In this document: positions 1 to 64,000 of the stretch, one piece after another
Layout of the letters: every line of letters begins with the position of its first letter
How positions within the stretch are numbered: position 1 is the stretch's first letter
From: Holophagaceae bacterium
GTDB lineage: Bacteria > Acidobacteriota > Holophagae > Holophagales > Holophagaceae
DNA length: 64,000 nucleotides
Reading direction: 5' to 3'
Assembly: GCA_035255465.1 (NCBI GenBank)
Contig: DATEZP010000060.1
Span: 5,159 to 69,158 of the forward strand
The notes under the pieces: generated by a model
What the model was told of the DNA's origin: nothing
Database searches by the model: none
The model's input: the letters and a program-made list of their open reading frames with translations, nothing else
Position numbers and translations under genes: made by a program

Positions 1-398
1 CGAAGTCGCGATCATCGGGGTGGATCAACCCGGATCGATAGAGCGCCTGCCACACGAGGCTGGCGCCACCCTGATCGTCCTCCCAGTACGGGACGGGCCG
101 GCGGAGGGCGGCATCGTCGGCGAAGCCGCCCACCAACAGGAGGTGGATGGGACCGGATTCGGGGAAGCGGGTGGGCAGGTCGATGGGGATGAAGCTGCGT
201 CGTTCGGGGTGGTTCCCCGCGGCCTCGGAGCCGCGACGGTCCGCCTCGGGCGTGGCGTTGTGGACGGTGGCGAGGCGGGAACCCTGCTCCGTGGCCTGGA
301 TGATCAGGCGGCCCAGCTCCAGGCGCTCGAGGATCTCCTCGTACGCGAATTCGGCGGTATCCCGGGAGTCGGGCTCCCTGCGGCGGCGACCTTCCATG
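1..398 (-). CDS. Hypothetical protein, 5' part only (runs off window); paralog of the N-terminal domain of the adjacent 401..1237 gene
   Basis: ATG at 398..396 on the minus strand; translation MEGRRRREPDSRDTAEFAYEEILERLELGRLIIQATEQGSR...HLLLVGGFADDAALRRPVPYWEDDQGGASLVWQAL aligns residue-by-residue with ...RDTAEYTLEEIQSRLEMGRLQVMATEGGSR...ILLLVVGGPADEVTLRAPAPFWHDDNGGALIWVAL of the upstream gene. Not in the ORF track because there is no stop in the window. Confidence 0.5.
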
Positions 399-400
399 GC

Positions 401-1237
401 TCAGCTCCTGCCGACGGCGAAGAGATCCGAAGCCCAATCGACCCAGTATTCCTCACTGGTCTGGTGGCCGACATTCACCTTGCTGAGGCGATCGCGGCTG
501 GGCTCCGGGAGGCTCAGGATGGGCACGCCCTCCATGCCGTACATGATGGCGCTCATCATGAAGCGGGCGGCCTCGCCCAGGGTGACGACCTTGAGGCGCC
601 CCATGCTCCGGGCGGTGGCCTCCAGCACCAGGGTCTGGAGGCGATTCTGGTTCCAGGCTTTGATCATGGCGTCGAAGTCCACCACCTCACCCCGGCGGGA
701 GAAGCCGGCGTAGGTCATGGCCACGCCCTGGGTACGGGGCGGATCCAGCTCCCAGAAACCCCCCTGGCCCAAGGCGAAGGCCGCGGCATCCTTGCGGTGG
801 ATGAGGCCGGCCTTGGCCAGGGCCACCCAGATCAGGGCGCCGCCGTTGTCGTCATGCCAGAAGGGGGCCGGGGCCCGGAGGGTCACCTCGTCCGCAGGCC
901 CGCCCACCACCAGCAGGAGGATGGGGCCCTGCTCGGGGAAGAGGGTCGGGATGGCCATGGGTGAGAAGCTGCGCCGCTCGCCCGCTTCGGGGGCGGAGCG
1001 ATCCTCGTGGCGGCGTTCGAGGGCCGGAGCGGCGACGTGGGTGATCTGGAGGCGGCTGCCCCCTTCGGTGGCCATCACTTGCAGGCGTCCCATCTCAAGC
1101 CGGCTCTGGATCTCCTCCAGGGTGTACTCGGCGGTATCCCGGGGGGAGGGCTCGGCCTTGCCCCGCAGCGGTGCCTCCAGGTTGGGCCTGGGCATCTGGG
1201 GTTGGGTCTTTGAGGGATCTCCCGAAGGGTGGTCCAT
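401..1237 (-). CDS. Hypothetical protein with two domains (N-terminal domain paralogous to the 1..398 gene, plus a C-terminal extension)
   Basis: Real reading frame inside track ORF 401..1465. Likely start MDHPSGDPSK (1237) or MPRPNLEAP (1195). Conserved LLVGG / W(H/E)DD(N/Q)GGA motifs are shared with the downstream paralog. Family not recognised. Confidence 0.55.
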   Translation of the reverse strand: MDHPSGDPSKTQPQMPRPNLEAPLRGKAEPSPRDTAEYTLEEIQSRLEMGRLQVMATEGGSRLQITHVAAPALERRHEDRSAPEAGERRSFSPMAIPTLFPEQGPILLLVVGGPADEVTLRAPAPFWHDDNGGALIWVALAKAGLIHRKDAAAFALGQGGFWELDPPRTQGVAMTYAGFSRRGEVVDFDAMIKAWNQNRLQTLVLEATARSMGRLKVVTLGEAARFMMSAIMYGMEGVPILSLPEPSRDRLSKVNVGHQTSEEYWVDWASDLFAVGRS

Positions 1238-1574
1238 GGCACCTCCGCCGACCCCTGCTCTATCGGGCGCCCCGCGAAAGAGTTGAACCCCAGGCCGACC
1301 CGCTGGTCGGAAAGCGGCATACGAGGCTGGAGGGAGGCTCAGGCCCCCGGTGGGGAATCGCAGGTCTCGCCCCGGCAACACTCGTCTGCATTGATTCCGC
1401 ACCTCGCGCACTGGCCGTGGCCATGGACCCAGATCAGGGGCGCGGCTTGACCACACCATGCACATCGACGGGAATCGGATTCACCCATTCCCCGATTCTA
1501 CCGATTGACCGCTGGTAAGCGTTGCGGAGAGCCGCAGACTTTTTCCACACTGCTAGAAACCCCGAGGTCGCCCC

Positions 1575-2240
1575 ATGTCCCTGACAGTCGATGCCATCTT
1601 TGACCGCATGAACGGCCTGTTCCTGGCCGACCGGGCCGCGGGTGTGAAGGCCTCGGTGGCCTACAAGGTGACAGGTGAGGGCGGTGGCACCTTCACTTGC
1701 TTGGTGGACAATGGCGCCTTCACGCTCGTGAAGGGTGAGGCCAAGGCGGATGCCCAGGCCACGGTCACCATCTCCGCCGAAGATTGGATCGCCCTCAACG
1801 AAGGCCGGCTGGATCCCATGGCCGCCTACATGAGCGGCAAGCTCAAGGCCACCGGCGATCAGAACCTGCTGATGAAGTTCCCGAAGCTGTTCAAGCGCCC
1901 CGCCAACACGGCGGGTTCGGGCATCCCCCTCGCGGAACTGGTGCCCAGCCAGCTGGCCAAGCTCACCCAGGCCTTCAAAGTGGTGGTCGGAGATCAGACC
2001 TGGGGCGCGGGCCCCGAACTGAAGGGCGACGAAGCCGCCGTGCGGGGGCTCGTGGAAGGGCGCGTGGAGCCCGGCCCGGCCCTGCTGGGCGGTCAGCTGG
2101 CCTTCGCCGGCGACATGGCCCTGTTGCGCGGAGCCTGGTCCACCTGGAGCGCCGATCCCGTGAAGCCCCGCAAGCCCAAGCGGCCCGGCATGCTCCAGCT
2201 CGTGGGCATGTGGATCAAGGGGAAGCTGGGCCTCGGCTGA
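1575..2240 (+). CDS. SCP2 sterol-binding domain protein
   Basis: MSLTVDAIFDRMNGLF...GKLKATGDQNLLMKFPKLF is a typical SCP-2 fold signature. Confidence 0.8.
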   Translation: MSLTVDAIFDRMNGLFLADRAAGVKASVAYKVTGEGGGTFTCLVDNGAFTLVKGEAKADAQATVTISAEDWIALNEGRLDPMAAYMSGKLKATGDQNLLMKFPKLFKRPANTAGSGIPLAELVPSQLAKLTQAFKVVVGDQTWGAGPELKGDEAAVRGLVEGRVEPGPALLGGQLAFAGDMALLRGAWSTWSADPVKPRKPKRPGMLQLVGMWIKGKLGLG

Positions 2241-3908
2241 TCAGCTGCAGCGGAACCGGAAAGCCAGGCCATTGCCCGCTTCGTTGAAGGCGAAGCCGGT
2301 GGTGAGCGCCTGGATCAGGCTGAGGCCGCGGCCACTGGGCCGGTTGCCCGCGCGCTGACCCTCGAGCCAGGTGCGCCAATCGAAGCCCAGGCCGCTGTCC
2401 TCCACGGACACCTCCACCTCCTGGATCCGATGGGTCACGGGGTGGTGCCACATGCGGAGCTCGATGCGGATCCGGCCCTGCTTCAGGGCGGCGAGGCGCA
2501 TGCGCTTCTCGGTCTCGTAGGCCTCGAAGCCGTTGTCCTTCAGGCTGGAATCCAGACCGAGCACGCCGTGATCCAGGGCGTTGGTGAGGGCCTCCGTGAT
2601 GAGGAGGGCCAGGGTGGCGGTGTCGCCGGAGCCCAGGTGGTTGTGGGCCACGAAGGTCATGAGGTCCGGGATGAGGTCGCCCAGGCTGTGGAGCACCGGA
2701 TGCAGTTCCGTGGTGAGACCCAAGCCGGCTTCCAGCTCCGGGGCGCCCTCGGGGCAGGTCTCCGCGGGCGTGGGGAAGGCGAGGCTGGGCTCGGGCACCT
2801 CCCAGAGGCACCACGTCACGTCATCCAGCTGCTCCGCGGAATCGCCCACTTCGCCGACGATGGCGGCCTTGATGAAGTCCCGGTGGGCCTCCAGGGAACG
2901 AGTGGCACCGGCCTTCAGAAGCTCCAGGATGGTGGCCTCCGTGTCCCACAGCTCCAGGAGGCCATCGCTGTAGAAGAGCAGGCGGTCGCCCACCTGCACC
3001 TCGACCTCCTCCACGGGCACGGGGGCCGCGCTCACGATGACGCCGGCCGGCAGGCTGCGGGAGGGGAAGTCGCGGATGGCGCCGTCCCGCTTCCGCCAGA
3101 GGTAGGCGTCGGGCATACCGGCGTTGAGGATGGAGAGCTGGCCGTTCACCGTGTCCAGGCGCACGATCCCCAGGCAGACGAAACGGCCTGTGGGCAGCAT
3201 GCGCCGCAGCTTCTGGTTCGTCTCCCGGTAGATGCTCTCCAGGGGGATGTTGCGGCCCGCCATGGTGAGGAAGGCCTCCACCACGGGAATGGTGCTGATG
3301 CCCGCCGTGAGGCCATGGCCCGTGGCATCGCAGATGAGGCCGTAGTGCACGTCCGGCAGCCCCTGTTTCCACGTGCAGGCGTCCCCGTTGATGCGGCGGG
3401 TGGGGAGCGTCTCCATGCAGAAGGACGCGGGCATGCTCTTGATGCCAGGCTCCAGCAGGCGCCCCAGCACGTGCTTGGCGATGCCCAACTCCTCATCGTC
3501 CCGGGCCTTGGCCTCGGCGAGGCCGCGGTGCAGCACCACCAGGTCGGCGATGGCGTTCACGCGGCAGCGCAGCTCATCCGGTTCGAAGGGCTTGGTGATG
3601 AATTCGATCGCCCCAGCTTCCAGGCTCTCCTGCAGCAGCCCCGCCTTGCCCCCGCCCGTGAACATCACGAGGGGCACATATGTTTGCAGTCCCTTGGCTC
3701 GGATGGTGCGGATCAGCTCCAGCCCGTTCATCACGGGCATGTCGTAATCGGTCAGGACCAGATCCGGATGCTCCCGATCGAACAGGGCCAGGGCCTCGCC
3801 CCCATCCTTGGCCTGGATGACTTCGAAGCCCTCCTGCTGGAGCACCGCTGAAGCCAGGGCCTGAAGGAGGAAATCATCCTCGGCGAGGAGGACCTTCAGC
3901 GCGGGCAT
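2241..3908 (-). CDS. Fusion protein: response-regulator receiver + PP2C/SpoIIE phosphatase + GHKL ATPase (RsbU/RsbW-like partner-switching component)
   Basis: N-terminus KVLLAEDDFLLQ...DLVLTDYDMPVMNGLEL (REC). Middle ICDATGHGLTAGISTIP...LLFYSDGLLE (PP2C). C-terminus LALLITEALTNALDHG...GRGLSLIQAL (HATPase_c, anti-sigma-kinase type). Confidence 0.85.
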   Translation of the reverse strand: MPALKVLLAEDDFLLQALASAVLQQEGFEVIQAKDGGEALALFDREHPDLVLTDYDMPVMNGLELIRTIRAKGLQTYVPLVMFTGGGKAGLLQESLEAGAIEFITKPFEPDELRCRVNAIADLVVLHRGLAEAKARDDEELGIAKHVLGRLLEPGIKSMPASFCMETLPTRRINGDACTWKQGLPDVHYGLICDATGHGLTAGISTIPVVEAFLTMAGRNIPLESIYRETNQKLRRMLPTGRFVCLGIVRLDTVNGQLSILNAGMPDAYLWRKRDGAIRDFPSRSLPAGVIVSAAPVPVEEVEVQVGDRLLFYSDGLLELWDTEATILELLKAGATRSLEAHRDFIKAAIVGEVGDSAEQLDDVTWCLWEVPEPSLAFPTPAETCPEGAPELEAGLGLTTELHPVLHSLGDLIPDLMTFVAHNHLGSGDTATLALLITEALTNALDHGVLGLDSSLKDNGFEAYETEKRMRLAALKQGRIRIELRMWHHPVTHRIQEVEVSVEDSGLGFDWRTWLEGQRAGNRPSGRGLSLIQALTTGFAFNEAGNGLAFRFRCS

Positions 3909-3923
3909 GGAGGGGGCCCGGCC

Positions 3924-4232
3924 TTAGTGTCGGATCTCGAAGAGGCGATCGAACTGCACCACCTTGAGGATCGTCTGCACGCTGGGGCTGGGGCGGCGCA
4001 GGGCCACCTTGATGCCCTTGATCTCGGCCCGCTCGCGGAGCAGCAGCAGCATGCCGAGGGAGCTGCTGTCCATGTAGGTCACGCCCCCCAAATCGATGAC
4101 GACCTGCTTGACGCCTTCCTCTTCAAGGAACGGGTACACGGTGGATTTGAAGGTCTGGTGATGCTCGAAGGTGAGGCGACCCTCCATCCGGACCGTGACG
4201 GTATCGCCTTCGCGGGAGGTCTGAAAGTTCAT
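3924..4232 (-). CDS. STAS-domain anti-sigma-factor antagonist
   Basis: MNFQTSREGDTVTVRMEGRLTFEHHQTFK...VVIDLGGVTYMDSSSLGMLLLL. AAGGAG RBS 6 nt upstream of the ATG at 4232; the track start at 4289 is too long. Confidence 0.85.
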   Translation of the reverse strand: MNFQTSREGDTVTVRMEGRLTFEHHQTFKSTVYPFLEEEGVKQVVIDLGGVTYMDSSSLGMLLLLRERAEIKGIKVALRRPSPSVQTILKVVQFDRLFEIRH

Positions 4233-4319
4233 GGGATGCTCCTTGGGCCATCTATCGGAACGGGACGGCCTGATCTTTTGGATGGGCATCCCGGCGGCCG
4301 GTGTCCCCTCCCAAGGGGG

Positions 4320-4883
4320 TCAATCCTCGGTTTTGCCGAACTTTTCGTCCGTCTCCGCAAGCTTCCAGCTGCGCCCGTCCTTGGTGAACCGGGCGTGGCG
4401 CTGCTTGGTGGAGCCCACCTTGGCGTCGGGGTAGCGGAGCTGGAAGGCGGGGAAGAGGGCCGTGGGTTCCTCCAGGCGGATTTGATAGATCACTCGGGTC
4501 TCCCCATCCCGGGCGTCGTCGCGGAGGGCCCGGTCGAAAGCGGCCTTCGCCACGGGCACCCGGAAGGCCTGTCCCGCCGCTTGGATGGTGGTGGGCGCGC
4601 CGGGCAGGAGCTTGGCCGTGAAGGTGACCCGGCCCTTCACGTCCGGAGCGGAAGCCTCGAACCAGTGGCTGGCGCTGAGGGTCTCGGCCAGGGCCTTGAG
4701 GCGCAGCCCTTCGGCGCTGCCCGTGGCGGCCCCGGCCTGTTCGGGCACCTTGAGCATCACCGTAACCGGGTAGAGCTTGCGCAGTTGGGATTCGGCCTCC
4801 GCCTTCCGCAGCTTGGGGCTGCCGCAGGCCAGGGACAGGGCCAGGATCAAGGGGACGCAGAGGGTCTTGGTCGTTGGGCGCAT
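4320..4883 (-). CDS. Lipoprotein, hypothetical
   Basis: MRPTTKTLCVPLILALSLACGSPK has a lipobox LAC. A start at 4883 avoids overlap with the MITE-like element. Confidence 0.6.
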   Translation of the reverse strand: MRPTTKTLCVPLILALSLACGSPKLRKAEAESQLRKLYPVTVMLKVPEQAGAATGSAEGLRLKALAETLSASHWFEASAPDVKGRVTFTAKLLPGAPTTIQAAGQAFRVPVAKAAFDRALRDDARDGETRVIYQIRLEEPTALFPAFQLRYPDAKVGSTKQRHARFTKDGRSWKLAETDEKFGKTED

Positions 4884-4902
4884 GGCGGAAGGATGCCACA
4901 AT

Positions 4903-5173
4903 GGGAGCGTGTCCAAGTAACCGAAGGGAACCGCGTTGAATCCAAAGGGGCTTCAGACAAGGAGGGCTGCGCAGGGCGATGCGGGTTCATCGTTCAAGCA
5001 GCCCGACGCCGGATCAAGCCCCTTTGGGTTCAACCCTTCGGGCTGGAGCGCCAGCCGTCGCGCCCCGGCGTTACCCTCACTCCGTGGTGAACCCGCACCA
5101 CCTTCGTTCGGTTGCCTTGGGGCACTCGGCTGGCGTTCCAGCGCGGTCCCTTCGGTTACTTGGACACGCTCCC
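4903..5173. mobile_element. MITE-like element, copy A (271 bp, perfect 26-bp terminal inverted repeats GGGAGCGTGTCCAAGTAACCGAAGGG, internal nested hairpin)
   Basis: Left end 4903..4928 and the reverse complement of 5148..5173 are identical. Internal inverted repeat TTGAATCCAAAGGGGCTT / AAGCCCCTTTGGGTTCAA. Second copy at 50299..50543. Confidence 0.6.
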
Positions 5174-5177
5174 AGTG

Positions 5178-6008
5178 ATGGTCGAATTCCTGGATCTGGA
5201 GTCCCGCCTGATGAAGGCCACCCGCGACGCCGTGGGCGAGGCGCACGCCTATGTCTGCTTCTCAGGGGGCATCGACAGCACCCTTGTCCTGGCCGCCTGT
5301 CTGAAGGCCGGATTGCCCACCACCGCCGTGCTCGCCGTGGGCCCCAGCCTCGCCCGTAGCGAACGGGCCGACGCCCATGCCCTGGCCGGGCACCTGGGGG
5401 TGGAAGTCATCGAACTGGAGGCCGGGGAAGCTGAGGTGGCGGGCTACCGCGCCAACCAGGGCGACCGCTGCTACTTCTGCAAATCCAGCCTCTACGGGGT
5501 GACGGAAGCCCTGGCCGCCAAACACGGCCTCTCCGGCGTTCTGCTCAATGGCACCCAGGTGGAGGACCTCGGTGACCACCGCCCCGGCCTCAAGGCTGCT
5601 CAGGAACACGCCGTGAAGAGCCCCCTCGTGGAGGCCGCCTTCCGCAAGGCCGACATCCGCACCTTGGCCCACGCCTGGGGCCTGCCCAACGCCGACAAGG
5701 AGGCTTCGCCCTGCCTGGCCAGCCGCTTCCCCGTGGGCACCGAAGTCACCCCCGAGCGGTTGAAGCAGGTTGAGACCATGGAGGAATTCCTCCGCGCCAA
5801 GGGCCTCTGGCCCGCCCGCGCCCGCTGGCACGACTCCGTGGTGCGTCTGGAATTGGCGCCTGATTCCATGGTGCTGGCCCTGCAGGAGCCCCTGCGCTCC
5901 GAGATTGAGCGTGCCGCTTGGCGCGCCGGCTTCCGTTTCGCCGCCGTGGACCTGGGCGGCATCCAGAGCGGCAGCCTCTCCAAGGCCCTGAACGAGGTGA
6001 GCGCTTGA
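5178..6008 (+). CDS. larE: LarE, PP-loop ATP-dependent sulfur transferase (pyridinium-3,5-biscarboxylic acid mononucleotide sulfurtransferase)
   Basis: VCFSGGIDSTLVLAAC PP-loop and CYFCK motif. The track start 5112 lies inside the MITE; MVEFLDLE at 5178 is more likely. Confidence 0.8.
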   Translation: MVEFLDLESRLMKATRDAVGEAHAYVCFSGGIDSTLVLAACLKAGLPTTAVLAVGPSLARSERADAHALAGHLGVEVIELEAGEAEVAGYRANQGDRCYFCKSSLYGVTEALAAKHGLSGVLLNGTQVEDLGDHRPGLKAAQEHAVKSPLVEAAFRKADIRTLAHAWGLPNADKEASPCLASRFPVGTEVTPERLKQVETMEEFLRAKGLWPARARWHDSVVRLELAPDSMVLALQEPLRSEIERAAWRAGFRFAAVDLGGIQSGSLSKALNEVSA

Positions 6009-6658
6009 CTGCGGAAGTCCGTTGGGATCATTCCCGTGAAGGCCGCACCGGCATCCCTGAGGTCATTTTCGGCCCCGGCAAGACGGTGGCCCAGGTGGTC
6101 ACCCTCTTCCAGGAGGCCGAGGGCTTCCGTTTCGCCACGCGCCTGAACGAGGACCAGATGGCGGCCCTGGAGGGCCTGGCCACCGTAGATCCCGTGTCCC
6201 GCACCGCGGTGAAGGACCCCCGGCCCCTGCGCCGCCAGCCCCCCGTGGCCGTCATCACCGCCGGCACCGGCGACATCCCCTGGGCCACGGAGGCCAAGGC
6301 CGTCCTCGAGGCCCTGGGCCACCCCGCCAAGGCCTTCTTCGACGTGGGCGTGGCGGGCCTCCACCGCATGCAGGCCATCCTCCCCGAACTGCGCGAGTGC
6401 CCCGTGGTCATCGTCTGCGCCGGCATGGAGGGCGCGCTGCCCTCCGTCCTCGCCGGCCTCATTGACGCCCCCCTCATCGCCGTCCCCACCCCCATCGGCG
6501 CCGGCATCAGCGAAGGCGGCACCGTCGCCCTCCACGGCATGCTCGCCTCCTGCAGCCCCGGCATCGCCGTCGTCAACATCGGCAACGGCTTCGGGGCGGC
6601 GTGCATGGCGATTAAGTTCATGAACCGGATCGGAAAGCTGGAACGCGAAGAGCGCTAA
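6005..6658 (+). CDS. larB: LarB, PurE-like nickel-pincer cofactor biosynthesis carboxylase/hydrolase
   Basis: AVITAGTGDIPWATEAKAVLEALGH...VVIVCAGMEGALPSVLAG. TTG start at 6005 overlaps the larE stop 6006..6008. Confidence 0.8.
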   Translation: MTAEVRWDHSREGRTGIPEVIFGPGKTVAQVVTLFQEAEGFRFATRLNEDQMAALEGLATVDPVSRTAVKDPRPLRRQPPVAVITAGTGDIPWATEAKAVLEALGHPAKAFFDVGVAGLHRMQAILPELRECPVVIVCAGMEGALPSVLAGLIDAPLIAVPTPIGAGISEGGTVALHGMLASCSPGIAVVNIGNGFGAACMAIKFMNRIGKLEREER

Positions 6659-6662
6659 GAAA

Positions 6663-6733
6663 AACGCAAAGAGCGCGAAGAAAGCAGGATTTGCTTTGGT
6701 GCTCTTCGCGCTTTTCTTCGCACTCTTCGCGTT
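6663..6733. repeat. Intergenic hairpin repeat, family A (arms built of CGC[A/G]AAG / CTTCGCG 7-mers); convergent terminator-like element
   Basis: aacgcaaagagcgcgaagaaagc ... cttttcttcgcactcttcgcgtt. Near-identical copy at 12561..12632. Lies between the convergent larB and asnB. Confidence 0.6.
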
Positions 6734-6736
6734 CCC

Positions 6737-8434
6737 CTAGTTAGGTGCTCCCTCGTGCACGTCCAGCACCGCCCGTCCGGAAGGATCGATCATCTTCTGG
6801 AAGGCGGCGTCCCACTTGAGGGCGGTCTCGGTGCTGCAGGCGACGCTGCGCTCCCAGGGGACGCAGGCCGCGCAGGTGGCGCTGGGGAAGTGCTGCTCGA
6901 AGAGCTGGCGGTAGAGGTAGGCCTCCTTGGTCTCCGGGGTCTTGAGGGGGAAACGCTCGGCGGCGTGGGCGAGCATGGCGTCGGTGACGGCCTGCTCGGC
7001 GGTGTCCTTCAGGGCCTGGATCCATGCATAGCCCACGCCGTCGCTGAACTGCTCCTTCTGGCGCCAGAGCACCTCGTCGGGCACATAGCCCCTGAAGGCT
7101 TCACGGAGGGGCCACTTCTCCAGGGGGCGGGGCCGGGGGGCGTTGCGGGGCACCTTCACCTCGGGATCCAGGGCCATGGCCACGTCCAGGAATTCGCGAT
7201 CCAGGAAGGGGACGCGAGCCTCCACGCCCCAGGCGGCGCTGGCTTTGTTGGCGCGGGCGCAATCGTAGAGGTGGAGCTTCTGGAGCTTGCGGACGGTTTC
7301 CTCGTGCAGCTCGCGGCCGTCCGGCGCCTTATGGAAGTAGAGGTAGCCCCCGAAGATCTCGTCGGCGCCTTCGCCCGACAGCACCATCTTGATGCCCATG
7401 GCCCGGATCTTCCGCATGAGCAGGTACATGGGGGTGGAGGCGCGGATGGTGGTGATGTCGAAGGTCTCCAGGTGGTGGATCACCTCGGAGAGCGCATCGA
7501 GGCCCTCCTGCACGGTGAAGTGGATCTCGTGGTGCACGCTGCCGATGTGTTCGGCCACCTTCCGGGCCGGGGCCAGGTCCGGCGCGCCCTCCAGGCCGAT
7601 GGCGAAGGAATGGAGGCGGGGCCACCAGGCGGGTTCCTGATCGCCGGATTCCACTCGGGACTGGCTGTACTTGGCGGCGATGGCCGCGATGATCGAGGAA
7701 TCCACGCCCCCGGAGATGAGCACGCCGTAGGGCACATCGCACATGAGCTGGCGGTGCACGGCGGCCTCCAGGGCCTCCCGCAGCTGGGCGGGATCGTAGG
7801 GGGCGGAGGGCACGGTCCCGGGCACGGCCCAGGTGGGGTGGTCGTAGCGCTGGAAGCCCTTGTCCGCTTCGTGGCCCAGGTAGAAGTGGCCAGGGGGGAA
7901 CTCGCGGATGCGTTCGCAGATGCCCACCAGGGCCTTCATTTCCGAGGCCACGTGGAGCACTTCCTGGCGATCCCACCCCACGTAGAGCGGCACCACGCCC
8001 ATGGGATCCCGTGCGATGAGGAAGGTCTTGCGGCGGGGATCGTGGAGTACGAACGCGAAAATGCCGTTCATGCGGTTCAGGAAGGTGGCGGGAGCCTCCT
8101 CGTCATGGAGGTAGAGGATCACCTCGCAATCGGACGCGGTCTGGAAGTCGTGGGGGCCCTGCAGGCCCCGACGCAGCTCCTGGTGGTTGTAGATCTCGCC
8201 ATTCACGGCCAGCACGGCGCCCGTGCGAGTGTCCACCAGGGGCTGGGCGCCATGCTCCACGTCCACGATGGAGAGCCGTTCGTGCACCAGGATCGCGGTG
8301 TCATCGCTGTGGATGCCGCTCCAGTCCGGGCCCCGGTGCCGGAGCCGGCGGGAGAGGGCAAGGGCCTGGGTACGCCGCTCCGTGTGGGGGGCTTGGGAGG
8401 GATCGAGGTTGAGGAGGGCGAAGATGCCGCACAT
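6737..8434 (-). CDS. asnB: Asparagine synthase (glutamine-hydrolysing)
   Basis: MCGIFALLNL N-terminal Ntn-Cys; SGGVDSS PP-loop. Confidence 0.9.
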   Translation of the reverse strand: MCGIFALLNLDPSQAPHTERRTQALALSRRLRHRGPDWSGIHSDDTAILVHERLSIVDVEHGAQPLVDTRTGAVLAVNGEIYNHQELRRGLQGPHDFQTASDCEVILYLHDEEAPATFLNRMNGIFAFVLHDPRRKTFLIARDPMGVVPLYVGWDRQEVLHVASEMKALVGICERIREFPPGHFYLGHEADKGFQRYDHPTWAVPGTVPSAPYDPAQLREALEAAVHRQLMCDVPYGVLISGGVDSSIIAAIAAKYSQSRVESGDQEPAWWPRLHSFAIGLEGAPDLAPARKVAEHIGSVHHEIHFTVQEGLDALSEVIHHLETFDITTIRASTPMYLLMRKIRAMGIKMVLSGEGADEIFGGYLYFHKAPDGRELHEETVRKLQKLHLYDCARANKASAAWGVEARVPFLDREFLDVAMALDPEVKVPRNAPRPRPLEKWPLREAFRGYVPDEVLWRQKEQFSDGVGYAWIQALKDTAEQAVTDAMLAHAAERFPLKTPETKEAYLYRQLFEQHFPSATCAACVPWERSVACSTETALKWDAAFQKMIDPSGRAVLDVHEGAPN

Positions 8435-8675
8435 GGCGTGCTCCTTGGGGAAATGGGCAGAACGAAAAACCCCCGATCGCTTGCGCGAATCGGGGGTGGT
8501 GTCGGTGCCGAGGTTTCGGGTCTAACCCACGTCCTCACCGGCCCACGCGCGATTCGCGCGAAGGAGCCGATTATTCAGATTGAAGGAGGGGACGAAGGAC
8601 ATGGGACTTCCGTAGACCGAGACTAGGGGTATCGGCACGGAATTGCCAAGGGAAAAGGGCGTTTTCCGAAGATTT

Positions 8676-8739
8676 CGCAGATGACGCAGATTAGGGAGGG
8701 GAAGTCCGGGCGGTCTCCCCGTAATCTGCGTCATCTGCG
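8676..8739. promoter_or_regulatory. Perfect 18-bp inverted repeat CGCAGATGACGCAGATTA (each arm is a direct duplication of CGCAGAT) with an inner GGGGA/TCCCC stem, in the divergent asnB/kbl region
   Basis: Left arm 8676..8693 = reverse complement of 8722..8739. No T-tract follows. About 45 bp upstream of the kbl start. Confidence 0.5.
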
Positions 8740-8784
8740 GAATCCTCGGATTCAACTAAAATCATGGTTTCGCCCGAGGTCCCC

Positions 8785-9978
8785 ATGCACGCCGCCTTCA
8801 ACGACCACCTCCTCAAGCAGCTCGCCCAGTTGGAGGCCGAGGGCCTCTTCAAGCGGGAGCGGGTGATGACGAGCCCCCAGGGTGCCTGGGTGGAGGCCAA
8901 CGGCAAGCGCGTGATCAACATGTGCGCCAACAACTACCTGGGCCTCTCCGGCCGCGAGGACCTCGTCAAGGCCGCCCAGGAGGCCCTGCCCAAGCACGGC
9001 TTCGGGCTCTCCTCCGTGCGCTTCATCTGCGGCACCCAGGACATCCACAAGGAACTGGAAGCCAAGCTGTCCGCCTTCCTCGGCTTCGAGGACACCATCC
9101 TCTTCGGCTCATGCTTCGACGCCAACGGCGGCGTCTTCGAAGCGCTGCTCGGAGAAGAGGACGCCATCATCAGCGACGCCCTCAACCACGCCTCCATCAT
9201 CGACGGCATCCGCCTTTGCAAGGCCAAGCGCTTCCGCTACGCCAACTCCGACATGGCGGACCTCGAGGCCAAGCTCCAGGAGGCGGATGCCGCCGGCGCC
9301 CGCTTCAAGCTGGTGGTCACGGACGGGGTGTTCTCCATGGACGGCTACATCGCCAACCTGCCCGCCGTGTGTGATCTCGCCGAGAAGTACAACGCCCTGG
9401 TCATGGTGGACGACAGCCATGCCGTGGGCTTCATCGGCGAGAAGGGCCGCGGCACCCACGAGCACCACCACGTCATGGGCCGCGTGGACCTCATGACCGG
9501 CACCCTGGGCAAGGCCCTGGGTGGCGCCTCCGGCGGCTACGTGAGCGGCTCCAAGGCCATGGTGGACATGCTCCGCCAGAAGGCCCGCCCCTACCTCTTC
9601 TCCAACACCCTGGCCCCCGTCATCACCGCCGTGAGCCTCAAGGTGCTGGACATGCTCGAGCAGGGCGACGCCCTTCGCCAGCAGCTGCGGGCCAACGCCC
9701 TCCACTTCCGCACGGAGATGACGAAGCTGGGCTTCAAGCTCCTGCCCGGCGAGCACCCCATCATCCCCGTGATGCTCTACGACGCCCCCCTGGCCCAGGA
9801 GTTCGCCAAGCGCCTGCTGGACGAAGGCGTCTACGTCATCGGCTTCTTCTTCCCCGTCGTCCCCAAGGGCCAAGCCCGCATCCGCACCCAGATGAGCGCC
9901 GCCCACACGATCCAGGACATCGACACCGCCGTGGCCGCCTTCGCGAAGGTGGGCCGGGAATTGGGCGTCATCCAATAA
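8785..9978 (+). CDS. kbl: Glycine C-acetyltransferase (2-amino-3-ketobutyrate CoA ligase)
   Basis: AOS-family PLP enzyme; [14 protein letters not shown]...[21 protein letters not shown] before the ATG at 8785; the track ORF starts at 8764. Confidence 0.9.
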
Positions 9979-9983
9979 CGTTT

Positions 9984-10070
9984 CACCACCAAGACACCAA
10001 GGAAGACCACGATTCCAAGGCCCGCGACCCTCACTTGAATCAGTTCTTGGTGTCTTGGTGTCTTGGTGGT
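9984..10070. repeat. Intergenic hairpin repeat, family B (arms = CACCAAG x3 / CTTGGTG x3)
   Basis: caccaccaagacaccaagg ... ttcttggtgtcttggtgtcttggtgg. Copies at 15979..16080 and 56645..56739. Confidence 0.6.
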
Positions 10071-10092
10071 TCATTAGTTCCGGAGAATGGCC

Positions 10093-11127
10093 ATGAAAGC
10101 CCTCATCAAATCCAAGTCCGAAGAAGGCATCTGGATCACGAACGACGCGCCCAAGCCCGAGATGGGCGTGCGGGACGTGATGATCCGCATCCACAAGACC
10201 GCCATCTGCGGCACGGACGTCCACATTTACAACTGGGACGAGTGGAGCCAGAAGACCATCCCCGTGCCCATGGTGGTGGGACATGAGTACTTCGGCATCG
10301 TGGAGCAGGTGGGCTCCGAGGTGGAGGCCTTCAAGCCCGGCGATCGCGTGAGCGGCGAGGGCCACCTCACCTGCCACTTCTGCCGCAACTGCCGGGCGGG
10401 CAAGCGGCACCTCTGCCGCAACACGGTGGGCGTGGGCGTGAACCGCCCGGGCTCCTTCGCCGAGTACCTGGTGATCCCGGCCGAGAACGTCTACAAGATC
10501 CCGGACAACATCCCCGACGAGCTCGCCGCCATCTTCGATCCCTATGGCAACGCCGCCCACACGGCCCTGAGCTTCGACCTCGTGGGCGAGGACGTGCTCA
10601 TCACGGGCGCCGGCCCCATCGGCATCATGGCCGCCGCCATCGCCAAGCACGTGGGCGCTCGCCACGTCGTGATCACCGACGTGAACGACTACCGCCTGGA
10701 CCTGGCCAAGAAGATGGGCGCCACGGCGGCCGTGAACGTGGCCAAGGACGATCTCAAGCAGGTCATGCAGAACCTGGGCATGACCGAGGGCTTCGACGTG
10801 GGCCTGGAGATGAGCGGCAACGCCCGCGCCTTCAAGCAGATGCTCGAGACCATGAACCATGGCGGCAAGATCGCCATGCTGGGCATCATGCCCGGCGAGC
10901 AGGCCATCGACTGGAGCCAGGTGATCTTCAAGGGGCTCGTCATCAAGGGCATCTACGGCCGCGAGATGTTCGAGACCTGGTACAAGATGGTCGCCATGCT
11001 CCAGAGCGGCCTGGACCTCAGCCCCATCATCACCCACCGCTACGGCATCGAGGACTTCCAGAAGGGCTTCGACGCCATGCGCAGCGGGCAGAGCGGCAAG
11101 GTCGTGCTGGACTGGGGCGTGAAGTAA
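10093..11127 (+). CDS. tdh: L-threonine 3-dehydrogenase
   Basis: [15 protein letters not shown]...[10 protein letters not shown]...GHEYFG, a Zn-ADH family match; canonical kbl-tdh pairing. Confidence 0.9.
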
Positions 11128-11134
11128 AAGCGCT

Positions 11135-11201
11135 GGTCACCGAGGAAGAGAAGGAGGGCGCGGAATCAAATCCGCGCCCTCCTTCTTTTCCTCACGTGAC
11201 C
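11135..11201. terminator. Long, roughly 28-bp-stem bidirectional hairpin between the convergent tdh and the lipoprotein gene
   Basis: ggtcaccgaggaagagaaggagggcgcgga atcaaa tccgcgccctccttcttttcctcacgtgacc. Confidence 0.6.
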
Positions 11202-11217
11202 AGCCCGCTTGAGTGAG

Positions 11218-11838
11218 CTACCGGACCGGCTGCGGCCCCGGGATCGGCGGGAGCCAGGCTTCCTTGATGGTCTCGCCGGTGTTGATGAGGATGTCCTGGG
11301 CGAGGCCCTCACCGCCGGGGGTCATGTCCTTGCCGAGGCAGGAGAGGTAGTAGGCATCGAACTTGGTGTTGAAGACCTGGCGCACGGGGCCCCGCTTCAC
11401 CTGCACATCCTGGATGGGCTTGGAGACGAAGGGGCGGTAGAGGTAGGGATGGCCCCAGGGCGTTTCGGGCACGCGATCCAGGTACTCGGGCACCAGGTCG
11501 CCCAGGCTGGCGGGGTACTCCCCCTTCTTGGACCTGTGGCGGCTCAACGCGTCATTCAAGTGGCGGAGGTCGCCGCGCACCCGCTGGAGCTGCTGATCCT
11601 GCTCCCGCTTGATGAGGGTGTCGATGATCATCAGATCGCCCTTGGCCTGTTGGGCCGCGGGGCTATCCGGGTAGGAGGAGATGAGGTTCTTCATCATCAC
11701 CCGCGCCTCGAGCCCCTTGCCCTGGAGGTTGGCCTGGCGGGCTTCCTCATAGAGTTGGGCGGGGAGCTTGGGATCCTCGGAATCGCAGCCGATTCCTAGG
11801 GCCAGGACCAGAACGGCGGGCACGAGAAGGGGGCGCAT
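11218..11838 (-). CDS. Lipoprotein with type II secretion pseudopilin (GspG)-like C-terminal domain
   Basis: MRPLLVPAVLVLALGIGC lipobox; KKGEYPASLGDLVPEYL...PWGHPYLY resembles the GspG C-terminal region. The rest of track ORF 11218..13191 is antisense junk. Confidence 0.6.
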   Translation of the reverse strand: MRPLLVPAVLVLALGIGCDSEDPKLPAQLYEEARQANLQGKGLEARVMMKNLISSYPDSPAAQQAKGDLMIIDTLIKREQDQQLQRVRGDLRHLNDALSRHRSKKGEYPASLGDLVPEYLDRVPETPWGHPYLYRPFVSKPIQDVQVKRGPVRQVFNTKFDAYYLSCLGKDMTPGGEGLAQDILINTGETIKEAWLPPIPGPQPVR

Positions 11839-11895
11839 GGGAGGAACCTTAGCACACAGGAGCGACTCCCGGGGCGTGTCCAGGCACAATGGGGG

Positions 11896-12552
11896 GTGGA
11901 GGGCGGTGTGACCGATAAACCTTGGCTGGTGGGAATCGTCGGAGGGTCCGGCAGCGGAAAGACCTCCGTGGCGCGGGAACTCATCCGCCGCCTGAAACGG
12001 CGGAAGGTGGACGTCACCCTCCTGGACATGGACGCCTACTACGCCCCCAAGGAGATCAACAAGGCCCGTTTCGCGCCCAACCCCATCAACTACGACCACC
12101 CCAAGGCCTGGGACGTGGAGCTCATGGCCGGCCACCTGGAGGCCCTGAAGCGGGGCGAGGAGATCTGCAAGCCCATCTATGATTTCACCGTGTCCGACCG
12201 CACCGGATGGGAGGAGCCCATGGCTCCGGGCCCCGTGGTGATCCTGGAAGGCCTCGTGCTCTTCGCCCTCCCGGAGATCCGGGAGCAACTGGATGTGAAG
12301 GTGTTCGTGGATACGGATGCCGACATCCGCATCCTCCGGCGCATCGAGCGGGACATGTCCGAGCGGGGCCGCAGCCTCGATAGCGTGGTGAAGCAGTACC
12401 TGGGCAGCGTGCGCCCCATGCACATGGAATTCGTGGAGCCGAGCAAGCGCTGGGCGGACATCATCGTGCCCACCGGCGTCGAGAACAAGACCGCCCTGGA
12501 CATGCTGCTGCACCACATCCTCGGCAAGCTGGAGCGCGGCGAGGCGCACTGA
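11896..12552 (+). CDS. udk: Uridine kinase
   Basis: LVGIVGGSGSGKTSVAREL P-loop; overall Udk similarity. Confidence 0.85.
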   Translation: MEGGVTDKPWLVGIVGGSGSGKTSVARELIRRLKRRKVDVTLLDMDAYYAPKEINKARFAPNPINYDHPKAWDVELMAGHLEALKRGEEICKPIYDFTVSDRTGWEEPMAPGPVVILEGLVLFALPEIREQLDVKVFVDTDADIRILRRIERDMSERGRSLDSVVKQYLGSVRPMHMEFVEPSKRWADIIVPTGVENKTALDMLLHHILGKLERGEAH

Positions 12553-12560
12553 GCCGCAGG

Positions 12561-12632
12561 GAACGCGAAGCGTGCGGAACCGACAGGGCGCCTTTGGCGC
12601 CCTTCGCGCTTTTCTTCGCGCGCTTCGCGTTC
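12561..12632. repeat. Intergenic hairpin repeat, family A (second copy)
   Basis: gaacgcgaagcgtgcggaac ... cttcgcgcttttcttcgcgcgcttcgcgttc. The right arm is near-identical to 6701..6733. Confidence 0.6.
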
Positions 12633-12663
12633 TCGGGCCTACTCCCTGGCCCATAATGGCTCC

Positions 12664-13269
12664 ATGCGCTTGCTCCGTTCCCACTCCGAGGGCTTTGATC
12701 CCGGCCGGCCCTGGATCCAGGAATCGGAGGACATCCGCCAGGACAGCCGCCTGTTCCGGCAGATCGTGGCGCGGCGGCGAAGCCCCCACACGGAGCACCG
12801 GCACTCGTTCTACCGGCTGCAGGGCCCGGATTGGGTGAACGTGGTGGCCTTCACGCCGGAAGGTGAGCTGCTGGTGGTGGAGCAGTTCCGCCATGGCATC
12901 GATGAAGCGACGTTGGAAGTGCCGGGCGGTTCCTGCGATGAGGGGGAATCGCCGATGGAAAGCGCAGCCCGGGAACTGCGGGAGGAGACGGGCTACGACG
13001 CGGGGACGCTCATCTCCCTGGGCTCCTGCACGCCCAACCCCGCCACGCTCACCAACCGCTGCCATACCTTCCTGGCGCTGGACTGCCGTCCCGTGGGCGA
13101 ACTGAAGCTGGACGCGGCGGAGGAACTGCGGGTGTGGGCCTGCGCCTGGTCGGAGTGGGAAGGGCTGATGCGGGAGGGACGCATCCACCACGCGCTCGTG
13201 CTCACGGCGATCCTCAAGCTCCAGCAGTGGGAAGGGTGGTCCGAGTTCCGGCTTCGGCAGGGGTTCTGA
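12664..13269 (+). CDS. NUDIX hydrolase
   Basis: Nudix box GGSCDEGESPMESAARELREETG. Confidence 0.8.
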   Translation: MRLLRSHSEGFDPGRPWIQESEDIRQDSRLFRQIVARRRSPHTEHRHSFYRLQGPDWVNVVAFTPEGELLVVEQFRHGIDEATLEVPGGSCDEGESPMESAARELREETGYDAGTLISLGSCTPNPATLTNRCHTFLALDCRPVGELKLDAAEELRVWACAWSEWEGLMREGRIHHALVLTAILKLQQWEGWSEFRLRQGF

Positions 13270-14177
13270 TGGAGCGCCAGCGGGTTCTCGAGGCTCGGGG
13301 GCGTATCCAAGGGCATCTGCGCCTCACCCCAGTGGTGGCGGTGGAACTCCCCACCCCGCGGGGGCCCCGCGCGGTGACCTTGAAGTTGGAATCCCTTCAG
13401 ATCACGGGCTCCTTCAAGCCCCGGGGGGCGGTGAACAGCCTGCTGCAGCTGGAGGAGACGGACCTCATCGCCTGCAGTGGCGGGAATCATGGGTTGGCCG
13501 TGGCCTGGGCCGCCGGGCGACTCGGGAAGCGGGCCCACATCTACGTGCCGACCACGGCGGCCCAGTCCAAGATCGCGGCCATGCGGGCCCTGGGCGCGGA
13601 CCTCCACCTGGTGGGCACGGTGCCTGGAGAGGCCTTCGCGGCGGCGGAGGCCCAGGTGGCGGCCACCGGGTGGCCCCTGGTGCACCCCTACGATCAGGTG
13701 CCCACCGTGGCGGGGCAGGGCACCTTGGGATTGGAATTGCTGGAGCAGGCCCCCCAGGTGGGGCGCTGGCTGGTGGCCGTCGGCGGGGGTGGTTTCCCCG
13801 CGGGCGTGGCCCTGGCTCTGGGGGATCGGGCCCGGGTCCTTCCTGTGGAGCCCGAAGGGTGTCCCGGATTGTTCGAAGCCCAGCGGGCGGGGCATCCGGT
13901 GCCGGTGAAGGCCGAGGGCGCGGCGCGCACGAGCCTGGGGGCCCCCAGCGTGGGGCCGTTGGCCTGGTCGATCCTCCGGGAGCGGGCGGAGCCCACGTTC
14001 CTGGTGGATGAGGCGGCCATCGCGGAAGCCCAGTCCTGGCTCTGGAGCCAGCTGCGCATCGGAGTGGAACCCGGCGGCGCCGTGACGGTGGCGGCCCTCA
14101 TGCGGGGCGCCTGCCCGGAGGCAGGACCCATCGGTGCCGTGGTCTGCGGCGGCAATGTGGATGCCCTGCCGGTGTGA
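13269..14177 (+). CDS. PLP-dependent serine/threonine dehydratase family enzyme
   Basis: ESLQITGSFKPRGAVN (PLP lysine), GGGG loop. ATG overlaps the NUDIX stop (TGATG). The upstream 135 nt of the track ORF is spurious. Confidence 0.8.
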   Translation: MERQRVLEARGRIQGHLRLTPVVAVELPTPRGPRAVTLKLESLQITGSFKPRGAVNSLLQLEETDLIACSGGNHGLAVAWAAGRLGKRAHIYVPTTAAQSKIAAMRALGADLHLVGTVPGEAFAAAEAQVAATGWPLVHPYDQVPTVAGQGTLGLELLEQAPQVGRWLVAVGGGGFPAGVALALGDRARVLPVEPEGCPGLFEAQRAGHPVPVKAEGAARTSLGAPSVGPLAWSILRERAEPTFLVDEAAIAEAQSWLWSQLRIGVEPGGAVTVAALMRGACPEAGPIGAVVCGGNVDALPV

Positions 14178-14198
14178 GAAACTGGGGGCCCACCCCGG

Positions 14199-15290
14199 AT
14201 GATCATGCGACCTACCGCAGCCCTTCTCTGTCTCGCCGCGCCCCTGCTGGGGCAGGCCCTGGATCCTGAAGCGGGCGTTCCGCAGCCGCCTTCGATCTGG
14301 TTGGGCGCCCGGCCCAACTCCAAATACGGGGAAGAGCTCCTCGCCCGCATCAAGAGCCTGGAGTCGGAGCATGTCCATCCCTTCTTCCGTCGCTTGCGGG
14401 AACAGCAGCGCAGTTTGAAGCGCCAGATCGACGCGGCGGAGCGGGATCTCATCGATGCCCGCGCCCTGCTCAAGGGGCTCAGCCAGGAACGGAGCCCCAT
14501 CGCCCGGGACATGGAGGCCGTGACGGATTCCCAGACCCGGATCCTGGATGGGCTCCGCAGCTTGGATCGCATCATCGCCCGGCTCCGCGCGAAGCATGAT
14601 CCTCAGCAGATCGACGCCGACGAACTCAAGGTCGACCTCTACGGCGGTTTCCAGTTCAGCAGCCTCTTCCGGGAGCAGGGCGCCAACGGCGGCTTCTTCA
14701 GCAAGAGCAGGCCCTACGTGGCCCTGGACATCCGCCAGACCTTCCGCAAGCCGGAATCCGATCAGTGGGTGGAGACCTTCGGCACCCTGAGTTTCCAGAG
14801 CAGCAGTGTGGAGCAGAGCGAGGCCGTCAACATCATCACCACCACGGGCCAGGTGCGGGCCGAGATCGGCGGCTGGTGGATGCAGGCCCTCAACGACCGC
14901 GTGAGTTGGGGCCTGGAGGGGGCCGTGGGCATGGTCGGCTACAGCGCGCCCGCCGTGGGGCCCGATGGCTCCACCCAGGATCAGGATTCCTTCCGGAGCC
15001 GGTGGCGCTTGGGGGCCACGGTGCGTCAGGAGGTGGGGGCCCTGCGCGGGTCCTTCGCCGAAGTGGCCTACGTCCGGGATCCCCTCTTCCTGGCCAAGGA
15101 CCGCCTGTTCATCCGGGGCCGGGTGGTGCTCACCCAGTTCGGCAGCGAGGGCGCCAGCGGCGACTTCTACACGGAAGGCTATGTGTCCAAGGGCCGCAAC
15201 GGCCGGGATGAGGCTGTGTTGATCGTCGGTATCCGCCTGTCCACGGTGGCTTTCTTCCGGAGCCTGGGATCGGGCAAGGGCAGCGAGTAG
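14199..15290 (+). CDS. Secreted hypothetical protein (signal peptide, coiled-coil, beta-rich C-terminus; possibly outer-membrane)
   Basis: MIMRPTAALLCLAAPLLGQA signal peptide; C-terminal half rich in alternating G/S/T/aromatic residues. Confidence 0.6.
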   Translation: MIMRPTAALLCLAAPLLGQALDPEAGVPQPPSIWLGARPNSKYGEELLARIKSLESEHVHPFFRRLREQQRSLKRQIDAAERDLIDARALLKGLSQERSPIARDMEAVTDSQTRILDGLRSLDRIIARLRAKHDPQQIDADELKVDLYGGFQFSSLFREQGANGGFFSKSRPYVALDIRQTFRKPESDQWVETFGTLSFQSSSVEQSEAVNIITTTGQVRAEIGGWWMQALNDRVSWGLEGAVGMVGYSAPAVGPDGSTQDQDSFRSRWRLGATVRQEVGALRGSFAEVAYVRDPLFLAKDRLFIRGRVVLTQFGSEGASGDFYTEGYVSKGRNGRDEAVLIVGIRLSTVAFFRSLGSGKGSE

Positions 15291-15325
15291 GGGCTGATGG
15301 GCGCATCCCGGTTGGAATGACTTAG

Positions 15326-15392
15326 CGCCACGAAAGGACACGAAGCAACACCAAGGGCTTTATTTCGTGTCCCTTCGTGCCTCTTCGTGGCT
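15326..15392. repeat. Intergenic hairpin built of CACGAAG / CTTCGTG 7-mers (hybrid of families A and B)
   Basis: gccacgaaaggacacgaagcaacaccaagg ... tttcgtgtcccttcgtgcctcttcgtggc. Confidence 0.5.
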
Positions 15393-15470
15393 GATTTTGG
15401 GCTCGATTCGGCCCTGGGAGTCACGCCCCAGGCTGATCCGCGATACATTGAATGGGTTGGAGGCGAGCCC

Positions 15471-15974
15471 ATGGCCAGCGAATACAGCTTTGACGTGGTG
15501 TCCAAGGTGGACATGTCCGAGGTCCGCAACGCGGTGGACCAGGCCATGAAGGAGATCGGGCAACGCTACGATTTCAAGGGCTCCATCTCCAAGATCGAAA
15601 TCAAAGAGGCCGCGGCCCTCATCCTCACCAGCGACGACGAGATCAAGCTCAAGGCCGTGGTCGATGTGCTGCAGAGCAAGCTCCACAAGCGGGGCGTGAG
15701 CATCCTCGCTATGGAGTTCGGCAAGATCGAAGCCGGCTCCAAGGGCAGTGCCCGCCAGGAAGTGAAGATCAACCAGGGCATCCCCGGCGACAAGGCCAAG
15801 TCCCTGATCGCGTCCATCAAGAATGCCAAGCTCAAGGTGCAGGGCGCCATCCAGGGCGATCAGCTCCGCATCACCGGCAAGAGCAAGGACGACCTGCAGG
15901 AGGCCATGGCGGTCTTCAAGAAGGAACAGGAAAAGCTCGCCATCGATTTGCAGTTCACGAATTACCGTGGATAA
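15471..15974 (+). CDS. yajQ: YajQ-family (UPF0234) nucleotide/c-di-GMP-binding protein
   Basis: MASEYSFDVVSKVDMSEVRNAVDQAMKEIGQRYDFKGS. GGAGG RBS before the ATG at 15471. Confidence 0.85.
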   Translation: MASEYSFDVVSKVDMSEVRNAVDQAMKEIGQRYDFKGSISKIEIKEAAALILTSDDEIKLKAVVDVLQSKLHKRGVSILAMEFGKIEAGSKGSARQEVKINQGIPGDKAKSLIASIKNAKLKVQGAIQGDQLRITGKSKDDLQEAMAVFKKEQEKLAIDLQFTNYRG

Positions 15975-15978
15975 AAAT

Positions 15979-16080
15979 CCACCACCAAGGCACCAAGACG
16001 CCAAGGAAAAGCCGATGAATGGCCAGCTCCGCAGCAAGGCCCTTCAAATCGGTTCTTGGTGTCTTGGTGTCTTGGTGGTG
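15979..16080. repeat. Intergenic hairpin repeat, family B (copy 2)
   Basis: ccaccaccaaggcaccaagacgccaaggaaaagcc ... ggttcttggtgtcttggtgtcttggtggtg. Confidence 0.6.
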
Positions 16081-16095
16081 AGAATTTAACTGCCT

Positions 16096-17091
16096 ATGTC
16101 ACGCCTCGACCTCCTCCGCTACTTCCTCCCCATCCAGGGCAAGCTGTCCCAGGTGGAGGATGAGCTGCAGCGCATCCTGCGCTCCGAAGTACCCGTCGTC
16201 GATAAGCTCGCCACCCACGTGCGGGGAGGGCAGGGCAAGCGCTTGCGCCCGGCGCTGGTGCTGCTCGGCGCCAAGTTTGCGGGGCATCAGGGCAAGGAGG
16301 ACATCCGCTTCGGTGCGGTGTTCGAGCTGATCCACACGGCCACCTTGGTGCACGACGATGTCATCGACCACGCTCAGCTGCGCCGCGGGAAGCCCACCCT
16401 CAACCGGCTCTGGGGCAATACCCTCACGGTGCTCTTCGGCGATCTGCTCTACCTCGTGGCCATGGACGAGGCCATCCAGGGCCGCAGCTGGCGGATGATG
16501 GAGATCCTCGCCGAGGTCACCCGGCGCATGACCGAAGGCGAACTCATCCAGAACGACGTGCTCTTCAAGCTGGATACGAGCCGCAAGGATTACTTCGACA
16601 TCCAGGAACGGAAGACAGCCCTGCTCTTCGGTGGCTGCACCGAGACCGGCGCCGTGCTCACGGGCCGAAGCCCCGAGGATTGTGCCGCCATGCGTGCCTA
16701 TGGCCTGGAGATCGGCCGTGCCTTCCAATTGGTGGATGACCTCCTAGATTACACCGCCACCAGCGAGCAACTGGGCAAGCCCGCCTTCAGCGACCTGCGC
16801 GAAGGCAAGCTCACGCTGCCCATGCTCACGCTGCTGGAGAAGGCCCACGACGAGGTGAACCCCTTCATCCGCCGCATCTGGGATCGCGGTGAGGAAGTGC
16901 CCATTCCCGCCGACGAGGAGAAAGCCCTCCGCGCCCTCATCGATCGCCATGACGCCCTGAAGGAAACCCGTGACCTGGCCCAAGGCGCCTCTGATCGCGC
17001 CATGGCCGCCCTCTCGAAGGTGGAAGGCGACGCCTCCACGAAGAAGCTCCTCATGGGGATTCCGACAATCCTGCTGGATCGGACGAAGTAG
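16096..17091 (+). CDS. ispB: Polyprenyl diphosphate synthase (IspB-like)
   Basis: LVHDDVIDHAQLRRG (first DDxxD), FQLVDDLLD (second). Confidence 0.85.
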   Translation: MSRLDLLRYFLPIQGKLSQVEDELQRILRSEVPVVDKLATHVRGGQGKRLRPALVLLGAKFAGHQGKEDIRFGAVFELIHTATLVHDDVIDHAQLRRGKPTLNRLWGNTLTVLFGDLLYLVAMDEAIQGRSWRMMEILAEVTRRMTEGELIQNDVLFKLDTSRKDYFDIQERKTALLFGGCTETGAVLTGRSPEDCAAMRAYGLEIGRAFQLVDDLLDYTATSEQLGKPAFSDLREGKLTLPMLTLLEKAHDEVNPFIRRIWDRGEEVPIPADEEKALRALIDRHDALKETRDLAQGASDRAMAALSKVEGDASTKKLLMGIPTILLDRTK

Positions 17092-17144
17092 GCCGCAACC
17101 GCTTCGGAATGTACCTGCGGCGTCTTGCACCCGTGGGTGCAGGC

Positions 17145-17486
17145 TCAGCCCCTGACGATGTCGACCGAGATCTCCACCGCCGGGATCGTTCCCCGGTTCT
17201 CCAACCAGTGGAGGGTGTTCCGATCCTCGGGCCAGCCCACCCCCGGCCCATACTCCGTGGCGACGCCATTGCGATGGTCGGTGATGGTGCCCTGCAGGAT
17301 GTAGACGGTGCCCGGCCGATCCTTATGGTCGTGGACCGGGCCGAAGACGGCGCCGGGCTCCATCGTCACCATGCGCATGCGAAGCTGCCGCCCAGCCATG
17401 CCCTCGATCTCAGGGCCAAGGTCAACGGTCGAAAGCAACTTCACTGTGACACCCCTGGTCTCAGGCGCCGATTCCTCATTGCTCAT
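17145..17486 (-). CDS. Cupin-domain protein
   Basis: MSNEESAPE...MRMVTMEPGAVFGPVHDHKDRPGTVYILQG. Start chosen at 17486. Confidence 0.65.
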   Translation of the reverse strand: MSNEESAPETRGVTVKLLSTVDLGPEIEGMAGRQLRMRMVTMEPGAVFGPVHDHKDRPGTVYILQGTITDHRNGVATEYGPGVGWPEDRNTLHWLENRGTIPAVEISVDIVRG

Positions 17487-17576
17487 CGGACCCTCCTCTC
17501 GTTGCTCTGGGGCTAGCTTTTCGAAAGCACCAGTGGTGGCGCATAGCGCCAGCGTCTGGTGCATGGAGTGGTTAGG

Positions 17577-18149
17577 CTACTCTTGCGCCTGCTTCGCAGC
17601 TTGTGCTTTTGGCTGCCACCCAAGGATTCTCGCAAGTGTTCGCTCGGCGAGTTCTGGGACAAACCTAGTTGGCGAAGCAGAGAACATTGCTGCGCCGGAT
17701 GATTGCTTCTGGTGAGTAGAAGACGCGACTAACCTTTTGTCCTGTAGATCGAATAATTCTAACGAGAAGGTTGCTCGATCTGGGTTCGAACTCCATTCCG
17801 TAGCGTTATCTTCCCAATGAGTGAAGGTTCCCTTGAATACATGTGTGTATCCTAGCCGCTCAGCCTCCTTGAAGCCGTCAGAGAGATCCTTTGAATCGAC
17901 AGAAGTAACGGTGCATCCATGAATCATCAATTGTTCCTTCAGGGAAGAGACCATTGCTTGGCCTGATCCAAAAGTTGGATCTTGCCCCCGTTCATGACCA
18001 TCGGGGATATTCAGCACGACAAATTTGGAGTTGGTAGGGATTTGGTAGCCAGGCATGACTTGGCCGGTGGTGATACTAATCGGCATCGCGCAGCCCACAA
18101 ATCCAAACATGATTGCCGCAATTGAAATTGAAGACATTAGCCGCATCAT
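17577..18149 (-). CDS. Lipoprotein (DUF4823-like); locally low-GC gene
   Basis: MMRLMSSISIAAIMFGFVGCA lipobox. Gene and its 5' flank (to about 18260) are about 50% GC versus about 70% in the neighbours. Confidence 0.6.
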   Translation of the reverse strand: MMRLMSSISIAAIMFGFVGCAMPISITTGQVMPGYQIPTNSKFVVLNIPDGHERGQDPTFGSGQAMVSSLKEQLMIHGCTVTSVDSKDLSDGFKEAERLGYTHVFKGTFTHWEDNATEWSSNPDRATFSLELFDLQDKRLVASSTHQKQSSGAAMFSASPTRFVPELAERTLARILGWQPKAQAAKQAQE

Positions 18150-18263
18150 GGGCTCCTCTCGGCATAGGGGAATCGTGTTGTAGAAGGGTAACTGGCAGCT
18201 AATTTGTTCAGGTTACATCCACAAAAAGTGGGGAGATCAAAATTGAGTAGCCTAAATTTGTAT

Positions 18264-19475
18264 TTACCGTTTATCCGCTAACTTCACCAAGCTGGGCTTC
18301 CTTTCCTTCCGCAGCCGCTCGGACACCTTCTCCGCCGCCGCGAAGGTACGGATCATGTTTCCCCCCGCCAGCTTGGTGAGGTCCGTGTCGCTCCAGCCGC
18401 GGCGGATCAGTTCGGCGAAGAGGTTGGGGTAGGTGCTGGCGTCTTCGAGTCCGATGGGGCCTTGCATGCCGGCGAAGTCGCAGGCGATGCCGACGTGATC
18501 CTTGCCGGCCACCTTGGCCACGTGGTCGATGTGGTCGGCGACGTCCTGGGTGGTGGCGCGGGGCTGGGGGTGGGCGGCGCGGTAGGCGGCTTCGGCTTGC
18601 TTCGCGGCGTCCTCCTTCAAGCCCTTGGTGGTGGCTTCGAAGCCGTCGTACCAGGTTTTGGAGGCCTGGTTCACGAAGGGGGGGATGAAGGTGACCATGA
18701 CGACGCCGCCGTTCTGGGACATGCGGGCGAGGATGGCGTCGGGCACGTTGCGGGGATGATCCACCAGGGCCCGGGCGCAGCTGTGGCTGAAGATCACGGG
18801 GGCTTCGCTGGTGTCCAGCACGTCGCGCATGACCTCGGGGCTCACGTGGCTGATGTCCACCATCATGCCGAGGCGGTTCATCTCGCGGACCACCTCCTTG
18901 CCGAAGGGGGTGAGGCCGCCGTGCTTGCGCTCGCCCAGGGCCGCGTCGGCCCAGTCGAGGGTGACGTTGTGGGTGAGGGTCATATAGCGGGCGCCCAGGT
19001 CGTAGTACATGCGCAGCGCGCCCAGGGAGTTCTCGAGGACGTGGCCGCCCTCCATGCCGAGGAAACTGGCCACTTTGTGGGCCTTCCGAGCCTTGGCGAT
19101 GTCGCTGCTGCGGGTGGCGAACATCAGGGCTTCGGGGTACTTCGCGATCATGCGGCGGGCGATGTCCAGCTGCTCCAGCTGCACCTTGGCGTAGCCCGAG
19201 CCCAGTTCGCCCGGTACGTAGACGCTCCAGAACTGGGCGCTGAGCTTGCCGGCCTTCAGGCGGGCGAGGTCCGTCTCATCGGGGGTTCGCTTTCGCAGGT
19301 CGTAGGCATCGACGTCCATGGGGGCCGTTTTGGATTCGCGGATCTCCCAGGGCAGGTCGTTGTGGCCATCCACCAGGGGCACCCGGGTCAGCAGGGCCCG
19401 GGCATGGGCCAACGCCGGGTCGGGCGTTTGCCCGGAGAGCAGGCAGGGCAGCAGCAGGCAGGGCAGGGCGCGCAT
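18264..19475 (-). CDS. Membrane dipeptidase (peptidase family M19)
   Basis: VDGHNDLPWEIR, FLGMEGGHVLENSL, DISHVSPE, IFSHS and IACDFAG are hallmarks. Signal peptide MRALPCLLLPCLLSG at 19475. Confidence 0.85.
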   Translation of the reverse strand: MRALPCLLLPCLLSGQTPDPALAHARALLTRVPLVDGHNDLPWEIRESKTAPMDVDAYDLRKRTPDETDLARLKAGKLSAQFWSVYVPGELGSGYAKVQLEQLDIARRMIAKYPEALMFATRSSDIAKARKAHKVASFLGMEGGHVLENSLGALRMYYDLGARYMTLTHNVTLDWADAALGERKHGGLTPFGKEVVREMNRLGMMVDISHVSPEVMRDVLDTSEAPVIFSHSCARALVDHPRNVPDAILARMSQNGGVVMVTFIPPFVNQASKTWYDGFEATTKGLKEDAAKQAEAAYRAAHPQPRATTQDVADHIDHVAKVAGKDHVGIACDFAGMQGPIGLEDASTYPNLFAELIRRGWSDTDLTKLAGGNMIRTFAAAEKVSERLRKERKPSLVKLADKR

Positions 19476-19578
19476 GGGTGCTCCGGGCTTGGGATCCCGA
19501 AGTCTACTCGGATTGGCCACCGGGGGCTTCCCGCAGGCGGGCCAAGGCCCCGATGGGCCATGTTGGGAGGTCTGGACT

Positions 19579-19857
19579 TCAGCCCTTGAAGGCCTTCTTG
19601 ATGCCCTTGCCGGCATCCTTGGCCCCTTCGCCAATGCCCTTGCCGGCGGTTTTCGCGCCCTTACCGACGGCTTTGCCGCCCTCTTTGGCGCCCTTGCCGA
19701 CGGCCTTGCCCCCTTCCTTGGCGGTCTTGCCCACGGCCTGGCCGCCCTTCTTGAAGCCCTGGCCGATCTGCTTGCCCGCCGCCTTGAGGTCCTGCTTGAA
19801 ATCCCCCCCAGCCGCCAGGAGGGCGGAGGTCAGGAGGATGGGCAGGAAGCGGTGCAT
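19579..19857 (-). CDS. Small secreted Lys/Gly-rich repeat protein
   Basis: Signal peptide MHRFLPILLTSALLAAGG followed by repeats KEGGKAVGKGAK / KTAGKGIGEGAK. High GC3. The mirror-strand ORF is Pro-rich junk. Confidence 0.45.
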   Translation of the reverse strand: MHRFLPILLTSALLAAGGDFKQDLKAAGKQIGQGFKKGGQAVGKTAKEGGKAVGKGAKEGGKAVGKGAKTAGKGIGEGAKDAGKGIKKAFKG

Positions 19858-19938
19858 GGGGACTCCGGTTCCATTTTAAGCGGGTCTGGCCCCGGGAACA
19901 GGGGAGAAGGGAGGCGCCCGGGATGCGATAGTTGAGGG

Positions 19939-21663
19939 ATGTCCGAAGACCTTCAACCACCTTCTGGGGGCTCCGCCCCGCTTCCCGGTGAACGGGCCGG
20001 AGCCTGGGTCCGCGAGCATGCGGCCCTGGTGCTTTTCGCGGTGCTCCTGTTGATCGTGCTCCCGATGCGGGATCTTTGGGCTCCGGATGAGCCGGACTTC
20101 GCCCAGTGCGTGAAGGAGATGCAGCTCCGCGGCACCTGGCTGATGCCCTGGCTGAACGGCCTGCCCTACGACGAGAAGCCGATCCTCTACTACTGGGTGA
20201 TGAAGGGCTCCAACGGGGCCATGAATTTCCTCACGGGAGGGCTCGGGTTTTCCCACGGCCTGGCTGCCTGGGCCCTGCGCCTGCCCTCGGTGGTGGCCAG
20301 CCTGGCCTTCCTGCACGCCTACCAGAAGTGGGCCAAGCGGTTCCTGCAGGCCGGCGTGGCTCGGCTGGCCCTGATGATCCTGGCCACCAGCCCCCTCTGG
20401 TTCTGGCAGAGCCAGTTCATCCAAATCGATCTGCTGTTCAGCGTGTTGCTGGCCTGGGCCTGGTTCTGCTGGCTGGGTGGGTACCTGGTGGAACAGGGCC
20501 TCCAGTCCGAGCTGCGCGCGGGCGAGGCCGGCCGCTGGTTCCACAAGGCCTACTTCTGGCTGGCCCTCGCCTTCCTGGCGAAGGGGCCGCTGGCGGGGGT
20601 CCTCAGCGTGCTCGTCCTCGGCGCCTTCCTGCTCTGGCAGCGGGATGCGCGGATCCTCCTCCGGATGCGGCTGGGCACGGGCGTGCTGCTCTTCCTGGCG
20701 GTGGTGCTGCCCTGGTACGTAGCGGCGGGGATCCAGGGGGGCGGCCACTACGTTTACCAGCTGCTGATCCATCAGAACTTCGAGCGGGCCACCAAGGCCT
20801 GGGATCACATCCAGCCCTGGTGGCGTTACCTGGAGTACCTGCTGGGGGACTTCTTCCCCTGGGTGCTGCTGGTGCCGGCCCTGGGCTTCTTCCTGCGTGG
20901 CAGCGGGGCCACCCGCAATGTCACCGCGCGCTTCCTCATGGTGGCCTTTGCGGTGCCCTTCCTCTTCCTCTCCTGGGTGCAGAGCAAGCAGGGCAAGTAC
21001 CTGTTGCCATCCTATCCGTTCCTGGCCTTGCTCATGGCGAGCATGCTCCAACCGCTCAGCGTGGAAGGCGTGAGCCCCGCGAGGATCCGCCGACTGGGCG
21101 GCGTGTTGGCCGTGGGCGTGGGTCTGCTTGGCCTGGTGCTGCTGACGGTGGCCTTCGGCGCGGGCGGCGCTGGAGTGCAGGCCCAGGTGGCGCCCTACCG
21201 GGCCCTGGCGGGGACGCTGGGCGCCATCGCCACGCTCGGGGGCCTTTCCCTGACGGGAAGAGCCCTATCGGGTGGTGGCCAGCATCTGGTGCGTGAGACG
21301 GCGTTGACCCTGGGGCTGATCTTTCTCGTGGGGGGCACGTGGGGGTTCCGGAAGCTGGATCCCCAGAAGAACTTCTTCGAGTGGTCCCGCCAGGTCCAGC
21401 CCCTGATCCAGGGCCGGAAGGTCGTCTACTGGCAGACCATCCGCAGTGGCGCGATGGTCTACACCGACTCGCTGATGCCGGAAGTGCGGACGGCCGCCGA
21501 ACTGGATCAGTTGGGCCCGGAGGATCGCCTCGTCTCCATGCGGCGGGAATGGGATCAGGACATGGGCGGCCTCACTCCGGAGCTCCGAGCCACCTTCGAG
21601 GTGCTCCTGAGCCGGCCCACCGGGGGCGGGGAACTGCTCCTGCTCCAGCGGAAGGCCCGATGA
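19939..21663 (+). CDS. GT-C fold glycosyltransferase, ArnT/PMT (GT39/GT83)-like
   Basis: Polytopic membrane protein with WAPDEPDFAQCVKEM and LPYDEKPILYYW motifs typical of ArnT/PMT. Confidence 0.8.
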   Translation: MSEDLQPPSGGSAPLPGERAGAWVREHAALVLFAVLLLIVLPMRDLWAPDEPDFAQCVKEMQLRGTWLMPWLNGLPYDEKPILYYWVMKGSNGAMNFLTGGLGFSHGLAAWALRLPSVVASLAFLHAYQKWAKRFLQAGVARLALMILATSPLWFWQSQFIQIDLLFSVLLAWAWFCWLGGYLVEQGLQSELRAGEAGRWFHKAYFWLALAFLAKGPLAGVLSVLVLGAFLLWQRDARILLRMRLGTGVLLFLAVVLPWYVAAGIQGGGHYVYQLLIHQNFERATKAWDHIQPWWRYLEYLLGDFFPWVLLVPALGFFLRGSGATRNVTARFLMVAFAVPFLFLSWVQSKQGKYLLPSYPFLALLMASMLQPLSVEGVSPARIRRLGGVLAVGVGLLGLVLLTVAFGAGGAGVQAQVAPYRALAGTLGAIATLGGLSLTGRALSGGGQHLVRETALTLGLIFLVGGTWGFRKLDPQKNFFEWSRQVQPLIQGRKVVYWQTIRSGAMVYTDSLMPEVRTAAELDQLGPEDRLVSMRREWDQDMGGLTPELRATFEVLLSRPTGGGELLLLQRKAR

Positions 21664-22664
21664 TTCCGCAGGGCGCCCACTGGGTTCGCGTGCCGCGCTT
21701 CTTTGGCGACGCCATGATGATCCATGCGGCGCTGGCCCCTTTGCGAGCCACCGGCGCGCCCATCGTGGTGTGGGGCCCGGATTGGGTCGTGGATCTGTTC
21801 GATGGGGCCGAAGGCTATGCGGCCGTGGTGCCCGAGACGGCTCGGAAGTACAGCACCCAGGAAGCCGCGGCCCTGCTGAGGGCCCATCGGCCTGCCTCCC
21901 TCATCGCCTTCCCCCGCAGCGCTCGCCCCATCATCGCGGGCTTCCTGGCGCGGGTGCCCCTTCGGCTCGGTTGCGGGGATCTGGGCGTGCGCTTGATGTC
22001 CACCCATGCGACGCCGTTCGAGGGCCAGCCCGGGAGCTTCACAGAGCGCTACGCGGCGGTGCTCCGCATGGCCTTCCCAGATCTTCCCGCGGCGCCCTTC
22101 GTGCCCTTCCGACCCCGGGCCTCGGCGCGGGCGGCGGTGGCTGCCGCCCGTGCGGACCACGATCTGGGCGAGTACGTGGCCTTGATCCCGGGGGGCAATC
22201 ACCACCTGAAGCGGGTCGCGCCCGAAGTGCTCAGCGCCCTGGCGATCTGGGCCCGGGAGCGGAAGCTCGGCGTGGTGCTGTTGGGGGGCGGAGCCCACGA
22301 TCAGGCCATGGCGGCGAAGATCCGGGCCCGGGTGCCCGAGGTTCTCGATCTCACGTCGCCCCGTTCCCTCGCGGAATCGGCCGCCTGGGCCGGCGGCGCC
22401 AAGCTCGCCATGGGGCCCGACAGCGGCCTCAGCTTCCTCGCCGCCGCCGCTGGCGTGCCCACCTTGGTGGCGTTCGGCCCCACGCGCCCCGAGTGGAGCA
22501 CGCCCCCCGGGCCCCACGTGAGCGTGATCCGCCAGGAATCGCTGCCCTGCCTGGGGTGCTTCCTGGATGCCTGCCCCTTCGCCCCTCGGGTTCCCTGCAT
22601 GGAGGATCTCCCCGTGCCCGCCCTCATCCAGCGTCTCGAAGCCATGCTCGCGGAGCACCCATGA
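21660..22664 (+). CDS. Glycosyltransferase family 9 (LPS heptosyltransferase-like)
   Basis: ALIPGGNHHLKRVAPE...GGGAHD...AMGPDSGLSFLAAAAGVPTLVAFGPT. ATG 21660 overlaps the upstream stop. Confidence 0.8.
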   Translation: MIPQGAHWVRVPRFFGDAMMIHAALAPLRATGAPIVVWGPDWVVDLFDGAEGYAAVVPETARKYSTQEAAALLRAHRPASLIAFPRSARPIIAGFLARVPLRLGCGDLGVRLMSTHATPFEGQPGSFTERYAAVLRMAFPDLPAAPFVPFRPRASARAAVAAARADHDLGEYVALIPGGNHHLKRVAPEVLSALAIWARERKLGVVLLGGGAHDQAMAAKIRARVPEVLDLTSPRSLAESAAWAGGAKLAMGPDSGLSFLAAAAGVPTLVAFGPTRPEWSTPPGPHVSVIRQESLPCLGCFLDACPFAPRVPCMEDLPVPALIQRLEAMLAEHP

Positions 22665-23023
22665 CCCCTCAGATCAAAGCCATCCCCCTCATCATCGTCG
22701 GCGTGCTGCTCAACGCCTTCGCGCAGATCTGCCTGAAGAAGGGGCTCGTGCATGGCATGAGCTGGGACCCCGCGGCCATCGTGAAGCTCGTCTTCACCCC
22801 ATGGATCCTCGCCGGCCTCGGATGCTACGCCGTGAGCGTGCTCGTGTGGATGAAGGCGCTCTCCCTGGTGGACGCCAGTTACGCCTACCCCTTCCTCGCC
22901 TTGGGTTTCCTCGCCAACGCATTGCTGGCTCGCAGCTTCCTGGGCGAAGCCATCCCGCCCCTGCGCTGGGCGGCCCTCGCCATCATCGTGTGTGGGGTGG
23001 CGCTGCAGGCTTGGGCGAAGTAG
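22661..23023 (+). CDS. EamA/SMR-like 4-TM transporter (ArnE/ArnF-like flippase subunit)
   Basis: 120 aa, 4 TM; LNAFAQICLKKGL...WMKALSLVDASYAYPF. ATG overlaps the GT9 stop. Confidence 0.7.
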   Translation: MTPQIKAIPLIIVGVLLNAFAQICLKKGLVHGMSWDPAAIVKLVFTPWILAGLGCYAVSVLVWMKALSLVDASYAYPFLALGFLANALLARSFLGEAIPPLRWAALAIIVCGVALQAWAK

Positions 23024-23069
23024 TTGGCTTTCGAAGGGGTGGATCGCTGAGACCCTTTCTGAGGACTCG

Positions 23070-23396
23070 ATGACGTTGAAATGGGATTTTCGCTCAGTCG
23101 TTTCTGCCCTGGCGGGCTACGCCCTCTTCACCGCTTCCGCGGTCCTCTTCCTTAACACCTTCCACCACCCTCCCCACCAAACCGCACCCATTGGATTCAT
23201 GGCCCCAGCCACCGGTGTTGGAATGCTCGGCGCTTTCAGGGGTGGGTACCTTGCCGGGGGCTTGGCCGGAAGGCGCCCGATGGCGCATGGCGTGGGGGGC
23301 GCGATGATCCTGTTGCACGGAGCTTCCGCTTCCTTGATGGCCCCTTCCGCCTTCCTGGGTGGGTGGGTCAGGCATCGGCAAGGCGCGTCGGCCTGA
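23070..23396 (+). CDS. Hypothetical small membrane protein (first gene of the lower-GC island)
   Basis: MTLKWDFRSVVSALAGYALFTASAVLFL. Codon usage shifts to A/T-ending codons. Confidence 0.35.
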   Translation: MTLKWDFRSVVSALAGYALFTASAVLFLNTFHHPPHQTAPIGFMAPATGVGMLGAFRGGYLAGGLAGRRPMAHGVGGAMILLHGASASLMAPSAFLGGWVRHRQGASA

Positions 23397-23462
23397 TGGA
23401 TCAACGCCAACAAACACCGCCGCGAAGCGCCCGGACTGCGGATCTCACGAGTAGGGCGTTTC

Positions 23463-23822
23463 ATGTGCCTGTGTTCAGCGTCTGCTGACCTACGCTACTG
23501 CGAGGATACGGATGAGGCTTTCAGAAGGCCGCTTCTGAGGGTTGAATCGGGGCCCTGGGTTGACCTGTGGCAATGTTCGGATTGCGGCCAGCTCTGGCGA
23601 ATCGATGTATGGGAAAAGCATCAGACGCAGTTCGCGGCCAAGATCCGAAGTCGGGAGGGTTGGATTCAACTTGATACGGCTCCCCTTCAAAAGCGGTTGC
23701 TTCTCCAATCGCGCGGCGGACTGGCCGGTCAAGGCTGTTCCTGGGCACAATGCAATCAACCATCCATAAAAGGCACCGTTCTCTGCGTTGATCACTTGTA
23801 TTCAATGGGTCATCGCAGGTGA
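23463..23822 (+). CDS. Hypothetical Cys-rich (zinc-ribbon-like) protein
   Basis: CSDCGQLW...CSWAQCNQ...LCVDH; about 55% GC. Confidence 0.4.
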   Translation: MCLCSASADLRYCEDTDEAFRRPLLRVESGPWVDLWQCSDCGQLWRIDVWEKHQTQFAAKIRSREGWIQLDTAPLQKRLLLQSRGGLAGQGCSWAQCNQPSIKGTVLCVDHLYSMGHRR

Positions 23823-23922
23823 ACCTTGAACCAGTCCTAGAAGAGGTGCCATGGCTCCGCGGATCCCCCATCAGCTTCTACACTCGGACCAATCTTCCAT
23901 TCCAATCATTCAGAGGTTCACG

Positions 23923-24441
23923 GTGAAACGGTTTCTCCCCGCCACGCTCGTCATTGCCTTTTTGGCCTGCACGGAAGGGCCCATCTACCAGGCGCCGCCT
24001 CGGGTAAGTGGCTCATATGCCCGCCTGATCATCTTCCGGGAACCGGGGTTCGGCGGGGCCGCTTGGCCCCACAACTACTACGTGGACAAGCACCTGGTGG
24101 CGTCGCTTCGAGTCAACAACTACACCTTCCTTGCGGTGAAGGAAGGAACGCATGAAGTTCACTACGGGGGCACGGCCGAATTCCGTGGGCAGCTCTTGAA
24201 GATCGATATGAAGGCGGGCGAAACCTACTATTTCAAAGAGGGGCGCACGCCAGGAACCGGTAAACCGGAGTTTGCGGGGCAAGGCGTCAGCAGCACCGGC
24301 AAGATGAGCAGCACTACGGGGCAAGGGGCCATCGTTACGGTGACCTGGACCGATTCCGTTCAATTCATGGGTAAGGAACAAGCCGAGGCCGAATTGAAGG
24401 CCTACCAGTACAAGGAAGCGATCCTATCCCAGGTCGATTAG
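23923..24441 (+). CDS. Hypothetical lipoprotein
   Basis: GTG start with AGAGG RBS; VKRFLPATLVIAFLACTEG lipobox. Confidence 0.5.
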   Translation: MKRFLPATLVIAFLACTEGPIYQAPPRVSGSYARLIIFREPGFGGAAWPHNYYVDKHLVASLRVNNYTFLAVKEGTHEVHYGGTAEFRGQLLKIDMKAGETYYFKEGRTPGTGKPEFAGQGVSSTGKMSSTTGQGAIVTVTWTDSVQFMGKEQAEAELKAYQYKEAILSQVD

Positions 24442-24445
24442 GGGC

Positions 24446-25021
24446 GTGAGGCCTTGCGGGGTCATCCGATCCTTCAAGGCTGACCCGCACGCCGGCGACG
24501 CGGCCCGTGTTGATGGATCCAAATCGAGTGGTGGCGTTTCATCCGCAATTCCCAAGGCAGCCTGGAGCAACCCTTTGACCCTCAATGACCCCATCCATCG
24601 GTTCCTGGAAGCGATGGTTCAGCTACAGAGCGACCTCTCGGATTTCCACCAGGTCATCCGCGCCAAGGCCGAAGTGGTGGATTCGACCTTGTACAAATTC
24701 ACCCCTCGGGCTCAAGCGGGTGACGCTTTTGCGAGCGGCGAGGCTGGGCAATGGCTTGGCGATGAATTCGGGCTCTCGGCGGAACTGGAGAGCGGAACGC
24801 TCATCGATTGGTGGATCGAGGTCTGGTCCTCCGCTGCAGGGTGGTCCGTCTCTGCCAAGGTTTACGTGCGGGGGCCCGAAGATGAGGAACGTGAGGTTGG
24901 GGTGAAGGTTCTCGATCTTCGCACCGACTCTTCCTCGGAGGCGCTTACAGCACTGAAGTCACTGGCAGCGGACCTCATCGCTGCCAATGTCCCAGGCCTT
25001 GGGGATTCCGGGAACCCCTAG
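24446..25021 (+). CDS. Hypothetical protein
   Basis: ORF with acidic C-terminus; no family recognised; start uncertain. Confidence 0.4.
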   Translation: MRPCGVIRSFKADPHAGDAARVDGSKSSGGVSSAIPKAAWSNPLTLNDPIHRFLEAMVQLQSDLSDFHQVIRAKAEVVDSTLYKFTPRAQAGDAFASGEAGQWLGDEFGLSAELESGTLIDWWIEVWSSAAGWSVSAKVYVRGPEDEEREVGVKVLDLRTDSSSEALTALKSLAADLIAANVPGLGDSGNP

Positions 25022-25085
25022 CCCCACCATGCCGGCCACCGGTCCGGCGCACCGACCTTGATCATCCAATTTCGCCAGGATTCCC

Positions 25086-25313
25086 ATGAGCCATGAAGAA
25101 CAGATTCTCGCGACCCTCCACAAGCTCCTTGAAGCCCAGCAGGAAACGATCGCCCTCCACCGGCAGACGATCGAGAACCAGCAAAGGGCGATCGCGAGCG
25201 CCCAAGCTTCCATCTCCAATCAAATGAGCACCAGCCGGATCTACCGGGCTTCGCTCGCCGTGGCCGCCCTGGCGTTGGGCTATTTCCTGTACAAGGTGTC
25301 GGGTACGAAGTGA
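25086..25313 (+). CDS. Small coiled-coil protein with C-terminal TM anchor
   Basis: MSHEEQILATLHKLLEAQQETIALHRQTIENQQRAIASAQ...LAVAALALGYFLYKV. Confidence 0.4.
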   Translation: MSHEEQILATLHKLLEAQQETIALHRQTIENQQRAIASAQASISNQMSTSRIYRASLAVAALALGYFLYKVSGTK

Positions 25314-25387
25314 GGGCTTCCAGGCCTTCCTTTACCTGGTCGCCACGGTGTTCGTGCAGGTTGCCCGAAGGACCCGACTCCGCGCCT

Positions 25388-26506
25388 TCAGCCGGCGTCC
25401 ACCAGCGCGTCGATGAGGTGGCGGATCTTGTTCCGCAGGGTGCTCGTCTTCTGCTGCGCAGCCAATTCGAGGGCGTGGTTGAGGGCGTCGATGGCGGCGT
25501 CCTTCCGCTCTCCCTGGCTCTGGATTTCGCCCACGAAGATGTGGAGGGTGGGGTGCTCGAAGCCCTCCGCGGCCCTCAACAGGGTTTGGCAAACTTCCGT
25601 GGAGGAACCCTTGGCCGCGAGGGCCTCGGCGATGGGGCGGTAGAGGTTCAGGGCGGTCGGAAGGTGGCGTTCCTGGATGAGGGGGCGGAGGGCCCGCTCG
25701 CAGAGGGGCAGCACCCGGCTGTGGATCTGCCGCAACTGCCCCAGCACTTCGAGGCACTGCCGCGCATGGCCCGCTTCCATTTGGGCTCCGGCCAGGGCCT
25801 CTTGCAGGATGGCGTTGGCGGGGAAGGCCTTGAGGGCCTCCTTGAGGACGTGGACGGCCCTGGGCTGTTGGCCCATGTGGTGGAAGAGCTTGGCCTGAAG
25901 GAGGTAGAGCTTGGCGCTCTTCACGAGGTCCGCGGCGATCTGGAGGGCCTCCTGGGCCTCCTCCTGCCGGCCTGCGGTCATCAGCTCCTCGGCGGCCTCG
26001 GCGTAGAGGCCGGCGGCGCGCTCCTTCTGGCCCGTGGCCACGTAGGCCTGGGCGAGGCGGAACCGGAGGTTGGCGTCGAAGGGATCGGCACTGGCGGCGC
26101 GGATGAGGGCGGCCAGCGCGTCCTCGGCCTTGCCCAGCTTCTCGAAGGTGCGGGCGAGATCGATCTGGAGCTTGGCGGCTTCCTTGTTGAGGCCCGAGGC
26201 CATGAGCAGTTCGCTGAGTTGCCCCACCGCTTCCGGATCTTCGGGCGCGAGCCGGAGGGCCTTCCGCAGGAGGGCGATGGCCTTCTTGTCGTGGCCATCC
26301 CGCTGCAGGTTGAGGGCCAGCACTTTGAAGATGGACAGGGCTTCCTTGTTGGCGCCGGCCTGCACCAGCAGGTCCCCGAGGCGGTTCATGATGCCCTGGT
26401 CTTCCGGGAAGGCCCGGCGGAGCTTTTGATATTCCACCAACGCCTGCGGGAGCTGGCCTTTGGCCACCAATTCATCCGCAAGTTGTTGGAGTTTCAACCG
26501 ATCCAT
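25388..26506 (-). CDS. TPR-repeat protein
   Basis: Multiple 34-aa TPR-like repeats (AxxLxxAxxxxP...). Confidence 0.75.
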   Translation of the reverse strand: MDRLKLQQLADELVAKGQLPQALVEYQKLRRAFPEDQGIMNRLGDLLVQAGANKEALSIFKVLALNLQRDGHDKKAIALLRKALRLAPEDPEAVGQLSELLMASGLNKEAAKLQIDLARTFEKLGKAEDALAALIRAASADPFDANLRFRLAQAYVATGQKERAAGLYAEAAEELMTAGRQEEAQEALQIAADLVKSAKLYLLQAKLFHHMGQQPRAVHVLKEALKAFPANAILQEALAGAQMEAGHARQCLEVLGQLRQIHSRVLPLCERALRPLIQERHLPTALNLYRPIAEALAAKGSSTEVCQTLLRAAEGFEHPTLHIFVGEIQSQGERKDAAIDALNHALELAAQQKTSTLRNKIRHLIDALVDAG

Positions 26507-26566
26507 GGATCCATCATAACGAGAGGGCCGTTGCGAGCGGCGGGCGATTCCGCTTCTCTGCTTCGG

Positions 26567-27571
26567 TCACCCCAGCAGCGTAGCCAAGTTTCCGGCCTGT
26601 AGCTGCTGACAGGTGAGCACCGCCCGATCCAGGACGAGGCTGGTGACGCAGGCGACGGGGGTCACGTCGAAGGAAGGATTCCAGGCCGGCACTTCCGGGG
26701 CCCAGAGGTGCCCCTGGGCGCCGCGCACCTCCTCCTGGGAGCGCTCCTCGATGGGGATGGCCGCGCCCGTGGGGCAGGCCAGGTCCACGGTGCTGAACGG
26801 GGCCACGGGGTGGAAGGCGGCGCCGTGGTGGCGGGCCTGCACGGCCAATCCGTAGGTGCCCACCTTGTTGGCGAAATCCCCGTTGGCCGCGACGCGATCA
26901 GCGCCCACGAGCACCCGCTGGGCCCGGCCATCCCGCAGGATGAGGGCCGCCATGCTGTCGGTGATGAGCGTGCAGGGGACGCCCAGGCGTTGCAGCTCCC
27001 AGGTGGTGAGCCGACCGCCTTGCAGCAGGGGCCGGGTCTCATCCACGAAGACGTGGATGCGCTTGCCCTGCTCGTGGGCCCGGCGGATCACCCCGAGGGC
27101 GGTGCCGATGCCCACGGTGGCGAGGCCGCCGGTGTTGCAGTGGGTGACGAGCCCTTCACCCTCCTGGATGAGGGCCGCGCCCTGTTCCGCCATGCCTTCG
27201 CAGAGGCGGACGTCCTCATCGAAAATGGCCTGGGCTTCGGTGATGAGGGCTTCGGGGGTGCCCAGCAGGGGCCTCAGGCGATCCATGGCCCACATGAGGT
27301 TCACGGCCGTGGGGCGGGCGCCCCGGAGGGCCCCCCAGGCGGCTTCGAGCTCGGCCCGCGTCGCGCCGGACATGGCGAAACAGGCCAGGCTGCAGGCCGC
27401 GGCCACGCCGATGAGCGGCGCGCCCCGCACGGAGAGCCGCTGGATGTGGCCCACCATGGCCGCGGGATCACCGCCCTCCAGCCACGCTTCGCGGTGGGGC
27501 AGGGCGGTCTGATCCAGCACGAGGAGGCGCCGGCCGTCATAACGCAGGGCGAGGGATTCGAAGATGCGCAT
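26567..27571 (-). CDS. mtnA: S-methyl-5-thioribose-1-phosphate isomerase
   Basis: eIF-2B/MtnA family: TGGLATVGIGTALGVIR, VGADRVAANGDFANKVGTYGLAV. Confidence 0.85.
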   Translation of the reverse strand: MRIFESLALRYDGRRLLVLDQTALPHREAWLEGGDPAAMVGHIQRLSVRGAPLIGVAAACSLACFAMSGATRAELEAAWGALRGARPTAVNLMWAMDRLRPLLGTPEALITEAQAIFDEDVRLCEGMAEQGAALIQEGEGLVTHCNTGGLATVGIGTALGVIRRAHEQGKRIHVFVDETRPLLQGGRLTTWELQRLGVPCTLITDSMAALILRDGRAQRVLVGADRVAANGDFANKVGTYGLAVQARHHGAAFHPVAPFSTVDLACPTGAAIPIEERSQEEVRGAQGHLWAPEVPAWNPSFDVTPVACVTSLVLDRAVLTCQQLQAGNLATLLG

Positions 27572-27605
27572 GGCTCTAGGCTACCGGCACGGCTACCGTG
27601 AGGGG

Positions 27606-28193
27606 ATGCCGACCGTGACCCGCGAAGATGCCCAGGTCTCCCACATCCGGGGCCCAGGCATGCCCCTGTTGCGGGCCACCATGCTGGCCACCCTCTCGGA
27701 AGCTCGACAGGCCGAGCTGCAGGCGCGCCTCTCTCCGGAAGGCCAGGCCTTCATGGCCGCGCCCGTGGCGGAATCCGAGTGGATCCCCCTGCCCGTGGTG
27801 CTGGAGGTGGAGGCGGCCTTCCTGGCCCTGAGCGAGTTCGACCCCTTCCCCTCCCACGGCATCCTCATGGCCCAGTGCATGCTGGATGGCCGGCTGGAAG
27901 GCCTGCTCCTCGGATGGATGGGGCATCGCGCCTTCCTCCGGATCCTGCCCCGGGTCTGGAGCCGCTTCAATCGGGGCGGCACCCTCCACCTGGATTTCCT
28001 GGGCGATTCCGAAGCCACGCTCACGCTCTGGGCGGACTATCCCACGTCGATCTTCGTGGCCAAGGTGGTACCCGCCTACGCCGGCGAAATGCTGCGGCGG
28101 CTGGGGGCGGAGCAGGCCACGGTGGTCTATGAGCCGCCGGGGGACGGGGACCCGTCCTGGAAGCACTGCTACCGGGTGTCCTGGAAGGCCTGA
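27606..28193 (+). CDS. Hypothetical protein (DUF2378/TIGR02265-like)
   Basis: Conserved W/Y-rich pattern; start ambiguous (27564/27606/27660). Confidence 0.5.
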   Translation: MPTVTREDAQVSHIRGPGMPLLRATMLATLSEARQAELQARLSPEGQAFMAAPVAESEWIPLPVVLEVEAAFLALSEFDPFPSHGILMAQCMLDGRLEGLLLGWMGHRAFLRILPRVWSRFNRGGTLHLDFLGDSEATLTLWADYPTSIFVAKVVPAYAGEMLRRLGAEQATVVYEPPGDGDPSWKHCYRVSWKA

Positions 28194-28199
28194 GCCGGG

Positions 28200-28850
28200 T
28201 CAGATGACCTTGGGCCCCAAGCGTTCCCGCAGGGCTCGGATCTGGGCCACCTCTTCGGCGGCCATGGGTTTCGCACTGCCCAGCTGCTCCGCGGCCAAGA
28301 GGATCTTGGCCACCTGTTCCAGGCGCTCCAGCCCGCCCAGGGCTTCGCGCAGGCTCTCGCCCCAGCACAGGCCGCCGTGGCGGGCGAGGACCATGACCCG
28401 ATGCCCCGGCAGGAAGGGATGGAGGTTCGTGCCCATGGCCTCCGTACCGGGAATGGCCATGGGCACGATGGGAATGCGCCCCGTGGCGAGGATCACCTCC
28501 GGCAGAGCATCCCCGGGCAGCTCCTTCAGCTCCGGTCGTGCCAAGCTCCAGGCGATGGCGGTCACCGGATGGGCGTGGACCACGGCCTGGGCTTCGGGAA
28601 CCCGGCGGTACACCTCCAGGTGCATGGCCCGCTCGCTGCTGGGATCGCCCCGGAGGATGCGGCCATCCAAATCCAGAAAGGCGAAATCGTGGAGGCTCAG
28701 TTCCGCCTTGGGCACGCCCCGGGGCGTGATGGCGATGCGGCCATCGGGCAACCGCGCCGAAACGTTGCCATCCGCCGCCGCCAACAGCCCCTGCGCGTGC
28801 AGACGGCGGCAGCCGTCGAGGATTTCTTGGAGGATGGCGGAGGTACCCAT
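28200..28850 (-). CDS. mtnB: Class II aldolase/adducin family; probable methylthioribulose-1-phosphate dehydratase
   Basis: GNVSARLPDGRIAITPRG...HLEVY...VVHAHP. Neighbour of mtnA. Confidence 0.75.
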   Translation of the reverse strand: MGTSAILQEILDGCRRLHAQGLLAAADGNVSARLPDGRIAITPRGVPKAELSLHDFAFLDLDGRILRGDPSSERAMHLEVYRRVPEAQAVVHAHPVTAIAWSLARPELKELPGDALPEVILATGRIPIVPMAIPGTEAMGTNLHPFLPGHRVMVLARHGGLCWGESLREALGGLERLEQVAKILLAAEQLGSAKPMAAEEVAQIRALRERLGPKVI

Positions 28851-28857
28851 GGGGCCA

Positions 28858-29220
28858 TTATCCCCGGCGGGAAGGCACCGTGGCTGACAGCTTCTTCGGC
28901 GCCACCGCCCGGAAACTCTCATCCAGCCAATCCATCATCATCGGAAGCGGGATCGGTTCCTTCGTTTTGAAGGTGCATGTGATCCAGCCACTCTTGCCCA
29001 GGCCGTAGGCGGTGGGTTTGGCGAAGGGGAGCAGCAGGGCGAAGTCCCGGGAGGCGGGGAGTTTGAAGGTGATGCGAAGTTCGTCCTCATCCTTGCCCAG
29101 GAAGAGGAAGACCTTCTCCTTCACTTTGAAGGCACACTCGCCCCAGGGATGGTCCTCCCGGGTCTCGGGGTACGCGAGGGCGGCCTTGCGGAGGGCGGTG
29201 ACGGTGCGGGCCAAAGTCAT
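28858..29220 (-). CDS. MmcQ/YjbR-family protein
   Basis: HPWGECAFKVKEKVFLFLG. Confidence 0.65.
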   Translation of the reverse strand: MTLARTVTALRKAALAYPETREDHPWGECAFKVKEKVFLFLGKDEDELRITFKLPASRDFALLLPFAKPTAYGLGKSGWITCTFKTKEPIPLPMMMDWLDESFRAVAPKKLSATVPSRRG

Positions 29221-29254
29221 GGCAGCAGGGTATCCCTTCGGGCAGCATGGGGCC

Positions 29255-29920
29255 ATGGCAGAGCAGTGGCGGCGCATCTACGCGGAGGCTCCGGAGGTCT
29301 TCGCGGCCTTCGCCCGGGCGGAGGATCCGGATGGCCGGGTGAGTGCGGCCTTGCTCCGGCAGGGGGCGCTGGAGGGCCGGCGGGTGCTGGAGATCGGAGC
29401 GGGCACCGGGAAGCTGGCGGGACGTTTGAGCCCGGCCTGCGCGGCGTGGATCGGCTTGGAGCCTGAGGCTGCGCTGCTGGCGAGGATGGCGCCCGGCCCC
29501 ATGGGGCTCCGCGCCCTGGGGCAGCAGCTTCCCCTGAAAGACCGGTCGGTGGATCGGGCGGTGGCCGCCTGGGTGCTCGGCTACCTCGGCCGGAGCACGG
29601 TGGGCGCGATCCTGGCGGACGTGGGGCGCGTGCTCGCACCGGGCGCCGGCGCGGGCATCTGGGCCATCGAGAACGCGGGCTCCGGCGATTTCCAGACGCT
29701 GAGGGGCTTCCGCGGCTTGGAACCTGGGGCGCGGCGCCTGGTGGATGAATTCGGATTCCGCGTGGTCGAGGAGGTGCCCCTCCGCCTCACCTTCGATTCC
29801 CCTGGGGAGGCGGCGCGGATCCTGGGGGCGCTATGCGGTGAGGAAGTCCGGCAGGCCCTGGACCTAAATCCCAGGAAGGAGCTGTCCCACGCCGCGGCCC
29901 TGCTCTTCAGGCCGTTCTGA
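29255..29920 (+). CDS. Class I SAM-dependent methyltransferase
   Basis: VLEIGAGTGKLAGRL motif I. Confidence 0.7.
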   Translation: MAEQWRRIYAEAPEVFAAFARAEDPDGRVSAALLRQGALEGRRVLEIGAGTGKLAGRLSPACAAWIGLEPEAALLARMAPGPMGLRALGQQLPLKDRSVDRAVAAWVLGYLGRSTVGAILADVGRVLAPGAGAGIWAIENAGSGDFQTLRGFRGLEPGARRLVDEFGFRVVEEVPLRLTFDSPGEAARILGALCGEEVRQALDLNPRKELSHAAALLFRPF

Positions 29921-30659
29921 TCACGCCCTCGTCGGCCCAGAAATAGGCCACGGTGCTGGAACGCAGCATGTCGCTGCGGCGGTAGATGGTGAAACCGCGA
30001 TCCCGGGTGCGCACCCCGTCCACGGCATCCCGGTAAGCCTGGGTGGAGGTGAGCAGCTCCGAGCCGTGATCCCGGCCCTGGCGGCCCGTGGGGAGGAAGC
30101 GGTAAAGGTGCCAGGCATGCAGGTTGCCACCCGCGGTTTTGAAGTCCTGCAGCTTATCCGCCAGGGTGGGGAGCTCGGGCAGGTTCTCCCGGGTGACGAC
30201 GGTGGAGAGGGTGATGGAGCAGCCCGCATCCGCCAGTCGGGCCAACTGCTCCAGCACCTGGGCGTGGTGCCCCTTCGCATGGCGGCGCAGGTGGTCGTGG
30301 AGCGCGGGGGTGGCGGCTTCCAGGGGGAGGATGAAGCGGTCGATGGCGGGTTCGTGTTCGATGCCGATGGGCAGGAGGGTGCCATTGGTGCAGACCTGCA
30401 CCAGGAACCCCATGGCCTTGGCCTTGCGGCAGAGGTCCAGGAGGCCGTGGGGCCACAGGAAGGGCTCGCCGCCGCCCAGCACCACCTGGGTGAAGCCAAG
30501 GGCTTTGAGGTGGGTCAGCAGGGCCAGGGCCTGCGCGGGGGAGATCACCGAGAAATCCAATTCGCTGCCGCAAAAGCGGCAGCTCATGTTGCAGTCCGGC
30601 AGCAGGTAGATCGAGGCGATCACCTTGCCGGGGGGGATGGGGAGGGTGGAGAGGTCCAT
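29907..30659 (-). CDS. Radical SAM protein (small, about 250 aa)
   Basis: CNMSCRFCGS (CX3CX2C); GGGEPFLWP. Confidence 0.75.
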   Translation of the reverse strand: MDLSTLPIPPGKVIASIYLLPDCNMSCRFCGSELDFSVISPAQALALLTHLKALGFTQVVLGGGEPFLWPHGLLDLCRKAKAMGFLVQVCTNGTLLPIGIEHEPAIDRFILPLEAATPALHDHLRRHAKGHHAQVLEQLARLADAGCSITLSTVVTRENLPELPTLADKLQDFKTAGGNLHAWHLYRFLPTGRQGRDHGSELLTSTQAYRDAVDGVRTRDRGFTIYRRSDMLRSSTVAYFWADEGVIRTA

Positions 30660-30940
30660 GGAGCCTCGGGCTTCACCTAGCTTCGGCGGGGAAGGTTGGG
30701 GACTCGATGATGGTTGGTACAACATGGATTTGGTCGGGGTGACGCGTTGGAGTGCCACGACGCCACGGTGCCACGGGAGGCGGTGGGAAGGGCTGAACGT
30801 GGAGGAAAGCGGGAACCGCCTGGGATCCGAAGGCCGGAAGCACGGGTGGGTCGCGCTCCCTCCGTCGGAGTTCCATTGCGGCCCGGCATCTCCGCATATT
30901 CGTGGTGCTGATCCTCACCGCAAGACGCGACCAATCAATG

Positions 30941-30966
30941 AAAAAGGGCGGCCCATGGACCGCCCT
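30941..30966 (-). terminator. Intrinsic terminator downstream of the flotillin gene
   Basis: Minus strand AGGGCGGtccatgggCCGCCCTTTTTCATT. Confidence 0.6.
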
Positions 30967-30986
30967 CTGACCGACGGGGAACCCGA

Positions 30987-33014
30987 TCAGGACTTATTCA
31001 TGCCCTTCATGAGGTCCTGGCGGATGCGCTCGGCCTCGGCGTCCCGGGGTGCGATGGGGGCCACGCCGGCGAGGTTGCCCACCTTTTCGCTGAGCATGAG
31101 GGTGAGCAGGCTTTCGATGAAGTTGCCCTTGCCCTCATGGGAGCCCATCTGGATCTTGGGCACCAGGTCCACCTTGGAAGTTTCCACCGCCTCGGCGAAG
31201 CGGGCCATGACCTGCTGCACGAGCTGGAATTGGGGACCGCCATAGGCGCGGACCTGTTCCTCCACCGCGAGGGCCTGGGCCACACCCACGCGGGCCGCGC
31301 GTTCGGCATCGGCTTCAGCGATGGCCTTGATCTTCTTGGCCTCGCCTTCGGCGGTGATGCGGTTGCGCTCGGCTTCCGCGGTGGCGAGGGTCTGGATGCG
31401 GTTGGCTTCCTGTTGGGCGCGGGCGAAATCGGCCTTGCCCTGGTTGCTCTGCACGGTGATGGCGATTTCGGATTCCGTCAGCATGGTCTGTTGCTTGGCC
31501 CGGGCCTCGGCTTCGCGGAGTTCCCGTTCCTGCACGGCGGCCTTCTCCTGGCGGGTGTAGGTCTCCACCTGTTCTTCGGCGATCTGGCGGCTGCGGAGCT
31601 GGGTGAGGATCTGTTCGATCTGGCCGCCGGCCACGCCGCTGGTGGGTGTGCCGATGAGCACTTCCTGGAGGTCCAGGTTGTAGCCCGCGAATTTCTCCTT
31701 CATCTGGCCGCTGGATTGATCCTGGATGGCGGAGCGATCCTGGATGAGCTGGATGAGGGTGCGGGTCTGGCCGATGTTCTTGAAGTAGGCGCTGACCATG
31801 GGATCCAAGGTCTGCTCCACGAGCCGCTTAATGTCGCCGAAACGCTGGATGACGAGGGGCGCCTTGCGGTAGTCGATGTGGACGACGACGCTCAGGGGCA
31901 GGCTGGGCTCGAAGGCATCCTTGGTGATGAGGCTCACCTCGGAGAGGTTCTCATCCAGCTTGTGGCTGCCCACTTCGGCCTTGCTCCACTTCAGGATGAA
32001 GTTGGTGGTGGGCACCATCACCATCTTCCCGGCGTAGGTGTTGAAGGCGTACTTGCCGGGGAGCATGGGCTCGGCCCACACACCGCGTTCGCCCGTGGCC
32101 ACGAGTTCGCCATGGCGGTACTCGGCGCCGCTGATGTCCTTGCCCAGCTCACCGGTGTAGCTCACGACCACGCCCACGGTGCCCACTTCCACCACCGTCT
32201 TGGCGACGGCCTCGGCCGTGGCGAAGAGGCGGTTGATGTAGTAGGTGCCTTCCACCAGCACCTGCAGCTGGCGGCCGCGGCGGCCGTTGGCGCGGAGGAA
32301 CTTGTCCGCGTCCTGGAAATTGTTGTGGTAGGTGGCGGCGTCGGCGGGGTCGTTGCCCACGGCGGGCGCGATGATTTCCCCGGCCTGGAGGCTGGGGCCA
32401 TCGTGCACGGTGATGATGCCGATGACGTCGTCGGTGCCCTTGATGACCACGGGGCGGTAGCCCCCACGCTCGGCGATGATGGCGCTCATCTTGGTGAAGG
32501 TCTCCAGCTCACTGCGATCCAGGGGCAGGTAGTAGAGCTGGTCTTCGGTCAGCACGATGAATTCCGCCAGATTGATGGCGTAGGTGCCTTCGCGGAGGAT
32601 CTGCCGCTGGGGGCCCTTCTGGCCACCGGCCTGGAGGAAGCCCACCACGTCCTGGAAATCCTTGGCCTTCTCGTTGGAAGCCAGGGCCTGGGTGGCGGGA
32701 AGATCGCGGCCGTCACGGGCGAACACATAGCCGATCTTGCCCTGGGGGATGGTGACGAGCGGGGCCTTGTGGATGCGGTAGATGAAGGGCATGAGCACGT
32801 GCCAGCCACCGCGGAGGACATGGGGCTGGAAGCCGGCCTCGCCGCTGAGGGCGATGAGGCCGCCTTTCACGGAGCCGGTGCCGCTCCACAGCTTTTCCAG
32901 GATGCCGACCCGGTTGTTGGGGATGTAACGGAGGGTCTTGGCGAGAGTAAATAGCACAAGGGCGCCGAGGATGAGGATCATCGGATTCGAAGCGGCCCAT
33001 TCGAGAAGGGACAT
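30987..33014 (-). CDS. Flotillin (SPFH/band-7 domain, FloT/YqiK-like)
   Basis: N-terminal TM, SPFH core, long EA-rich coiled coil. Start MSLLEWAASNPMIL at 33014. Confidence 0.85.
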   Translation of the reverse strand: MSLLEWAASNPMILILGALVLFTLAKTLRYIPNNRVGILEKLWSGTGSVKGGLIALSGEAGFQPHVLRGGWHVLMPFIYRIHKAPLVTIPQGKIGYVFARDGRDLPATQALASNEKAKDFQDVVGFLQAGGQKGPQRQILREGTYAINLAEFIVLTEDQLYYLPLDRSELETFTKMSAIIAERGGYRPVVIKGTDDVIGIITVHDGPSLQAGEIIAPAVGNDPADAATYHNNFQDADKFLRANGRRGRQLQVLVEGTYYINRLFATAEAVAKTVVEVGTVGVVVSYTGELGKDISGAEYRHGELVATGERGVWAEPMLPGKYAFNTYAGKMVMVPTTNFILKWSKAEVGSHKLDENLSEVSLITKDAFEPSLPLSVVVHIDYRKAPLVIQRFGDIKRLVEQTLDPMVSAYFKNIGQTRTLIQLIQDRSAIQDQSSGQMKEKFAGYNLDLQEVLIGTPTSGVAGGQIEQILTQLRSRQIAEEQVETYTRQEKAAVQERELREAEARAKQQTMLTESEIAITVQSNQGKADFARAQQEANRIQTLATAEAERNRITAEGEAKKIKAIAEADAERAARVGVAQALAVEEQVRAYGGPQFQLVQQVMARFAEAVETSKVDLVPKIQMGSHEGKGNFIESLLTLMLSEKVGNLAGVAPIAPRDAEAERIRQDLMKGMNKS

Positions 33015-33275
33015 GAAGTCTCCAGAAGGTGGTGGGAAGGAAACGGTAGCAGGCCAGGCACCTGACAGGCGGGCCTCGAGCCGCGAGGCCTTGGCCCTGC
33101 GGGGCGGGGATGGTTGCCTCTTGGAAGCTCCGCCAAGTGCGGTTGAGTTCACGTGGGAGCGACTTTTTGAGGGAACCAAAGATCATCGAACGGACGGATC
33201 ATAGGAACAGCCCCCCGGAAGTCAATCGAAGGTGCGGGTGCCTGTGATGATGGTCGTCACAGCCGGAGGTGATCC

Positions 33276-33632
33276 ATGGCCATTTCCGCCAGCTACCGAA
33301 CCTGGATCTTGGAGCAACTCGGCCAGATCCAGCCGGTTCAAGGCAAATCGATGTTCGGGGGGCTTGGCATCTACGCTGAGGGCCTCTTCTTCGCCCTGGC
33401 CGACGACGACCGCCTCTACTTCAAGGTCGATGACGGATCCCGGCCCGCCTACGTGGAGGCGGGCATGGGCGCCTTCGATCCCTTCAAGGATGGCCGCACC
33501 ATGGAGGGATACTACGAAGTGCCCGGTGAGGTGCTGGAGGATGATTTCGTGCTGTCGGTGTGGATGGAGCGCGCCCTTGCCGTGGCGGCCCGGGCCAAAC
33601 GGCCGAAGAAGGCCAAGGCGGTGAAGCGGTGA
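33276..33632 (+). CDS. TfoX/Sxy N-terminal domain protein
   Basis: SMFGGLGIYAEGLFFALADDDRLYFKVDD. Confidence 0.75.
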   Translation: MAISASYRTWILEQLGQIQPVQGKSMFGGLGIYAEGLFFALADDDRLYFKVDDGSRPAYVEAGMGAFDPFKDGRTMEGYYEVPGEVLEDDFVLSVWMERALAVAARAKRPKKAKAVKR

Positions 33633-34108
33633 TCCGCATCCTCGTGAGCGCGTGCCTGCTGGGCGATCCCGTTCGCTTTGACGGCCGCGCGAAGACGGTG
33701 CGCGACTCCCGATTGGAGCGCTGGGCGGCGGAAGGTCGCCTGGTGCCCCTGTGCCCCGAGGTGGCGGGCGGCTTGCCGGTTCCGCGGCCCCCCGCGGAGC
33801 GCCAGCCCGATGGGCGGGTGCTGGATGATCAGGGGGTGGATCGCACGGCGGCGTTCCAGCTGGGCGCGCAGCGGGCTCTGGAGGCGGCGCAGACCCACGG
33901 CTGCGCCCTGGCAATCCTCAAGGAGGGAAGCCCCTCCTGCGGCGTGGCGCGGATCTATGACGGCACCTTCACGAAGCAGCCCCTGGCGGGCCAGGGGCTG
34001 ACGACGGAACGGCTCAAGGCTGAGGGCATCGCGGTGTTCAGCGAAGGGGAGCTGGATGAGGCGGCCCGCTTGGTGGACGTGCTGGAGCGGATGGCGGCCG
34101 AAGGTTAG
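33629..34108 (+). CDS. DUF523 domain protein
   Basis: ILVSACLLGDPVRFDG...CPEVAGGLPVPR...SPSCG. GTG overlaps the tfoX stop. Confidence 0.75.
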   Translation: MIRILVSACLLGDPVRFDGRAKTVRDSRLERWAAEGRLVPLCPEVAGGLPVPRPPAERQPDGRVLDDQGVDRTAAFQLGAQRALEAAQTHGCALAILKEGSPSCGVARIYDGTFTKQPLAGQGLTTERLKAEGIAVFSEGELDEAARLVDVLERMAAEG

Positions 34109-35376
34109 TCGTGCTTGCGGATCTCGAACCAGGCCCGTTCGAGGCCTTCGCGATCGTCCGGGTGGGCGATGGCGATGAGGGCCTTGGCCCGTTCCCCCAG
34201 CGTTTTGCCGAACAGGTAGGCGGCGCCGAACTCGGTGACGATGTAGTGCACGTGGAAGCGGGTGGTCACCACGCCGGCGCCGGCCTTGAGGGTGGAGACG
34301 ATGCGGCTCTCGCCTTTCTTGGTGCGGCTGGGCAGGGCGATGATGGGCTTGCCGCCCTCGCTGATGGCCGCGGCCCGGATGAAATCCATCTGGCCGCCCA
34401 CGCCGCTGATGATGCGGCTGCCCACGCTATCGCTGCACACCTGGCCGGTGATATCCACTTCCACCGCGGAGTTGATGGCGGTGACCTTGGGGTTGCGGGC
34501 GATGACGCTGGGGTTGTTCACATAGGCGATGTCGAGGAGCACGCAGGAGGGGTTGTCGTCGAGCATGTCGAAGCTTTTCCGGGTGCCCACCACGAAACCG
34601 CTCACGGTCTTGCCGGGGTGGATCTTCTTGAGGCTGTTGTCCACCACGCCGCTTTCGAGCAGGGGCACGAGGCCATCCGTCCACATTTCGGTGTGGATGC
34701 CCAAGTGGCGGTGGTGGCGCAGCGCTTCCAACGCGGCGTCGGGAATGGCGCCGATGCCCATCTGCAGGGTGGCGCCATCTTCCACCAGGCCCGCGATGTG
34801 GGCGCCGATGGCCCGCTCGGCTTGGGACAGGGCGGGGATGGGCGAGAGGTCCAATTCCTCATCCACCTCCACCCAGTGGTGCACCTGGGAAATGTGCACG
34901 AAGCCATCGCCGTGGACGCGGGGCACCTTGGGATTCACTTGGGCGATGATGATCTTGGCACTGTCCAGCGCCGCCTTGGCGATGTCCACGGAGGTGCCCA
35001 GGGTGCAAAAGCCGTGGGCATCCGGCGGGCTCAGGTGGAGGAGGGCGACATCAGGCTGGCGGTGGCCGGCCCGGAAGACCTTGGGGATCTCGTGCAGGAA
35101 GCAGGGGATGAAATCCACGCGATCGGAGCCGATGCGATCCCGCAGGTTGTGGCCCACGAAGAAATTGGCGACGCGGAAGTGATCGATGAATTCGCGGTCG
35201 GCGTAGGGGGCGGAGCCGCCGGTGTGGATGTGCATGAGTTCCACGTCCCGGAGCTCCGGCGCTCGCTGCACGAGGGCCTCGATGAGCCGATGGGGCGTCA
35301 TGGCGCCTCCATGGACGAAGATTCGCTGTCCGCTGTGGATACAGGCGACGGCTTCAAGGGCGGTGGCGTGGCGCAT
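34105..35376 (-). CDS. Acetyl-CoA hydrolase/transferase family (4-hydroxybutyrate/succinyl-CoA:acetate CoA-transferase-like)
   Basis: Full-length similarity; ISGVGGQMDF motif. Confidence 0.85.
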   Translation of the reverse strand: MRHATALEAVACIHSGQRIFVHGGAMTPHRLIEALVQRAPELRDVELMHIHTGGSAPYADREFIDHFRVANFFVGHNLRDRIGSDRVDFIPCFLHEIPKVFRAGHRQPDVALLHLSPPDAHGFCTLGTSVDIAKAALDSAKIIIAQVNPKVPRVHGDGFVHISQVHHWVEVDEELDLSPIPALSQAERAIGAHIAGLVEDGATLQMGIGAIPDAALEALRHHRHLGIHTEMWTDGLVPLLESGVVDNSLKKIHPGKTVSGFVVGTRKSFDMLDDNPSCVLLDIAYVNNPSVIARNPKVTAINSAVEVDITGQVCSDSVGSRIISGVGGQMDFIRAAAISEGGKPIIALPSRTKKGESRIVSTLKAGAGVVTTRFHVHYIVTEFGAAYLFGKTLGERAKALIAIAHPDDREGLERAWFEIRKHD

Positions 35377-35576
35377 GAGGGCCTCCAACGGACAGACTAG
35401 TCCGAGACTGCTTGACGCGGGTCACGGGCGTCGGCGCTCGACGTCACAACCCGGTCCTCGTGGAGCCTGCGCAGATCCCGCCCTCCGAGGTTGCGGTGGG
35501 TAGGAATCCGGCCTCCGGGAGTCGGGGCCACTGAATTCAAAAGAGCGCAAAGGGCCACCTCCGCCAGAATGGAAGC

Positions 35577-36284
35577 ATGAACCTGTTAATCCTCGAAGCT
35601 GGTGATCTGATCGCCCCCGATCGCGCCCGGGTCACGGGCCGTCGCCTGGTGCACGCCCGGGAGATCTTGAAGGCCCAGGGGGGAACCACGCTTCGGGCCG
35701 GCCTCCTGGGTGGGGCCATGGGGCGGGCACAGGTGGCGAAGCTCGACGAGGAGGGCCTGGAGTTGGCCCTCGCGTGGGATGAAGCCCCGCCCGCCAAGCT
35801 TCCGCTCACCCTCTTGCTGGCCCTGCCTCGGCCCAAGGTGCTCAATCGCGTGCTCGCCTCCGCCGCCAGCCTCGGCGTGGCGCGCCTCGTGCTCCTCAAC
35901 GCCTGGAAGGTGGAGAAGGCGTACTGGAAGAGCCCCCGCATGGAGCCGGCCAACCTTCGGGAGCAGTTGATCCTCGGGTTGGAGCAGGCCCGCGACACGG
36001 CACTGCCGGACCTCCAGGTGGAGCGCCTCTTCAAGCCCTTCGTGGAGGATCGTTTGCCGCACCTGCTGGCCGGGGCCACCGGCTTCGTGGCGGATCCGAC
36101 CGGGGAGGAACCTTGCCCCCGGGGGCTGTCGGGCCCCACGGTGCTGGCGGTGGGCCCCGAGGGCGGTTGGATCCCCTCGGAGCTGGAGTCCCTCCGGCGG
36201 GCGGGCCTCCGGGGCATCCATCTGGGGCCCCGGATCCTCCGGACTGAAACGGCGTTGGCGTCCCTGATCGGGAGGCTGGGCTGA
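35577..36284 (+). CDS. rsmE: 16S rRNA (uracil1498-N3)-methyltransferase
   Basis: RsmE PUA + SPOUT: LLALPRPKVLNRVL...GPEGGW. Confidence 0.85.
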   Translation: MNLLILEAGDLIAPDRARVTGRRLVHAREILKAQGGTTLRAGLLGGAMGRAQVAKLDEEGLELALAWDEAPPAKLPLTLLLALPRPKVLNRVLASAASLGVARLVLLNAWKVEKAYWKSPRMEPANLREQLILGLEQARDTALPDLQVERLFKPFVEDRLPHLLAGATGFVADPTGEEPCPRGLSGPTVLAVGPEGGWIPSELESLRRAGLRGIHLGPRILRTETALASLIGRLG

Positions 36285-36293
36285 ACGCAGGGG

Positions 36294-37124
36294 TCAGCCC
36301 TGATTCTTGAATCCCACCAGGGCGCCGTTCTCCCAGGTCACCGCCAATTCGTGGCCTTCGGCATCTTTCCACCGCAGATCCACGCGATCCATGAAGGGGT
36401 TGCGCACGCGTTTGAGGGCGAGGCCCTGGTAGGCCTCGGCCGGAGTCTGGGGCAGGTGGCTGAGCATGGGGCGGGCCCGGGCCGCCTCCTGCTCGAAGGC
36501 TTCGGGGGTGGGATAGGCCGAGTGGAGGGCCCACTCGGAAACCCAGAGCGTCCGGGCGCCTTCGGTGGACGCCACCTGATCCGCGATGCGGCGCAGCGCT
36601 TTCCAATGGGCCCCGATCCGGCGCTCCCGGCGGGCGCCGCGGATCTCCCGGAGGGCATCCCAATCCGGGGCGAAATGGACCATGGTGAAGCCCTCGCCCT
36701 CGGGGCTTTCGAAGGGGCCCGGCCGCTGCACCTGGAATTGCACCCAGCCCCCGCCGCTGCCTTGGGCCACGGCCCAGATGTGCCAGGGGCTCGCGGACCT
36801 GAACCAGGGCGACCGGGACCGAGAGGGCGGTTCCAGGGAGGGCAGGGCGCCGACGCGGGGGCGCCAGGCGCGAACTTCGGCCAGGAAGGCGGCTTCGTCG
36901 TCATAGTCGCCGCGGATCCCGGGGTTCCGGGCCCAGAGGTCCCGCGCCCCCTCCTCGGTGGCGAGGCGCTGGAGGGTGGCGGCCATGAGGGGCCAGGCCT
37001 TGCGGGCCGTGGCCTGTTGTTGGGCGAACATCACCAGGAGCAGGCCGGCGCCGAACAGCAGGGCCCCCAGCAGGGCATGAGCCCAGCCAGGCCAGGGACG
37101 GGAAACGGTTCCTGAGGCGCGCAT
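36294..37124 (-). CDS. Hypothetical membrane-anchored protein
   Basis: N-terminal TM ([16 protein letters not shown]); Trp-rich; no family recognised. Confidence 0.5.
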
Positions 37125-37186
37125 CGTCTCCAGGGTACGGGGCGCCGACCCGAGGGGTTAGGGCCTTCCCTGAGGCAGAATGGAAG

Positions 37187-37993
37187 GTGCCGAATGGGCC
37201 GCAGTCCCCACCCTTCAGGCGTCATCACCGGGGGTGGAGGATCGGTTGGGTGGGTAAGTCCAAGCAGGTTTCAAACGCACCGAGGCGGAAGGGGGTCCTG
37301 CGCCGCGTGGGTGGATGGCTGGTGAAGGCGGGGCTGGCCTTCGTGGCCTTGACGGTCTTCCTGGTGCTCCTCTTCCGGTTCGTGCCCGTGCCGGCCTCGG
37401 CCCTGATGGTGGAGCGTCGGGTCCACTCCTGGTTCTCCAAGGAGCCCTATCGGAGCCGGCACGCCTGGGTGCCCCTGGAGGAAATCAGCCCGGCCATGGG
37501 CGTGGCGGTGATCGCGGCGGAGGATCAGCTCTTCGCGGAGCACTTCGGCTTCGATTGGAACGCCATCGAGAAGGCCGTGAGCCACAACGAACGGAGCCGC
37601 CGCAAGCGCGGGGCCTCCACCCTCTCCCAACAGACGGCCAAGAACCTCTTCCTCTGGTCCTCCCGGTCCTGGGCCCGGAAGGGATTCGAAGTCTGGTTCA
37701 CGCTGGCCCTGGAGGCGGGGTGGTCCAAGCGGCGGATCCTGGAGGTCTACCTGAACATCGTGGAGTTCGGCGATGGGCTCTACGGCGTGGAGGCGGCCAG
37801 TCAGACCTACTTCCACAAGCCCGCGAAACGCCTCACCAACAGCGAGGCCGCGCTGCTGGCCGCCGTGCTTCCGAACCCGCACCGGTTCAAGGTGGATGCC
37901 CCCAGCGAGTACGTCCGGGGCCGGCAGGCCTGGATCCTCCGGCAGATGGAGCAGCTGGGCGGACCCCAGGTGGTGAAGGAGTTGGCGAAGTAA
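37187..37993 (+). CDS. mtgA: Monofunctional peptidoglycan glycosyltransferase
   Basis: GT51: [44 protein letters not shown]. Confidence 0.85.
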
Positions 37994-37998
37994 CCGGA

Positions 37999-38208
37999 TC
38001 AGGGTTCCGGGTGGCCGGCGCCCCGGAGGTCATGGGCCAGCTGGCGGAACTCCGGGCGCACCCGAGTGGTGCCCCGCACGCCCCCGGGATCGAAGGGGCA
38101 GTGGCGGCATCCGCACCCGCAGCACTCACCCCGGCGCAAGTGGCAGGCGGCGGTGGTCACCCGGAAGCCGCGCTCCAGGTAGAAGTCCGGCTCGTGCGCA
38201 CCCCCCAT
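37999..38208 (-). CDS. Small Cys-rich protein (CHLRRGECCGCGCRHCPF motif), translationally coupled to the upstream metallophosphatase
   Basis: 69 codons filling the gap exactly. ATG 2 nt after the upstream stop. High GC3. Cys cluster resembles small Fe-S/zinc CC-G-x-GCRHCP proteins. Confidence 0.5.
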   Translation of the reverse strand: MGGAHEPDFYLERGFRVTTAACHLRRGECCGCGCRHCPFDPGGVRGTTRVRPEFRQLAHDLRGAGHPEP

Positions 38209-38210
38209 GG

Positions 38211-39131
38211 TCAGGCCCGGATGGGAAGGGCGAGCCCCGAGGCCGCGCGCAGCTCGCCTCTCGCCACGGTGAGATCCATGCGGCCCAGGTTCACCCCAGC
38301 GAAGCCCACTTGGTTGATGTGGGTCTCCCCGCCCTCCCGGGCCACCTTCACGGGGGCTTCCAGGAAGGTGTGGCTGTGGCCGCCGATGATCACGTCGATG
38401 CCGGGCACGGCCTTGGCAAGGCGGAGGTCGTCCCAGGCATGGCCCTGGTTGTCATAGCCCAGGTGGCTGAGCACCACGATCACGTCGCAGCGTTCCTGGG
38501 TGCGCAGGCGGTCCACGATGGGGCGCAGGGCCTGATCCGGTTCATTCCATCGGAGGCCCTTGTGGTTGGCGGGCGCCACGAGGCCCTGGAAGGCCACGCC
38601 CACGCCGGTGAGCCCCACGCGCAGGCCCGGAAATTCCTTCACGAGGAAGGGATTCAGGTGACGGCCCAGCTCTGGAGCGCCCTGGCAATCGAAGTTGCAG
38701 TTCACGAATTCGAAGGGGGCGTGCTTGTGCGTCATGCCGCGCATGCCTTCGATGGCCTCCACGAGGGGAGCCACGCCGTTATCGAAATCGTGGTTGCCCA
38801 GGGTGACGACGTCATACCCGATCATCCGCATGAGCTGGTAATCCAGCCGTCCGCGCCAGAGGTTGAAGTAGGGCGTGCCCTGGAAGGTGTCGCCGGCATC
38901 CAGCAGCAGCACCGAATCCAGTTCGGCCCGCAATCGCTTCACCAGCGTGGCGCGGCGTGCCATGCCCCCCAGCCCCGAGAGATTGCCATTGCCGGGCCCG
39001 AAGGGCTCCACACGGCTGTGGGTGTCGTTGGTGTGCAGCAAGGTGAGACGGCCGGTGGCGGGCGTCTTGGCCCGGGCGGCCGTGAAGGCGCTCGCGGCGG
39101 CAAGGGAGGCGAGGAAGGTGCGGCGTTCCAT
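38211..39131 (-). CDS. Metallophosphatase (5'-nucleotidase N-terminal domain), Tat signal
   Basis: MERRTFLASLAAASAFTAARA twin-arginine signal; LHTNDTHS, GNHDFD, GGHSH. Confidence 0.8.
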   Translation of the reverse strand: MERRTFLASLAAASAFTAARAKTPATGRLTLLHTNDTHSRVEPFGPGNGNLSGLGGMARRATLVKRLRAELDSVLLLDAGDTFQGTPYFNLWRGRLDYQLMRMIGYDVVTLGNHDFDNGVAPLVEAIEGMRGMTHKHAPFEFVNCNFDCQGAPELGRHLNPFLVKEFPGLRVGLTGVGVAFQGLVAPANHKGLRWNEPDQALRPIVDRLRTQERCDVIVVLSHLGYDNQGHAWDDLRLAKAVPGIDVIIGGHSHTFLEAPVKVAREGGETHINQVGFAGVNLGRMDLTVARGELRAASGLALPIRA

Positions 39132-39966
39132 CAGGGAATCCGGAGAGGTTGGCGCTTGGAGATGGCGTCCTGGATGGGCGCTGAAAGCACGTATCGGCCA
39201 CTTGGGGGCGGAAGGAGAGGCTGATGCTGTTCGTTCAGGTTCTTGCAGACGTCCAGCAGGACCTGACGGATGGTGAGGCCGGTCGTGAAGGGGTTCCGGC
39301 CCTTGCGCAGGGTGGGCATGGAATCCCCGCTGCCATAGAGGTAATCGCTGGTGGCGACGCGCACCGTGGCTTTCGGATCGATGGGTCGGCCATCAGCCCA
39401 GGTGACGTTCAACGTGGCGTGGTCGGGCGGCCCGTCCACGGTGACCTTCACGCCGGAGATGGGTTCACCCGCCCGGGATTGCAGGCCTTCCCTCACGACT
39501 TGGATGATTTCCGCGCCGGTGAGATCGACCACGATGACTTCGTTCTCGAAGGGCATCACCTCGAAGATGTCGCCCACCTTCAACAGGCCCGGCTTGAGGT
39601 TGGCCCGGACGCCGCCGCGGTTCGCGATGGCGAAGGCCACCTCGGTGCCGCTCACCTGGGTGGCCCGGGTGCGGATGGCATCGCAGATCCAGTAGCCGAG
39701 CAGGTGCTCCTGCCCATTGCCGCCGCGGAAGAGGCCCTGGGGGGCTTCCACGAGGGGCATCTCGGCCAGGGCCCTGACCTCCTGGGTGCGGGGGGCGATG
39801 AAGGCCTTGAGTTCGGGATCCTCTGCAATGGCGGCGTTGACAGGCACGATGGCTGCAGCGCCCAGGGCGGAGGGCGCGGGGCGTGTGGCCACTGGCACCG
39901 CCACCGGAGCCTGCGTCCGGCAGGCCGTGAGGAGGATGAGGGCGAGGGCGACGTTACGCTTCAACG
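39131..39966 (-). CDS. 5'-nucleotidase C-terminal (substrate-binding) domain lipoprotein
   Basis: TTG start; LKRNVALALILLTAC lipobox; ATSDYLYGSGD, MPFENEVIV. Stop/start ATGA overlap with the downstream gene. Confidence 0.7.
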
Positions 39967-40889
39967 GGTGCCCCCTGGTTGACGGCCGCCTCCAGGGCGG
40001 CCCGTTCCCGGCGGATGTAGGCGTCATGCACGGTGAAGAGGGCGGCCACCCGCAGCACCCAGCCCAAGGTCCAGGCGCTCGCCGCCACGGCGATGAGTTG
40101 CAAGAGCACCAGCATCCACACGCGGCCCAGAGTGGCGCCGCCCATGCGCCAGCCGATGGCGAGGGCCGTGCCGTGCAGGAACAGGCGGAGGGCCGATCCA
40201 CCGAGGATCAGCGCGCCCCACTGGAGGGGGTGCAACCACAGGCGTTGGAAACTGTGGCCCAGGTGCTTGAACCAGCCGCCCCGCTCGGGGTCCAGCCGCG
40301 CCACGCGCAGCAGGGCCCACTGGAGGAAGCAGGCGCCGCTCCAGGCGAACCAGAAGAGGGGGCGGAAGATGAAGAGGAGCCACGCGAAGGAGTCGATGCC
40401 CCGCTCGCCGAAGATCTTGAGGATGAAGATGCCCACCATGACCGGCAGGTAGAGGGGCAGGGGCCCCAGGAGGAGGGCCTCGAGCGCGCCCTTGAACCAG
40501 GGGCCGAAGGTGGCCTCGCGATTCAGGCGATCCGCCTGCATCCGCCAACCGCTCCAAAGGGCGACGCCGAGGCCCAGGAGCAGGAAGACGAGGGCCCAGG
40601 CGGGCAGGGGCTGGTGGCGCCATTCGCCGTTCCACCAGAGTTCCATCAGCTCTTTCGCATCGAGCCGCTCACCCCAATGCACGGGCATGCCGCTGTGGCC
40701 CGCGAGGCCCACCAGGTGCCGGGCCAGGAAGAAGGCGGGCGGAAGGGAGGCCAGCAGCCAGCCCAGGATCAGACCGAGGCCGGGCCCGCTGAAACCACCC
40801 GGCAGCGCGGCCCGCAGGAAGCTCCAGGGCCCCTTCGGTGAGAGCGTCTCGTCAAGGTCGAGCGGGGAAGGCGGCGGTGCGAGGTCCAT
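39954..40889 (-). CDS. Hypothetical polytopic membrane protein
   Basis: Six or more hydrophobic segments; start MDLAPPPSPLD. Confidence 0.55.
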   Translation of the reverse strand: MDLAPPPSPLDLDETLSPKGPWSFLRAALPGGFSGPGLGLILGWLLASLPPAFFLARHLVGLAGHSGMPVHWGERLDAKELMELWWNGEWRHQPLPAWALVFLLLGLGVALWSGWRMQADRLNREATFGPWFKGALEALLLGPLPLYLPVMVGIFILKIFGERGIDSFAWLLFIFRPLFWFAWSGACFLQWALLRVARLDPERGGWFKHLGHSFQRLWLHPLQWGALILGGSALRLFLHGTALAIGWRMGGATLGRVWMLVLLQLIAVAASAWTLGWVLRVAALFTVHDAYIRRERAALEAAVNQGAPVEA

Positions 40890-41003
40890 GCGGCGTCCGG
40901 TAATGAGGCTCCATGCTACCTCGCCCGTTGGATCCAGGTGCGACTTGATCCCGGAGGATTCCGGTTGACAGGTGCTGGATTCTCTGGGTTCACTTTTGAA
41001 ATC

Positions 41004-41096
41004 ATGCGGACCTCCCAGGCCATGTGCCATTCCATGAACTGCACCTGCTGGTGCATGTTTTGGCATGCCGGCTCGGAGGCTTCCGCGGACACCTAG
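41004..41096 (+). CDS. trpL: trp leader peptide (30 aa, two Trp codons)
   Basis: MRTSQAMCHSMNCTCWCMFWHAGSEASADT*; TGG codons at 41049 and 41061. The stop lies just 3' of the anti-terminator segment. Confidence 0.5.
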   Translation: MRTSQAMCHSMNCTCWCMFWHAGSEASADT

Positions 41097-41124
41097 ACCC
41101 CAGACCTAAGGTCCCCGCTTCCTC

Positions 41125-41158
41125 CGAGCCCGATCCCAGGATCGGGCTTTTTGTTTGT
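41125..41158 (+). terminator. Attenuator terminator immediately upstream of trpE
   Basis: GAGCCCGATCC cagg GGATCGGGCTTTTTGTTTG. Alternative pairing GGCTCGGAGG (41070..41079) with CCTCCGAGCC (41121..41130). Confidence 0.55.
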
Positions 41159-41168
41159 CAGGAATTCC

Positions 41169-42566
41169 ATGGTCCTCCTCCGCCACACCCTTCCCGCCGA
41201 CCTGCTGACGCCCCTGGCCGCCTACCTGGCCCTGCGTCCGGCCGGCGCGAGCCTGCTCCTGGAGAGCGCCGATCAGGGTGAGCGGGTGGGGCGGCACAGC
41301 TTCGTGCTGGTGCAGGGCGGACCCTCCGTGAGCCTCGCGGCCCCTGCCCGGGGTTGGGTGGACGCGCTGCGGGGCCTCGCGCCGACCCTGGAAGGCGATC
41401 AGCGCCACGATCCCTCGGGCCTGCCCACGGGCCGGGATCCGCTGCCCGTGGGCGTGGGCCTGGCGGGTTACGTGGGCTTCGAGGCCCTCGCGGGCTTGGA
41501 GGCCACGCTGCCGCTGCCCGAGCGGAACAGCCTTGGCCTCCCGGCCGTGTGGGCGCAGGTCTTCGACGCGGCCCTCGTGTTCGATCACCTGCACCAGGTG
41601 GCGGAACTGCAGGTGCTGGATCGCGATGAGCCCACCGCCTTCAACCGGCTGTCAGGCCTCCTGCGCCAGCTCCGCACGCTGATGCTCCCCGGCGACGTGC
41701 GCGGCCCGGAGCCGCGCCTGCGGCCGCTCCAGACCCAGGCGGCCTTCGAGGCCACGGTGCGCCGCGTGCAGGCCTACATCCACGAGGGCGACGTCTACCA
41801 GCTCGTGCCCAGCCAGCGCATGGAGGTGCTGGATCCGCCGACGCCGTTGGAGACCTACCGCCGCTTGCGCCGCCTGAACCCCAGCCCCTACGGCTTCCTC
41901 CTGGAGCAGCCGGGCTTCGCCCTGGCGGGGGCGAGCCCCGAGATGCTCGTGCGCGTGGCCGCGGGCGAGGCGGAGACCCTGCCCATCGCGGGCACGGTGC
42001 TCCGGGGCGCCAATGAAGAGGAGGACGCCGACCGCTTCGAAGCCCTCAAGGCCGATCCCAAGGAGCGCGCCGAGCACCAGATGCTGGTGGACCTCGCCCG
42101 CAACGACCTGGGCCGCGTGGCGATCCCCGGGGGCGTGCGCGTGGAGAAGCCCCTGGCCCTCCAGCGCACGAGCCACGTGCTGCACCTCACCACCACCGTG
42201 AAGGCCACGATCAAGCCCGGCCTCGATGCCCTGGACGTGCTGGCGAGCGCCTTCCCCGCGGGCACCGTGAGTGGCGCGCCCAAGCTGCGCGCGGCCCAGC
42301 GCATAGCTGAATTGGAAGGCGAGGCCCGCGGCCCCTATGGCGGCGCGCTGATCCGCCTGGGCGCCGATGGCGTGCTCGACTCCGCCCTCATCCTGCGCAC
42401 GGTCACCTTCGTGGGGGATCGCGCCTACCTGCAGGCGGGCGCGGGCGTCGTGAAAGCCTCGGATCCCACGCGGGAATACCTGGAAACGCTGCACAAGATG
42501 GGCGCGCCGGCCCAGGCGCTGGGGGTCGTGTTGCCCAGGCCGGAAGTCCTGGAGGGGGTTCGATGA
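41169..42566 (+). CDS. trpE: Anthranilate synthase component I
   Basis: LLESADQGERVGRHSF, GTVSGAPKLRAAQRIAELE. Confidence 0.9.
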   Translation: MVLLRHTLPADLLTPLAAYLALRPAGASLLLESADQGERVGRHSFVLVQGGPSVSLAAPARGWVDALRGLAPTLEGDQRHDPSGLPTGRDPLPVGVGLAGYVGFEALAGLEATLPLPERNSLGLPAVWAQVFDAALVFDHLHQVAELQVLDRDEPTAFNRLSGLLRQLRTLMLPGDVRGPEPRLRPLQTQAAFEATVRRVQAYIHEGDVYQLVPSQRMEVLDPPTPLETYRRLRRLNPSPYGFLLEQPGFALAGASPEMLVRVAAGEAETLPIAGTVLRGANEEEDADRFEALKADPKERAEHQMLVDLARNDLGRVAIPGGVRVEKPLALQRTSHVLHLTTTVKATIKPGLDALDVLASAFPAGTVSGAPKLRAAQRIAELEGEARGPYGGALIRLGADGVLDSALILRTVTFVGDRAYLQAGAGVVKASDPTREYLETLHKMGAPAQALGVVLPRPEVLEGVR

Positions 42567-43150
42567 TCCTGCTGATCGATGCTCTGGATTCCTTTACCTA
42601 CAACCTCGTGCAGGCCTTTGAAACCCTGGGCGAAGAGGTGCTGGTGCGACGCTTCGATGAGATCGACCTCGCCCAGGCCCGGGCGCTGAATCCTTCCGCC
42701 GTGGTGCTTTCGCCGGGCCCCGGCCACCCCACCGAATGCGCCGCCCACATGGCCATCGCGGGCTCCGAGTGGGCCGTGCCCATGCTCGGGGTCTGCCTCG
42801 GCCACCAGGCCCTGGTGGCCGCCTCCGGTGGCACCGTGGGCCATGCGCCGGAGCCCCTCCACGGCGAGGCAAGCGAGCTCACCCACGAGGGCGACGGCCT
42901 CTTCGAGGGCCTGCCCCAGGGCCTGCCCGTGGGCCGCTACCACAGCCTCGCGGCGGATCCGACCACCCTGCCCGCCTGCTGGCGAATCACGGCGCGCAGT
43001 GGCGATGGCGTCATCCAGGCCATGGCCCACCGAACCCTTCCCCGCTGGGGGGTGCAGTTCCATCCGGAAAGCATCCTCACGCCCCAAGGCCCCCATCTCC
43101 TCGCCAACTTCCTCCGCCTCGCCGGCCAGACCTCAAGAGCTCTCACATGA
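42563..43150 (+). CDS. trpG: Anthranilate synthase component II (glutamine amidotransferase)
   Basis: MILLIDALDSFTYNLVQ; GVCLGHQ; HPES. Confidence 0.9.
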   Translation: MILLIDALDSFTYNLVQAFETLGEEVLVRRFDEIDLAQARALNPSAVVLSPGPGHPTECAAHMAIAGSEWAVPMLGVCLGHQALVAASGGTVGHAPEPLHGEASELTHEGDGLFEGLPQGLPVGRYHSLAADPTTLPACWRITARSGDGVIQAMAHRTLPRWGVQFHPESILTPQGPHLLANFLRLAGQTSRALT

Positions 43151-44184
43151 CCCTCCTCCGCACCCACAACCCCATCCAACCTCTGCCAACCGACGTCGCC
43201 CGGGAGTTGATGGAGCGCTTCATCAACCAGGACACGGACCCATTGCTCGTGGGTGCCTGCCTGGCCCTGCTGGCTCAGCGCACGCCCACCGCCGAAGAGC
43301 TCACCGCCTTCGCCGAGGCGCTCACCGAGGTGGCTCGCCCCTTCCCGGCCACGGGCGAACCCGCCCTCGATACCTGTGGCACCGGCGGCGATGGGGCCTC
43401 CACCGCCAACCTCAGCACCCTGGCCGCCCTCTTCCTGGCCAGCCGCGGCATCGCCGTGGCCAAGCACGGCAATCGGGCCGCCACCTCCACCTGCGGCAGC
43501 GCAGACCTGTTGGAATCCCTGGGCCACCCGCTGGAGCGAAGTGAAGGCGAACTCCTCGCGGATCTGCGGGAGCGCCGCTTCGCCTTCCTCTTCGCCCCGG
43601 CCTACCACCCGTTGCTGGGCCGCTTGAAGGAGATCCGCAAGCGCCTGGGCATTCCCACGATCTTCAACCTGCTGGGGCCCCTGCTGAATCCCGCGCGACC
43701 CGCCTACCAGGTGCTGGGGGTGGCCCGGGAGGAGTTGCTGGCGCCCATGGCCGGAGCCCTCGCGGCCCGGGGCGTGACGCGCGCCTTCGTGCTCCATGGT
43801 CGCGACCCGGAAGGCCGGGGGCTCGACGAGGCCAGCCTCGAAGGGCCCACGAAGGTGGTGCCCGTGGTGGAGGGCCGCGTGTTGCCCCCGGTGGTGCTCG
43901 TCCCCCGGGAGCTGGGCATCCCCATGCCCGATCGGGATGCCCTGGTGGTGCGGGATCGCGCCGAGGCCGTGGCCGTGGCGAAGGGGCTCATGGCGGGGCA
44001 GGGGCATCCCGCCTTCCGTCCCGCCGTGGCCGATGCGGTGGCCCTTCAAGCGGCCATGGGCCTCCTTCTGGTCCGCGATAAGGAACTGCCGGCATTGGCC
44101 CCCACCTTCAAGCTCCTCCGCGCTGAACTCGCCGCCGGATTCCAGGCGCCCATCCTCTCCTCCCTCGCCGAGGTGCGGTCATGA
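43147..44184 (+). CDS. trpD: Anthranilate phosphoribosyltransferase
   Basis: LDTCGTGGDGASTANLST; KHGNRAATSTCGSADLLE. Confidence 0.9.
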   Translation: MTLLRTHNPIQPLPTDVARELMERFINQDTDPLLVGACLALLAQRTPTAEELTAFAEALTEVARPFPATGEPALDTCGTGGDGASTANLSTLAALFLASRGIAVAKHGNRAATSTCGSADLLESLGHPLERSEGELLADLRERRFAFLFAPAYHPLLGRLKEIRKRLGIPTIFNLLGPLLNPARPAYQVLGVAREELLAPMAGALAARGVTRAFVLHGRDPEGRGLDEASLEGPTKVVPVVEGRVLPPVVLVPRELGIPMPDRDALVVRDRAEAVAVAKGLMAGQGHPAFRPAVADAVALQAAMGLLLVRDKELPALAPTFKLLRAELAAGFQAPILSSLAEVRS

Positions 44185-45023
44185 TCCTCCTCCCGGATCC
44201 CATCCAACTGGTGAAAGACGCGGAGCTGCCCGCGGGCAGCCACCTGCAGCGCGTGGTGGCCTCGGAGCTGGTGCGGGCCCTGCAGTTGCAAGTGATGCCG
44301 TTGACGGACCGGCGCCCGCGATCCGCCAGCGAGGCCGGTCCCTTCGAAGGGGCGTTGCGCGCGAGCCTTCGTCAGCGGGGCGCGGCGGTCATCGCCGAAT
44401 ACAAGCAAGGCTCGCCCTCCCTGGGCCCCTTCGCCCTGGGTACGCCCCTGCAGCGGCAGCTCCGCTTCTACAAGGATGGCGGCGCCGCCTGCTTCTCCAT
44501 CCTCACGGAACCGGCGTGGTTCTATGGCGAGACTTCCCACCTCGAAGCCGCGGCTGATCTCGGTGTGCCCCGGCTCTACAAGGGCTTCGTGATCTCCGAA
44601 GTGCAACTGCGCGAGGCCGCGGCCACGGGGGCCGAGGCGGTGCTGCTCATCGCCCGCGTGCTGAAGGGCCACACGGCCGCCTTCGCCGAAGCGGCCCGGG
44701 CCTATGGCCTGGAGCCGCTCGTGGAGCTGCACGACCTCACGGAGATCCCCTTGGCCCAGGCCGCCCAGGCCCGCCTCGTGGGCATCAACGCGCGGGACCT
44801 GGCCACGTTCACGTTGGGGGCCCCCACGGCGGCCCCCTTGCGCGCGGCCTTTCCCGAAGCGGTGCTGATCCGCGAGAGCGGACTGGCCACGCCCGAGGAT
44901 GCGCGGCGGGCGCTGGAGGCGGGCTTCGATGCGGTGCTCATCGGCGAGGCCCTCATGCGCAGCCTCAATCCCCGCAACTTCCTGGATCGCCTGTTCGGTT
45001 CTTTGCAGAAGGAGGCCGTATGA
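44181..45023 (+). CDS. trpC: Indole-3-glycerol phosphate synthase
   Basis: AVIAEYKQGSPSLG; LVGINARDL. Confidence 0.85.
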   Translation: MILLPDPIQLVKDAELPAGSHLQRVVASELVRALQLQVMPLTDRRPRSASEAGPFEGALRASLRQRGAAVIAEYKQGSPSLGPFALGTPLQRQLRFYKDGGAACFSILTEPAWFYGETSHLEAAADLGVPRLYKGFVISEVQLREAAATGAEAVLLIARVLKGHTAAFAEAARAYGLEPLVELHDLTEIPLAQAAQARLVGINARDLATFTLGAPTAAPLRAAFPEAVLIRESGLATPEDARRALEAGFDAVLIGEALMRSLNPRNFLDRLFGSLQKEAV

Positions 45024-45658
45024 GCCTGCTGGCGAAGGTCTGTGGCCTCACCTGTGAAGCGGACGCCGCGCTGGCCCTGGAGGCCGGGGCCGACCTCCTG
45101 GGCTTCGTGGTGCACCCTGACAGCCCGAGGCATTGCCCGGATGTCCGCGCCGCGGCTTCGGTGGCTCCCGAGCGGGGCGTGCTGGTGATGGTGTCCATGA
45201 CCGCGGATCCGATCCTGCGGGCGGTGGATACATCCGGCCTCCGGCGGGTGCAACCCCACGTGCCCGCGGTGCGCCGCGCCGATGTCCTGGGGAGGCTCCT
45301 GGCCGAGGGACTGGAACTCATCACGCCCTGGGCCGATGAATCGGGGCAGCGGGATCCCGAGGTGGGCCTGTTGCTGTGGGAACCCAGCCCCCGCACCACG
45401 GGCGTGCCGGGCGGTTCGGGCCGCACCCACGCCATGCTGCATCCGCCGCCACGCCCCTTCCTGCTGGCCGGTGGCCTCGATGGCGAGAACCTCGGCGAGC
45501 GTCTGGCCGCCATTCCCCAGGACGTGCTGAACCGGCTGCGGGGCGTCGATGCCGCGAGCCGGCTGGAGCGCAGCCCCGGCCGGAAGGATCCCGCGAAGGT
45601 CCGCAGCTTCCTCCAGGTGCTCCGCGCCTTCGAAGCCGCCCAAACCGCTTCCGTGTGA
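45020..45658 (+). CDS. trpF: Phosphoribosylanthranilate isomerase
   Basis: [11 protein letters not shown]...[15 protein letters not shown]. Confidence 0.8.
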
Positions 45659-45659
45659 G

Positions 45660-46850
45660 ATGCCCATGACCCCGACGTTCGAACTGCCGACCCGATTCGG
45701 CACCCAAGGGCTGGGCGGCTGCTATGCCCCCGAGACCCTCATGCAGCCCCTGCTGGATCTGGAAGCGGCCTTCCGGGAGGCCCAGGCCGATCCCGGATTC
45801 CAGGCGGAGCTGCAGGCCCAGTTGCGGGACTTCGTGGGCCGCCCCACGGCCCTCACACCATGTCCCCGACTCGCCCACGGGTTGGGATTGGAGGCCCTCT
45901 TCCTCAAGCGGGAGGACCTCACCCACACGGGCGCCCACAAGATCAACAACGCCATCGCCCAGGCCCTCCTGGCCCGGCGCATGGGCAAGCGCGAGGTCAT
46001 CGCCGAGACCGGCGCGGGCCAGCATGGCGTGGCCACGGCCGCGGCCTGCGCCCGGTTGGGCCTGGCCTGCACCGTGTACATGGGCGTCACGGACATGGCC
46101 CGGCAGGCCCCCAACGTGGCCCGCATGCGCCTCTTCGGGGCCGAAGTCGTGGGCGTGGCCGCAGGGCAGGGCACCCTCAAGGAGGCCGTGAACGAGGCCC
46201 TGCGGGCCTGGGCCGGGCGATGCGACAAGGCGCACTACATCCTCGGTTCGGCCCTGGGGCCCCACCCCTTTCCCACCCTCGTACGGAGCTTCCATCAGGT
46301 CATCGGCGAAGAGGCCCGGATCCAGATCGCCGAGCAGGGCGTGCCTTTGCCCGACGCGGTGATCGCCTGCGCAGGGGGGGGCTCAAACGCCTCCGGGTTG
46401 TTGATCCCCTTCCTGGATCAGCCCGTGCGCCGGGTGGCGGTGGAAGCGGGCGGGCATGGGACGGCGCTGGGCGAGCACGCGGCCCGCTTGGAGGGCGGCC
46501 GCCTGGGGGTTCTCCACGGCTGCAAGACGCTCCTGCTGCAAGACGACCATGGCCACACCGCGGAGACGGCCTCCGTGAGCGCGGGGCTGGATTATCCGGC
46601 CCTGGGCCCGGAGTTGGCGGCCTTGGCCCTCGATGGGCGCATCGAAGTCTGGCGCGCGTCCGATGCGGAAGCCCTCGCCGCCGCCCGCCAGCTCTGCGAG
46701 CTGGAGGGCATCCTGCCCGCCTTGGAAAGCAGCCATGCCCTGGCCGCCCTGCCGCGCTTGGCGGCCGAGGGCGCGCGCACCGTCCTGCTGGGCCTCAGCG
46801 GGCGGGGCGACAAGGACCTCGCCACCTACCAATCGCGTTTGGGGCTTTGA
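45660..46850 (+). CDS. trpB: Tryptophan synthase beta chain
   Basis: [22 protein letters not shown]; GGGSNA. Confidence 0.9.
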
Positions 46851-46851
46851 C

Positions 46852-47619
46852 ATGATTCCGATCCTTCCCTTCCTCATGGCGGGCGATCCGTCCTTGGAGG
46901 CGCTGCCCCAGCTCCTCTCCGAAGCCCGGGCCCTGGGCCTCGAAGCGCTGGAGCTGGGCCTGCCCCATTCGGATCCCATCGCCGATGGCCCCGTCCTCCA
47001 AGCGGCCGCCCATCGGGCCATCGGGCGCGGCGCCACGCCCCTCCGGGTGCTGGAACTCCTCGCTGGAATTTCAGACAGCCCTGACCTTGTGTTGTTCACC
47101 TATCTGAATCCCCTCCTCCAGATCGGGGCCCAGCGGCTCCTCGAGCTGCTGGCGCCCACACCCGTGAAGAGCCTCCTGATCGTGGATCTGCCCTTCGGGG
47201 AGGAACCCGGATTCGAGGGCCGCCTGCGCGAAGCCGGCTATCCCGTCATCCCGCTGCTGGCCCCCACCACGGATCCCCTTCGGGCGGCGCGGTTGCTGGA
47301 CGAACGCCCCGATCCGGGGCCCACCGCGCCCTTCGCGCAGCGCTTCGCCTATGTGGTGGCCCGGCTCGGTGTCACCGGCGGCGCCAGCGCCATGGATCTG
47401 GGTCCGGTGGAAGCCCGGGTGGCGGGCCTTCGCGCCATCACTTCCCGCCCCCTGGCCGTAGGGTTCGGGCTGTCCGATGCCGGAAGCCTCCAGGCCATCC
47501 GGGAGCTCGGCGCCACGCCCGTCATCGGCAGCGCCCTGGTGGCCGAACTCGCGGCGGGGGGCACCCTTCGCGGCAGCCTCGTGCCACGCCTCGCGCCGGT
47601 TACCGCGGCACGATCCTAG
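46852..47619 (+). CDS. trpA: Tryptophan synthase alpha chain
   Basis: MIPILPFLMAGDPS; LELGLPHSDPIADGPVLQ. Confidence 0.85.
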   Translation: MIPILPFLMAGDPSLEALPQLLSEARALGLEALELGLPHSDPIADGPVLQAAAHRAIGRGATPLRVLELLAGISDSPDLVLFTYLNPLLQIGAQRLLELLAPTPVKSLLIVDLPFGEEPGFEGRLREAGYPVIPLLAPTTDPLRAARLLDERPDPGPTAPFAQRFAYVVARLGVTGGASAMDLGPVEARVAGLRAITSRPLAVGFGLSDAGSLQAIRELGATPVIGSALVAELAAGGTLRGSLVPRLAPVTAARS

Positions 47620-50269
47620 GGAGTTCCACGAAGAAGATGGCGCCGCCCCCCGGCGCATTGAGGTAACCGATGGCTCCGCCCATGCCCTCCACGAGGGCCC
47701 GGCTGATGGAGAGGCCCAGGCCCGTGCCCGGGATCCGGCGCACTTCGGAGCTGTCGGCCTGGGTGAATTTCTCGAAGAGCAGATCGCCGAAGGAATCCGG
47801 CACGCCGGGGCCCTGATCCCGCACCTCGATGCGCCAGGCCGCGTCGGCGGGGTGCAGGGACAGGGTGACGGTGCCGCCCTGGGGGCTGTGCTTCACGGCG
47901 TTGGAGATGAGGTTGTTGAGCACCTGCACCAGGCGCCCGCCATCCACCCGGGCCTGGGCTTCCCCGAGAGGCTGGCCCTGCCGTTCCAGTCTTACCCCCA
48001 GCTTGGTGGCGAATCCTTGGGCCAGTTCCATGGATTTATCGAGCAGCGGGTCGAGGGGATGGAGCTTGAACTCCAACCGCAGCTTGCCGTGCTCCAGCTT
48101 CTCCAGGTCGAGGATGTCATCCACGAGGGTGCCCAGGTGGCGGGCGTTCTGGTGGGCGATGCGCACCAGCTCGCGGGCCTTCTCCGGAAGCGCGCCGCCC
48201 ACGCCGCCTTCCAGCAGCCCGAGGGTGCCCCGGATGGAGGTGAGGGGTGTGCGGAGTTCGTGGCTGACGATGGCGATGAGTTCGTTCTTGATCTTCTCCA
48301 GCTTCCTCCGGTCCCGCAGATCCCGCAGGAAGGCGGTGAAGAGCACCCCACCTTCCACCTCCACGGCGTTGAGGCCCACTTCGAGGGGGATGGGGTCGCC
48401 TGCACAGGGGAAGGCCATGGCCTCCCGTATGGACCCGGAGCCGCCGGTGGTCTTCAGGTGGGACATGAGGCCGGGCACCAGCTCCGAGACGGAGCGCCCC
48501 TTCAGGGCGGCCAGGTTCCAGCCCAACAAGCGCTGGGCGGCTACGTTGGCGCTCTCGATGTGGCCCGAAGGTTCGAGGATCAGGATCGGTTCCACGGCGT
48601 GATCGAGGATCATCCGGGCCCGGGCCTCGACGGTGGCGAGGGCGCGACCGCGGTCCTCCGCCAGCACCTTCACCGCGGACATCTGACCGCTGACCAGGAG
48701 CAGCAGCGCCCCCAACATGCCGGTGAAGCCAAGGCCGCCCGCGAGCACGAGGAAGACCTGCCACCCTTGGCTGGTGAGCAGGAAGGCGGCCGTGGGCCGC
48801 GCCTGCAAGGCCAGGCTGGCTCCGTAGATCTCCAGGGGGACTTCCTCCATCCAGGCTCCCTTCACGGGCTCGGCCGCGGTGTGGGCGGCCTCGATCCGCT
48901 GCCCGTCGGAGCGCTTGGCCATGAAGGCGAGGTTCACATCCCAGGCATGGGCCCGATCCGCCGCATCCGAAAGCACCGGGTCCGCGTAGAAGAGCAACGA
49001 GACGAACCCCATGAGCGCTTGGGCCCGCGCAGGCGCGGGGGGGATCTGGTTGCCGGCGTAGACGGGCATGGTGAGGATCATGGCCGGCCGGGGCACCGCG
49101 TCTTGGGCGAGGCGCTCCAGCATCACCAGCTGCGTGAGGCCCGCATCCCGGGAGTGGATCATGAGCGGGCCCTGGAATGGGCGCTGCATGAGATCCAATC
49201 CGAGGGCCGCGCGGTTCGGGGTGATCGGCTGCTTATAGGCCAGGGGCCAGTACTCGGCTCGGGTGCCCGCGCGCTCCGGCGCCTGCTGGGGGCCTATGTC
49301 CCGGATCTCGTAAGCCTCGCCCAGGATTTTGGACATCCGCGCCTCGAAGGCCTTCCGCTCCGCGCCGGACACCCGAGGCACCCAATCCACCGAGTGGAGA
49401 TCGGGATACCGCTGCAGGTAGGGTTCCACGAAGGCCTTGAAGCTGGCGGGCTCGATGGAGGGGAGGGCCTTGAACAGACCGCTCATGGCCTGGAGGAGTT
49501 CCTGGCGGGCTTCCAGGGTGGCGGCGAGCTCGCTTCGGGCCCGCTCGGCCCGGACGCGGAGGTTGCGGTGCAAGATCGCCTCTTCGCTGTGGCTCACCCG
49601 TACGAAGATGAGCACCACCGCGACGAGGCTGAGGCCCAGGGGAAAGCCCACCGTGAGCCGGCGATCCCGCCACAACGGGTCGCTGGATAACACCATCTGC
49701 AGGGCGGGGACGAAGATCACCACGCCGAGGGCGTCTCCCACCCACCAGGTCCACCAGGCGTAGGGAACCCCTTGGGCGGGGAGCACGTCCAGGGCCCACA
49801 GGGCTCCGGTGGCCGCGGTGGAGGCGAAGAGGCAGCCCACGACGCCGCCGAAGCCGAGCACCGCCGTGAGATCCCGGGGGGTGGTCATGCGCAGGGGCTC
49901 GGGCGAGACGCGCCGCACCATGTGCGCGCCCAGCAGGGCCTGGAGGGTCGAAGCCGTGGCCACCATCACCGCGATGGCATGCATCTGCCAGCCGTGCCCC
50001 AAGGGCCCGTTCCAGGAGATGGAGAGATTCATCAGGTAGGAGCCGAGCAGGATCCCGGGAGCGCCACGCCATCCGCGCCGGAGCACCTGGTAGAGGGCCA
50101 GGCCCGCGGGCGGGAAGATGGCCGTGGCGTAGCCCGGTGGGATGGCCAAGAGCAGGCCGAGTTTCCCCAGCGCCACGTAGGCCAGTGCGACGCCACCGAT
50201 CTCCAGGAGGAGGCTTCGGGCGGAGGTGGCCTCGGCACGGGGATCGGGCATGCCCGATTCATCGGCCAT
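47600..50269 (-). CDS. Sensor histidine kinase (MASE1 membrane domain, CHASE-like periplasmic domain, PAS, HisKA, HATPase_c)
   Basis: H-box IAIVSHELRTPLTSI; N/G boxes LISNAVKHSPQGG, GTGLGLSI. Start MADESGMPD at 50269 (alternative 50251). Confidence 0.85.
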   Translation of the reverse strand: MADESGMPDPRAEATSARSLLLEIGGVALAYVALGKLGLLLAIPPGYATAIFPPAGLALYQVLRRGWRGAPGILLGSYLMNLSISWNGPLGHGWQMHAIAVMVATASTLQALLGAHMVRRVSPEPLRMTTPRDLTAVLGFGGVVGCLFASTAATGALWALDVLPAQGVPYAWWTWWVGDALGVVIFVPALQMVLSSDPLWRDRRLTVGFPLGLSLVAVVLIFVRVSHSEEAILHRNLRVRAERARSELAATLEARQELLQAMSGLFKALPSIEPASFKAFVEPYLQRYPDLHSVDWVPRVSGAERKAFEARMSKILGEAYEIRDIGPQQAPERAGTRAEYWPLAYKQPITPNRAALGLDLMQRPFQGPLMIHSRDAGLTQLVMLERLAQDAVPRPAMILTMPVYAGNQIPPAPARAQALMGFVSLLFYADPVLSDAADRAHAWDVNLAFMAKRSDGQRIEAAHTAAEPVKGAWMEEVPLEIYGASLALQARPTAAFLLTSQGWQVFLVLAGGLGFTGMLGALLLLVSGQMSAVKVLAEDRGRALATVEARARMILDHAVEPILILEPSGHIESANVAAQRLLGWNLAALKGRSVSELVPGLMSHLKTTGGSGSIREAMAFPCAGDPIPLEVGLNAVEVEGGVLFTAFLRDLRDRRKLEKIKNELIAIVSHELRTPLTSIRGTLGLLEGGVGGALPEKARELVRIAHQNARHLGTLVDDILDLEKLEHGKLRLEFKLHPLDPLLDKSMELAQGFATKLGVRLERQGQPLGEAQARVDGGRLVQVLNNLISNAVKHSPQGGTVTLSLHPADAAWRIEVRDQGPGVPDSFGDLLFEKFTQADSSEVRRIPGTGLGLSISRALVEGMGGAIGYLNAPGGGAIFFVELPRIVPR

Positions 50270-50298
50270 GGCGAGGGCCGGGCTGAATCCGAGCTGAT

Positions 50299-50543
50299 CT
50301 AGGAGCGTGTCCAAGTAACCGGTGGGGCTGCCGCCCCAGCCCCCTCTCCCTATCACAGGCCCCACTGGGGCCTGTTCCCACGAAGCTGAGCTTCGTGGAG
50401 GGCGGAACCGGTTGAAACCAAAGGGGCCTGATCCGTTGTCGGCGCGCTTGCACGATGACACCGCATCGCGCCGCGCGCGCCTCCTCGACTGAGGCCCGTT
50501 TGGTTTCAACGCGGCTCCCGCCGATTCCTTGGACACGCTCCTA
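50299..50543. mobile_element. MITE-like element, copy B (about 245 bp; 17-bp TIR CTAGGAGCGTGTCCAAG; internal hairpin GTTGAAACCAAAGGGGCC / GGCCCGTTTGGTTTCAAC)
   Basis: Terminal inverted repeats and inner hairpin match copy A (4903..5173); the remaining interior diverges. Confidence 0.55.
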
Positions 50544-50561
50544 GGGGAAGGGATCCGTCCC

Positions 50562-53500
50562 CTAGATCGGGCGCCTGGATTCCCGCTCCAGATTGGGATT
50601 CAGCGCGCGGGCCTCCCGCAGCACCGCGGCGGCTTCGGCGGCTTTCCCGAGGCCCTCCAGGAGGCGCCCTTGCCAGAGGGCCAGTTCCGCGCTCCGGGGA
50701 TTCGCCTGGCGGGCCTTCTGCAGGGCCGGCACCAGCGCCGGGAGCCCCTGCTTCCGGGCGAGGGCGAGGCGGACGCGCAAGAGGAGGGCCCCCTCGGAAT
50801 CGGGGATGGCCTTGATCGCCACCTCCGCCCCGGGCCAATCGCCCTTCAGGATGGCGCACAGGGCCTGGTGGTTCAGGGCCTCCCGGCTGCGGGGATTGAC
50901 GGCCAGGGCCTTCTCCACGTGCTGGCCGCCGGTGGCCAGATCGGCGGCCCGACTGGCCGGCGTCCACTCGGCCCGGAGCAGGTAGGCCTCCGCCAGCCAT
51001 TGATGGGTGAGGAAGGAATTGGGGTTCATGGCCAACGCCTCCTGATAGGCGGCGATGGACCGATCCAGGTAAGGCTTGGGATCTCCGCCTTGCCACCGTT
51101 CGTACAGCGCCGCCACTTTCAAGCTGCCGCCTTCGCTGGCCGGATGCCCCACCCAGGGTCGGAGGCTCATGGCCTCCTTGAAGCAGCGGGTGGCTTCCTC
51201 CACCAGGGGCCGGGGATCGCCGCCGTGATGCAGGGCCCATTCGGCCTGGGCCGAGAGGCAGTTGCCTAGGTTGTTGAGGAGGAAATCCTTGATCTGGGGC
51301 CGGACGAGCGCACCTCGCAGCCCTGCCACGGCCCGGGCCAGGGTGGGCGTGGGATCCTGGCCCTGATCGGCCTCCCAGCTGGCCCGGGTGCGCAGCAGCG
51401 TGCCGAGGTTGTTCCAGAGCTCGTTGTCCTCCGGCTGGAGCTTGAGCCCCATTTCCGCGGCTTCGGCGGCGGCCTGCAGGGGCAGGCTGGGATCCTGGCC
51501 CAACCGGAGCAGGTGCATGCCCCAGAGGCGGAAGAGGGCCGAGCGTGCGCTCCAGGCCCGGGGGCTGCCGGAGTCCACCGCGATGGACCGGTCCGACGCG
51601 GCCAGGGCCTGGTCGAAGGCGGGTTTGGCATCCCGGGCCAGGTCGATGGCGATGGCCAGCTGCAGTTGGCGGGACTGGGCCTGGGAAAGGTGGATGCGGG
51701 GATTGCTGCGCTGCAGGTTCTCGGCGCGGGCCAGGGCCTCCAGGGCGCGGGTGGCCGCGGCCTCGGCCTCCCCGTACTGACCTTTGGCCATGGCGGCTCC
51801 GGCATCGGCGCGGTCCAGCTCCGCCTGGAGCAGCCACCCTTCGGGATTCCAGGCCTGTTGGGTCTGCAGTTTGAGCAGGAACTCCCGGGCCTCCCCGGGG
51901 CGCCCGGCCACCGAAGCGAGGAGGGCCTTGATCTGGGGGCTGTCCGGATCCTGGGCTTGACGCAGGAAGTCCAGCGCCGGCTGGCGCAGCTCCTGTTCGA
52001 GTTCCTTTTGCCGGTCCTCCCGGGCCTTACCGCGCAGGCCCTCCAGGGATTGCTGGTAGAGGTGGGCGAGGGTGGTGCCCAGCACGGAAGCCGTTTCGGG
52101 ATCGCGCTGGCGCCCCTCCTTCCAGGCCTTCAGCAACTCCACCCGGGCCTCATCCCAGAGGCCGAGGGCCGCGTAGCCCCGGCCCAGCGCCACGCGGGCG
52201 GGACCCTGCACCCAGGCGGACCGGCCATTCAACTTCGCGCGCAACTGATCCAGATCCTGGCGCACCCGTGCGAGGGCGGGGCGCACGTCGTGCACGGGCA
52301 GGGCCAGCTCCCGGTTCACTTCCAGTTCCAGCCGGTCCACGGCCTGGGTGGTGGATTGAGCGAGGCTGCCTTGGAGCCGCGTCTGGCGCCAATTCCAGAG
52401 GGAGGTGGCCAACAGCACCACGGCGAGCGAGGCGCCAAGGGTGAGGAGCAGGCGGGGGCCTTGCTTCCGGGCCCGCTTGCGCAGCCGGTATCCCCAGCTG
52501 GCGGGGTGGGCGTGGATGGGATCCCCTTCGAGGAAGCGGCGCAGATCCTCGCCGAAGGCCTGGGCGGTGGGATAGCGTCGCGCCGGATCCTTGTCCATGG
52601 CCTTGAGGATCACGACTTCCAGATCCAGTGGGAGATCGGCCCGCAGGGAGCGCGGCGAGGGCGGATCCTCCTCCTGCACGCGACGCAGCAGTTCCCAGGT
52701 GGTGGTGGCTTCGAAGGGCAGCTGACCGGTGAGGGCGGTGTAGAGCGTGGCGCCCAGGCCGTAGACATCGCCCCGGGGATCGGGCTCTTCCCCGCGAAGC
52801 ACCTCCGGCGCGGAGAAGGCGGGTGTGCCAATGAGGATGCCGGGCAGGGTGGCTTCCGTGGATTCCATGTTGCGGGCCAATCCGAAGTCCACCAGGAAGG
52901 GGTGCCAGGGGCCCTCGCCCTTCCGCTCCAGCAACACGTTGCCGGGCTTGATATCCCGGTGGAGGATGCCGCTGCGATGGCAGGCTTCGAGGGCCTCGGC
53001 CACCTGCACCGTGAGCAGCACCGTCTCCCGCAGGCCCAGCTCCGATCGGGCCTGGGCCAGGGTGGGCCCATCGATGTACTGGAGCACCAGGTGGGGGCGT
53101 TCCTCGTCCTGGATCACTTCGAAGACGCGCCCCACGTAGGGATGGTTCAACTGGGCCTGGGAGCGGGCCTCCCGGAGGAACCGGTTCCAGGTTTCGGGAT
53201 CCAGGTGCTTGAGGAACTTCAAGGCCACCGTGCGTTCCAGCCGTCGGTCGTAGGCTTTGAAGACGATGCCCATGCCGCCTTCCCCCAATTTGGAGATGGG
53301 CTCGAAGCGATCCGTCAACCGCTCCGGAAAGGAGGCCAGATCATCGGGCGCCGAGATGGGGGTGTGGTCGAGGTGGAATTCCTGCAGGAGTTCACCCAGA
53401 GGGCCCGACGCGAAGAGTCCTTGGGCCCGGAGTACCTCGAAGCGCATGAGCCAATCGCCCTCGGAGAGCGTAGGCGAATCCTGGGGGCGCGGCCCGAAGA

Positions 53501-53582
53501 TCGCGTCGAAGTTGAGCAGGCCCCGATCCATGGCCGCCCGGAGGAACCTCAGACGTTGGAGGGAAGGAGTGGACTGGGGCAC
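50562..53582 (-). CDS. Serine/threonine protein kinase with a TM segment and long C-terminal TPR-repeat region
   Basis: GEGGMGIVFKAYD, ALKFLK, HRDIKPGNVLL, DFGLAR, GTPAFSAPE; then a TM helix and TPR repeats. Confidence 0.85.
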   Translation of the reverse strand: MPQSTPSLQRLRFLRAAMDRGLLNFDAIFGPRPQDSPTLSEGDWLMRFEVLRAQGLFASGPLGELLQEFHLDHTPISAPDDLASFPERLTDRFEPISKLGEGGMGIVFKAYDRRLERTVALKFLKHLDPETWNRFLREARSQAQLNHPYVGRVFEVIQDEERPHLVLQYIDGPTLAQARSELGLRETVLLTVQVAEALEACHRSGILHRDIKPGNVLLERKGEGPWHPFLVDFGLARNMESTEATLPGILIGTPAFSAPEVLRGEEPDPRGDVYGLGATLYTALTGQLPFEATTTWELLRRVQEEDPPSPRSLRADLPLDLEVVILKAMDKDPARRYPTAQAFGEDLRRFLEGDPIHAHPASWGYRLRKRARKQGPRLLLTLGASLAVVLLATSLWNWRQTRLQGSLAQSTTQAVDRLELEVNRELALPVHDVRPALARVRQDLDQLRAKLNGRSAWVQGPARVALGRGYAALGLWDEARVELLKAWKEGRQRDPETASVLGTTLAHLYQQSLEGLRGKAREDRQKELEQELRQPALDFLRQAQDPDSPQIKALLASVAGRPGEAREFLLKLQTQQAWNPEGWLLQAELDRADAGAAMAKGQYGEAEAAATRALEALARAENLQRSNPRIHLSQAQSRQLQLAIAIDLARDAKPAFDQALAASDRSIAVDSGSPRAWSARSALFRLWGMHLLRLGQDPSLPLQAAAEAAEMGLKLQPEDNELWNNLGTLLRTRASWEADQGQDPTPTLARAVAGLRGALVRPQIKDFLLNNLGNCLSAQAEWALHHGGDPRPLVEEATRCFKEAMSLRPWVGHPASEGGSLKVAALYERWQGGDPKPYLDRSIAAYQEALAMNPNSFLTHQWLAEAYLLRAEWTPASRAADLATGGQHVEKALAVNPRSREALNHQALCAILKGDWPGAEVAIKAIPDSEGALLLRVRLALARKQGLPALVPALQKARQANPRSAELALWQGRLLEGLGKAAEAAAVLREARALNPNLERESRRPI

Positions 53583-53635
53583 GGTGCCTTTAGCCTAATC
53601 CTTCCCATGGCGCCTGGGCAGTGAAGACTGTGGAA

Positions 53636-54937
53636 TCAATCGGGCCGGGGCAGGTGGCCGGCTTTGAGCAGGCCCTGGAAGGCCTCGAAATCGCGATCCA
53701 CCTGGATCGCGTAGCCTCGGGCGAAGGCAGCGATCGCCTCATCCAGCTTCTCCGAATGGCCCGCGTATCCGGCGAGCACCGCGGCATCCCCCGCACGGGC
53801 CTGGGCCTTGGCCAGCACCCGGCCGCAGAGGGAGGCATAGCCCACGAGGATCGTGCGGAGATCCTCCAGCTCCAGGCTGGCCTTGTGATCCGACCACTGC
53901 CGGACGAGCACGGGCGACCCGCATACTTCGGACCAGCCGAGGAAGGGATCGCTCCACGTCTGCAGCACCTGGGCGGCTTGGGCCACCACCTGGCCCCGGT
54001 GCCCCGGGGTGGGGCGCCAGCAGGAGCCGGCCTGGCCTTTCAGTTCCAGGAAGAGGGCATCCTGGGAATCCCGGCCCACCAGCATCACAACCCAATCCAG
54101 GACCCCGAAGGAACCACAGCCGGAGGCCCGTCGGGCCACTTCCACGGGCCGGTAGGCGGAGAGGAGGTGGCGCCAGGGGGCGGGCAGACTGGAGGCGTAA
54201 GCCGCCAGCGCGGCCATGGCGGGGGCGCCTTCGGTCTCGCTGAGGGGACGCAGGTTCGGGAGCTTGGCGATGAACCGGGGCCAGCCCTCGGCTCCCGGTT
54301 GGGTGGCCTTGGCGAGCAACCGCTCCGGCGTATCCCGGGCGGCCTTTTCGAACATCGGCGCCAAGGGGGCGTGCCCATCCTCCGGCCGCACTTCCACCCG
54401 GGCCAGGGCATCGAAGGGTAGCTCGGCGAAGTCCCGCAGGGCCTCGCGCCAGGATCGGACGAGGGCGCGGACGGCCTCCAGGCACGCGGATTCCCCGCAG
54501 CCGGCCACGCGCCCGCCCACCAGGAAGCTCGCGGCCAGCCGCTTGAGGTCCCATTCGAAGGGACCTGTGCAGGCCTCGTCGAAATCGTTGAGGTCGAAGA
54601 GCAGCCTGCGATCGGGATCGGCGTAGGCCCCGAGGTTCAGGAGGTGGGCATCGCCGCAGAGGGTGAGCGCGATCCCCGCGGTGGGCAGGGGTCGCGCGTC
54701 TTCGGCCATGAGCGCCGCGGTGCCGCGGTAGAAGCCGAAGGGGGATTCCGCCATGCGGGCCCAACGGTAGGGGAGGAGGGCTTCATCTCGGCCCGCCACC
54801 GCGGCCTGCAATTGGGCGAGCAGATCCGGGCGCGGGCGCGGTTCGAAGGCCGCCTGATCCGAGCGCTGGAGCCGGTCCCTGAGCGCCTTGCCCGCGGCGC
54901 GGCGTTCATCGGGGCTGGGGGGCGGCGTGAAAGGCAT
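53636..54937 (-). CDS. DUF2252 domain protein
   Basis: FGFYRGTAALMAEDARPLP...LCGDAHLLNLG...NDFDE. Confidence 0.7.
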   Translation of the reverse strand: MPFTPPPSPDERRAAGKALRDRLQRSDQAAFEPRPRPDLLAQLQAAVAGRDEALLPYRWARMAESPFGFYRGTAALMAEDARPLPTAGIALTLCGDAHLLNLGAYADPDRRLLFDLNDFDEACTGPFEWDLKRLAASFLVGGRVAGCGESACLEAVRALVRSWREALRDFAELPFDALARVEVRPEDGHAPLAPMFEKAARDTPERLLAKATQPGAEGWPRFIAKLPNLRPLSETEGAPAMAALAAYASSLPAPWRHLLSAYRPVEVARRASGCGSFGVLDWVVMLVGRDSQDALFLELKGQAGSCWRPTPGHRGQVVAQAAQVLQTWSDPFLGWSEVCGSPVLVRQWSDHKASLELEDLRTILVGYASLCGRVLAKAQARAGDAAVLAGYAGHSEKLDEAIAAFARGYAIQVDRDFEAFQGLLKAGHLPRPD

Positions 54938-54947
54938 GGGCCCTACC

Positions 54948-55445
54948 TTAGCGCGGTCCCCAGTGGAACCAACGCATCCAGAAGGGCAGGGCAGGATGCC
55001 CGGTCACCTTCGCGAGGAAGTAGGCCTCGTGATCCCGCTCCAGCTGGGCGAAGTCCTTGAGCTCCGCCCTCAGGACCACCATGCCGAGGGCTTCGGCATG
55101 CACCGCAGCGGCCTCGTATTCCAGATCGTTCTGGGCCTCCAGGCGGCCCGCGAAGTACATGGGGATGAACCATCCCACCATGTTGCAACCGATGAGGATG
55201 ACGACGCCGAGGATCGCCATGCGGGCCTCGAGCCAAGGACTGGCGCCATGGTCCAAGGCTTCGAGCATGGCCTGCAGGCGGCGGCGGTGGTGCCATTCCT
55301 CCCGCTCGATCTGCTGGATCTCGGTGATCTCCTGCTCCTTGCGCAGAGAGAGCCAGTGGCCCCGGTAGGCCAGGGCCGCCGTCAGCTCACCGGAAGTGGC
55401 GCGCTGAAGGATGGATCTGAGTTCGGCGAGATGTTGCTCGGGGCT
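54948..55445 (-). CDS. Hypothetical ferritin-like/di-iron-like protein with one TM helix; start codon unclear (open in frame up to the thiolase stop; first ATG at 55268)
   Basis: ...EIQQIEREEWHHRRRLQAMLEALDHG...AILGVVILIGC...EYEAAAVHAEALG...ERDHEAYFLAKV. No in-frame stop between 55445 and 55268. High GC3. Confidence 0.4.
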   Translation of the reverse strand, partial: SPEQHLAELRSILQRATSGELTAALAYRGHWLSLRKEQEITEIQQIEREEWHHRRRLQAMLEALDHGASPWLEARMAILGVVILIGCNMVGWFIPMYFAGRLEAQNDLEYEAAAVHAEALGMVVLRAELKDFAQLERDHEAYFLAKVTGHPALPFWMRWFHWGPR

Positions 55446-56620
55446 CAGGGACGCTCCACGGCCATGGCGATGGCGTTGCCGCCGCCGAGGCAGAGGGCGG
55501 CGATGCCGCGCTTCTTGCCGTGGCGCTCCAGGGCGTGGAGCAGGGTGGCCATGACCCGGGCGCCGCTGGCGCCGATGGGGTGCCCCAGGGCCACGGCGCC
55601 GCCATGGACGTTGACGCGGTCCGCAGGGAGCTTCAGTTCATTGACGGTGGCCACCAGCTGCACGGCGAAGGCCTCGTTGATCTCCCAGAGGTCCACCTCC
55701 GCCACGGACCAACCCACTTTGGCCAGGAGCTTCTGGATGGCCAGCACGGGCGCCATGGTGACCCACTCGGGATCCAGGCCCGCGGTGGCGGAGCCCAGGA
55801 TGCGCGCCTGGATGGGCAGGCCGTGGGACTTGGCGTAGGACTCGGTGGTGACGAGGGCGGCCGCGGCGCCGTCGTTGACGCTGGGCGCATTGCCGGCGGT
55901 GACGGTGCCGTCCTTCTTGAAGGCGGGCTTCAGCTTGCCCAGCACCTCGAGGCTCGTGTCGGCGCGGGGGCCTTCATCGGTGTCGACGACGACGTCGCCC
56001 TTCTTCCCCGCGACGGTAATGGGGGCGATTTCCGCTTTGAAGGCGCCGGATTCCATGGCCTTCAGGGCCTTCTGATGGGAGGCGAGGCTCCAGGCATCCT
56101 GCATCTCACGGGTAACGCCGTACTTCTCGGCCACCAGCTCGCCGGTGGTGCCCATGGCCTGATCCGTCATGGCGCAGTGGAGGCCGTCGAACATCATGGA
56201 GTCGATGGCCTGGGCGTGACCCATGCGGGCGCCGGCCCGCAGCTTGGGCATGAGGTAGGGGGCATTGGACATGCTCTCCATGCCCCCGGCGAGGATCACG
56301 TCATGATCCCCGGCCAGCACGCCCTGGGCGGCCAATTGGATGGCCTTGAGGCCGGAGCCGCACACTTTGTTGATGGTGAGGGCGGAGGTGGAGGAGGGCA
56401 GGCCCCCGCGCAGGGCGGCCTGGCGGGCCGGCGCCTGGCCCACGCCCGCGCTGAGCACGTTGCCGAAGATGGCTTCCGTGGGCGCGGCGCCGGGCACGGC
56501 GGCCAGCAGCTGCTTGATCACCTGGGCCGCCAGATCCGGGGCGGCCAGGGAGGCGAGCCCGCCCTGGAACTTGCCGATGGGGCTGCGGAGGGCTTTGACG
56601 ATGACGGCGTGGTCGGACAT
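55445..56620 (-). CDS. Acetyl-CoA C-acetyltransferase (thiolase II)
   Basis: [41 protein letters not shown]. Confidence 0.9.
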
Positions 56621-56644
56621 GGGGGCTCCTTCGGGGAATAGAAG

Positions 56645-56739
56645 TCACCACCAAGGCACCAAGACACCAAGAAAAGCTAAAGAAGAATTCGAGAGCAGGT
56701 CATTCAGCTTTTCTTGGTGCCTTGGTGTCTTGGTGGTCA
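56645..56739. repeat. Intergenic hairpin repeat, family B (copy 3)
   Basis: tcaccaccaaggcaccaagacaccaagaaaagc ... gcttttcttggtgccttggtgtcttggtggtca. Confidence 0.6.
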
Positions 56740-57273
56740 GTACTTTTTCTTCCTGGGCAATTCGTCCAGGCTGCTCAGATCCAGCGCCTCGAGGTTGAGG
56801 GTGGGCGCGGGCTGGGTGTAGAGCTCGGGGGCCTCGCTTTGGATGTGGCGGCGGAAGCGGTCGAGCAGGGCATCCACATCCTGCAGCAGGCGAAGGCGAT
56901 CCATGCGGAGGTTGCGGAGTTGCACTTCCAGCTCCACCACTTGGTGCTGGGCGTCGCGCATGATCTCCTCGGCCTTGAACTGGGCCTCCCGCAGGAGCAG
57001 ATCCTTCTCCCGGGTGGCGGATTCGAGGAGGTCCTCCTTGGTGCGCTGGGCCTGCAGCAAGGTCTCGCGGAAGATGCGGTCCTGATCCTGGTACTGCCGG
57101 AGACGCTCCCGGTTGTCGAGCACTTCCTCCTTCAGCTTGTTGTTCTCGGCCTGGATCTCTTCCCACTCCGCGGCCAGCTCGTGGAGGAAGGCCCGCACTT
57201 CGCCCTCATCCAGCCCCCCGAAGGACTTCTTTTCGAATTCTCGCCGTTGGATGTCGAGGGGTGTGTACTTCAC
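56737..57273 (-). CDS. divIVA: DivIVA-domain protein
   Basis: MKYTPLDIQRREFEKKSFGGLDEGEVRAFL. Confidence 0.8.
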   Translation of the reverse strand: MKYTPLDIQRREFEKKSFGGLDEGEVRAFLHELAAEWEEIQAENNKLKEEVLDNRERLRQYQDQDRIFRETLLQAQRTKEDLLESATREKDLLLREAQFKAEEIMRDAQHQVVELEVQLRNLRMDRLRLLQDVDALLDRFRRHIQSEAPELYTQPAPTLNLEALDLSSLDELPRKKKY

Positions 57274-57536
57274 AGGAGTCCGATCCCGGCCGCGCGGCCG
57301 AAAAAGCCCTTGATGAACGAGAGCAGGAGGAAGGCGATCATCCCGGCGAAGCTGATGCCGCCCACGGAGGGGATCAGGGCTTCGATGGGTCGCATGAAGG
57401 GATCCACAATGGCGTGGATCAGCTTCACGAAGGGGTTCCGGGGGTCCGGCTGGAACCAGCTCATGATGGCCCAGATGAAGATGGAGACCTGGGCGAGGGT
57501 CAGGGCGTAATAGGCGATCAGAAAGACGTAGGGCAT
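57270..57536 (-). CDS. yggT: YggT-family membrane protein
   Basis: 88 aa, 2 TM; ...FVKLIHAIVDPFMRPIEALIP. Confidence 0.75.
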   Translation of the reverse strand: MPYVFLIAYYALTLAQVSIFIWAIMSWFQPDPRNPFVKLIHAIVDPFMRPIEALIPSVGGISFAGMIAFLLLSFIKGFFGRAAGIGLL

Positions 57537-57634
57537 GGGCGCTCCGCCCCCATCATAGCTCTCCTGGCCCCATACTTCGGAGTGCCTACTGGAACATCCC
57601 CGGGGGGCGCGTTATCCCTTTCCCTGGAGGCTCC

Positions 57635-58744
57635 ATGCGCATCGGGATCAGCTGCTATTCCACCTTCGGCGGTTCCGGCGTCGTGGCCACCGAGGTGGGG
57701 AAGGCTTTGGCGGCCCGGGGACACGAGGTTCACCTCCTGAGCCCCACGGTGCCGCCCCGCCTGCTGGGCTTCGAAGACCGCATCTTCTTCCACGAAGTGA
57801 CGGCCTCGCCCTATCCCCTCTTCGAGGCAGCCCCCTTCAGCATCGCCCTGGCTTCGAAAATGGCGGACGTGGCCCAGCACCACAACCTCGAGATCATGCA
57901 CGCCCACTACGCGATCCCCCACGCCAGCGCAGCCCTGCTGGCCCGCATGGCCGTGGGCAACCAACTGAAGGTGGTGACCACGTTGCACGGCACGGACATC
58001 ACCGTGGTGGGCGCCGATCCCAGCTACCTGCCCATGGTGAAGCTCGCCATCCGCGCCTCGGATGGCGTCACCGCCGTGAGCGAATACCTGCGGGAGGAGA
58101 CCTACCGTACCTTCCAGGTGCAGCGCCCCATCGAGGTGATCCCCAACTTCGTGGAGCCCCCTTCCACGGAACGCCCGGAATGCCGCCAATGGCTGGCCCC
58201 GGAGGGCGCGGCGGTGCTCACCCACATCTCCAACTTCCGCCCCGTGAAGAACGTCATGGACGTGATGAAGGTGTTCGAGAAGGTGCGCACCCAGATCCCG
58301 GCGCGGCTGGTGATGGTGGGCGATGGCCCGGATCGCGTGGAGGCGGAGAACTACGCCCGGAACCATGGCTTCGCCGATGAGGTGCGCTTCACGGGCAAGC
58401 AGCTGGACATCTCCTCCGTGCTGGATTGTTCGGATGTCTTCCTGCTGCCCAGCGCCACGGAAAGCTTCGGCTTGGCTGCGTTGGAGGCCATGGCCCACCG
58501 CGTGCCCGTGGTGGCCACCCGGGTGGGCGGCCTTCCGGAGGTGTTCCGGGATGGCGTGGATGGCTTCCTCTGCCCCTTGGGGGATGTGGATGCCATGGCG
58601 GCCGCCTGCCTCAAGCTCCTCAAGGATCCGGCGCTCCGCGCTGCCTTTGGCGAGAGCGCGCGCACCCGCGCGCTGACTACGTTTGCGGAAGGGCCCATCG
58701 TGGATCAGTACGAGGCCCTCTACGAGCGCGTCCTCGCTTCCTGA
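57635..58744 (+). CDS. bshA: GT4 glycosyltransferase, BshA-like (N-acetyl-alpha-D-glucosaminyl L-malate synthase)
   Basis: [37 protein letters not shown]; ...[16 protein letters not shown]. Confidence 0.8.
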
Positions 58745-58793
58745 ACGGCCCCTGGAAAACCGCTCAAACCCGCGCTAGAATCACTGATTCCAC

Positions 58794-58868
58794 TGGGGAG
58801 TCGCCAAGTGGTAAGGCAGCAGGTTTTGATCCTGCCTATCGAGGGTTCGAATCCTTCCTCCCCAACCA
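58794..58868 (+). tRNA. tRNA-Gln (anticodon TTG), CCA encoded
   Basis: Acceptor TGGGGAG/CTCCCCA; anticodon arm GCAGG-ttTTGat-CCTGC; T-loop TTCGAAT; 3' ACCA. Confidence 0.8.
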
Positions 58869-58934
58869 CAAGCTCCCGGTGACCCCGGGGGCTTTGCCGT
58901 GGCGGATGAAGGCTGATCCAGGGCGGGTTTGAGT

Positions 58935-59180
58935 TTGGGAATTCAAAAATCATTCGCTAATAACGTTCCATGGTCCAAATGGGCTCCTTGGAATTGACCT
59001 GCTTATAGGTTAAAAATTGAATTCGAAAGGGGGCATGTCCGAAATTTAAATCATAGGATAAAGGTATTTACAAAGAAATCTGTTCAAAATCAGATTTGAT
59101 TTGACTAGGTAATATATACTTTATCCGTGATTTGAATCACGCAGAAAATGCATGGATGAATTGAATTAAGACCTAAAGTT
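58935..59180. promoter_or_regulatory. AT-rich (about 35% GC) regulatory gap with repeated GAATTGA/GAATTCA motifs and a CRP/FNR-type palindrome CGTGATTTGAATCACG (59126..59141) about 93 bp upstream of the NHL-cytochrome operon
   Basis: The palindrome matches both TGTGA-N6-TCACA and TTGAT-N4-ATCAA cores. TTGACT and TATACT hexamers nearby. Confidence 0.5.
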
Positions 59181-59233
59181 TGACCTCAACAGCCCCTTAC
59201 TCAAGGAACCGGCTGAACCTGGGGAACCCGGTG

Positions 59234-60301
59234 ATGAGGACCCTTCAAACCCGCCTGATGACAGCGCTCCTGGTGCTGGGCGGACTGTGCGCTCCGCTGG
59301 CCGCGCAGAAGGCCTCGGGGAAGTTGGACGTGAGCAGCCTGGTCTGGCCGCCCCCACCCGCCCCCACGCGGATGAAGTGGGTTTCCGAGTACCGGAACGA
59401 ATTCGACCTCGGGGCCAAGAAACGCACCAGCTTCCTCGACCGCCTCGCGGGCAAGGCCCAGGATTCCCTCTGGCTCAAGCAGCCCGTGTCCATCGCGGTG
59501 GATGACAACGGCACCGTGTTCGTCGGGGACACCCAGCTGGGTGTGGTGGGCATGGACGCCGCCAAGAAGCGCATGTGGCTCTTCTCGAAGCTCTCCCCCG
59601 AAGCCCCCACCGCCGCCACGGGCCTCGCGGTGGACTCCAAATTCGTCTACGCCACCGACAGCGCCCAAAGCCAGCTCTCCGTGTTCGACAAGGAAGGTCG
59701 CCGCCTGAAGACCCTGGGCCCGGCCGAAGGGATCCAGCGCCCCGTGGGCGTGGCCGTGGATGAAGCCAAGGATCTGGTGGTGGTGGTCAACGGCGGCGAC
59801 CACACGATCCTGCTGTTCAATCGCGCCCTCAAGCCGATCAAGAAGATCGGTTCGCGCGGTGACAAGCCCGGCCAGCTGAACTACCCCACCTACTGCTGCA
59901 TCGTTCCCGGCACCGGGTTCGCCGTGGCCGACACCGCCAACTTCCGGGTTCAGTACTTCACCTACGAAGGCAAGTTCCTCAGCACCTTCGGCAAACAGGG
60001 CGACTATTCGGGCAGCTTCTCCATGCCCAAGGGCATGGCCGTGGATCCCGAAGGCAACCTCTACGTGGTCGACGCGAAGTTCTGCAACTTCCAGGTGTTC
60101 CGCAAGGACGGCCAGGTGCTGCTCTTCGTCGGCACCGGCGGTACGGCGCCCGGTACCTTCCAGATCCCCTGCGGCATCGCCTTCACGAAGGATGGCTTCG
60201 TCTACGTGGCCGACACCGTGAACGCCCGCATCCAGCGGTTCCAGTACGTGGCCGCTCCCCCCACCGAATCTCCAGTTCCCCCCCAGAAGGGTCGCGACTA
60301 G
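59234..60301 (+). CDS. Secreted NHL-repeat beta-propeller protein
   Basis: Signal peptide MRTLQTRLMTALLVLGGLCAPLAAQ. Repeated NHL units (QPVSIAVDDNGTVFVGD, PVGVAVDEAKDLVVVVN, MPKGMAVDPEGNLYVVD, IPCGIAFTKDGFVYVAD). GGGGAA RBS. Confidence 0.75.
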   Translation: MRTLQTRLMTALLVLGGLCAPLAAQKASGKLDVSSLVWPPPPAPTRMKWVSEYRNEFDLGAKKRTSFLDRLAGKAQDSLWLKQPVSIAVDDNGTVFVGDTQLGVVGMDAAKKRMWLFSKLSPEAPTAATGLAVDSKFVYATDSAQSQLSVFDKEGRRLKTLGPAEGIQRPVGVAVDEAKDLVVVVNGGDHTILLFNRALKPIKKIGSRGDKPGQLNYPTYCCIVPGTGFAVADTANFRVQYFTYEGKFLSTFGKQGDYSGSFSMPKGMAVDPEGNLYVVDAKFCNFQVFRKDGQVLLFVGTGGTAPGTFQIPCGIAFTKDGFVYVADTVNARIQRFQYVAAPPTESPVPPQKGRD

Positions 60302-60347
60302 CGCCCCTTCAGATCTCCCCCCCAACCCTCCTATTTGGAGACGCACC

Positions 60348-61052
60348 ATGAAACGCCTTCTTCTCTTCCTTGTCGCCGCCGGCCTCGGGCTTTCCGCCCA
60401 GACCAGTGTCGTGAACACCAAGCACAACCTCAGCGCCGGCGGAACCGCCTACAGCGCGGGCGCCGCCACGACCTACACCCAGGTCTGCAAGTTCTGCCAC
60501 TCCCCTCACGGCGCCAACGTGGCCGACAAGCAGCTCGTGCCCCTGTGGGGCCATGCGAACACCACGCAGCTCTTCACCATGTACGCCAGCAACCCCAACC
60601 AGACGCTGAAGACCACGGCCATCGATTCCCAGCCCAGCGGCCCCAGCCTCGCCTGCCTCTCCTGCCATGACGGCACCGTGGCCGTGAACGCCCGCTATAC
60701 CTATGGCGACGCCACCGCGCCCCGTTGGACCTACGGCAACATGAATGACACCAACGCCTCCGTCATCGCCGACTTCGATGTCACCACCGATGCCAAGGGC
60801 AACAAGATGGGCACGCTGAAGCACAGCATCGCCGGCGAAACCAAGAACGACCTCTCGACCGTGCACCCCATCGCCATCAAGTACGACACCACCGCCAACA
60901 CCCAGCTGGTGGCGAACCCCGTCGGCGTGAAGCTCTTCAACGGCAAGGTGCAGTGCGCCTCCTGCCACGACGCCCACGGCACGGCCAACAGCATGTTCCT
61001 CCGCGTGTCCTCCACGAACTCGGCGCTTTGCCTCGCCTGCCACGTGAAGTAA
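60348..61052 (+). CDS. Tetraheme c-type cytochrome (two paired CXXCH motifs), secreted
   Basis: Signal peptide MKRLLLFLVAAGLGLSAQ. Heme sites CKFCH, CLSCH, CASCH, CLACH. Confidence 0.8.
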   Translation: MKRLLLFLVAAGLGLSAQTSVVNTKHNLSAGGTAYSAGAATTYTQVCKFCHSPHGANVADKQLVPLWGHANTTQLFTMYASNPNQTLKTTAIDSQPSGPSLACLSCHDGTVAVNARYTYGDATAPRWTYGNMNDTNASVIADFDVTTDAKGNKMGTLKHSIAGETKNDLSTVHPIAIKYDTTANTQLVANPVGVKLFNGKVQCASCHDAHGTANSMFLRVSSTNSALCLACHVK

Positions 61053-61132
61053 CCGCCTGAACCAACGTAGCGAAGCGGGGGAGGGCAGTTCCTTCCCCCG
61101 CTTCTTTGCGGATCCCCACTGAGTTCGAGTCC

Positions 61133-62911
61133 ATGAAACTACGGGTTCCCATGATCCTGCTGGCCGTCCCCCTCGCGGTGGGCGCGCAGGAGGTGGCCAC
61201 CCTGGACCACAGCCTTTCCCTGTCCTACTTCGGGAACCAGGCCTCCCTGGGTGGGCTGAATTCCCGCAGCACCTACACCAAGACCGACTACCAGTTCGAC
61301 CTCGGCATGCCCATCCTGGCCTATCGCCTCGGGGCGCTGAACCTGGGGGGCTCCGTCGGCTACGTGCGCCAGAGCTTCGATGGCGAGGCGGATTCGGCCA
61401 CCGGGCTGAACTCCGTTTCGGTGGCCGGCGCGCTCTTCCCCTACCAGCCGTACCACATCACCTTCGACGTGACGCGATCCACGGCGCCGAGCCTGTTTGG
61501 CAGTGGCTCCAACACCAGCCAGACCCTGGGCCTGGATTTCCTCTATCGGGGCCGTGCGATCCAGGACATCCGGATCTCCTACCGCCACGGGGACCTGTCG
61601 GGCGATGGTCTGAGCGGATCCTTCGATTCCTGGGTGGTGACCGAGAACGAGCGGCGGGGCCGCACCGACCTCCGCATCTACGGGGATCACCAGGAAGCTT
61701 CCTTCGGCGAAGGCTCCAGCTGGAAGAGCTCCACCTTCACCGCCTCCACCCGGACGGCCCTGACCGGGGATTGGACTTGGAACAACAGCCTTTCGGCCTT
61801 CGATTTCCAAGGCACCCGACTCGCCCAGGTGGGGACGAGCCTGCTGGGCTCCCAGGGGCCCTGGACTTCCACCACGATTTTCGATGCCGCCTTCACCGAA
61901 TCCGCCACGAGCCGGGAGCGCTCCGGTGGCCTGAGCCAATCCCTCGCCCGCACCTGGGGCCGGGTCTCCGCCTTCGGCATCGCGGGCGTGACCGGGGGCT
62001 CCTCGTCGGGCACGGGCGGAACGGCTTCCACGGAGAACCTGATCCTCGGCGCCAGCTACCGCCTCACGCCGGAATGGACGTTGATGGGGGATGTGAGCGG
62101 CGCATGGAGCCGCACCCCCTCCGCCGGGACTGGCTCCGGGGCGGGCGCGGGCCCCACGCGATCCACCCATGTGGGCCTCACCTGGGGTGGCTCCATGACG
62201 GACACCATCCGGCACGCCTTCTTTTTCTGGAGTGATCTGCGGTTCCAGCGGCGCATCGAGGAGGATTACCCCCCCGACTACCTGCCGCCGGAGCTGGCGA
62301 AGGCCCAGATGCGGCGGCGCATGGATCAGCAGGGTTCCCTCCAATTCTCGGCGGACGCCTATCGCCTTGAGAACGGCGGGCCGGGCCATCAGCAGTGGTT
62401 CCGCATGCAAGGGGGCCTCAACTTCAACAACGGCCTGATGCTCCAGACCATCGGCGATCTGCGCACGGACGACCGCTTTTCCAATCGGGAACGGGTGTTC
62501 CGGAACGAGCACTTGATGCTGTTCGGCGCCTACCGGATCGGGCAGGCCTCCCTCCGCTTCAACTACGGGTACTCCAAGGCCACGGTGCGGGATGCGGATG
62601 GGATCGCTGTGACTCCGGCGAATCCATCCCCCGTGTCCACGGGCAGCGACCGCTCCGCCACCTACTATGGCCTTGGCGTGAACGCCATGGCCTTCACCAT
62701 TCCCTACGGCGTCATGGTGCTCCGGAACAACGATGCCATGGGGGTGGGCACCACCTCGGTGCTGACCTACCTCTCCGCGGGGTTCCGCAAGGTCCGCTTC
62801 AACCTCAACTACCAGCGGGGCTGGCGCACGGATGGCCTGCGCACCAGCCAGATCTCCCTCCAGCTCGCGCGGTGGTTTGATACCATCCCGGTCTGGGGGC
62901 TGGGCGATTGA
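61133..62911 (+). CDS. Outer-membrane beta-barrel (porin-like) protein, candidate conduit of a porin-cytochrome complex
   Basis: Signal peptide MKLRVPMILLAVPLAVGAQE. Roughly 590 aa rich in G/S/T/Y/N/R/W with no long hydrophobic stretches. Confidence 0.65.
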   Translation: MKLRVPMILLAVPLAVGAQEVATLDHSLSLSYFGNQASLGGLNSRSTYTKTDYQFDLGMPILAYRLGALNLGGSVGYVRQSFDGEADSATGLNSVSVAGALFPYQPYHITFDVTRSTAPSLFGSGSNTSQTLGLDFLYRGRAIQDIRISYRHGDLSGDGLSGSFDSWVVTENERRGRTDLRIYGDHQEASFGEGSSWKSSTFTASTRTALTGDWTWNNSLSAFDFQGTRLAQVGTSLLGSQGPWTSTTIFDAAFTESATSRERSGGLSQSLARTWGRVSAFGIAGVTGGSSSGTGGTASTENLILGASYRLTPEWTLMGDVSGAWSRTPSAGTGSGAGAGPTRSTHVGLTWGGSMTDTIRHAFFFWSDLRFQRRIEEDYPPDYLPPELAKAQMRRRMDQQGSLQFSADAYRLENGGPGHQQWFRMQGGLNFNNGLMLQTIGDLRTDDRFSNRERVFRNEHLMLFGAYRIGQASLRFNYGYSKATVRDADGIAVTPANPSPVSTGSDRSATYYGLGVNAMAFTIPYGVMVLRNNDAMGVGTTSVLTYLSAGFRKVRFNLNYQRGWRTDGLRTSQISLQLARWFDTIPVWGLGD

Positions 62912-64000
62912 TGGGCCGCGAAACCGAATGGAACGGGAAGGCCTCCGCCATCCGGGCCTTGGGAACGCGAAGCTGGATCGGCGTGGTGTTGGCCCTGTTC
63001 ATCGGGTCCCTCGGAGCCGTGGATGGGCCCAAGGCCACCCCCCAGAAAACCAAGGCCGCCGTGGCCCACGGGGATTGCCGCCTCTGCCACCGCACCCACG
63101 CTTCAGCCATGAGCGCCGATGGCAAGACCCCGGCCGGCAAGAAGCAGGGCCCAGGCGCCTTCGCGCCCAGCGTGCTGGATCAGGTGTGCCTGGAATGCCA
63201 CCAGGGCCCCCCGGTGCCTGCCAAGGATTTCGAAGCGAGCAAGTTGGAGCCCTGGTCGGGTTCGGGTTCCAGCCATGTGGATGGCCCCTTCCTGGAGCGG
63301 GCCCGCACCTTCACCCGGATCGTGGACCGGGGCAATGGGCGCAAGCTCGTGCTCAAGGCCCAATGTGACGGGTGCCATGACGTGCATTCCAAGAACCGCA
63401 CCTCCAGCCTGCTACCCCTGGCCTTTGACGCGCAGGGCAAGGTCCAGCGCATCCGCCCCGCTAATGCCAGCCAGGTCTGCTTCGCCTGCCACGCGGGGCA
63501 GGAGGCCGTGAAGTTCTTCCGGGGCGACGGGGATCTCGGGGCCTTGATGGGCCCCACGGCGCAATCGGCCCACCGGCCCGGGGCCACGGCCTCGGCCCGG
63601 GCGGACTTGCCCAGCCTGCGCACGGGGTTCTTCACGGGCACGCTGGATTGCACCTCCTGCCACGACAATCCCAATCCCGCCGGGCCCAAAGGGCCGCACA
63701 CCTCTCCATTCCCCCACCTGCTCAAGGCCAGCTACGGAAGGGAAGGGGAGATCGCCACCGCGGGGCCCCGCGCGAACGAACTCTGCTTCAACTGCCACGA
63801 CCGCATCTCCATCGAAGGCAATCAGTCCTTCCCCTTCCACGCCCAGCACGTCAGCGGGTTCACGGGCCTGGGCGCCACCCGGGCCGGCAACCGGGCGCTG
63901 CCGGGTAAGCGGGCTGGGGCGGCGCCCCTGCCGTCCTGGAAACCCTTCACCTTCTCCGGCGCCGGCTCCTCCGGAGGCTTCGGCCAGCCCGCCAACTGCG
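62911..64000 (+). CDS. Multiheme c-type cytochrome (at least 6 CXXCH in the visible part), 3' truncated by the window edge
   Basis: ATG overlaps the porin stop (ATGA). N-terminal hydrophobic segment WIGVVLALFIGSLGAV. Heme sites CRLCH, CLECH, CDGCH, CFACH, CTSCH, CFNCH. Not in the ORF track (no stop). Confidence 0.75.
   Translation, partial: MGRETEWNGKASAIRALGTRSWIGVVLALFIGSLGAVDGPKATPQKTKAAVAHGDCRLCHRTHASAMSADGKTPAGKKQGPGAFAPSVLDQVCLECHQGPPVPAKDFEASKLEPWSGSGSSHVDGPFLERARTFTRIVDRGNGRKLVLKAQCDGCHDVHSKNRTSSLLPLAFDAQGKVQRIRPANASQVCFACHAGQEAVKFFRGDGDLGALMGPTAQSAHRPGATASARADLPSLRTGFFTGTLDCTSCHDNPNPAGPKGPHTSPFPHLLKASYGREGEIATAGPRANELCFNCHDRISIEGNQSFPFHAQHVSGFTGLGATRAGNRALPGKRAGAAPLPSWKPFTFSGAGSSGGFGQPANC

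Follow-up and report, generated by a model that had tools for sequence, protein, structure and literature searches.

A MITE family with IS1182-type ends in Holophagaceae, one member of which occupies the space between larE and a divergent lipoprotein gene

Among the described elements close to the one analyzed here are the IS1182-derived MITEs (ISMac2) of Methanosarcina acetivorans, which are 160-169 bp long, with 25-26-nt inverted repeats and 4-bp direct repeats (PMC3852290). Two insertion sequences (ISs) of the IS1182 family provide further points of reference: ISPse1 has 16/16 inverted repeats and generates a 4-bp duplication (PMC3281130); IS1272, an element of staphylococci, prefers palindromic targets and replaces the target stem-loop, leaving no duplication (PMC5678879). 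A search of the literature yielded no description of the present family for Geothrix, Holophagaceae or Acidobacteria. Transposons of another superfamily, IS630/Tc1-mariner, insert at CTAG with duplication of TA, and the Correia elements of Neisseria are MITEs of this IS630 type: they duplicate TA at a TA-containing target, lie in intergenic DNA near genes and form a long hairpin when transcribed.

The MITE that is the subject of this analysis is present twice in the window (that is, in the whole 64-kb stretch of Holophagaceae DNA that was analyzed). Likened by description, it resembles the ISMac2 MITEs in being short and non-autonomous and in being assigned to an IS1182 partner through its inverted repeats; they differ from it in their archaeal host, in their 4-bp direct repeat and in that no three-helix interior is described for them. 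With the Correia elements, as these are generally described, it shares a TA-containing target, at which a duplication of TA is proposed, an intergenic placement close to genes and the prospect of a long hairpin if it is transcribed; by the same description it is larger, has IS1182-type ends, and forms a three-way junction in place of the single Correia hairpin. A MITE with IS1182-type ends is a well-known kind of element rather than a new kind of system. Only two points about it are unusual: its three-helix interior is strongly compensated, and one copy entered a divergent promoter region of only 25 bp.

Copy 1 occupies the gap between two divergent start codons, as the earlier note on this DNA had observed. 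On one side a putative lipoprotein gene of 187 aa (4320-4883, minus strand; its ortholog is 186-187 aa long in loci L048-L050, from three relatives) starts at an ATG at 4883; on the other, larE (5178-6008, plus strand) starts at an ATG at 5178 and encodes an ATP-dependent sacrificial sulfur transferase of 276 aa, whose homologues, 275-277 aa long and covering it at 100%, carry the NCBI name LarE. The core of the element, GGAGCG...CGCTCC, extends over 269 nt (4904-5172, plus strand), with TG to its left (4902-4903) and CA to its right (5173-5174). The perfect 26-bp terminal inverted repeat that first drew attention to this unit is there: GGGAGCGTGTCCAAGTAACCGAAGGG at 4903-4928 and the stretch 5148-5173 are exact reverse complements (0 matches are expected from shuffles). 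It grows to 31 nt at 97% complementarity, with a left arm at 4899-4929 and a right arm at 5147-5177 that ends one base before the larE ATG.

Inside this closing stem, the predicted fold (-193.6 kcal/mol, z-score -16.6) has two long arms. The second helix (4935-5034, plus strand) contains the inner hairpin of the earlier note, the arms of which (4935-4953 with 5016-5034) measure 19 nt rather than 18 bp and include one G.T position; an apical hairpin tops it, and it corresponds to helices 3-5 of the family alignment, in which compensatory changes are found. The third helix (5039-5145, plus strand; alignment helices 7-9) was absent from that note's list and is built in the same manner, from 19-nt arms (5039-5057 with 5127-5145) and an apical stem. 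The note credits the unit with no coding capacity; two ORFs, of 80 and 97 aa, overlap it, and nothing in it is transposase-like.

A second copy, about 45 kb away and with the same TIR core and inner hairpin, had also been noticed. It is found at 50299-50544 and runs the other way: what aligns with the plus strand of copy 1 is its minus strand. Within it, a 240-nt core (50302-50541, minus strand) lies between two CTAGs (50299-50302 and 50541-50544); the arms of the copy are at 50299-50326 and 50517-50544, and its inner hairpin pairs 50411-50429 with 50492-50510. The whole third arm has been replaced by a sequence different from that of copy 1; the folding z-score is -11.6. Copy 2 lies 18 nt past the stop codon of a gene for a Ser/Thr protein kinase with TPR repeats (50562-53582, minus strand) and 48 nt before the conserved ATG (50251) of a sensor histidine kinase gene (47600-50251, minus strand; the start is set at this ATG, and an ATG further upstream meets an in-frame stop in the related locus L072). 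It is in sense orientation within an apparent operon. A small palindrome, CTAGGGGAAGG/CCGTCCCCTAG, adjoins it (50541-50565) with CTAG at both feet: the left one is the flank of copy 2, the right one provides the stop codon of the kinase gene.

Two copies suggested a dispersed repeat; there are many more. An exact-pattern search of species-representative genomes with a 20-nt end returned 47 loci, of which 46, in Holophagaceae, Geothrix or acidobacterial bins, are genuine (L023, the 47th, is a chance match inside an Acidimicrobiia coding sequence). Some bins hold up to 7 or more copies, and a scan of metagenomes added 21 further contigs, many of them broken at the repeat; so many matches lie at contig ends that contig breaks in Holophagaceae bins are explained. 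One copy, L042, is in a cultured Geothrix, G. limicola Red804. All copies have conserved ends over the outer 14-18 nt, and in more than 20 copies, from other genomes, the core is exactly 268-270 nt long (canonically 269 nt, as in copy 1). Two subfamilies can be told apart: the type of the window (A), which is also found in SMAG_U8513 and in one other bin, and a majority type (B). They have the three-helix layout in common and differ at many paired positions. No match to the MITE-specific end pattern was found in the IMG/VR collection of viral contigs; a looser IS1182-type end pattern, CTAGGAGCSYGTCCRAGTAA, matches five contigs of that collection (L078-L082).

The flanks of these loci are mutually unrelated, with L017/L041 as the sole exception. 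These two bins, from related samples, share an insertion (L017:2079-2347 and L041:3579-3847): one 250-nt flank is 100% identical, and on the other side the sequences diverge about 4 nt beyond the element. Copies that recombined, or sequences joined at the repeat during assembly, could account for identity on one side only. Other members of the family are shortened or enlarged. Mini-forms of 56-73 nt consist of the closing stem only (L018:6829-6884, L032:3888-3944 and L031:341-413); solo ends are found in L012, L016 and L040, and the 20-nt solo end of L040 (7190-7218) has CTAG on both sides. The mini-forms and the L040 solo end may be deletion products or excision footprints. Longer members carry nested inserts, among them inserts of 42 nt at several positions. 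Mini-forms, solo ends and nested-insert forms are derivatives typical of a decaying transposon family.

In related loci the two sites of the window lack the element: there are 3 such loci for site 1 and 5 for site 2. At site 1, the lipoprotein/larE spacer of L048, L049 and L050 (LarE 93, 88 and 87% identical) is 25 bp long and reads CAT-ggcggaaggatgccaca-CTAG/CTTG/CTGG-nnnn-ATG, CTAG being the version of the closest relative. In a BLAST alignment 276 nt of the window face only 7 nt of L048. The larE site has thus gained a net 269 nt; TA duplication predicts 271 nt, so that a further 2-nt change must be assumed there. Copy 1 is a recent arrival in this 25-bp gap between divergent genes. At site 2, the spacers of L072-L076 (kinase 96 to 79% identical) are 46-84 nt long and lack the element. 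In L072, the closest of these (96%), the 21 nt following the kinase stop can be matched one for one to the 21 nt of the window that end in CTAG, and the sequence resumes at once past the element (ATCGGC vs ATCAGC). Since the flanks align without loss, one 4-mer is the ancestral target and the other is a duplication. Direct evidence of mobility comes from SMAG_U8513, in which both sites are empty although other places in it bear at least 4 full subfamily-A copies. (The orthologous regions of other subfamily-A insertions lie outside what the window covers.)

What is the target? Over 39 oriented copies, the left flank is C in 35, T in 35 and A in 33, and the right flank is T in 32, A in 35 and G in 35, so that nearly all copies are flanked as C-TA-core-TA-G. 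The terminal G and C of the core are invariant and the outer flank bases vary independently of each other: L007 reads A-TA...TA-A, and L013 and L046 read C-TA...TA-A. This independence from the invariant core ends favors duplication of TA over duplication of a 4-bp CTAG, and a TA duplication inside a preferred cTAg appears to fit the flanks better than a CTAG duplication would. Because the target is palindromic, TA cannot be told apart cleanly from CTAG or from a longer inverted repeat, and a TA duplication is accordingly a proposal. As to the target-site duplications that had been suggested as a check on mobility, the picture is mixed: cTA/TAg flanks are present in 32-35 of the 39 copies and an extra 4-mer at the kinase site; copy 1 departs from the rule, with TG...CA (4902-4903/5173-5174) where TA is found in 33-35 of the 39 copies on the left and in the majority on the right, and where the closest empty site has CTAG. 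These flanks are base-paired and form no direct repeat. The same TG...CA is found at L005:3143-3144/3414-3415, an independent insertion, also of subfamily A, a hint that these bases are carried along by the element or get corrected from one arm to the other.

A cTAg target with an apparent TA duplication is the classic signature of IS630, and one may ask whether an IS630/Tc1-mariner-type transposase moves this MITE. The ends speak for a different partner: the only transposase-bearing elements found with such ends belong to the IS1182 family, the same CTAG flanks and related ends recur in the IS1182-like ISMno38, and no IS630-type gene was seen next to any end. An IS630-type partner is therefore very improbable.

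Two transposase-bearing elements with such ends were found, both in metagenome contigs; an IS with matching TIRs had been proposed as a thing to look for. The first (L052:263-1761), an element of about 1.5 kb bounded by CTAG, has GGAGCGTGTCCAAGTA at both ends. The second (L051:2127-3640), likewise bounded by CTAG and about 1.5 kb long, matches the MITE for 20 nt at its right end; at the left, where it has GGAGTCCGTCCGAGTAAT, 4 of 18 positions are different. The two transposases (429-444 aa) score 354 and 353 bits on the NCBIfam model NF033551 (IS1182 family; cutoff 270) and also match Pfam DUF772 and DDE domains. The two proteins are only 45% identical, from which it follows that the end sequence is old within a large clade. 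ISMno38 of Methylobacterium nodulans, whose protein is 55% identical to that of L052, has ends of the form CTAG-GGAGCCCGTCCGAGTAA, with a 20-nt inverted repeat, CTAGGAGCCCGTCCGAGTAA, that is perfect. Over its outer 16-20 nt (from 4904 in copy 1) the MITE is identical to both ends of L052 and to the right end of L051, and it agrees with ISMno38 at 13 of 17 positions; CTAG-flanked GGAGC..GTCC.AGTAA describes the end class that the partners have in common. The MITE differs from all three in lacking a transposase, in its length (269 nt vs about 1.5 kb) and in its unrelated interior, and none of the three turned up in a Holophagaceae genome here. With only the terminal ~20 nt in common, it is no simple deletion derivative of the L052 or L051 element.

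The L052 transposase has about 8000 relatives in many phyla; none of the best 120 of these carries a Holophagaceae label, and tblastn with an IS1182 transposase gave no match in the 64-kb window or in any Holophagaceae MITE locus. The partner is accordingly shown by identity of the ends only and not by residence in the same host. (Other candidates for a parent IS came to nothing: differences of about 1.1-1.2 kb between L017 and L018 and between L022 and L036 turned out to be ordinary genes, and the solo ends of L012, L016 and L040 are truncated remnants with no parent IS adjoining.) IS1272 has the same family of transposase, and there is some likeness in the choice of sites: the L052 IS sits in the center of a palindrome, and copy 2 at the foot of a small one. 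IS1272, however, replaces its target without duplication, whereas the kinase site in the window has flanks without loss and the 4-mer twice. The L052 element (L052:230-1800) sits exactly on the CTAG in the middle of a near-perfect palindrome, each arm of which is about 34 nt long (gcgcggcatcgc...ggcggtccg / CTAG), a position that recalls the palindrome targeting reported for IS1272 (PMC5678879).

Taken for a mobile element by the earlier note, the unit has gained support as such from its copies, flanks, empty sites and matching ISs; that note had named just two copies, no target-site duplications and no related IS as telling against mobility, whereas many copies, an apparent duplication and ISs with matching ends were found. 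Very probably, then, it belongs to a non-coding, non-autonomous MITE family of Holophagaceae and Geothrix that depends on an IS1182-type transposase acting in trans and that has cTAg as its target. The course of events can be pictured as follows. The outer 16-20 bp would be the ends at which an IS1182-family DDE transposase, supplied in trans, binds and cleaves; this transposase, presumably active in these very hosts, would place the 269-bp core into cTAg and duplicate the central TA. One copy would have entered the 25-bp lipoprotein/larE spacer in this way, and another the spacer between the Ser/Thr kinase and histidine kinase genes. The three helices of the interior stay complementary through paired substitutions on both strands, as suits a DNA palindrome or a structure that is of use on either transcribed strand.

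The arrival of copy 1 separated two start codons that had been very close together. The earlier note proposed that the promoters of larE and of the lipoprotein gene must lie inside the element or have been displaced by it. With an ancestral spacer of only 25 bp, however, a long promoter region never existed; the conserved 17-19 nt on the lipoprotein side, moreover, are intact. The remnant of that spacer (4884-4902) is identical to the three relatives at 4884-4900 and has A at 4901 where they have C, and the element was inserted in the sole variable 8 nt of the spacer, 5 nt upstream of the larE start. A two-hexamer σ70 scan found no promoter. The remnant contains TGcCACAAT (4894-4902, plus strand; TGcCACACT in the relatives) and TGgCATCCT (4898-4890, minus strand), and in the empty-site spacers (L048:2476-2500, L049:1530-1554 and L050:2476-2500) each motif ends 7 nt before its ATG. 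This arrangement suggests two overlapping extended -10 promoters for leaderless mRNAs. On this reading, which goes by motif position, the lipoprotein promoter would be untouched by copy 1, and the larE promoter, rather than lying inside the element, would now fire into it, with a start near 4909. Transcription of larE would then pass through the whole element.

Other copies stand at the ends of genes. Genes around the element were called with a home-made, codon-usage gene caller trained on the loci themselves. At twenty element sides the border falls exactly on the TAG stop of the gene next to it, and about half of the copies abut such a stop; this preference is accounted for by a cTAg target in a genome of 67% G+C. 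(Copies at TAG stops include those of L007, L010, L011, L013, L020, L027, L028, L029, L031, L036, L037, L045, L046 and L061; in L029 and L031 the element lies between two convergent genes, one ending at each border.) Gene 3' ends face the 5' end of the element more often than its 3' end (22 vs 10, or 17 vs 5 outside convergent pairs), a modest bias that comes from crude gene calls and possibly includes related copies.

The three-helix interior is well conserved. In an alignment of 21 full copies, 98.2% of the cells are in standard pairs, and 27 of 90 pairs have changed on both sides; sliding the partners by 1-3 columns leaves no more than 8 such pairs. Could the unit be the gene of a structured, non-coding RNA, or else a leader (a conserved 5'-UTR, or one like a riboswitch), transcribed towards larE and folded into the long closing stem and its two arms? 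Such compensation, the great stability of the predicted fold, the better folding of both copies of the window on the strand that faces the downstream gene, and the modest excess of the sense orientation behind gene 3' ends all point that way. Over the 21 copies, however, neither strand is preferred consistently: the difference in energy between the strands lies on both sides of zero in subfamily B (-11 to +14 kcal/mol), one subfamily-A copy folds better on the opposite strand, and conserved G-U columns number 6 on one strand and 4 on the other. (G-U pairs were considered as a mark of the transcribed strand and dropped when the asymmetry disappeared over the 21 copies.) A fold without strand preference does not support an RNA gene. 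Besides, the element is missing from the same sites in close relatives and is found elsewhere in unrelated contexts, and its ends are those of transposase-encoding ISs. Rfam 15 at the gathering threshold gave no match in the 64-kb window except for one tRNA, and at E<=10 it added only a chance microRNA match (15 bits vs a cutoff of 72). (The tRNA gene, the sole Rfam match of the window, is at 58794-58865, plus strand.) An RNA gene or leader is thus a most unlikely account of the element. Real as the three-helix fold is, it belongs to a DNA palindrome and is open to either strand.

Twenty-seven compensated pairs in three helices are nonetheless more than a passive MITE needs. A co-opted MITE would supply a reason: the fold might be under selection because the transcribed element acts on its neighbors, as a 3'-end stabilizer of mRNA, an RNase III site or a barrier to transcription. 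Correia and ERIC elements, which are processed or stabilize transcripts, provide the analogy. Co-option would make sense of a structure maintained across two subfamilies that differ at many paired positions, of the TAG stops abutted by about half of the copies (20 element sides), and of the sense excess outside convergent pairs. It has to contend with the weakness of that orientation bias (home-made gene caller, possibly related copies), with copy 2, which has exchanged its whole third arm, and with consensus scans of both copies that found no σ70 promoter and no intrinsic terminator; correction of one arm by the other in palindromic DNA, moreover, can preserve complementarity without selection. 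Co-option is on balance unlikely. Its more specific form, a domesticated regulatory module that acts post-transcriptionally (as a 3'-end stabilizer or an RNase III entry site) and favors TAG stops and the sense orientation, is a rather doubtful proposition. Were it true, a leaderless larE mRNA would have become an mRNA with a structured leader of about 270 nt.

With the MITE as the preferred reading, there remain several uses for these copies. The family is active, or was so recently, in a little-studied acidobacterial lineage, and is linked to a broad IS1182 clade with CTAG-flanked ends; its insertions can serve as markers for strain typing; and the larE site is a natural experiment in which divergent genes spaced by 25 bp have been moved 270 bp apart by a very stable palindrome.

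One more way of moving a palindrome has to be weighed: as single-stranded DNA, in the manner of a REPIN or REP-like element, by a Y1 transposase (RAYT or IS200/IS605-type) for which the hairpins would be the structures recognized. Hairpins conserved and compensated on both strands, and a modest orientation bias, speak for such an element, and the same genomes do contain a different, 42-nt hairpin element of that kind, which inserts into the MITE. The MITE itself is otherwise built: it has true terminal inverted repeats identical to those of ISs with a DDE transposase, a symmetric, palindromic target with duplicated flanks, a length of 269 nt instead of 20-40 or about 100 nt, and, in the window, two copies oppositely oriented within 45 kb. 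Transposition of the MITE by a Y1 enzyme is improbable in the extreme.

The nested mini-element of about 42 nt is unrelated to the MITE and absent from the 64-kb window. It consists of a hairpin, TCTCGGTATCGSC-loop-GSCGATACGCGAGA, and a tail of about 13 nt, and is found at L020:5318, L026:305, L027:2682, L028:4702/4960/5009, L033:3826 and L034:3793, and also at L025:1480, L006:26/75, L012:4509 and L061:1767. No duplication is visible at these sites; the insert always lies directly 3' of YCTT, in an orientation that is fixed relative to it, and looks like a REP or an IS200/IS605-type single-strand element.

Follow-up and report, generated by a model that had tools for sequence, protein, structure and literature searches.

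The trpEGDCFBA operon of a Holophagaceae bacterium is very probably controlled by a ribosome-mediated (leader-peptide) transcription attenuator, located just upstream of trpE in the 64-kb stretch of DNA that was analysed as a whole (hereafter the window). Indeed, as far as can be judged from sequence and predicted folds, this leader displays the hallmarks of such attenuators: a short Trp-rich ORF, an intrinsic terminator before trpE, an antiterminator exclusive of this terminator, and an anti-antiterminator (pairing of regions 1 and 2). This is a textbook Yanofsky attenuator and no new principle; what is new is the lineage (Holophagaceae, Acidobacteriota), and a literature search found no paper on a trp attenuator in Acidobacteria or Geothrix.

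The leader is followed on the forward strand, as had been predicted, by a complete trpEGDCFBA operon whose seven genes were named by NCBIfam. TrpG (42563–43150; TIGR00566, 188 bits for a cut-off of 121), TrpD (43147–44184; TIGR01245, 286 bits for 199), TrpB (45660–46850; TIGR00263, 515 bits for 392) and TrpA (46852–47619; TIGR00262, 145 bits for 102) score over the curated cut-offs, whereas TrpE (anthranilate synthase component I, 41169–42566; TIGR00564, E = 9e-112, assigned with operon context), TrpC (44181–45023; NF001377, E = 4e-53) and TrpF (45020–45658; NF002298, E = 1e-21) stay under theirs with E-values of 1e-21 to 1e-112. The original prediction described all the junctions as overlaps of 1–4 nt; this is true of E/G, G/D, D/C and C/F, which are 4-nt ATGA overlaps, but F/B and B/A are 1-nt gaps.

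The trpL-like ORF (41004–41096, +) comprises 30 codons and a TAG stop codon (translation MRTSQAMCHSMNCTCWCMFWHAGSEASADT) and lacks a Shine-Dalgarno sequence. It does carry, as announced, two Trp codons four codons apart: codon 16 (TGG, 41049–41051), the putative first regulatory codon, which lies 21 nt 5' of region 2, the 5' arm of the antiterminator, and codon 20 (TGG, 41061–41063), the putative last one, which lies 9 nt 5' of it. The stop codon, at 41094, is 24 nt past the start of region 2. The clade of the window has just these two Trp codons per leader, and they are not adjacent. Two Trp in 29 codons have a probability of 0.008 if Trp is as frequent as in the trp enzymes (0.47%), and of 0.11 from base composition alone.

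The latter value leaves some room for a reading in which the terminator is real and the ORF is no sensor, read-through being constitutive or mediated by a protein, a small RNA or Rho, and the Trp codons and the complementarity being incidental; neither a Shine-Dalgarno sequence nor a consensus promoter was found, and the loose motif GGCTCGG...CGAGCCCG...CGGGCT also occurs beside unrelated genes (L109 and L189, see below). Such a reading is nevertheless quite improbable, given that all 29 homologous leaders keep Trp codons at a fixed distance of 9 nt despite a diverged peptide, that the ORF length is kept at 29–30 codons, that all three helices covary and that a TRAP-type triplet run and a T-box are both absent. 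As for the attenuator, the Trp codons of the window are unconvincing when taken alone; it is the comparative data, and not the statistics of the window, that make them convincing as candidate sensor codons.

These data come from 27 related loci that were retrieved by TrpE similarity only, namely 18 from Holophagaceae/Acidobacteriota (including Geothrix rubra), 8 from Lysobacteraceae and 1 from an Opitutia metagenome-assembled genome (MAG). The original prediction had put itself at risk of relatives whose leaders lack Trp codons, and it withstood the comparison: a leader ORF with 2–3 Trp codons, arranged as WW, WWW, WxW or WxxxW, is found in 27/27 of these loci and in two further metagenome loci. 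The ORF is 29–30 codons long in 26 of the 27 loci and 20 codons long in the truncated L004. The last Trp codon is separated from the GGCUCGG motif of region 2 by 9 nt in the window and in 26/27 relatives (12 nt in L027), 12–21 nt separate the first one from region 2, and the start of this region precedes the stop codon by 24–30 nt.

The alignment columns of the last Trp codon (T58, G59 and G60) are invariant or nearly so, as is GGCUCGG, both codon third positions included. Outside the W...GS(E/D)G tail, the leader peptides differ, and their N-terminal sequences are unrelated between clades. The constraint on the tail thus seems to be on RNA rather than on peptide, because the third positions of the GGCUCGG codons are near-invariant. 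This bears on another reading, in which the functional product would be the leader peptide (sensing free Trp as TnaC does) or a peptide or RNA acting in trans, cis attenuation being secondary. The conserved tail can be read as a peptide motif, W-x-x-G-S-(E/D)-G, and the RNA and the peptide of the Sinorhizobium meliloti trp attenuator (rnTrpL and peTrpL) do act in trans (PMC6614838, PMC7298713). However, this tail corresponds to GGCUCGGA, with invariant codon third positions, which points to selection on RNA; furthermore, the TnaC logic, in which free Trp causes stalling and then read-through, would give the wrong sign for biosynthesis, and a role in trans would add to cis attenuation, not replace it. 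A reading centred on such a product is therefore highly improbable.

Returning to the attenuator, its RNA elements are those of a four-region switch. Region 1 (41006–41029, codons 1–9 of the ORF) is, in the minimum free energy (MFE) fold, the 5' strand of a long anti-antiterminator hairpin, in which 41006–15 pairs with 41075–86, 41018–21 with 41070–73 and 41023–29 with 41061–67. Nested in it is a predicted inner hairpin (41036–41057), whose loop and 3' arm contain Trp codon 16. The core of region 2, GGCUCGGAGG (41070–41079; GGCTCGGAGG as DNA), which also pairs with region 1, is the 5' arm of the antiterminator, and region 3, CCUCCGAGCC (41121–41130; CCTCCGAGCC as DNA), is its 3' arm. The two arms are complementary at 10/10 positions; like the other elements of the original prediction, they are present in the sequence. 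The intrinsic terminator (regions 3:4, 41126–41157) has a GC-rich 10-bp stem made of GAGCCCGATC (41126–35) and GATCGGGCTT (41140–49), a CCAG loop and a T-rich tail; its fold energy is -18.4 kcal/mol.

Two details of the original prediction had to be corrected. The antiterminator 3' arm had been equated with the 5' half of the terminator stem, whereas only its last 5 nt (GAGCC, 41126–30) are shared with this stem; and the distance between the end of the T-tract TTTTTGTTTG (41148–57) and the trpE ATG (41169) is 11 nt instead of 8 nt. The antiterminator and the terminator are mutually exclusive, yet their overlap is short and their energies are close. When the 165-nt leader is shuffled, 1% of the resulting sequences contain a perfect inverted repeat of at least 10 nt; the real leader contains two, with one arm in common. 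The folding of the 184-nt leader has a z-score of -3.35 versus dinucleotide shuffles.

As no one consensus structure can depict both states of a switch, RNAalifold applied to the full alignment returned a hybrid of a partial antiterminator and the terminator, and each helix was then tested separately. The terminator stem is 100% paired (270 cells, 27 sequences), versus 13–55% for slid controls, with covariation at two pairs, AU/GC (15:12) and UA/CG (20:7), and its U-tract is conserved in all loci. The antiterminator is 93.3% paired in the 27 sequences (slid controls, 14–59%), with double changes at 4 pairs; compensatory examples include GGCUUGG/CCAAGCC in L013 and an A-U to G-C change in Lysobacteraceae. 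For helix 1:2, the MAFFT alignment does not keep the region 1 columns of the different clades in register, and this helix was therefore judged by the partners in per-sequence MFE folds and by a swap test. In 25/27 sequences, region 2 pairs with nt 2–19 of the ORF through covarying partners, those of the variable base of GGA-N-GG being GC (7), AU (9), CG (5), GU (2), UG (1) and UA (1); the duplex that a sequence forms with its own partner is better than that with a swapped one (-11.5 versus -9.0 kcal/mol). The two exceptions among the 27 are L004, devoid of region 1, and L013, whose MFE fold does not include the 1:2 pairing. The evidence for this modelled helix is weaker than for the other two. 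The inner hairpin is predicted in nearly all relatives (mean z = -2.4), with Trp codons in or beside its 3' arm and with differing sequences; one may speculate that it serves as an RNA polymerase pause hairpin.

A check proposed with the original prediction was to fold the leader in its alternative conformations, and the outcome agrees with it. The complete leader RNA folds as helix 1:2 plus terminator. RNA taken from 41064 or 41070 onwards, which corresponds to a ribosome at Trp codon 16, adopts the antiterminator with disruption of the terminator base (-40.8 and -38.7 kcal/mol, respectively), and RNA taken from 41110 onwards, which corresponds to a ribosome at the stop codon, adopts the terminator. 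When region 2 is free from 41070, the MFE (-38.7 kcal/mol) and centroid (-38.0 kcal/mol) structures show two states of near equal energy. Since these energies are near equal and only 5 nt are contested, the decision between the two structures would therefore have to be kinetic.

From these data we infer the transcription start, the translation of the ORF, the ribosome positions and the response to Trp in vivo. The transcript would probably begin at the leader ATG (41004) or no more than about 3 nt away from it, and the ribosome would load on a leaderless 5' AUG. If the ORF is not translated, region 1 (41006–29) would pair with region 2 (41061–86), leaving region 3 free to form the terminator, and transcription would stop before trpE. 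If Trp-tRNA is plentiful, the ribosome would pass the Trp codons and region 2 and reach the stop codon at 41094; with region 2 covered or re-paired behind the ribosome, the terminator (41126–49 and the U-tract) would form and stop transcription. If Trp-tRNA is scarce, the ribosome would stall at Trp codon 16 (or 20), which would hold region 1 apart and free GGCUCGGAGG; this would pair with CCUCCGAGCC once the latter is made, so that the terminator would lose its GAGCC base and the polymerase would read into trpE.

The geometry of the stall can be specified further if a stalled ribosome is assumed to cover about 12 nt beyond the first base of its A-site codon. The first Trp codon, at 21 nt from region 2 (12–15 nt in most relatives), is compatible with a free antiterminator arm. 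The last one, at 9 nt, is borderline given this footprint of about 12 nt: a ribosome stalled at codon 20 would hide the first 3–4 nt (GGCU) of region 2. Because RNA from 41074 onwards folds into the terminator, a stall at this codon may not relieve termination; if so, codon 16 would be the effective sensor, as would be, in relatives with a WWW run, the first of its Trp codons. Once at the stop codon, the ribosome masks region 2 on its 3' side, and GGCUCGG itself stays uncovered.

The proximity of the terminator to trpE also invites a reading in which control is translational, hairpins exposing or hiding the trpE ribosome-binding site or trpE being coupled to the leader ORF: only 11 nt separate the end of the terminator from the trpE ATG, and AGGA, the trpE Shine-Dalgarno sequence (41160–41163), lies 3 nt past the T-tract and 5 nt before this ATG. 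However, AGGA is outside every conserved helix, a hairpin with at least 5 U behind it makes a canonical intrinsic terminator, which all loci retain together with its U-tract, and the leader stop codon, 72 nt from the trpE ATG, is too far for termination-reinitiation coupling. Translational control is thus extremely improbable.

TTGACA (40965–40970), which may serve as -35 hexamer of the trp promoter, is conserved, and occurs 35–39 nt 5' of the leader ATG in 26/27 related loci, perfect except in L002 (TTGACT). A weak -10-like element, GTTCACT (40988–40994), replaced in relatives by TTTCAT or TTTGAT, forms a block 6–10 nt before the ATG, whose position, 17–18 nt after the -35, is conserved, although its position 2 is not the usual A. 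As the -10 is weak, a consensus promoter scan found no full sigma-70 match. From this block, transcription is predicted to start 0–3 nt before the ATG. The distance of 35–39 nt between TTGACA and the ATG, and the fact that most loci are devoid of a Shine-Dalgarno sequence for the leader ORF, likewise suggest a leaderless leader ORF. Leaderless trp leader peptides have precedents in Deinococcus (PMC4007540) and Sinorhizobium (PMC6614838).

Other known Trp-responsive devices were sought. Rfam cmscan of 40000–42000 (E <= 10) detected neither Trp_leader (RF00513) nor a T-box, and a T-box riboswitch sensing tRNA-Trp was rejected on this basis. The three sub-threshold Rfam matches are unrelated: a minus-strand EBV sisRNA, a match due to the antiterminator hairpin, plus a pair of sRNA models that match the terminator. 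TRAP-type attenuation, as in Bacillus, would be characterized by 9–11 (G/U)AG triplets at 2–3 nt spacing, and was rejected as 40964–41168 carries only 3 such triplets, none of them TRAP-spaced. Pfam and NCBIfam, including Leader_Trp and the trp leader peptide families, gave no match at E <= 10 for the peptide of the window and those of three relatives.

A covariance model of the element found a single strong match in the 64-kb window, at the leader (90.4 bits, E = 4e-24); a second match at 63119–63222 (minus strand, 13.8 bits), which is weak and devoid of a hairpin followed by a T-tract, is noise. The loose pattern GGCTCGG N30-58 CGAGCCCG N8-20 CGGGCT was also searched for in metagenomes and gave at least 120 matches, among which, in those listed, only L126 and L172 are true leaders. 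The 118 others listed are chance matches in GC-rich DNA, without T-tract, Trp codons and trpE; two chance matches with T-tracts, L109 and L189, precede unrelated genes (flagellar-type genes and an unidentified ORF), and their 27–33 bits with the model are due only to this pre-selection by pattern. This loose pattern is too permissive to gauge the distribution of the element.

The element of the window extends beyond its own phylum. A trpEGDC... operon with 57–70% protein identity is found in Holophagaceae, in Lysobacteraceae (Pseudomonadota) and in the Opitutia (Verrucomicrobiota) MAG. It is possible, if somewhat doubtful, that these leaders constitute an uncatalogued RNA family, defined by a probably leaderless trpL of 29–30 codons and an invariant GGCUCGG/CCGAGCCCG switch, and that operon and attenuator moved between phyla as one unit. 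If this proves true, the invariant 9-nt spacing would indicate that the switch is set where the stalled ribosome has its leading edge. The presence of operon and attenuator together in three phyla makes them a tidy case in which to study the horizontal transfer of a regulated operon. The leader, which is probably leaderless and has so tight a distance between sensor codon and switch helix, is also a clean natural example that could help to define how near a stalled ribosome can sit to a regulatory helix. Because the leader is absent from the Rfam, Pfam and NCBIfam families, it is unannotated in Holophagaceae/Geothrix, in Solilutibacter-type Lysobacteraceae and in related MAGs; the alignment of 27 sequences and the covariance model could seed a family.

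A close counterpart is trpL from E. coli (RF00513; Pfam Leader_Trp), which shares with the Holophagaceae leader an ORF with Trp codons, four segments pairing as 1:2, 2:3 and 3:4, the regulatory logic, an intrinsic terminator just before trpE and a downstream trp operon for the whole pathway. However, the Holophagaceae leader matches neither RF00513 nor Pfam nor NCBIfam, and its peptide has 30 aa instead of 14 aa. The Trp codons of E. coli trpL are in region 1, the last one about 17 nt from region 2, whereas here they are in the inner hairpin nested in the 1:2 stem, the last one at 9 nt. Furthermore, E. coli trpL has a 5' UTR and a Shine-Dalgarno sequence, whereas the Holophagaceae leader is devoid of the latter and probably leaderless. 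The conserved 1:2, 2:3 and 3:4 pairings thus bear out the E. coli-type logic that had been proposed for a non-enterobacterial genome; the surprise attached to it was overstated, as such attenuators are already known outside enterics (PMC6614838, PMC4007540, PMC4833913).

Indeed, the trpL/rnTrpL leader of S. meliloti is also a ribosome-dependent Trp attenuator from a non-enteric soil bacterium, its transcript is leaderless and the terminated attenuator RNA is released (PMC6614838). It controls, however, only trpE(G) instead of seven genes, belongs to another phylum and has no detected similarity in sequence. The trans functions of RNA and peptide are established in S. meliloti and hypothetical for the Holophagaceae leader; if the proposed attenuation takes place, the leader RNA of about 150 nt that it would release could have targets in trans as well, as in Sinorhizobium, and so could the peptide. 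Transcription attenuation of trp genes has likewise been predicted in Deinococcus deserti, a GC-rich non-proteobacterium, whose trpEGD leader peptide has a transcript start mapped by dRNA-seq 1 nt before the start codon (PMC4007540), whereas the Holophagaceae start is deduced from promoter geometry alone.

Trp leaders are also known in actinobacteria, such as Corynebacterium glutamicum and Streptomyces venezuelae (cited in PMC4833913). Like the Holophagaceae-type leaders, the actinobacterial leaders and those of Thermoleophilia/Gaiellales (L029–L034) carry a Trp run (WWW), an antiterminator 5' arm within 7–9 nt and a terminator before trpE. Their core pairing is GUCCGGGCGG/CCGCCCGG instead of GGCUCGGAGG/CCUCCGAGCC, their peptide has 20 aa and their TrpE is only 44% identical; the likeness may reflect homology or convergence. 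The covariance model scores 27–31 bits on the Thermoleophilia/Gaiellales leaders, exactly 5' of trpE.

The 279-nt intergenic region ahead of trpE (40890-41168) very probably contains a genuine and conserved ribosome-mediated Trp attenuator. It carries, on the forward strand, the predicted leader ORF of 30 codons (MRTSQAMCHSMNCTCWCMFWHAGSEASADT), which runs from an ATG at 41004 to a TAG at 41094-96 and has TGG codons at 41049-51 (Trp16) and 41061-63 (Trp20). The antiterminator arms, GGCTCGGAGG (41070-79, the core of region 2) and CCTCCGAGCC (41121-30, region 3), are perfectly complementary, as had been proposed; so are the terminator arms AGCCCGATCC (41127-36) and GGATCGGGCT (41139-48). A terminator scan also found the terminator (41126-49, forward strand), with a 10-pair stem including 6 G-C pairs, a CCAG loop and the tail TTTGTTTGTC. 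The T-tract TTTTTGTTTG (41148-57) and an AGGA (41160-63) precede the trpE start. The seven genes identified by NCBIfam, trpE, G, D, C, F, B and A, follow on the same strand (41169-47619). The original prediction of an attenuator and a complete trp operon thus stands with small corrections: the T-tract ends 11 nt, not 8, before the trpE ATG, because trpE starts at 41169, and the gene junctions are not all 1-4 nt overlaps, since four overlap, each by ATGA, and the other two have a 1-nt gap.

Evidence against chance from the window alone (67.2% G+C) is mixed. The fold of the 184-nt leader is 3.35 SD better than those of dinucleotide shuffles, and shuffling the 165-nt leader yields a perfect inverted repeat of at least 10 nt in only 1% of cases, the window having two that share an arm. 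The probability of two Trp in 29 codons is 0.008 if the null is the Trp content of the trp enzymes (0.47%) and 0.11 if it is base composition; the Trp codons therefore need outside support.

A TrpE scan of species-representative genomes provided 27 loci with a readable upstream region and a TrpE 63-96% identical to that of the window. Eighteen belong to Holophagaceae or unclassified Acidobacteriota MAGs, with Geothrix rubra (L010), eight to Lysobacteraceae (Solilutibacter silvestris and related MAGs) and one to an Opitutia MAG; this places the window in Holophagaceae. In the closest (L001, TrpE 96% identical), the leader differs by one base. All 27 have an ORF of 29-30 codons upstream of trpE, save a truncated one of 20 codons (L004). 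Leaders lacking Trp codons in relatives, which the original prediction named as grounds for rejecting it, were not found: all 27 ORFs harbour two or three (WWW, WW, WxW, WxxxW, or WCWFW in L004), and the attenuator model passes. The Trp codons are always followed by GGCUCGG (GCUCGG in L022, GGCUUGG in L013), by a stop codon 24-30 nt downstream of the start of this motif and, beyond it, by CCGAGCCCG..CGGGCUUUU. The last Trp codon lies exactly 9 nt from the motif in 26 loci and 12 nt in the Opitutia locus (L027). Outside W..GS(E/D)G, the leader peptides are unrelated across clades (e.g. MRTSQAMCHSMNCTC-, MKSFLAHSRREAQLGF-, MVSSLPLPVRSLVFEA-, MHHLPAPCAFPATPRA-). In the alignment, GGCUCGG varies little or not at all, even at the third positions of its GGC and UCG codons, which indicates that selection acts here on the RNA rather than on the peptide.

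The three alternative helices are also conserved. In the terminator (3:4), all 270 cells of the 27 sequences pair, with covariation at two pairs (A-U/G-C, 15:12; U-A/C-G, 20:7), and sliding the partner by 1-3 columns lowers pairing to 13-55%. In the antiterminator (2:3), 93.3% of cells pair (14-59% in slid controls), with double changes at four pairs, such as GGCUUGG/CCAAGCC in L013 or A-U to G-C in Lysobacteraceae. As MAFFT loses the register of region 1 between clades, the anti-antiterminator (1:2) was assessed by per-sequence folds. Region 2 pairs with ORF nt 2-19 in 25 of the 27 MFE folds, the exceptions being L013 and L004, in which that part of the ORF is missing. The variable base of GGA-N-GG pairs as G-C (7), A-U (9), C-G (5), G-U (2), U-G (1) and U-A (1), and in a swap test the duplex of region 1 reaches -11.5 kcal/mol with its own region 2 versus -9.0 kcal/mol with that of other clades. 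The long 1:2 hairpin encloses a smaller one whose 3' arm contains or adjoins the Trp codons; this inner hairpin recurs in nearly all clades although its sequence differs. Typical stabilities are -26 to -50 (1:2), -21 to -35 (2:3) and -17 to -22 kcal/mol (3:4).

The short leader of L004 (2865-3000; Holophagaceae MAG, TrpE 89% identical; MNSTCWCWFWHAGSEASADT, three Trp codons) lacks its first 10 codons, corresponding to region 1, and the usual TTGACA-39-ATG geometry. The anti-antiterminator cannot form there since region 1 is absent; this leader may be a genuine deletion variant or may result from faulty assembly.

Folding of the window leader is consistent with a switch. In its entirety, the leader adopts 1:2 together with the terminator. 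A ribosome stalled at Trp16 would leave free the RNA from 41064 or 41070 onward, which adopts the antiterminator (-40.8 and -38.7 kcal/mol, respectively) and deprives the terminator stem of its base, GAGCC. With the ribosome at the stop codon instead, the RNA from 41110 onward would be free, and it folds as the terminator. For the RNA from 41070, the centroid retains 8 terminator pairs and is just 0.7 kcal/mol worse than the MFE; with so small a difference, the modelled choice between antiterminator and terminator must be kinetic, region 3 presumably encountering region 2 before region 4 is made. In RNA from 41074 onward, the terminator prevails. Counted from the first nucleotide of the A-site codon, a bacterial ribosome shields ~12 nt downstream and unwinds RNA as far as ~8-9 nt downstream. 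Given this shielding, stalling at the last Trp codon, which is 9 nt away from region 2, would place the ribosome precisely at the border of the switch helix. By this geometry, the upstream Trp codon is the safer sensor, its distance to region 2 being 21 nt in the window and 12-15 nt in most relatives. That the 9-nt spacing is so strictly kept suggests a role for this border position.

The leader peptide is probably leaderless. A perfect TTGACA (40965-70, forward strand), the putative -35 hexamer, lies 39 nt upstream of the leader ATG, and TTGACA (TTGACT in L002) is found 35-39 nt upstream of it in 26 of the 27 relatives. It is followed 17-18 nt further by a weak -10-like block without the usual A at position 2 (TTTCAT or TTTGAT; GTTCACT in the window), 6-10 nt from the ATG. 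A consensus scan detected no sigma-70 promoter in the window leader region, and most loci have no Shine-Dalgarno sequence upstream of the leader ATG. From this promoter geometry, transcription is predicted to begin 0-3 nt upstream of the ATG. In one clade (L006, L007, L011), a GGAG located 5-6 nt upstream of the ATG could serve as a Shine-Dalgarno sequence, provided that transcription begins further upstream. Precedents for the predicted leaderless state are the Deinococcus deserti trpEGD leader, whose mapped start lies 1 nt upstream of the start codon (PMC4007540), and the leaderless rnTrpL transcript of Sinorhizobium meliloti (PMC6614838).

A palindrome, CCGGA-GGAT-TCCGG (40951-40964, forward strand), adjoins the -35 hexamer. 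At the same position, L003 carries CGGGA-TGAT-TCCCG, altered in both arms; no such palindrome was observed in clades further removed. It may be an operator through which a protein controls the trp promoter or the divergent gene, or it may have no role.

The window leader follows the regulatory logic of the E. coli trp attenuator, and its membership in the class of ribosome-mediated Trp attenuators is well supported. T-box and TRAP control were rejected, as the Rfam scan revealed no T-box and the leader has no TRAP triplet array. Rfam gave no match to the leader at E <= 10, RF00513 included, nor did Pfam and NCBIfam scans of the leader peptides. A covariance model made from the 27 leaders has one strong match in the 64-kb window (41052-41156, 90.4 bits, E = 4e-24) and recovers three held-out leaders (L079, L126, L172) at 77-89 bits. 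It also scores 27-31 bits exactly upstream of trpE in Thermoleophilia/Gaiellales MAGs (L029-L031, L033, L034; ~2826-2924, ~80 nt from trpE). These share the layout, with a TrpE 44% identical, a peptide of their own (MQGIRNEAWWWLMSGRDPVR) and WWW 7-9 nt ahead of the antiterminator arm, then a terminator; however, their core pairing is GUCCGGGCGG/CCGCCCGG, unlike that of the Holophagaceae type. The likeness reflects either homology or convergence.

Leader-peptide attenuators of this sort are considered widespread (PMC6614838, PMC4833913), and the mechanism itself is unsurprising; this one is unannotated in its lineage and missing from family databases, and no account of a trp attenuator from Acidobacteria or Geothrix turned up in full-text literature searches. 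Its particular features are the probably leaderless 30-codon ORF, Trp codons probably inside a nested hairpin, the invariant 9-nt spacing to the switch helix and the 5-nt zone of antiterminator/terminator competition. All are variations within a known class.

Among the side observations, the most interesting is an operon shared, together with its attenuator, by three phyla. The same leader and a syntenic trpE-G-D-C, with 57-70% protein identity to the window, occur (~2840-6800 in each locus) in Lysobacteraceae/Solilutibacter (L016, L018-L021, L023, L024, L026, L079) and the Opitutia MAG (L027), which suggests that both may have been transferred together across phyla. The next TrpE matches of the same search drop to 44%, a gap that may be partly artificial as the search favours close relatives.

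Five MAGs with a Holophagaceae-type trp locus (L001, L003, L005, L014, L022) are named 'uncultured Solibacteraceae bacterium' in public records, probably a taxonomic mis-assignment. The divergent gene (39954-40889, reverse strand, start codon at 40889), called as an ORF of 311 aa without family match in the NCBIfam scan, is conserved beside the leader in most of the Holophagaceae loci (36-93% identity). At the other end of the operon, trpA and a convergent 978-aa ORF (47600-50536, reverse strand) share 20 nt at their 3' ends (47600-47619); the C-terminal part of this ORF resembles, by eye, a putative histidine-kinase transmitter domain.

What the first reader, a model, noticed from the sequence alone, without database searches (positions are those of the whole stretch)
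58869..59233. AT-rich island with CRP/FNR-type palindrome between tRNA-Gln and the cytochrome operon
About 245 bp at about 35% GC in a roughly 70% GC genome, immediately 3' of a tRNA. It contains the perfect palindrome CGTGATTTGAATCACG. It also contains an imperfect one (AAATCTGTTCAAAATCAGATTT), four GAATTGA/GAATTCA repeats, and sigma70-like hexamers (TTGACT, TATACT). The GTGA-N6-TCAC / TGAT-N4-ATCA core is the signature of CRP/FNR-family regulators, which control anaerobic respiration and EET genes in other bacteria. AT-richness next to a tRNA also fits an integration hotspot or xenogeneic-silencing target.
Basis: partly seen in the sequence, partly recalled or inferred. Interest (0 to 1): 0.55.

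Follow-up and report, generated by a model that had tools for sequence, protein, structure and literature searches.

The report
Conserved operator upstream of cytochrome-nanowire operon
The AT-rich gap after tRNA-Gln is the control region of an OmcE-type cytochrome "nanowire" operon in a Holophagaceae bacterium. Its CRP-like palindrome is a regulatory site conserved across the family, but which protein binds it is still open.

Summary
Window 58931-59180 is 33.6% GC in a 67% GC window, the lowest 250 bp by far. The dyad CGTGATT-TG-AATCACG sits at 59126-59141.

The palindrome alone is not statistically remarkable (P about 0.14 in shuffles); its conservation is. GTGAy-N4-rTCAC occurs at 22 sites in 13 independent lineage/promoter groups of Holophagaceae/Geothrix. 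It lies upstream of the orthologous NHL-propeller gene, and often again before the OmcE-like gene, a second NHL/cytochrome operon and a sensor-regulator operon.

The downstream operon is an OmcE-type nanowire cluster; the 234-aa tetrahaem protein matches PDB 7TFS at E=2e-20.

The rest of the island evolves fast (66-77% identity where coding DNA is about 94%). The imperfect palindrome is not conserved. TTGACT and TATACT are only 8 nt apart. Nothing indicates integration at the tRNA.

The core matches the E. coli CRP consensus (GTGAT-N4-ATCAC), so a CRP/FNR-type regulator is my best guess (about 0.45). A CopR/CusR-like two-component regulator encoded beside the cluster in many relatives, though not seen in this lineage, is a serious rival (about 0.25).

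Verdict: a genuine new cis-regulatory site of a known kind, of moderate interest.

The parts
58753..58781 (+). Sigma70-like promoter of tRNA-Gln (TGGAAA-17-TAGAAT). This is context: it shows that the tRNA is a separate transcription unit.
   Evidence: It is the only promoter-like hit in 58600-59400. It is conserved in L001 and L002.
58794..58868 (+). tRNA-Gln (anticodon UUG).
   Evidence: ARAGORN; Rfam tRNA, 62.5 bits.
58872..58895 (+). GC-rich hairpin plus a short T-run, the likely terminator of the tRNA transcript.
   Evidence: Read from the sequence. The stem is kept by compensatory changes in L001, L002, L022 and L023. The T-run is too short for the terminator scan to report it.
58898..59109 (.). 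Fast-evolving AT-rich spacer. It holds the GAATT[GC]A copies, the non-conserved imperfect palindrome (59077-59098) and TTGACT.
   Evidence: Identity to L001 is 66-77% here, against about 94% in flanking genes. There are almost no conserved columns among the five tRNA-linked relatives, apart from an A-tract.
59111..59117 (.). Conserved AATATAT block, 8 nt 5' of the dyad. Function is unknown; it could be an UP-like element or an alternative -10.
   Evidence: Conserved in window, L001, L002, L022 and L023 but absent in L017. No usable -35 lies upstream of it in the window. In L002 the scan finds TTGTCA-18-TATATT.
59126..59141 (.). 16-bp dyad operator CGTGATT-TG-AATCACG. The core is GTGAy-N4-rTCAC, centred between 59133 and 59134, 100.5 nt before the ATG.
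   Evidence: CGTGA and TCACG are invariant in six relatives at 78-99% protein identity, while the inner bases vary. There are 22 sites in 13 groups across Holophagaceae. Intergenic enrichment gives P=4e-4.
59142..59153 (+). Conserved extension CAGAAAATGCAT directly 3' of the dyad. It may hold a weak -35-like TTGnnn in relatives.
   Evidence: TCACGCAGAAA is the longest invariant block of the intergenic alignment.
59172..59181 (+). Conserved CCTAAAGTTT. TAAAGT (59174-59179) is the best -10-like hexamer, which predicts a transcription start near 59186-59188.
   Evidence: It sits at the same distance from the dyad in window, L001, L002, L022 and L023. Analogous TAnnnT elements lie 29-35 nt after the dyad in the other clades. 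This is inferred, not mapped.
59221..59226 (+). Ribosome-binding site (GGGGAA here; GGAGGA in relatives).
   Evidence: Sequence and alignment.
59234..60301 (+). First gene of the operon: a secreted NHL-repeat six-bladed beta-propeller.
   Evidence: Pfam NHL, E=1.5e-25. Orthologues head the same cluster in all loci examined.
60348..61052 (+). OmcE-like tetrahaem cytochrome (234 aa, 4 CXXCH).
   Evidence: PDB 7TFS (OmcE filament), E=2.4e-20 over nearly the full length; also 9yuq_N. Pfam Paired_CXXCH_1.
61106..62911 (+). Protein of about 590-600 aa with no Pfam match, at the position of the large beta-barrel of OmcE clusters.
   Evidence: No Pfam hit. The position is conserved in all loci. The barrel assignment rests on analogy with bioRxiv 10.1101/2025.10.22.684050 and was not tested.
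62881..64000 (+). Multihaem cytochrome (about 420 aa in L021) that runs off the window. The stated start is the 5' limit of the open frame, not a mapped start codon.
   Evidence: Pfam Paired_CXXCH_1 and MtrC/MtrF domains II/IV. The full operon is seen in L021.

Best explanation
The tRNA-Gln to NHL spacer is the promoter and operator region of an OmcE-type extracellular cytochrome ('nanowire') operon: NHL propeller, OmcE-like tetrahaem cytochrome, large barrel, multihaem cytochrome, PpiC-type rotamase and a small cytochrome.

Only the promoter-proximal 110 bp or so is under selection. Its key element is the 16-bp dyad CGTGAy-N4-rTCACG at 59126-59141.

I read the dyad as the binding site of a dimeric helix-turn-helix regulator, most likely a CRP/FNR-family protein encoded elsewhere in the genome. 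The site lies just upstream of a weak promoter that lacks a -35 element (-10-like TAAAGT at 59174-59179). From there the regulator would switch the operon on in response to a redox, energy or anaerobiosis signal. This is analogous to cAMP-CRP at the omcA and mtrC promoters of Shewanella.

The distal AT-rich DNA is largely unconstrained spacer.

Shown: the dyad, its conservation, its repetition within the cluster, and the identity of the operon.
Inferred: that a protein binds it, the family of that protein, activation rather than repression, and the transcription start.
For: 1. Conservation. GTGA-N6-TCAC with at most 1 mismatch lies within 200 nt upstream of the NHL gene in 10 of 14 loci, against about 0.1 expected per locus. 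Later loci add more sites.
2. Consensus. The 22 sites in 13 groups give GTGAy-N4-rTCAC, with TGA and TCA invariant.
3. Footprint. In the tRNA-linked clade, CGTGA and TCACGCAGAAA are the longest invariant blocks, while the inner 4-6 bases vary. That pattern is typical of a protein-binding site.
4. Contrast with flanks. Window versus L001 is 92% identical in the proximal 100 nt, 66-77% in the distal island and about 94% in coding DNA.
5. Repetition in the cluster. Extra copies precede the OmcE-like gene where it has its own intergenic region (L014 9223, L020 9218, L009 3953). Others precede a second NHL/cytochrome operon (L018 5321), an 861-aa multihaem cytochrome gene (L015 3299) and a cytochrome-RR-HK operon (L009 157). 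Intergenic enrichment gives P=4e-4.
6. Match to CRP. The core equals the E. coli CRP consensus AAATGTGATCTAGATCACATTT at GTGAT-N4-ATCAC (own knowledge).
7. Functional precedent. In Shewanella omcA/mtrC the CRP sites have a degenerate distal half, a conserved proximal xTCAC(A) half, and no -35 element (PMC4417206). The Geothrix clade shows the same asymmetry: ATGAy...ATCAC.
8. Independence from the linked regulator. The dyad persists, invariant, in lineages with no two-component system near the cluster (window, L021, L017, L015, L016). The 130-kb and 494-kb contigs of this lineage do not appear among the top 120 RR or HK homologues.
9. Operon identity.
Against: - No CRP/FNR-family gene was found in the window or in any locus. 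This rests on Pfam for 8 size-matched ORFs and on tblastn with E. coli CRP and FNR. The test has low sensitivity, and global regulators need not be linked to their targets.
- No second strong site exists in the other 59 kb of the window (PWM 20.1 for the dyad, 12.2 for the next hit). Every convincing site seen lies inside the EET cluster, which looks more like a local regulon than a global one.
- Using the best -10-like hexamers, the dyad centre falls near -47.5 to -54.5. E. coli CRP activates from -41.5 or -61.5 but not from about -52 (own knowledge).
- The bases flanking the core are usually C and G (CGTGA...TCACG), not T and A as in TGTGA...TCACA.
- The transcription start is not mapped, so a repressor role cannot be excluded.
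Confidence: 0.45

Rival explanations
1. The dyad is the box of the CopR/CusR/HprR-like OmpR-family response regulator. Its gene, together with a 'heavy-metal-type' sensor kinase, sits inside or beside the same cytochrome cluster in many Holophagaceae. The phosphorylated regulator binds the 6-4-6 inverted repeat and activates the cluster promoters, including its own.
For: - An RR (226 aa) plus HK (about 470 aa) pair adjoins the cluster in L014, L018, L020 and L009; only the HK is visible in L003, L004 and L007/8.
- Its best NCBIfam match is TIGR01387 cztR_silR_copR, then HprR and CusR.
- AgrR, a characterised member of the CopR/CusR-type subfamily (PMC7380067), binds a 16-bp 6-4-6 inverted repeat. 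Its promoter-proximal half-site is the better conserved, it is centred at -43.5 'or slightly more upstream', it acts at promoters lacking a -35 element, and it autoregulates positively. CopR and PcoR also bind inverted repeats (PMC7380067).
- The dyad here has the same 6-4-6 geometry, the same proximal-half bias and a similar inferred position.
- It precedes a small-cytochrome-RR-HK operon in L009.
- All convincing sites are local to the cluster.
Against: - The half-site CGTGAT is unlike ATKACA/TGTMAT.
- The RR scores below the TIGR01387 cutoff (243-259 against 279 bits).
- No such RR or HK is in the 64-kb window or within 10 kb of the cluster in L021, L017, L015, L016 or L019. The dyad is nevertheless perfectly conserved in most of these.
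- Close RR orthologues were named only for G. edaphica and G. paludis, not for the dyad-bearing G. alkalitolerans, G. fuzhouensis or SG200. This is weak evidence.
- Six promoters of TCS-linked loci also carry an 11-bp-period direct repeat, TTTAAk-N5-TTTAAGG. That is the more usual kind of OmpR-family site and could be the RR's real target.
Confidence: 0.25
2. The dyad is an operator for another dimeric regulator acting as a repressor, such as a Rex-like redox sensor or an unrelated HTH protein. It would overlap the start of a promoter whose -10 is the conserved AATATAT block just upstream.
For: - AATATAT is conserved 8 nt 5' of the dyad in the five tRNA-linked relatives.
- In L002 the scan finds TTGTCA-18-TATATT, which would put the start at the edge of the dyad.
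- GTGA-N6-TCAC is also the core of Rex operators, TTGTGAA-N4-TTCACAA (own knowledge).
- The spacing between the dyad and the -10-like elements varies by up to 6 nt between clades. A repressor tolerates that better than a face-of-helix activator.
Against: - No usable -35 lies upstream of AATATAT in window, L001, L022 or L023.
- The block is absent in L017 and in all other clades that keep the dyad.
- Positions 5 and 10 of the motif are Y and R, not the A and T of Rex sites.
- tblastn with B. subtilis Rex found nothing, though sensitivity is low.
Confidence: 0.15
3. The AT-rich island is a scar of integration at the tRNA, or a xenogeneic-silencing target, and the palindrome is incidental.
For: - The island lies directly 3' of a tRNA and is the lowest-GC DNA in the window.
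- The cluster sits in different genomic contexts in different lineages.
- A 15-nt imperfect direct repeat (58759 and 59240) and an 11-nt inverted repeat (58922 and 59245) flank the tRNA and island.
Against: - No second copy of the tRNA 3' end exists in the window.
- None of the neighbouring genes that I scanned against Pfam matched an integrase or transposase family.
- The downstream genes have genome-typical GC of about 65%.
- The flanking repeats are not conserved in L001 or L002.
- The dyad and operon are conserved in relatives that have neither the tRNA nor an AT island (L017, L003, L020, L018).
Confidence: 0.05
4. The dyad acts as an RNA hairpin in the 5' leader, for stability or attenuation, rather than as a DNA site.
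For: The sequence can form a 6-bp stem with a 4-nt loop.
Against: - The fold z-score is only -1.76.
- The stem positions are invariant with no compensatory change. The outermost distal base varies (G, A or T) without a matching change in the partner.
- No U-run follows the stem.
- The best -10-like element lies downstream of it, so it is probably not transcribed.
- No Rfam family matches.
Confidence: 0.03

Closest known systems
CRP/FNR-family operators (E. coli CRP consensus AAATGTGATCTAGATCACATTT; FNR TTGAT-N4-ATCAA)
   Same: Same geometry and the same core bases, GTGAT-N4-ATCAC. The half-sites are conserved and the centre is variable. The site lies upstream of a promoter with no good -35 element.
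   Different: The flanks are C/G rather than T/A. The inferred centre is about -50 to -55 rather than -41.5 or -61.5. No cognate gene was identified. The sites seen so far are confined to one gene cluster.
cAMP-CRP-dependent omcA and mtrC promoters of Shewanella oneidensis (PMC4417206)
   Same: A CRP-type site controls outer-surface cytochrome (EET) genes. Several promoters in one cluster each have a site. The distal half is degenerate and the proximal xTCAC half is conserved. There is no -35 element.
   Different: A different phylum and an unrelated cytochrome system (MtrCAB/OmcA versus OmcE-type filament). The Shewanella sites are mapped at -61.5 and -60.5 and shown to bind CRP; here nothing is mapped or bound.
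AgrR/CopR/PcoR/CusR boxes of heavy-metal OmpR-family response regulators (PMC7380067)
   Same: A 16-bp 6-4-6 inverted repeat, with the promoter-proximal half better conserved. The position is slightly upstream of -43.5 at promoters lacking a -35 element. Autoregulation occurs. A homologous RR/HK pair is encoded next to the cluster in many relatives.
   Different: The half-site sequence is CGTGAT, not ATKACA. The RR is below the subfamily cutoff. The TCS was not found near the cluster in this window's lineage.
Rex operators (TTGTGAA-N4-TTCACAA)
   Same: The GTGA-N6-TCAC core, and a link to respiratory and redox genes.
   Different: Positions next to the core are Y/R here, not A/T. No Rex homologue was seen. 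The location does not clearly overlap a promoter.
OmcE nanowire gene clusters of Geobacter and Desulfuromonas (bioRxiv 10.1101/2025.10.22.684050)
   Same: The regulated operon has the same core: beta-propeller lipoprotein(s), an OmcE-like tetrahaem subunit, a large barrel-size protein and multihaem cytochromes.
   Different: It is found here in Acidobacteriota (Holophagaceae), a phylum not among the five listed in that survey. Filament formation is not shown.

Membership tests
CRP/FNR-family binding site | Inverted repeat with a TGTGA-N6-TCACA or TTGAT-N4-ATCAA type core (TGA-N6-TCA). | tested here: met
   GTGAy-N4-rTCAC across 22 sites, with TGA and TCA invariant. The window site is GTGATTTGAATCAC.
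CRP/FNR-family binding site | A CRP/FNR-family regulator (cNMP-binding plus HTH_Crp) is encoded by the organism. | tested here: inconclusive
   None among 8 size-matched ORFs of the window. There were no tblastn hits to E. coli CRP or FNR in the window or loci. Only 64 kb of the genome is available.
CRP/FNR-family binding site | Site centred near -41.5 (class II) or -61.5 and further upstream (class I) relative to the transcription start. | tested here: inconclusive
   The start is not mapped. The best -10-like hexamers put the centre at about -47.5 to -54.5. An alternative -10 (CAnnTT) in six promoters would give about -63.5.
CRP/FNR-family binding site | The motif recurs upstream of many functionally related operons (a regulon). 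| tested here: inconclusive
   It recurs at up to three promoters per EET cluster. There is no further site in the other 59 kb of the window. Whole genomes could not be scanned.
CRP/FNR-family binding site | Direct binding by the protein. | not testable with these tools
   Needs EMSA, DAP-seq or ChIP.
CopR/CusR/AgrR-type response-regulator box | 16-bp 6-4-6 inverted repeat with the promoter-proximal half better conserved. | tested here: met
   The geometry is CGTGAy-N4-rTCACG. The proximal C is 92% conserved and the distal G 85%. In the Geothrix clade the distal half degenerates to ATGA. Compared with PMC7380067.
CopR/CusR/AgrR-type response-regulator box | Half-site sequence ATKACA / TGTMAT (cop/cus box). 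| tested here: not met
   The half-site is CGTGAy.
CopR/CusR/AgrR-type response-regulator box | Cognate RR/HK genes are linked to the regulated operons. | tested here: inconclusive
   Linked in L003, L004, L007/8, L009, L014, L018 and L020. Not found in the window, L021, L017, L015, L016 or L019.
tRNA-linked integrated element | Direct repeat of the tRNA 3' end (attL/attR) bounding the inserted DNA. | tested here: not met
   The tRNA 3' 25-mer occurs once in the window, allowing up to 3 mismatches.
tRNA-linked integrated element | Integrase or mobility genes, and atypical composition of the cargo. | tested here: not met
   None of the neighbouring genes that I scanned against Pfam matched an integrase or transposase family. 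The downstream operon is about 65% GC. Only 5 kb of the downstream side is in the window; L021 shows no integrase within 10 kb.
Rex operator | TTGTGAA-N4-TTCACAA, with A/T directly inside the GTGA/TCAC cores. | tested here: not met
   Those positions are T/C and A/G respectively.
OmcE-type cytochrome nanowire cluster (the regulated operon) | A tetrahaem subunit of about 230 aa homologous to OmcE, next to beta-propeller and large barrel genes. | tested here: met
   4 CXXCH motifs. PDB 7TFS, E=2.4e-20, residues 13-234 against 18-232. An NHL propeller lies upstream and a 601-aa protein with no Pfam match downstream. Synteny holds in all loci. Filament formation was not tested.

The most novel reading that the evidence does not exclude
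The dyad, together with the TTTAAk-N5-TTTAAGG direct repeats and the cluster-linked CopR/CusR-like sensor-regulator pair, forms a dedicated and previously undescribed regulatory circuit. It would switch on OmcE-type cytochrome nanowires in Acidobacteriota. This would be the first cis-regulatory code for nanowire expression outside the Desulfuromonadia, in a phylum not yet listed as having OmcE-type filaments.
Probability: 0.25. Interest if true: 0.6.

Novelty: new member of a known kind. Interest (0 to 1): 0.4.

Why it matters
Cytochrome nanowires are central to extracellular electron transfer. In the papers I searched I found nothing on how their genes are controlled in Geothrix or Acidobacteriota.

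This result gives a precise, conserved 16-bp target in front of an OmcE-type cluster. The target is present in cultivable Geothrix species (G. edaphica, G. alkalitolerans, G. fuzhouensis), so the regulator and its signal can be identified with standard experiments.

It also separates the functional 110 bp from a conspicuous but largely unconstrained AT-rich spacer. Finally, it flags an OmcE-like system in a sixth phylum.

Tried and rejected
- **Rfam.** Searches of the region at permissive E-value, and of the whole window at gathering score, found only the tRNA.
- **RNA folding.** Folding and alignment folding of the leader gave z=-1.76 and no covariation.
- **att-type repeat.** The tRNA 3' end has no second copy.
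- **TTGACT/TATACT as a promoter.** Rejected: the spacer is 8 nt.
- **Imperfect palindrome 59077-59098.** Rejected: not conserved in L001.
- **PWM scan of the window for further sites.** Nothing scored above 12.2, against 20.1 for the dyad.
- **tblastn with E. coli CRP and FNR and B. subtilis Rex,** against the window and all loci. No hits, but the queries came from memory and sensitivity is low.
- **Pfam on 8 ORFs of regulator size.** None is a CRP/FNR protein.
- **Small ORFs in the island.** Nothing credible.
- **Sigma54 and ECF-type promoter readings.** Tried by eye; the spacings did not fit.
- **Look-ups of the window's own NHL and barrel proteins** to extend the contig. Not on record. The near-identical L021 was used instead.
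- **Checking for the RR/HK in dyad-bearing isolates** through homologue lists and cluster members. Inconclusive.
- **Literature on Geothrix and Crp/Fnr regulation.** Nothing found.
Full report
**What is there**

The window is 67.2% GC. A tRNA-Gln(UUG) lies at 58794-58868. It has its own sigma70-like promoter, TGGAAA-17-TAGAAT at 58753-58781. A GC-rich hairpin with a short T-run follows at 58872-58895.

Between the tRNA and the next gene (ATG at 59234) lies a 365-bp spacer. Its core, 58931-59180, is 33.6% GC. That is by far the lowest 250 bp in the window; the next lowest is 45.6%. It is also the lowest of all intergenic gaps.

- CGTGATTTGAATCACG (59126-59141) is a 7-nt-arm inverted repeat around a non-symmetric TG.
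- TTGACT and TATACT are only 8 nt apart, so they cannot be a -35/-10 pair.

Taken alone the palindrome is unremarkable. Arms of 7 or more appear in 14% of shuffles of the island.

**What the spacer controls**

The downstream genes, all on the + strand, are:
- a secreted NHL-repeat beta-propeller (59234-60301);
- a 234-aa tetrahaem cytochrome (60348-61052);
- a 601-aa protein with no Pfam match (61106-62911);
- a multihaem cytochrome that runs off the window.

The tetrahaem protein matches the OmcE filament subunit of Geobacter sulfurreducens (PDB 7TFS) at E=2.4e-20 over almost its whole length.

The near-identical contig L021 shows the full operon: NHL, OmcE-like, 592 aa, 420-aa multihaem, PpiC-type rotamase and a 268-aa cytochrome.

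This is the core architecture described for OmcE nanowire clusters: beta-propeller proteins, OmcE, a large beta-barrel and multihaem cytochromes (bioRxiv 10.1101/2025.10.22.684050).

**Comparative evidence for the dyad**

Genome, metagenome and exact-protein look-ups gave about 20 orthologous loci. All are Holophagaceae or Geothrix where named.

- GTGA-N6-TCAC with at most 1 mismatch lies within 200 nt upstream of the NHL gene in 10 of the first 14 loci. About 0.1 is expected per locus.
- The later loci, including cultured G. alkalitolerans and G. fuzhouensis, add more sites.
- In six relatives at 78-99% protein identity, CGTGA and TCACGCAGAAA are the longest invariant blocks of the whole intergenic alignment. 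The inner bases differ in every sequence: TTTGAA, TCTGAA, CTGGGA, CACCGA, TCAGGG, TGGCAG. This is the usual footprint of a dimeric DNA-binding protein.
- In several relatives the dyad recurs inside the cluster:
  - before the OmcE-like gene where that gene has its own intergenic region (L014, L020, L009);
  - before a second NHL/cytochrome operon (L018);
  - before an 861-aa multihaem cytochrome gene (L015);
  - before a small-cytochrome, response-regulator and kinase operon (L009).
- In seven 17-kb loci, 12 hits fall in 7.5 kb of intergenic DNA against 54 in 112 kb of coding DNA (Poisson P=4e-4).
- The 22 sites in 13 groups give the consensus GTGAy-N4-rTCAC.

**What is not conserved**

Window and L001 are about 94% identical in coding DNA and 92% in the 100 nt around and after the dyad. 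They are only 66-77% identical across 58918-59116.

- The imperfect palindrome is gone in L001.
- Two of the four GAATT[GC]A copies differ in L001.
- L002, L022 and L023 share almost nothing in this part apart from an A-tract and general AT-richness.
- Relatives such as L017, L003, L020 and L018 keep the operon and dyad with no tRNA and with GC-rich upstream DNA.

There is no second copy of the tRNA 3' end. None of the neighbouring genes that I scanned against Pfam matched an integrase or transposase family. The operon has normal GC.

So the AT island as such is lineage-specific, weakly constrained spacer. It is not an integration scar, and it is not the functional unit.

**Promoter architecture (inferred)**

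No transcription start is known.

- In the tRNA-linked clade, CCTAAAGTTT is conserved at a fixed distance from the dyad. TAAAGT (59174-59179) starts 34 nt after TCAC.
- The other clades have TAAATT, TAAGGT or TATnnT starting 29-35 nt after the dyad.
- No good -35 element precedes any of these.
- Taking them as -10 elements puts the dyad centre at roughly -47.5 to -54.5, just upstream of the -35 position. That position suits an activator.
- Six promoters from loci that carry a linked two-component system show a second fixed-distance motif: TCAC-N17-TTTAAk-N5-TTTAAGG-N9-CAnnTT. If CAnnTT is the -10 element there, the dyad is near -63.5 and the 11-bp-period TTTAAk repeats overlap the -35 position.
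- A conserved AATATAT block lies 8 nt upstream of the dyad in the tRNA-linked clade. It could instead be a -10 element, which would make the dyad a repressor operator. It lacks a -35 partner in most sequences and is absent elsewhere.
- An RNA-level role is unlikely. The fold z-score is -1.76, there is no covariation, and variation at the outermost pair is uncompensated.

**Who binds the dyad**

*CRP/FNR-type regulator.* The core is identical to the E. coli CRP consensus at GTGAT-N4-ATCAC (own knowledge). The closest functional precedent is cAMP-CRP at the Shewanella omcA and mtrC promoters. Those sites have a degenerate distal half, a conserved proximal TCAC half and no -35 element (PMC4417206).

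Three points count against it:
- no CRP/FNR gene appears in the window or any locus (a weak test);
- no other strong site exists in the remaining 59 kb;
- the inferred position is not canonical.

*Cluster-linked response regulator.* In L003, L004, L007/8, L009, L014, L018 and L020 an OmpR-family regulator and/or its kinase adjoin the cluster. Their best matches are the CopR/CusR/HprR 'heavy-metal' subfamily. AgrR, CopR and PcoR, characterised regulators of the CopR/CusR type, bind 16-bp 6-4-6 inverted repeats. For AgrR the proximal half is the better conserved, the centre is at -43.5 or slightly further upstream, the promoters lack a -35 element, and it autoregulates (PMC7380067). All of this resembles what is seen here.

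Three points count against it:
- the half-site sequence differs from the cop/cus box;
- the pair was not found in this window, within 10 kb in L021, L017, L015, L016 or L019, or on the 130-kb and 494-kb contigs of this lineage in the top homologue lists, yet the dyad is invariant there;
- the TTTAAk direct repeats are a more typical OmpR-family target.

*Rex-type operators* share the GTGA-N6-TCAC core but require A/T where these sites have Y/R.

My weighting is:
- CRP/FNR-type: about 0.45;
- linked response regulator: about 0.25;
- another dimeric regulator or repressor: about 0.15;
- the remaining readings: under 0.1 together.

**Verdict**

The palindrome is a genuine, family-wide operator in front of an OmcE-type extracellular cytochrome operon, and it has the CRP-type consensus.

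The specific regulator, the sign of regulation and the transcription start remain unproven. The other features of the island do not hold up as functional elements.

It is a new member of a known kind of element, a transcription-factor operator. Interest is moderate, mainly because it makes nanowire regulation testable in cultivable Geothrix.

Noticed in passing
window 59234-64000; L021 10001-17523: The operon is an OmcE-type cytochrome-nanowire cluster in Holophagaceae (Acidobacteriota). It comprises an NHL propeller, a 234-aa tetrahaem OmcE homologue (PDB 7TFS, E=2e-20), a protein of about 590 aa, multihaem cytochromes and a PpiC rotamase. A 2025 survey of OmcE homologues lists five phyla, and Acidobacteriota is not among them.
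   Followed up: partly
L014 3408-5497; L018 5455-7541; L020 3302-5403; L009 614-2700; HK only in L003, L004, L007/8: A CopR/CusR/HprR-like response regulator plus a 'heavy-metal-type' sensor kinase is embedded in or next to the cytochrome cluster in many Holophagaceae. It was not found near the cluster in the window's lineage.
   Followed up: partly
L018 7858-7910 and 5250-5320 (-); L014 9237-9290; L020 9232-9285; L009 171-225 and 3967-4020; L007 about 1300-1350: A second conserved promoter motif sits at a fixed distance from the dyad: TCAC-N17-TTTAAk-N5-TTTAAGG(TTCGGG)-N9-CAnnTT. The TTTAAk repeats have an 11-bp period, which is typical of OmpR-family sites. L007/8 keep this motif but have lost the dyad.
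   Followed up: partly
L015 7915-7935, L016, L013, L006, L012 (about 24-40 nt after the dyad): The Geothrix clade has a 10-bp-period direct repeat, CCTATG-N4-CCTATG, between the dyad and the start codon. It also has a strongly conserved block, GGTCGGCTGACAGGTTyCTGTGACGTT. The function of both is unknown.
   Followed up: no
L021 18036-21068 (-), and the equivalent gene in L015-L020: A cytochrome of about 1014 aa with 22 paired-CXXCH hits (about 44 haems) is conserved on the opposite strand at the end of the cluster, next to a 124-128-aa protein of no known family.
   Followed up: partly
window 58759-58773 / 59240-59254 (direct); 58922-58932 / 59245-59255 (inverted): CTCAAACCCGC-type repeats bracket the tRNA and the AT island. 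One copy lies inside the NHL signal-peptide codons, and the 11-nt inverted pair is perfect. The middle copy is not conserved in L001, and the set is absent in L002, so this is probably chance.
   Followed up: partly
L022 1-30; L023 and L024 1-30: Three independent metagenome contigs all end at the same base inside the T-arm of tRNA-Gln, about 390 nt upstream of the NHL gene. This looks like an assembly break at a repeated tRNA sequence.
   Followed up: no
window 17145-18149 (-): The second AT-rich spot of the window (about 46% GC) is coding. It holds a low-GC DUF4823 lipoprotein-like gene (17577-18149) and a cupin gene (17145-17564), possibly acquired by transfer.
   Followed up: partly
window 56618-56800: There is an indel of about 100 nt relative to the 94%-identical L001, in the thiolase to DivIVA intergenic region.
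   Followed up: no
window 47600-53594 (-): Two large signalling proteins lie about 6-11 kb upstream of the operon, and both are conserved in L021. One is a MASE1-CHASE-PAS histidine kinase (about 1000 aa). The other is a Ser/Thr kinase with TPR repeats (about 1010 aa). No link to the operon was tested.
   Followed up: no
window 59097-59106, 59128-59137, 59157-59166: TGAWTTGAMT-like decamers recur at 31- and 29-nt intervals, about three helical turns apart, and the middle one lies inside the dyad. An upstream (G/T)TGAy half-site 31 nt before the dyad is also present in L001, L002, L022 and L023. These could be auxiliary half-sites.
   Followed up: partly
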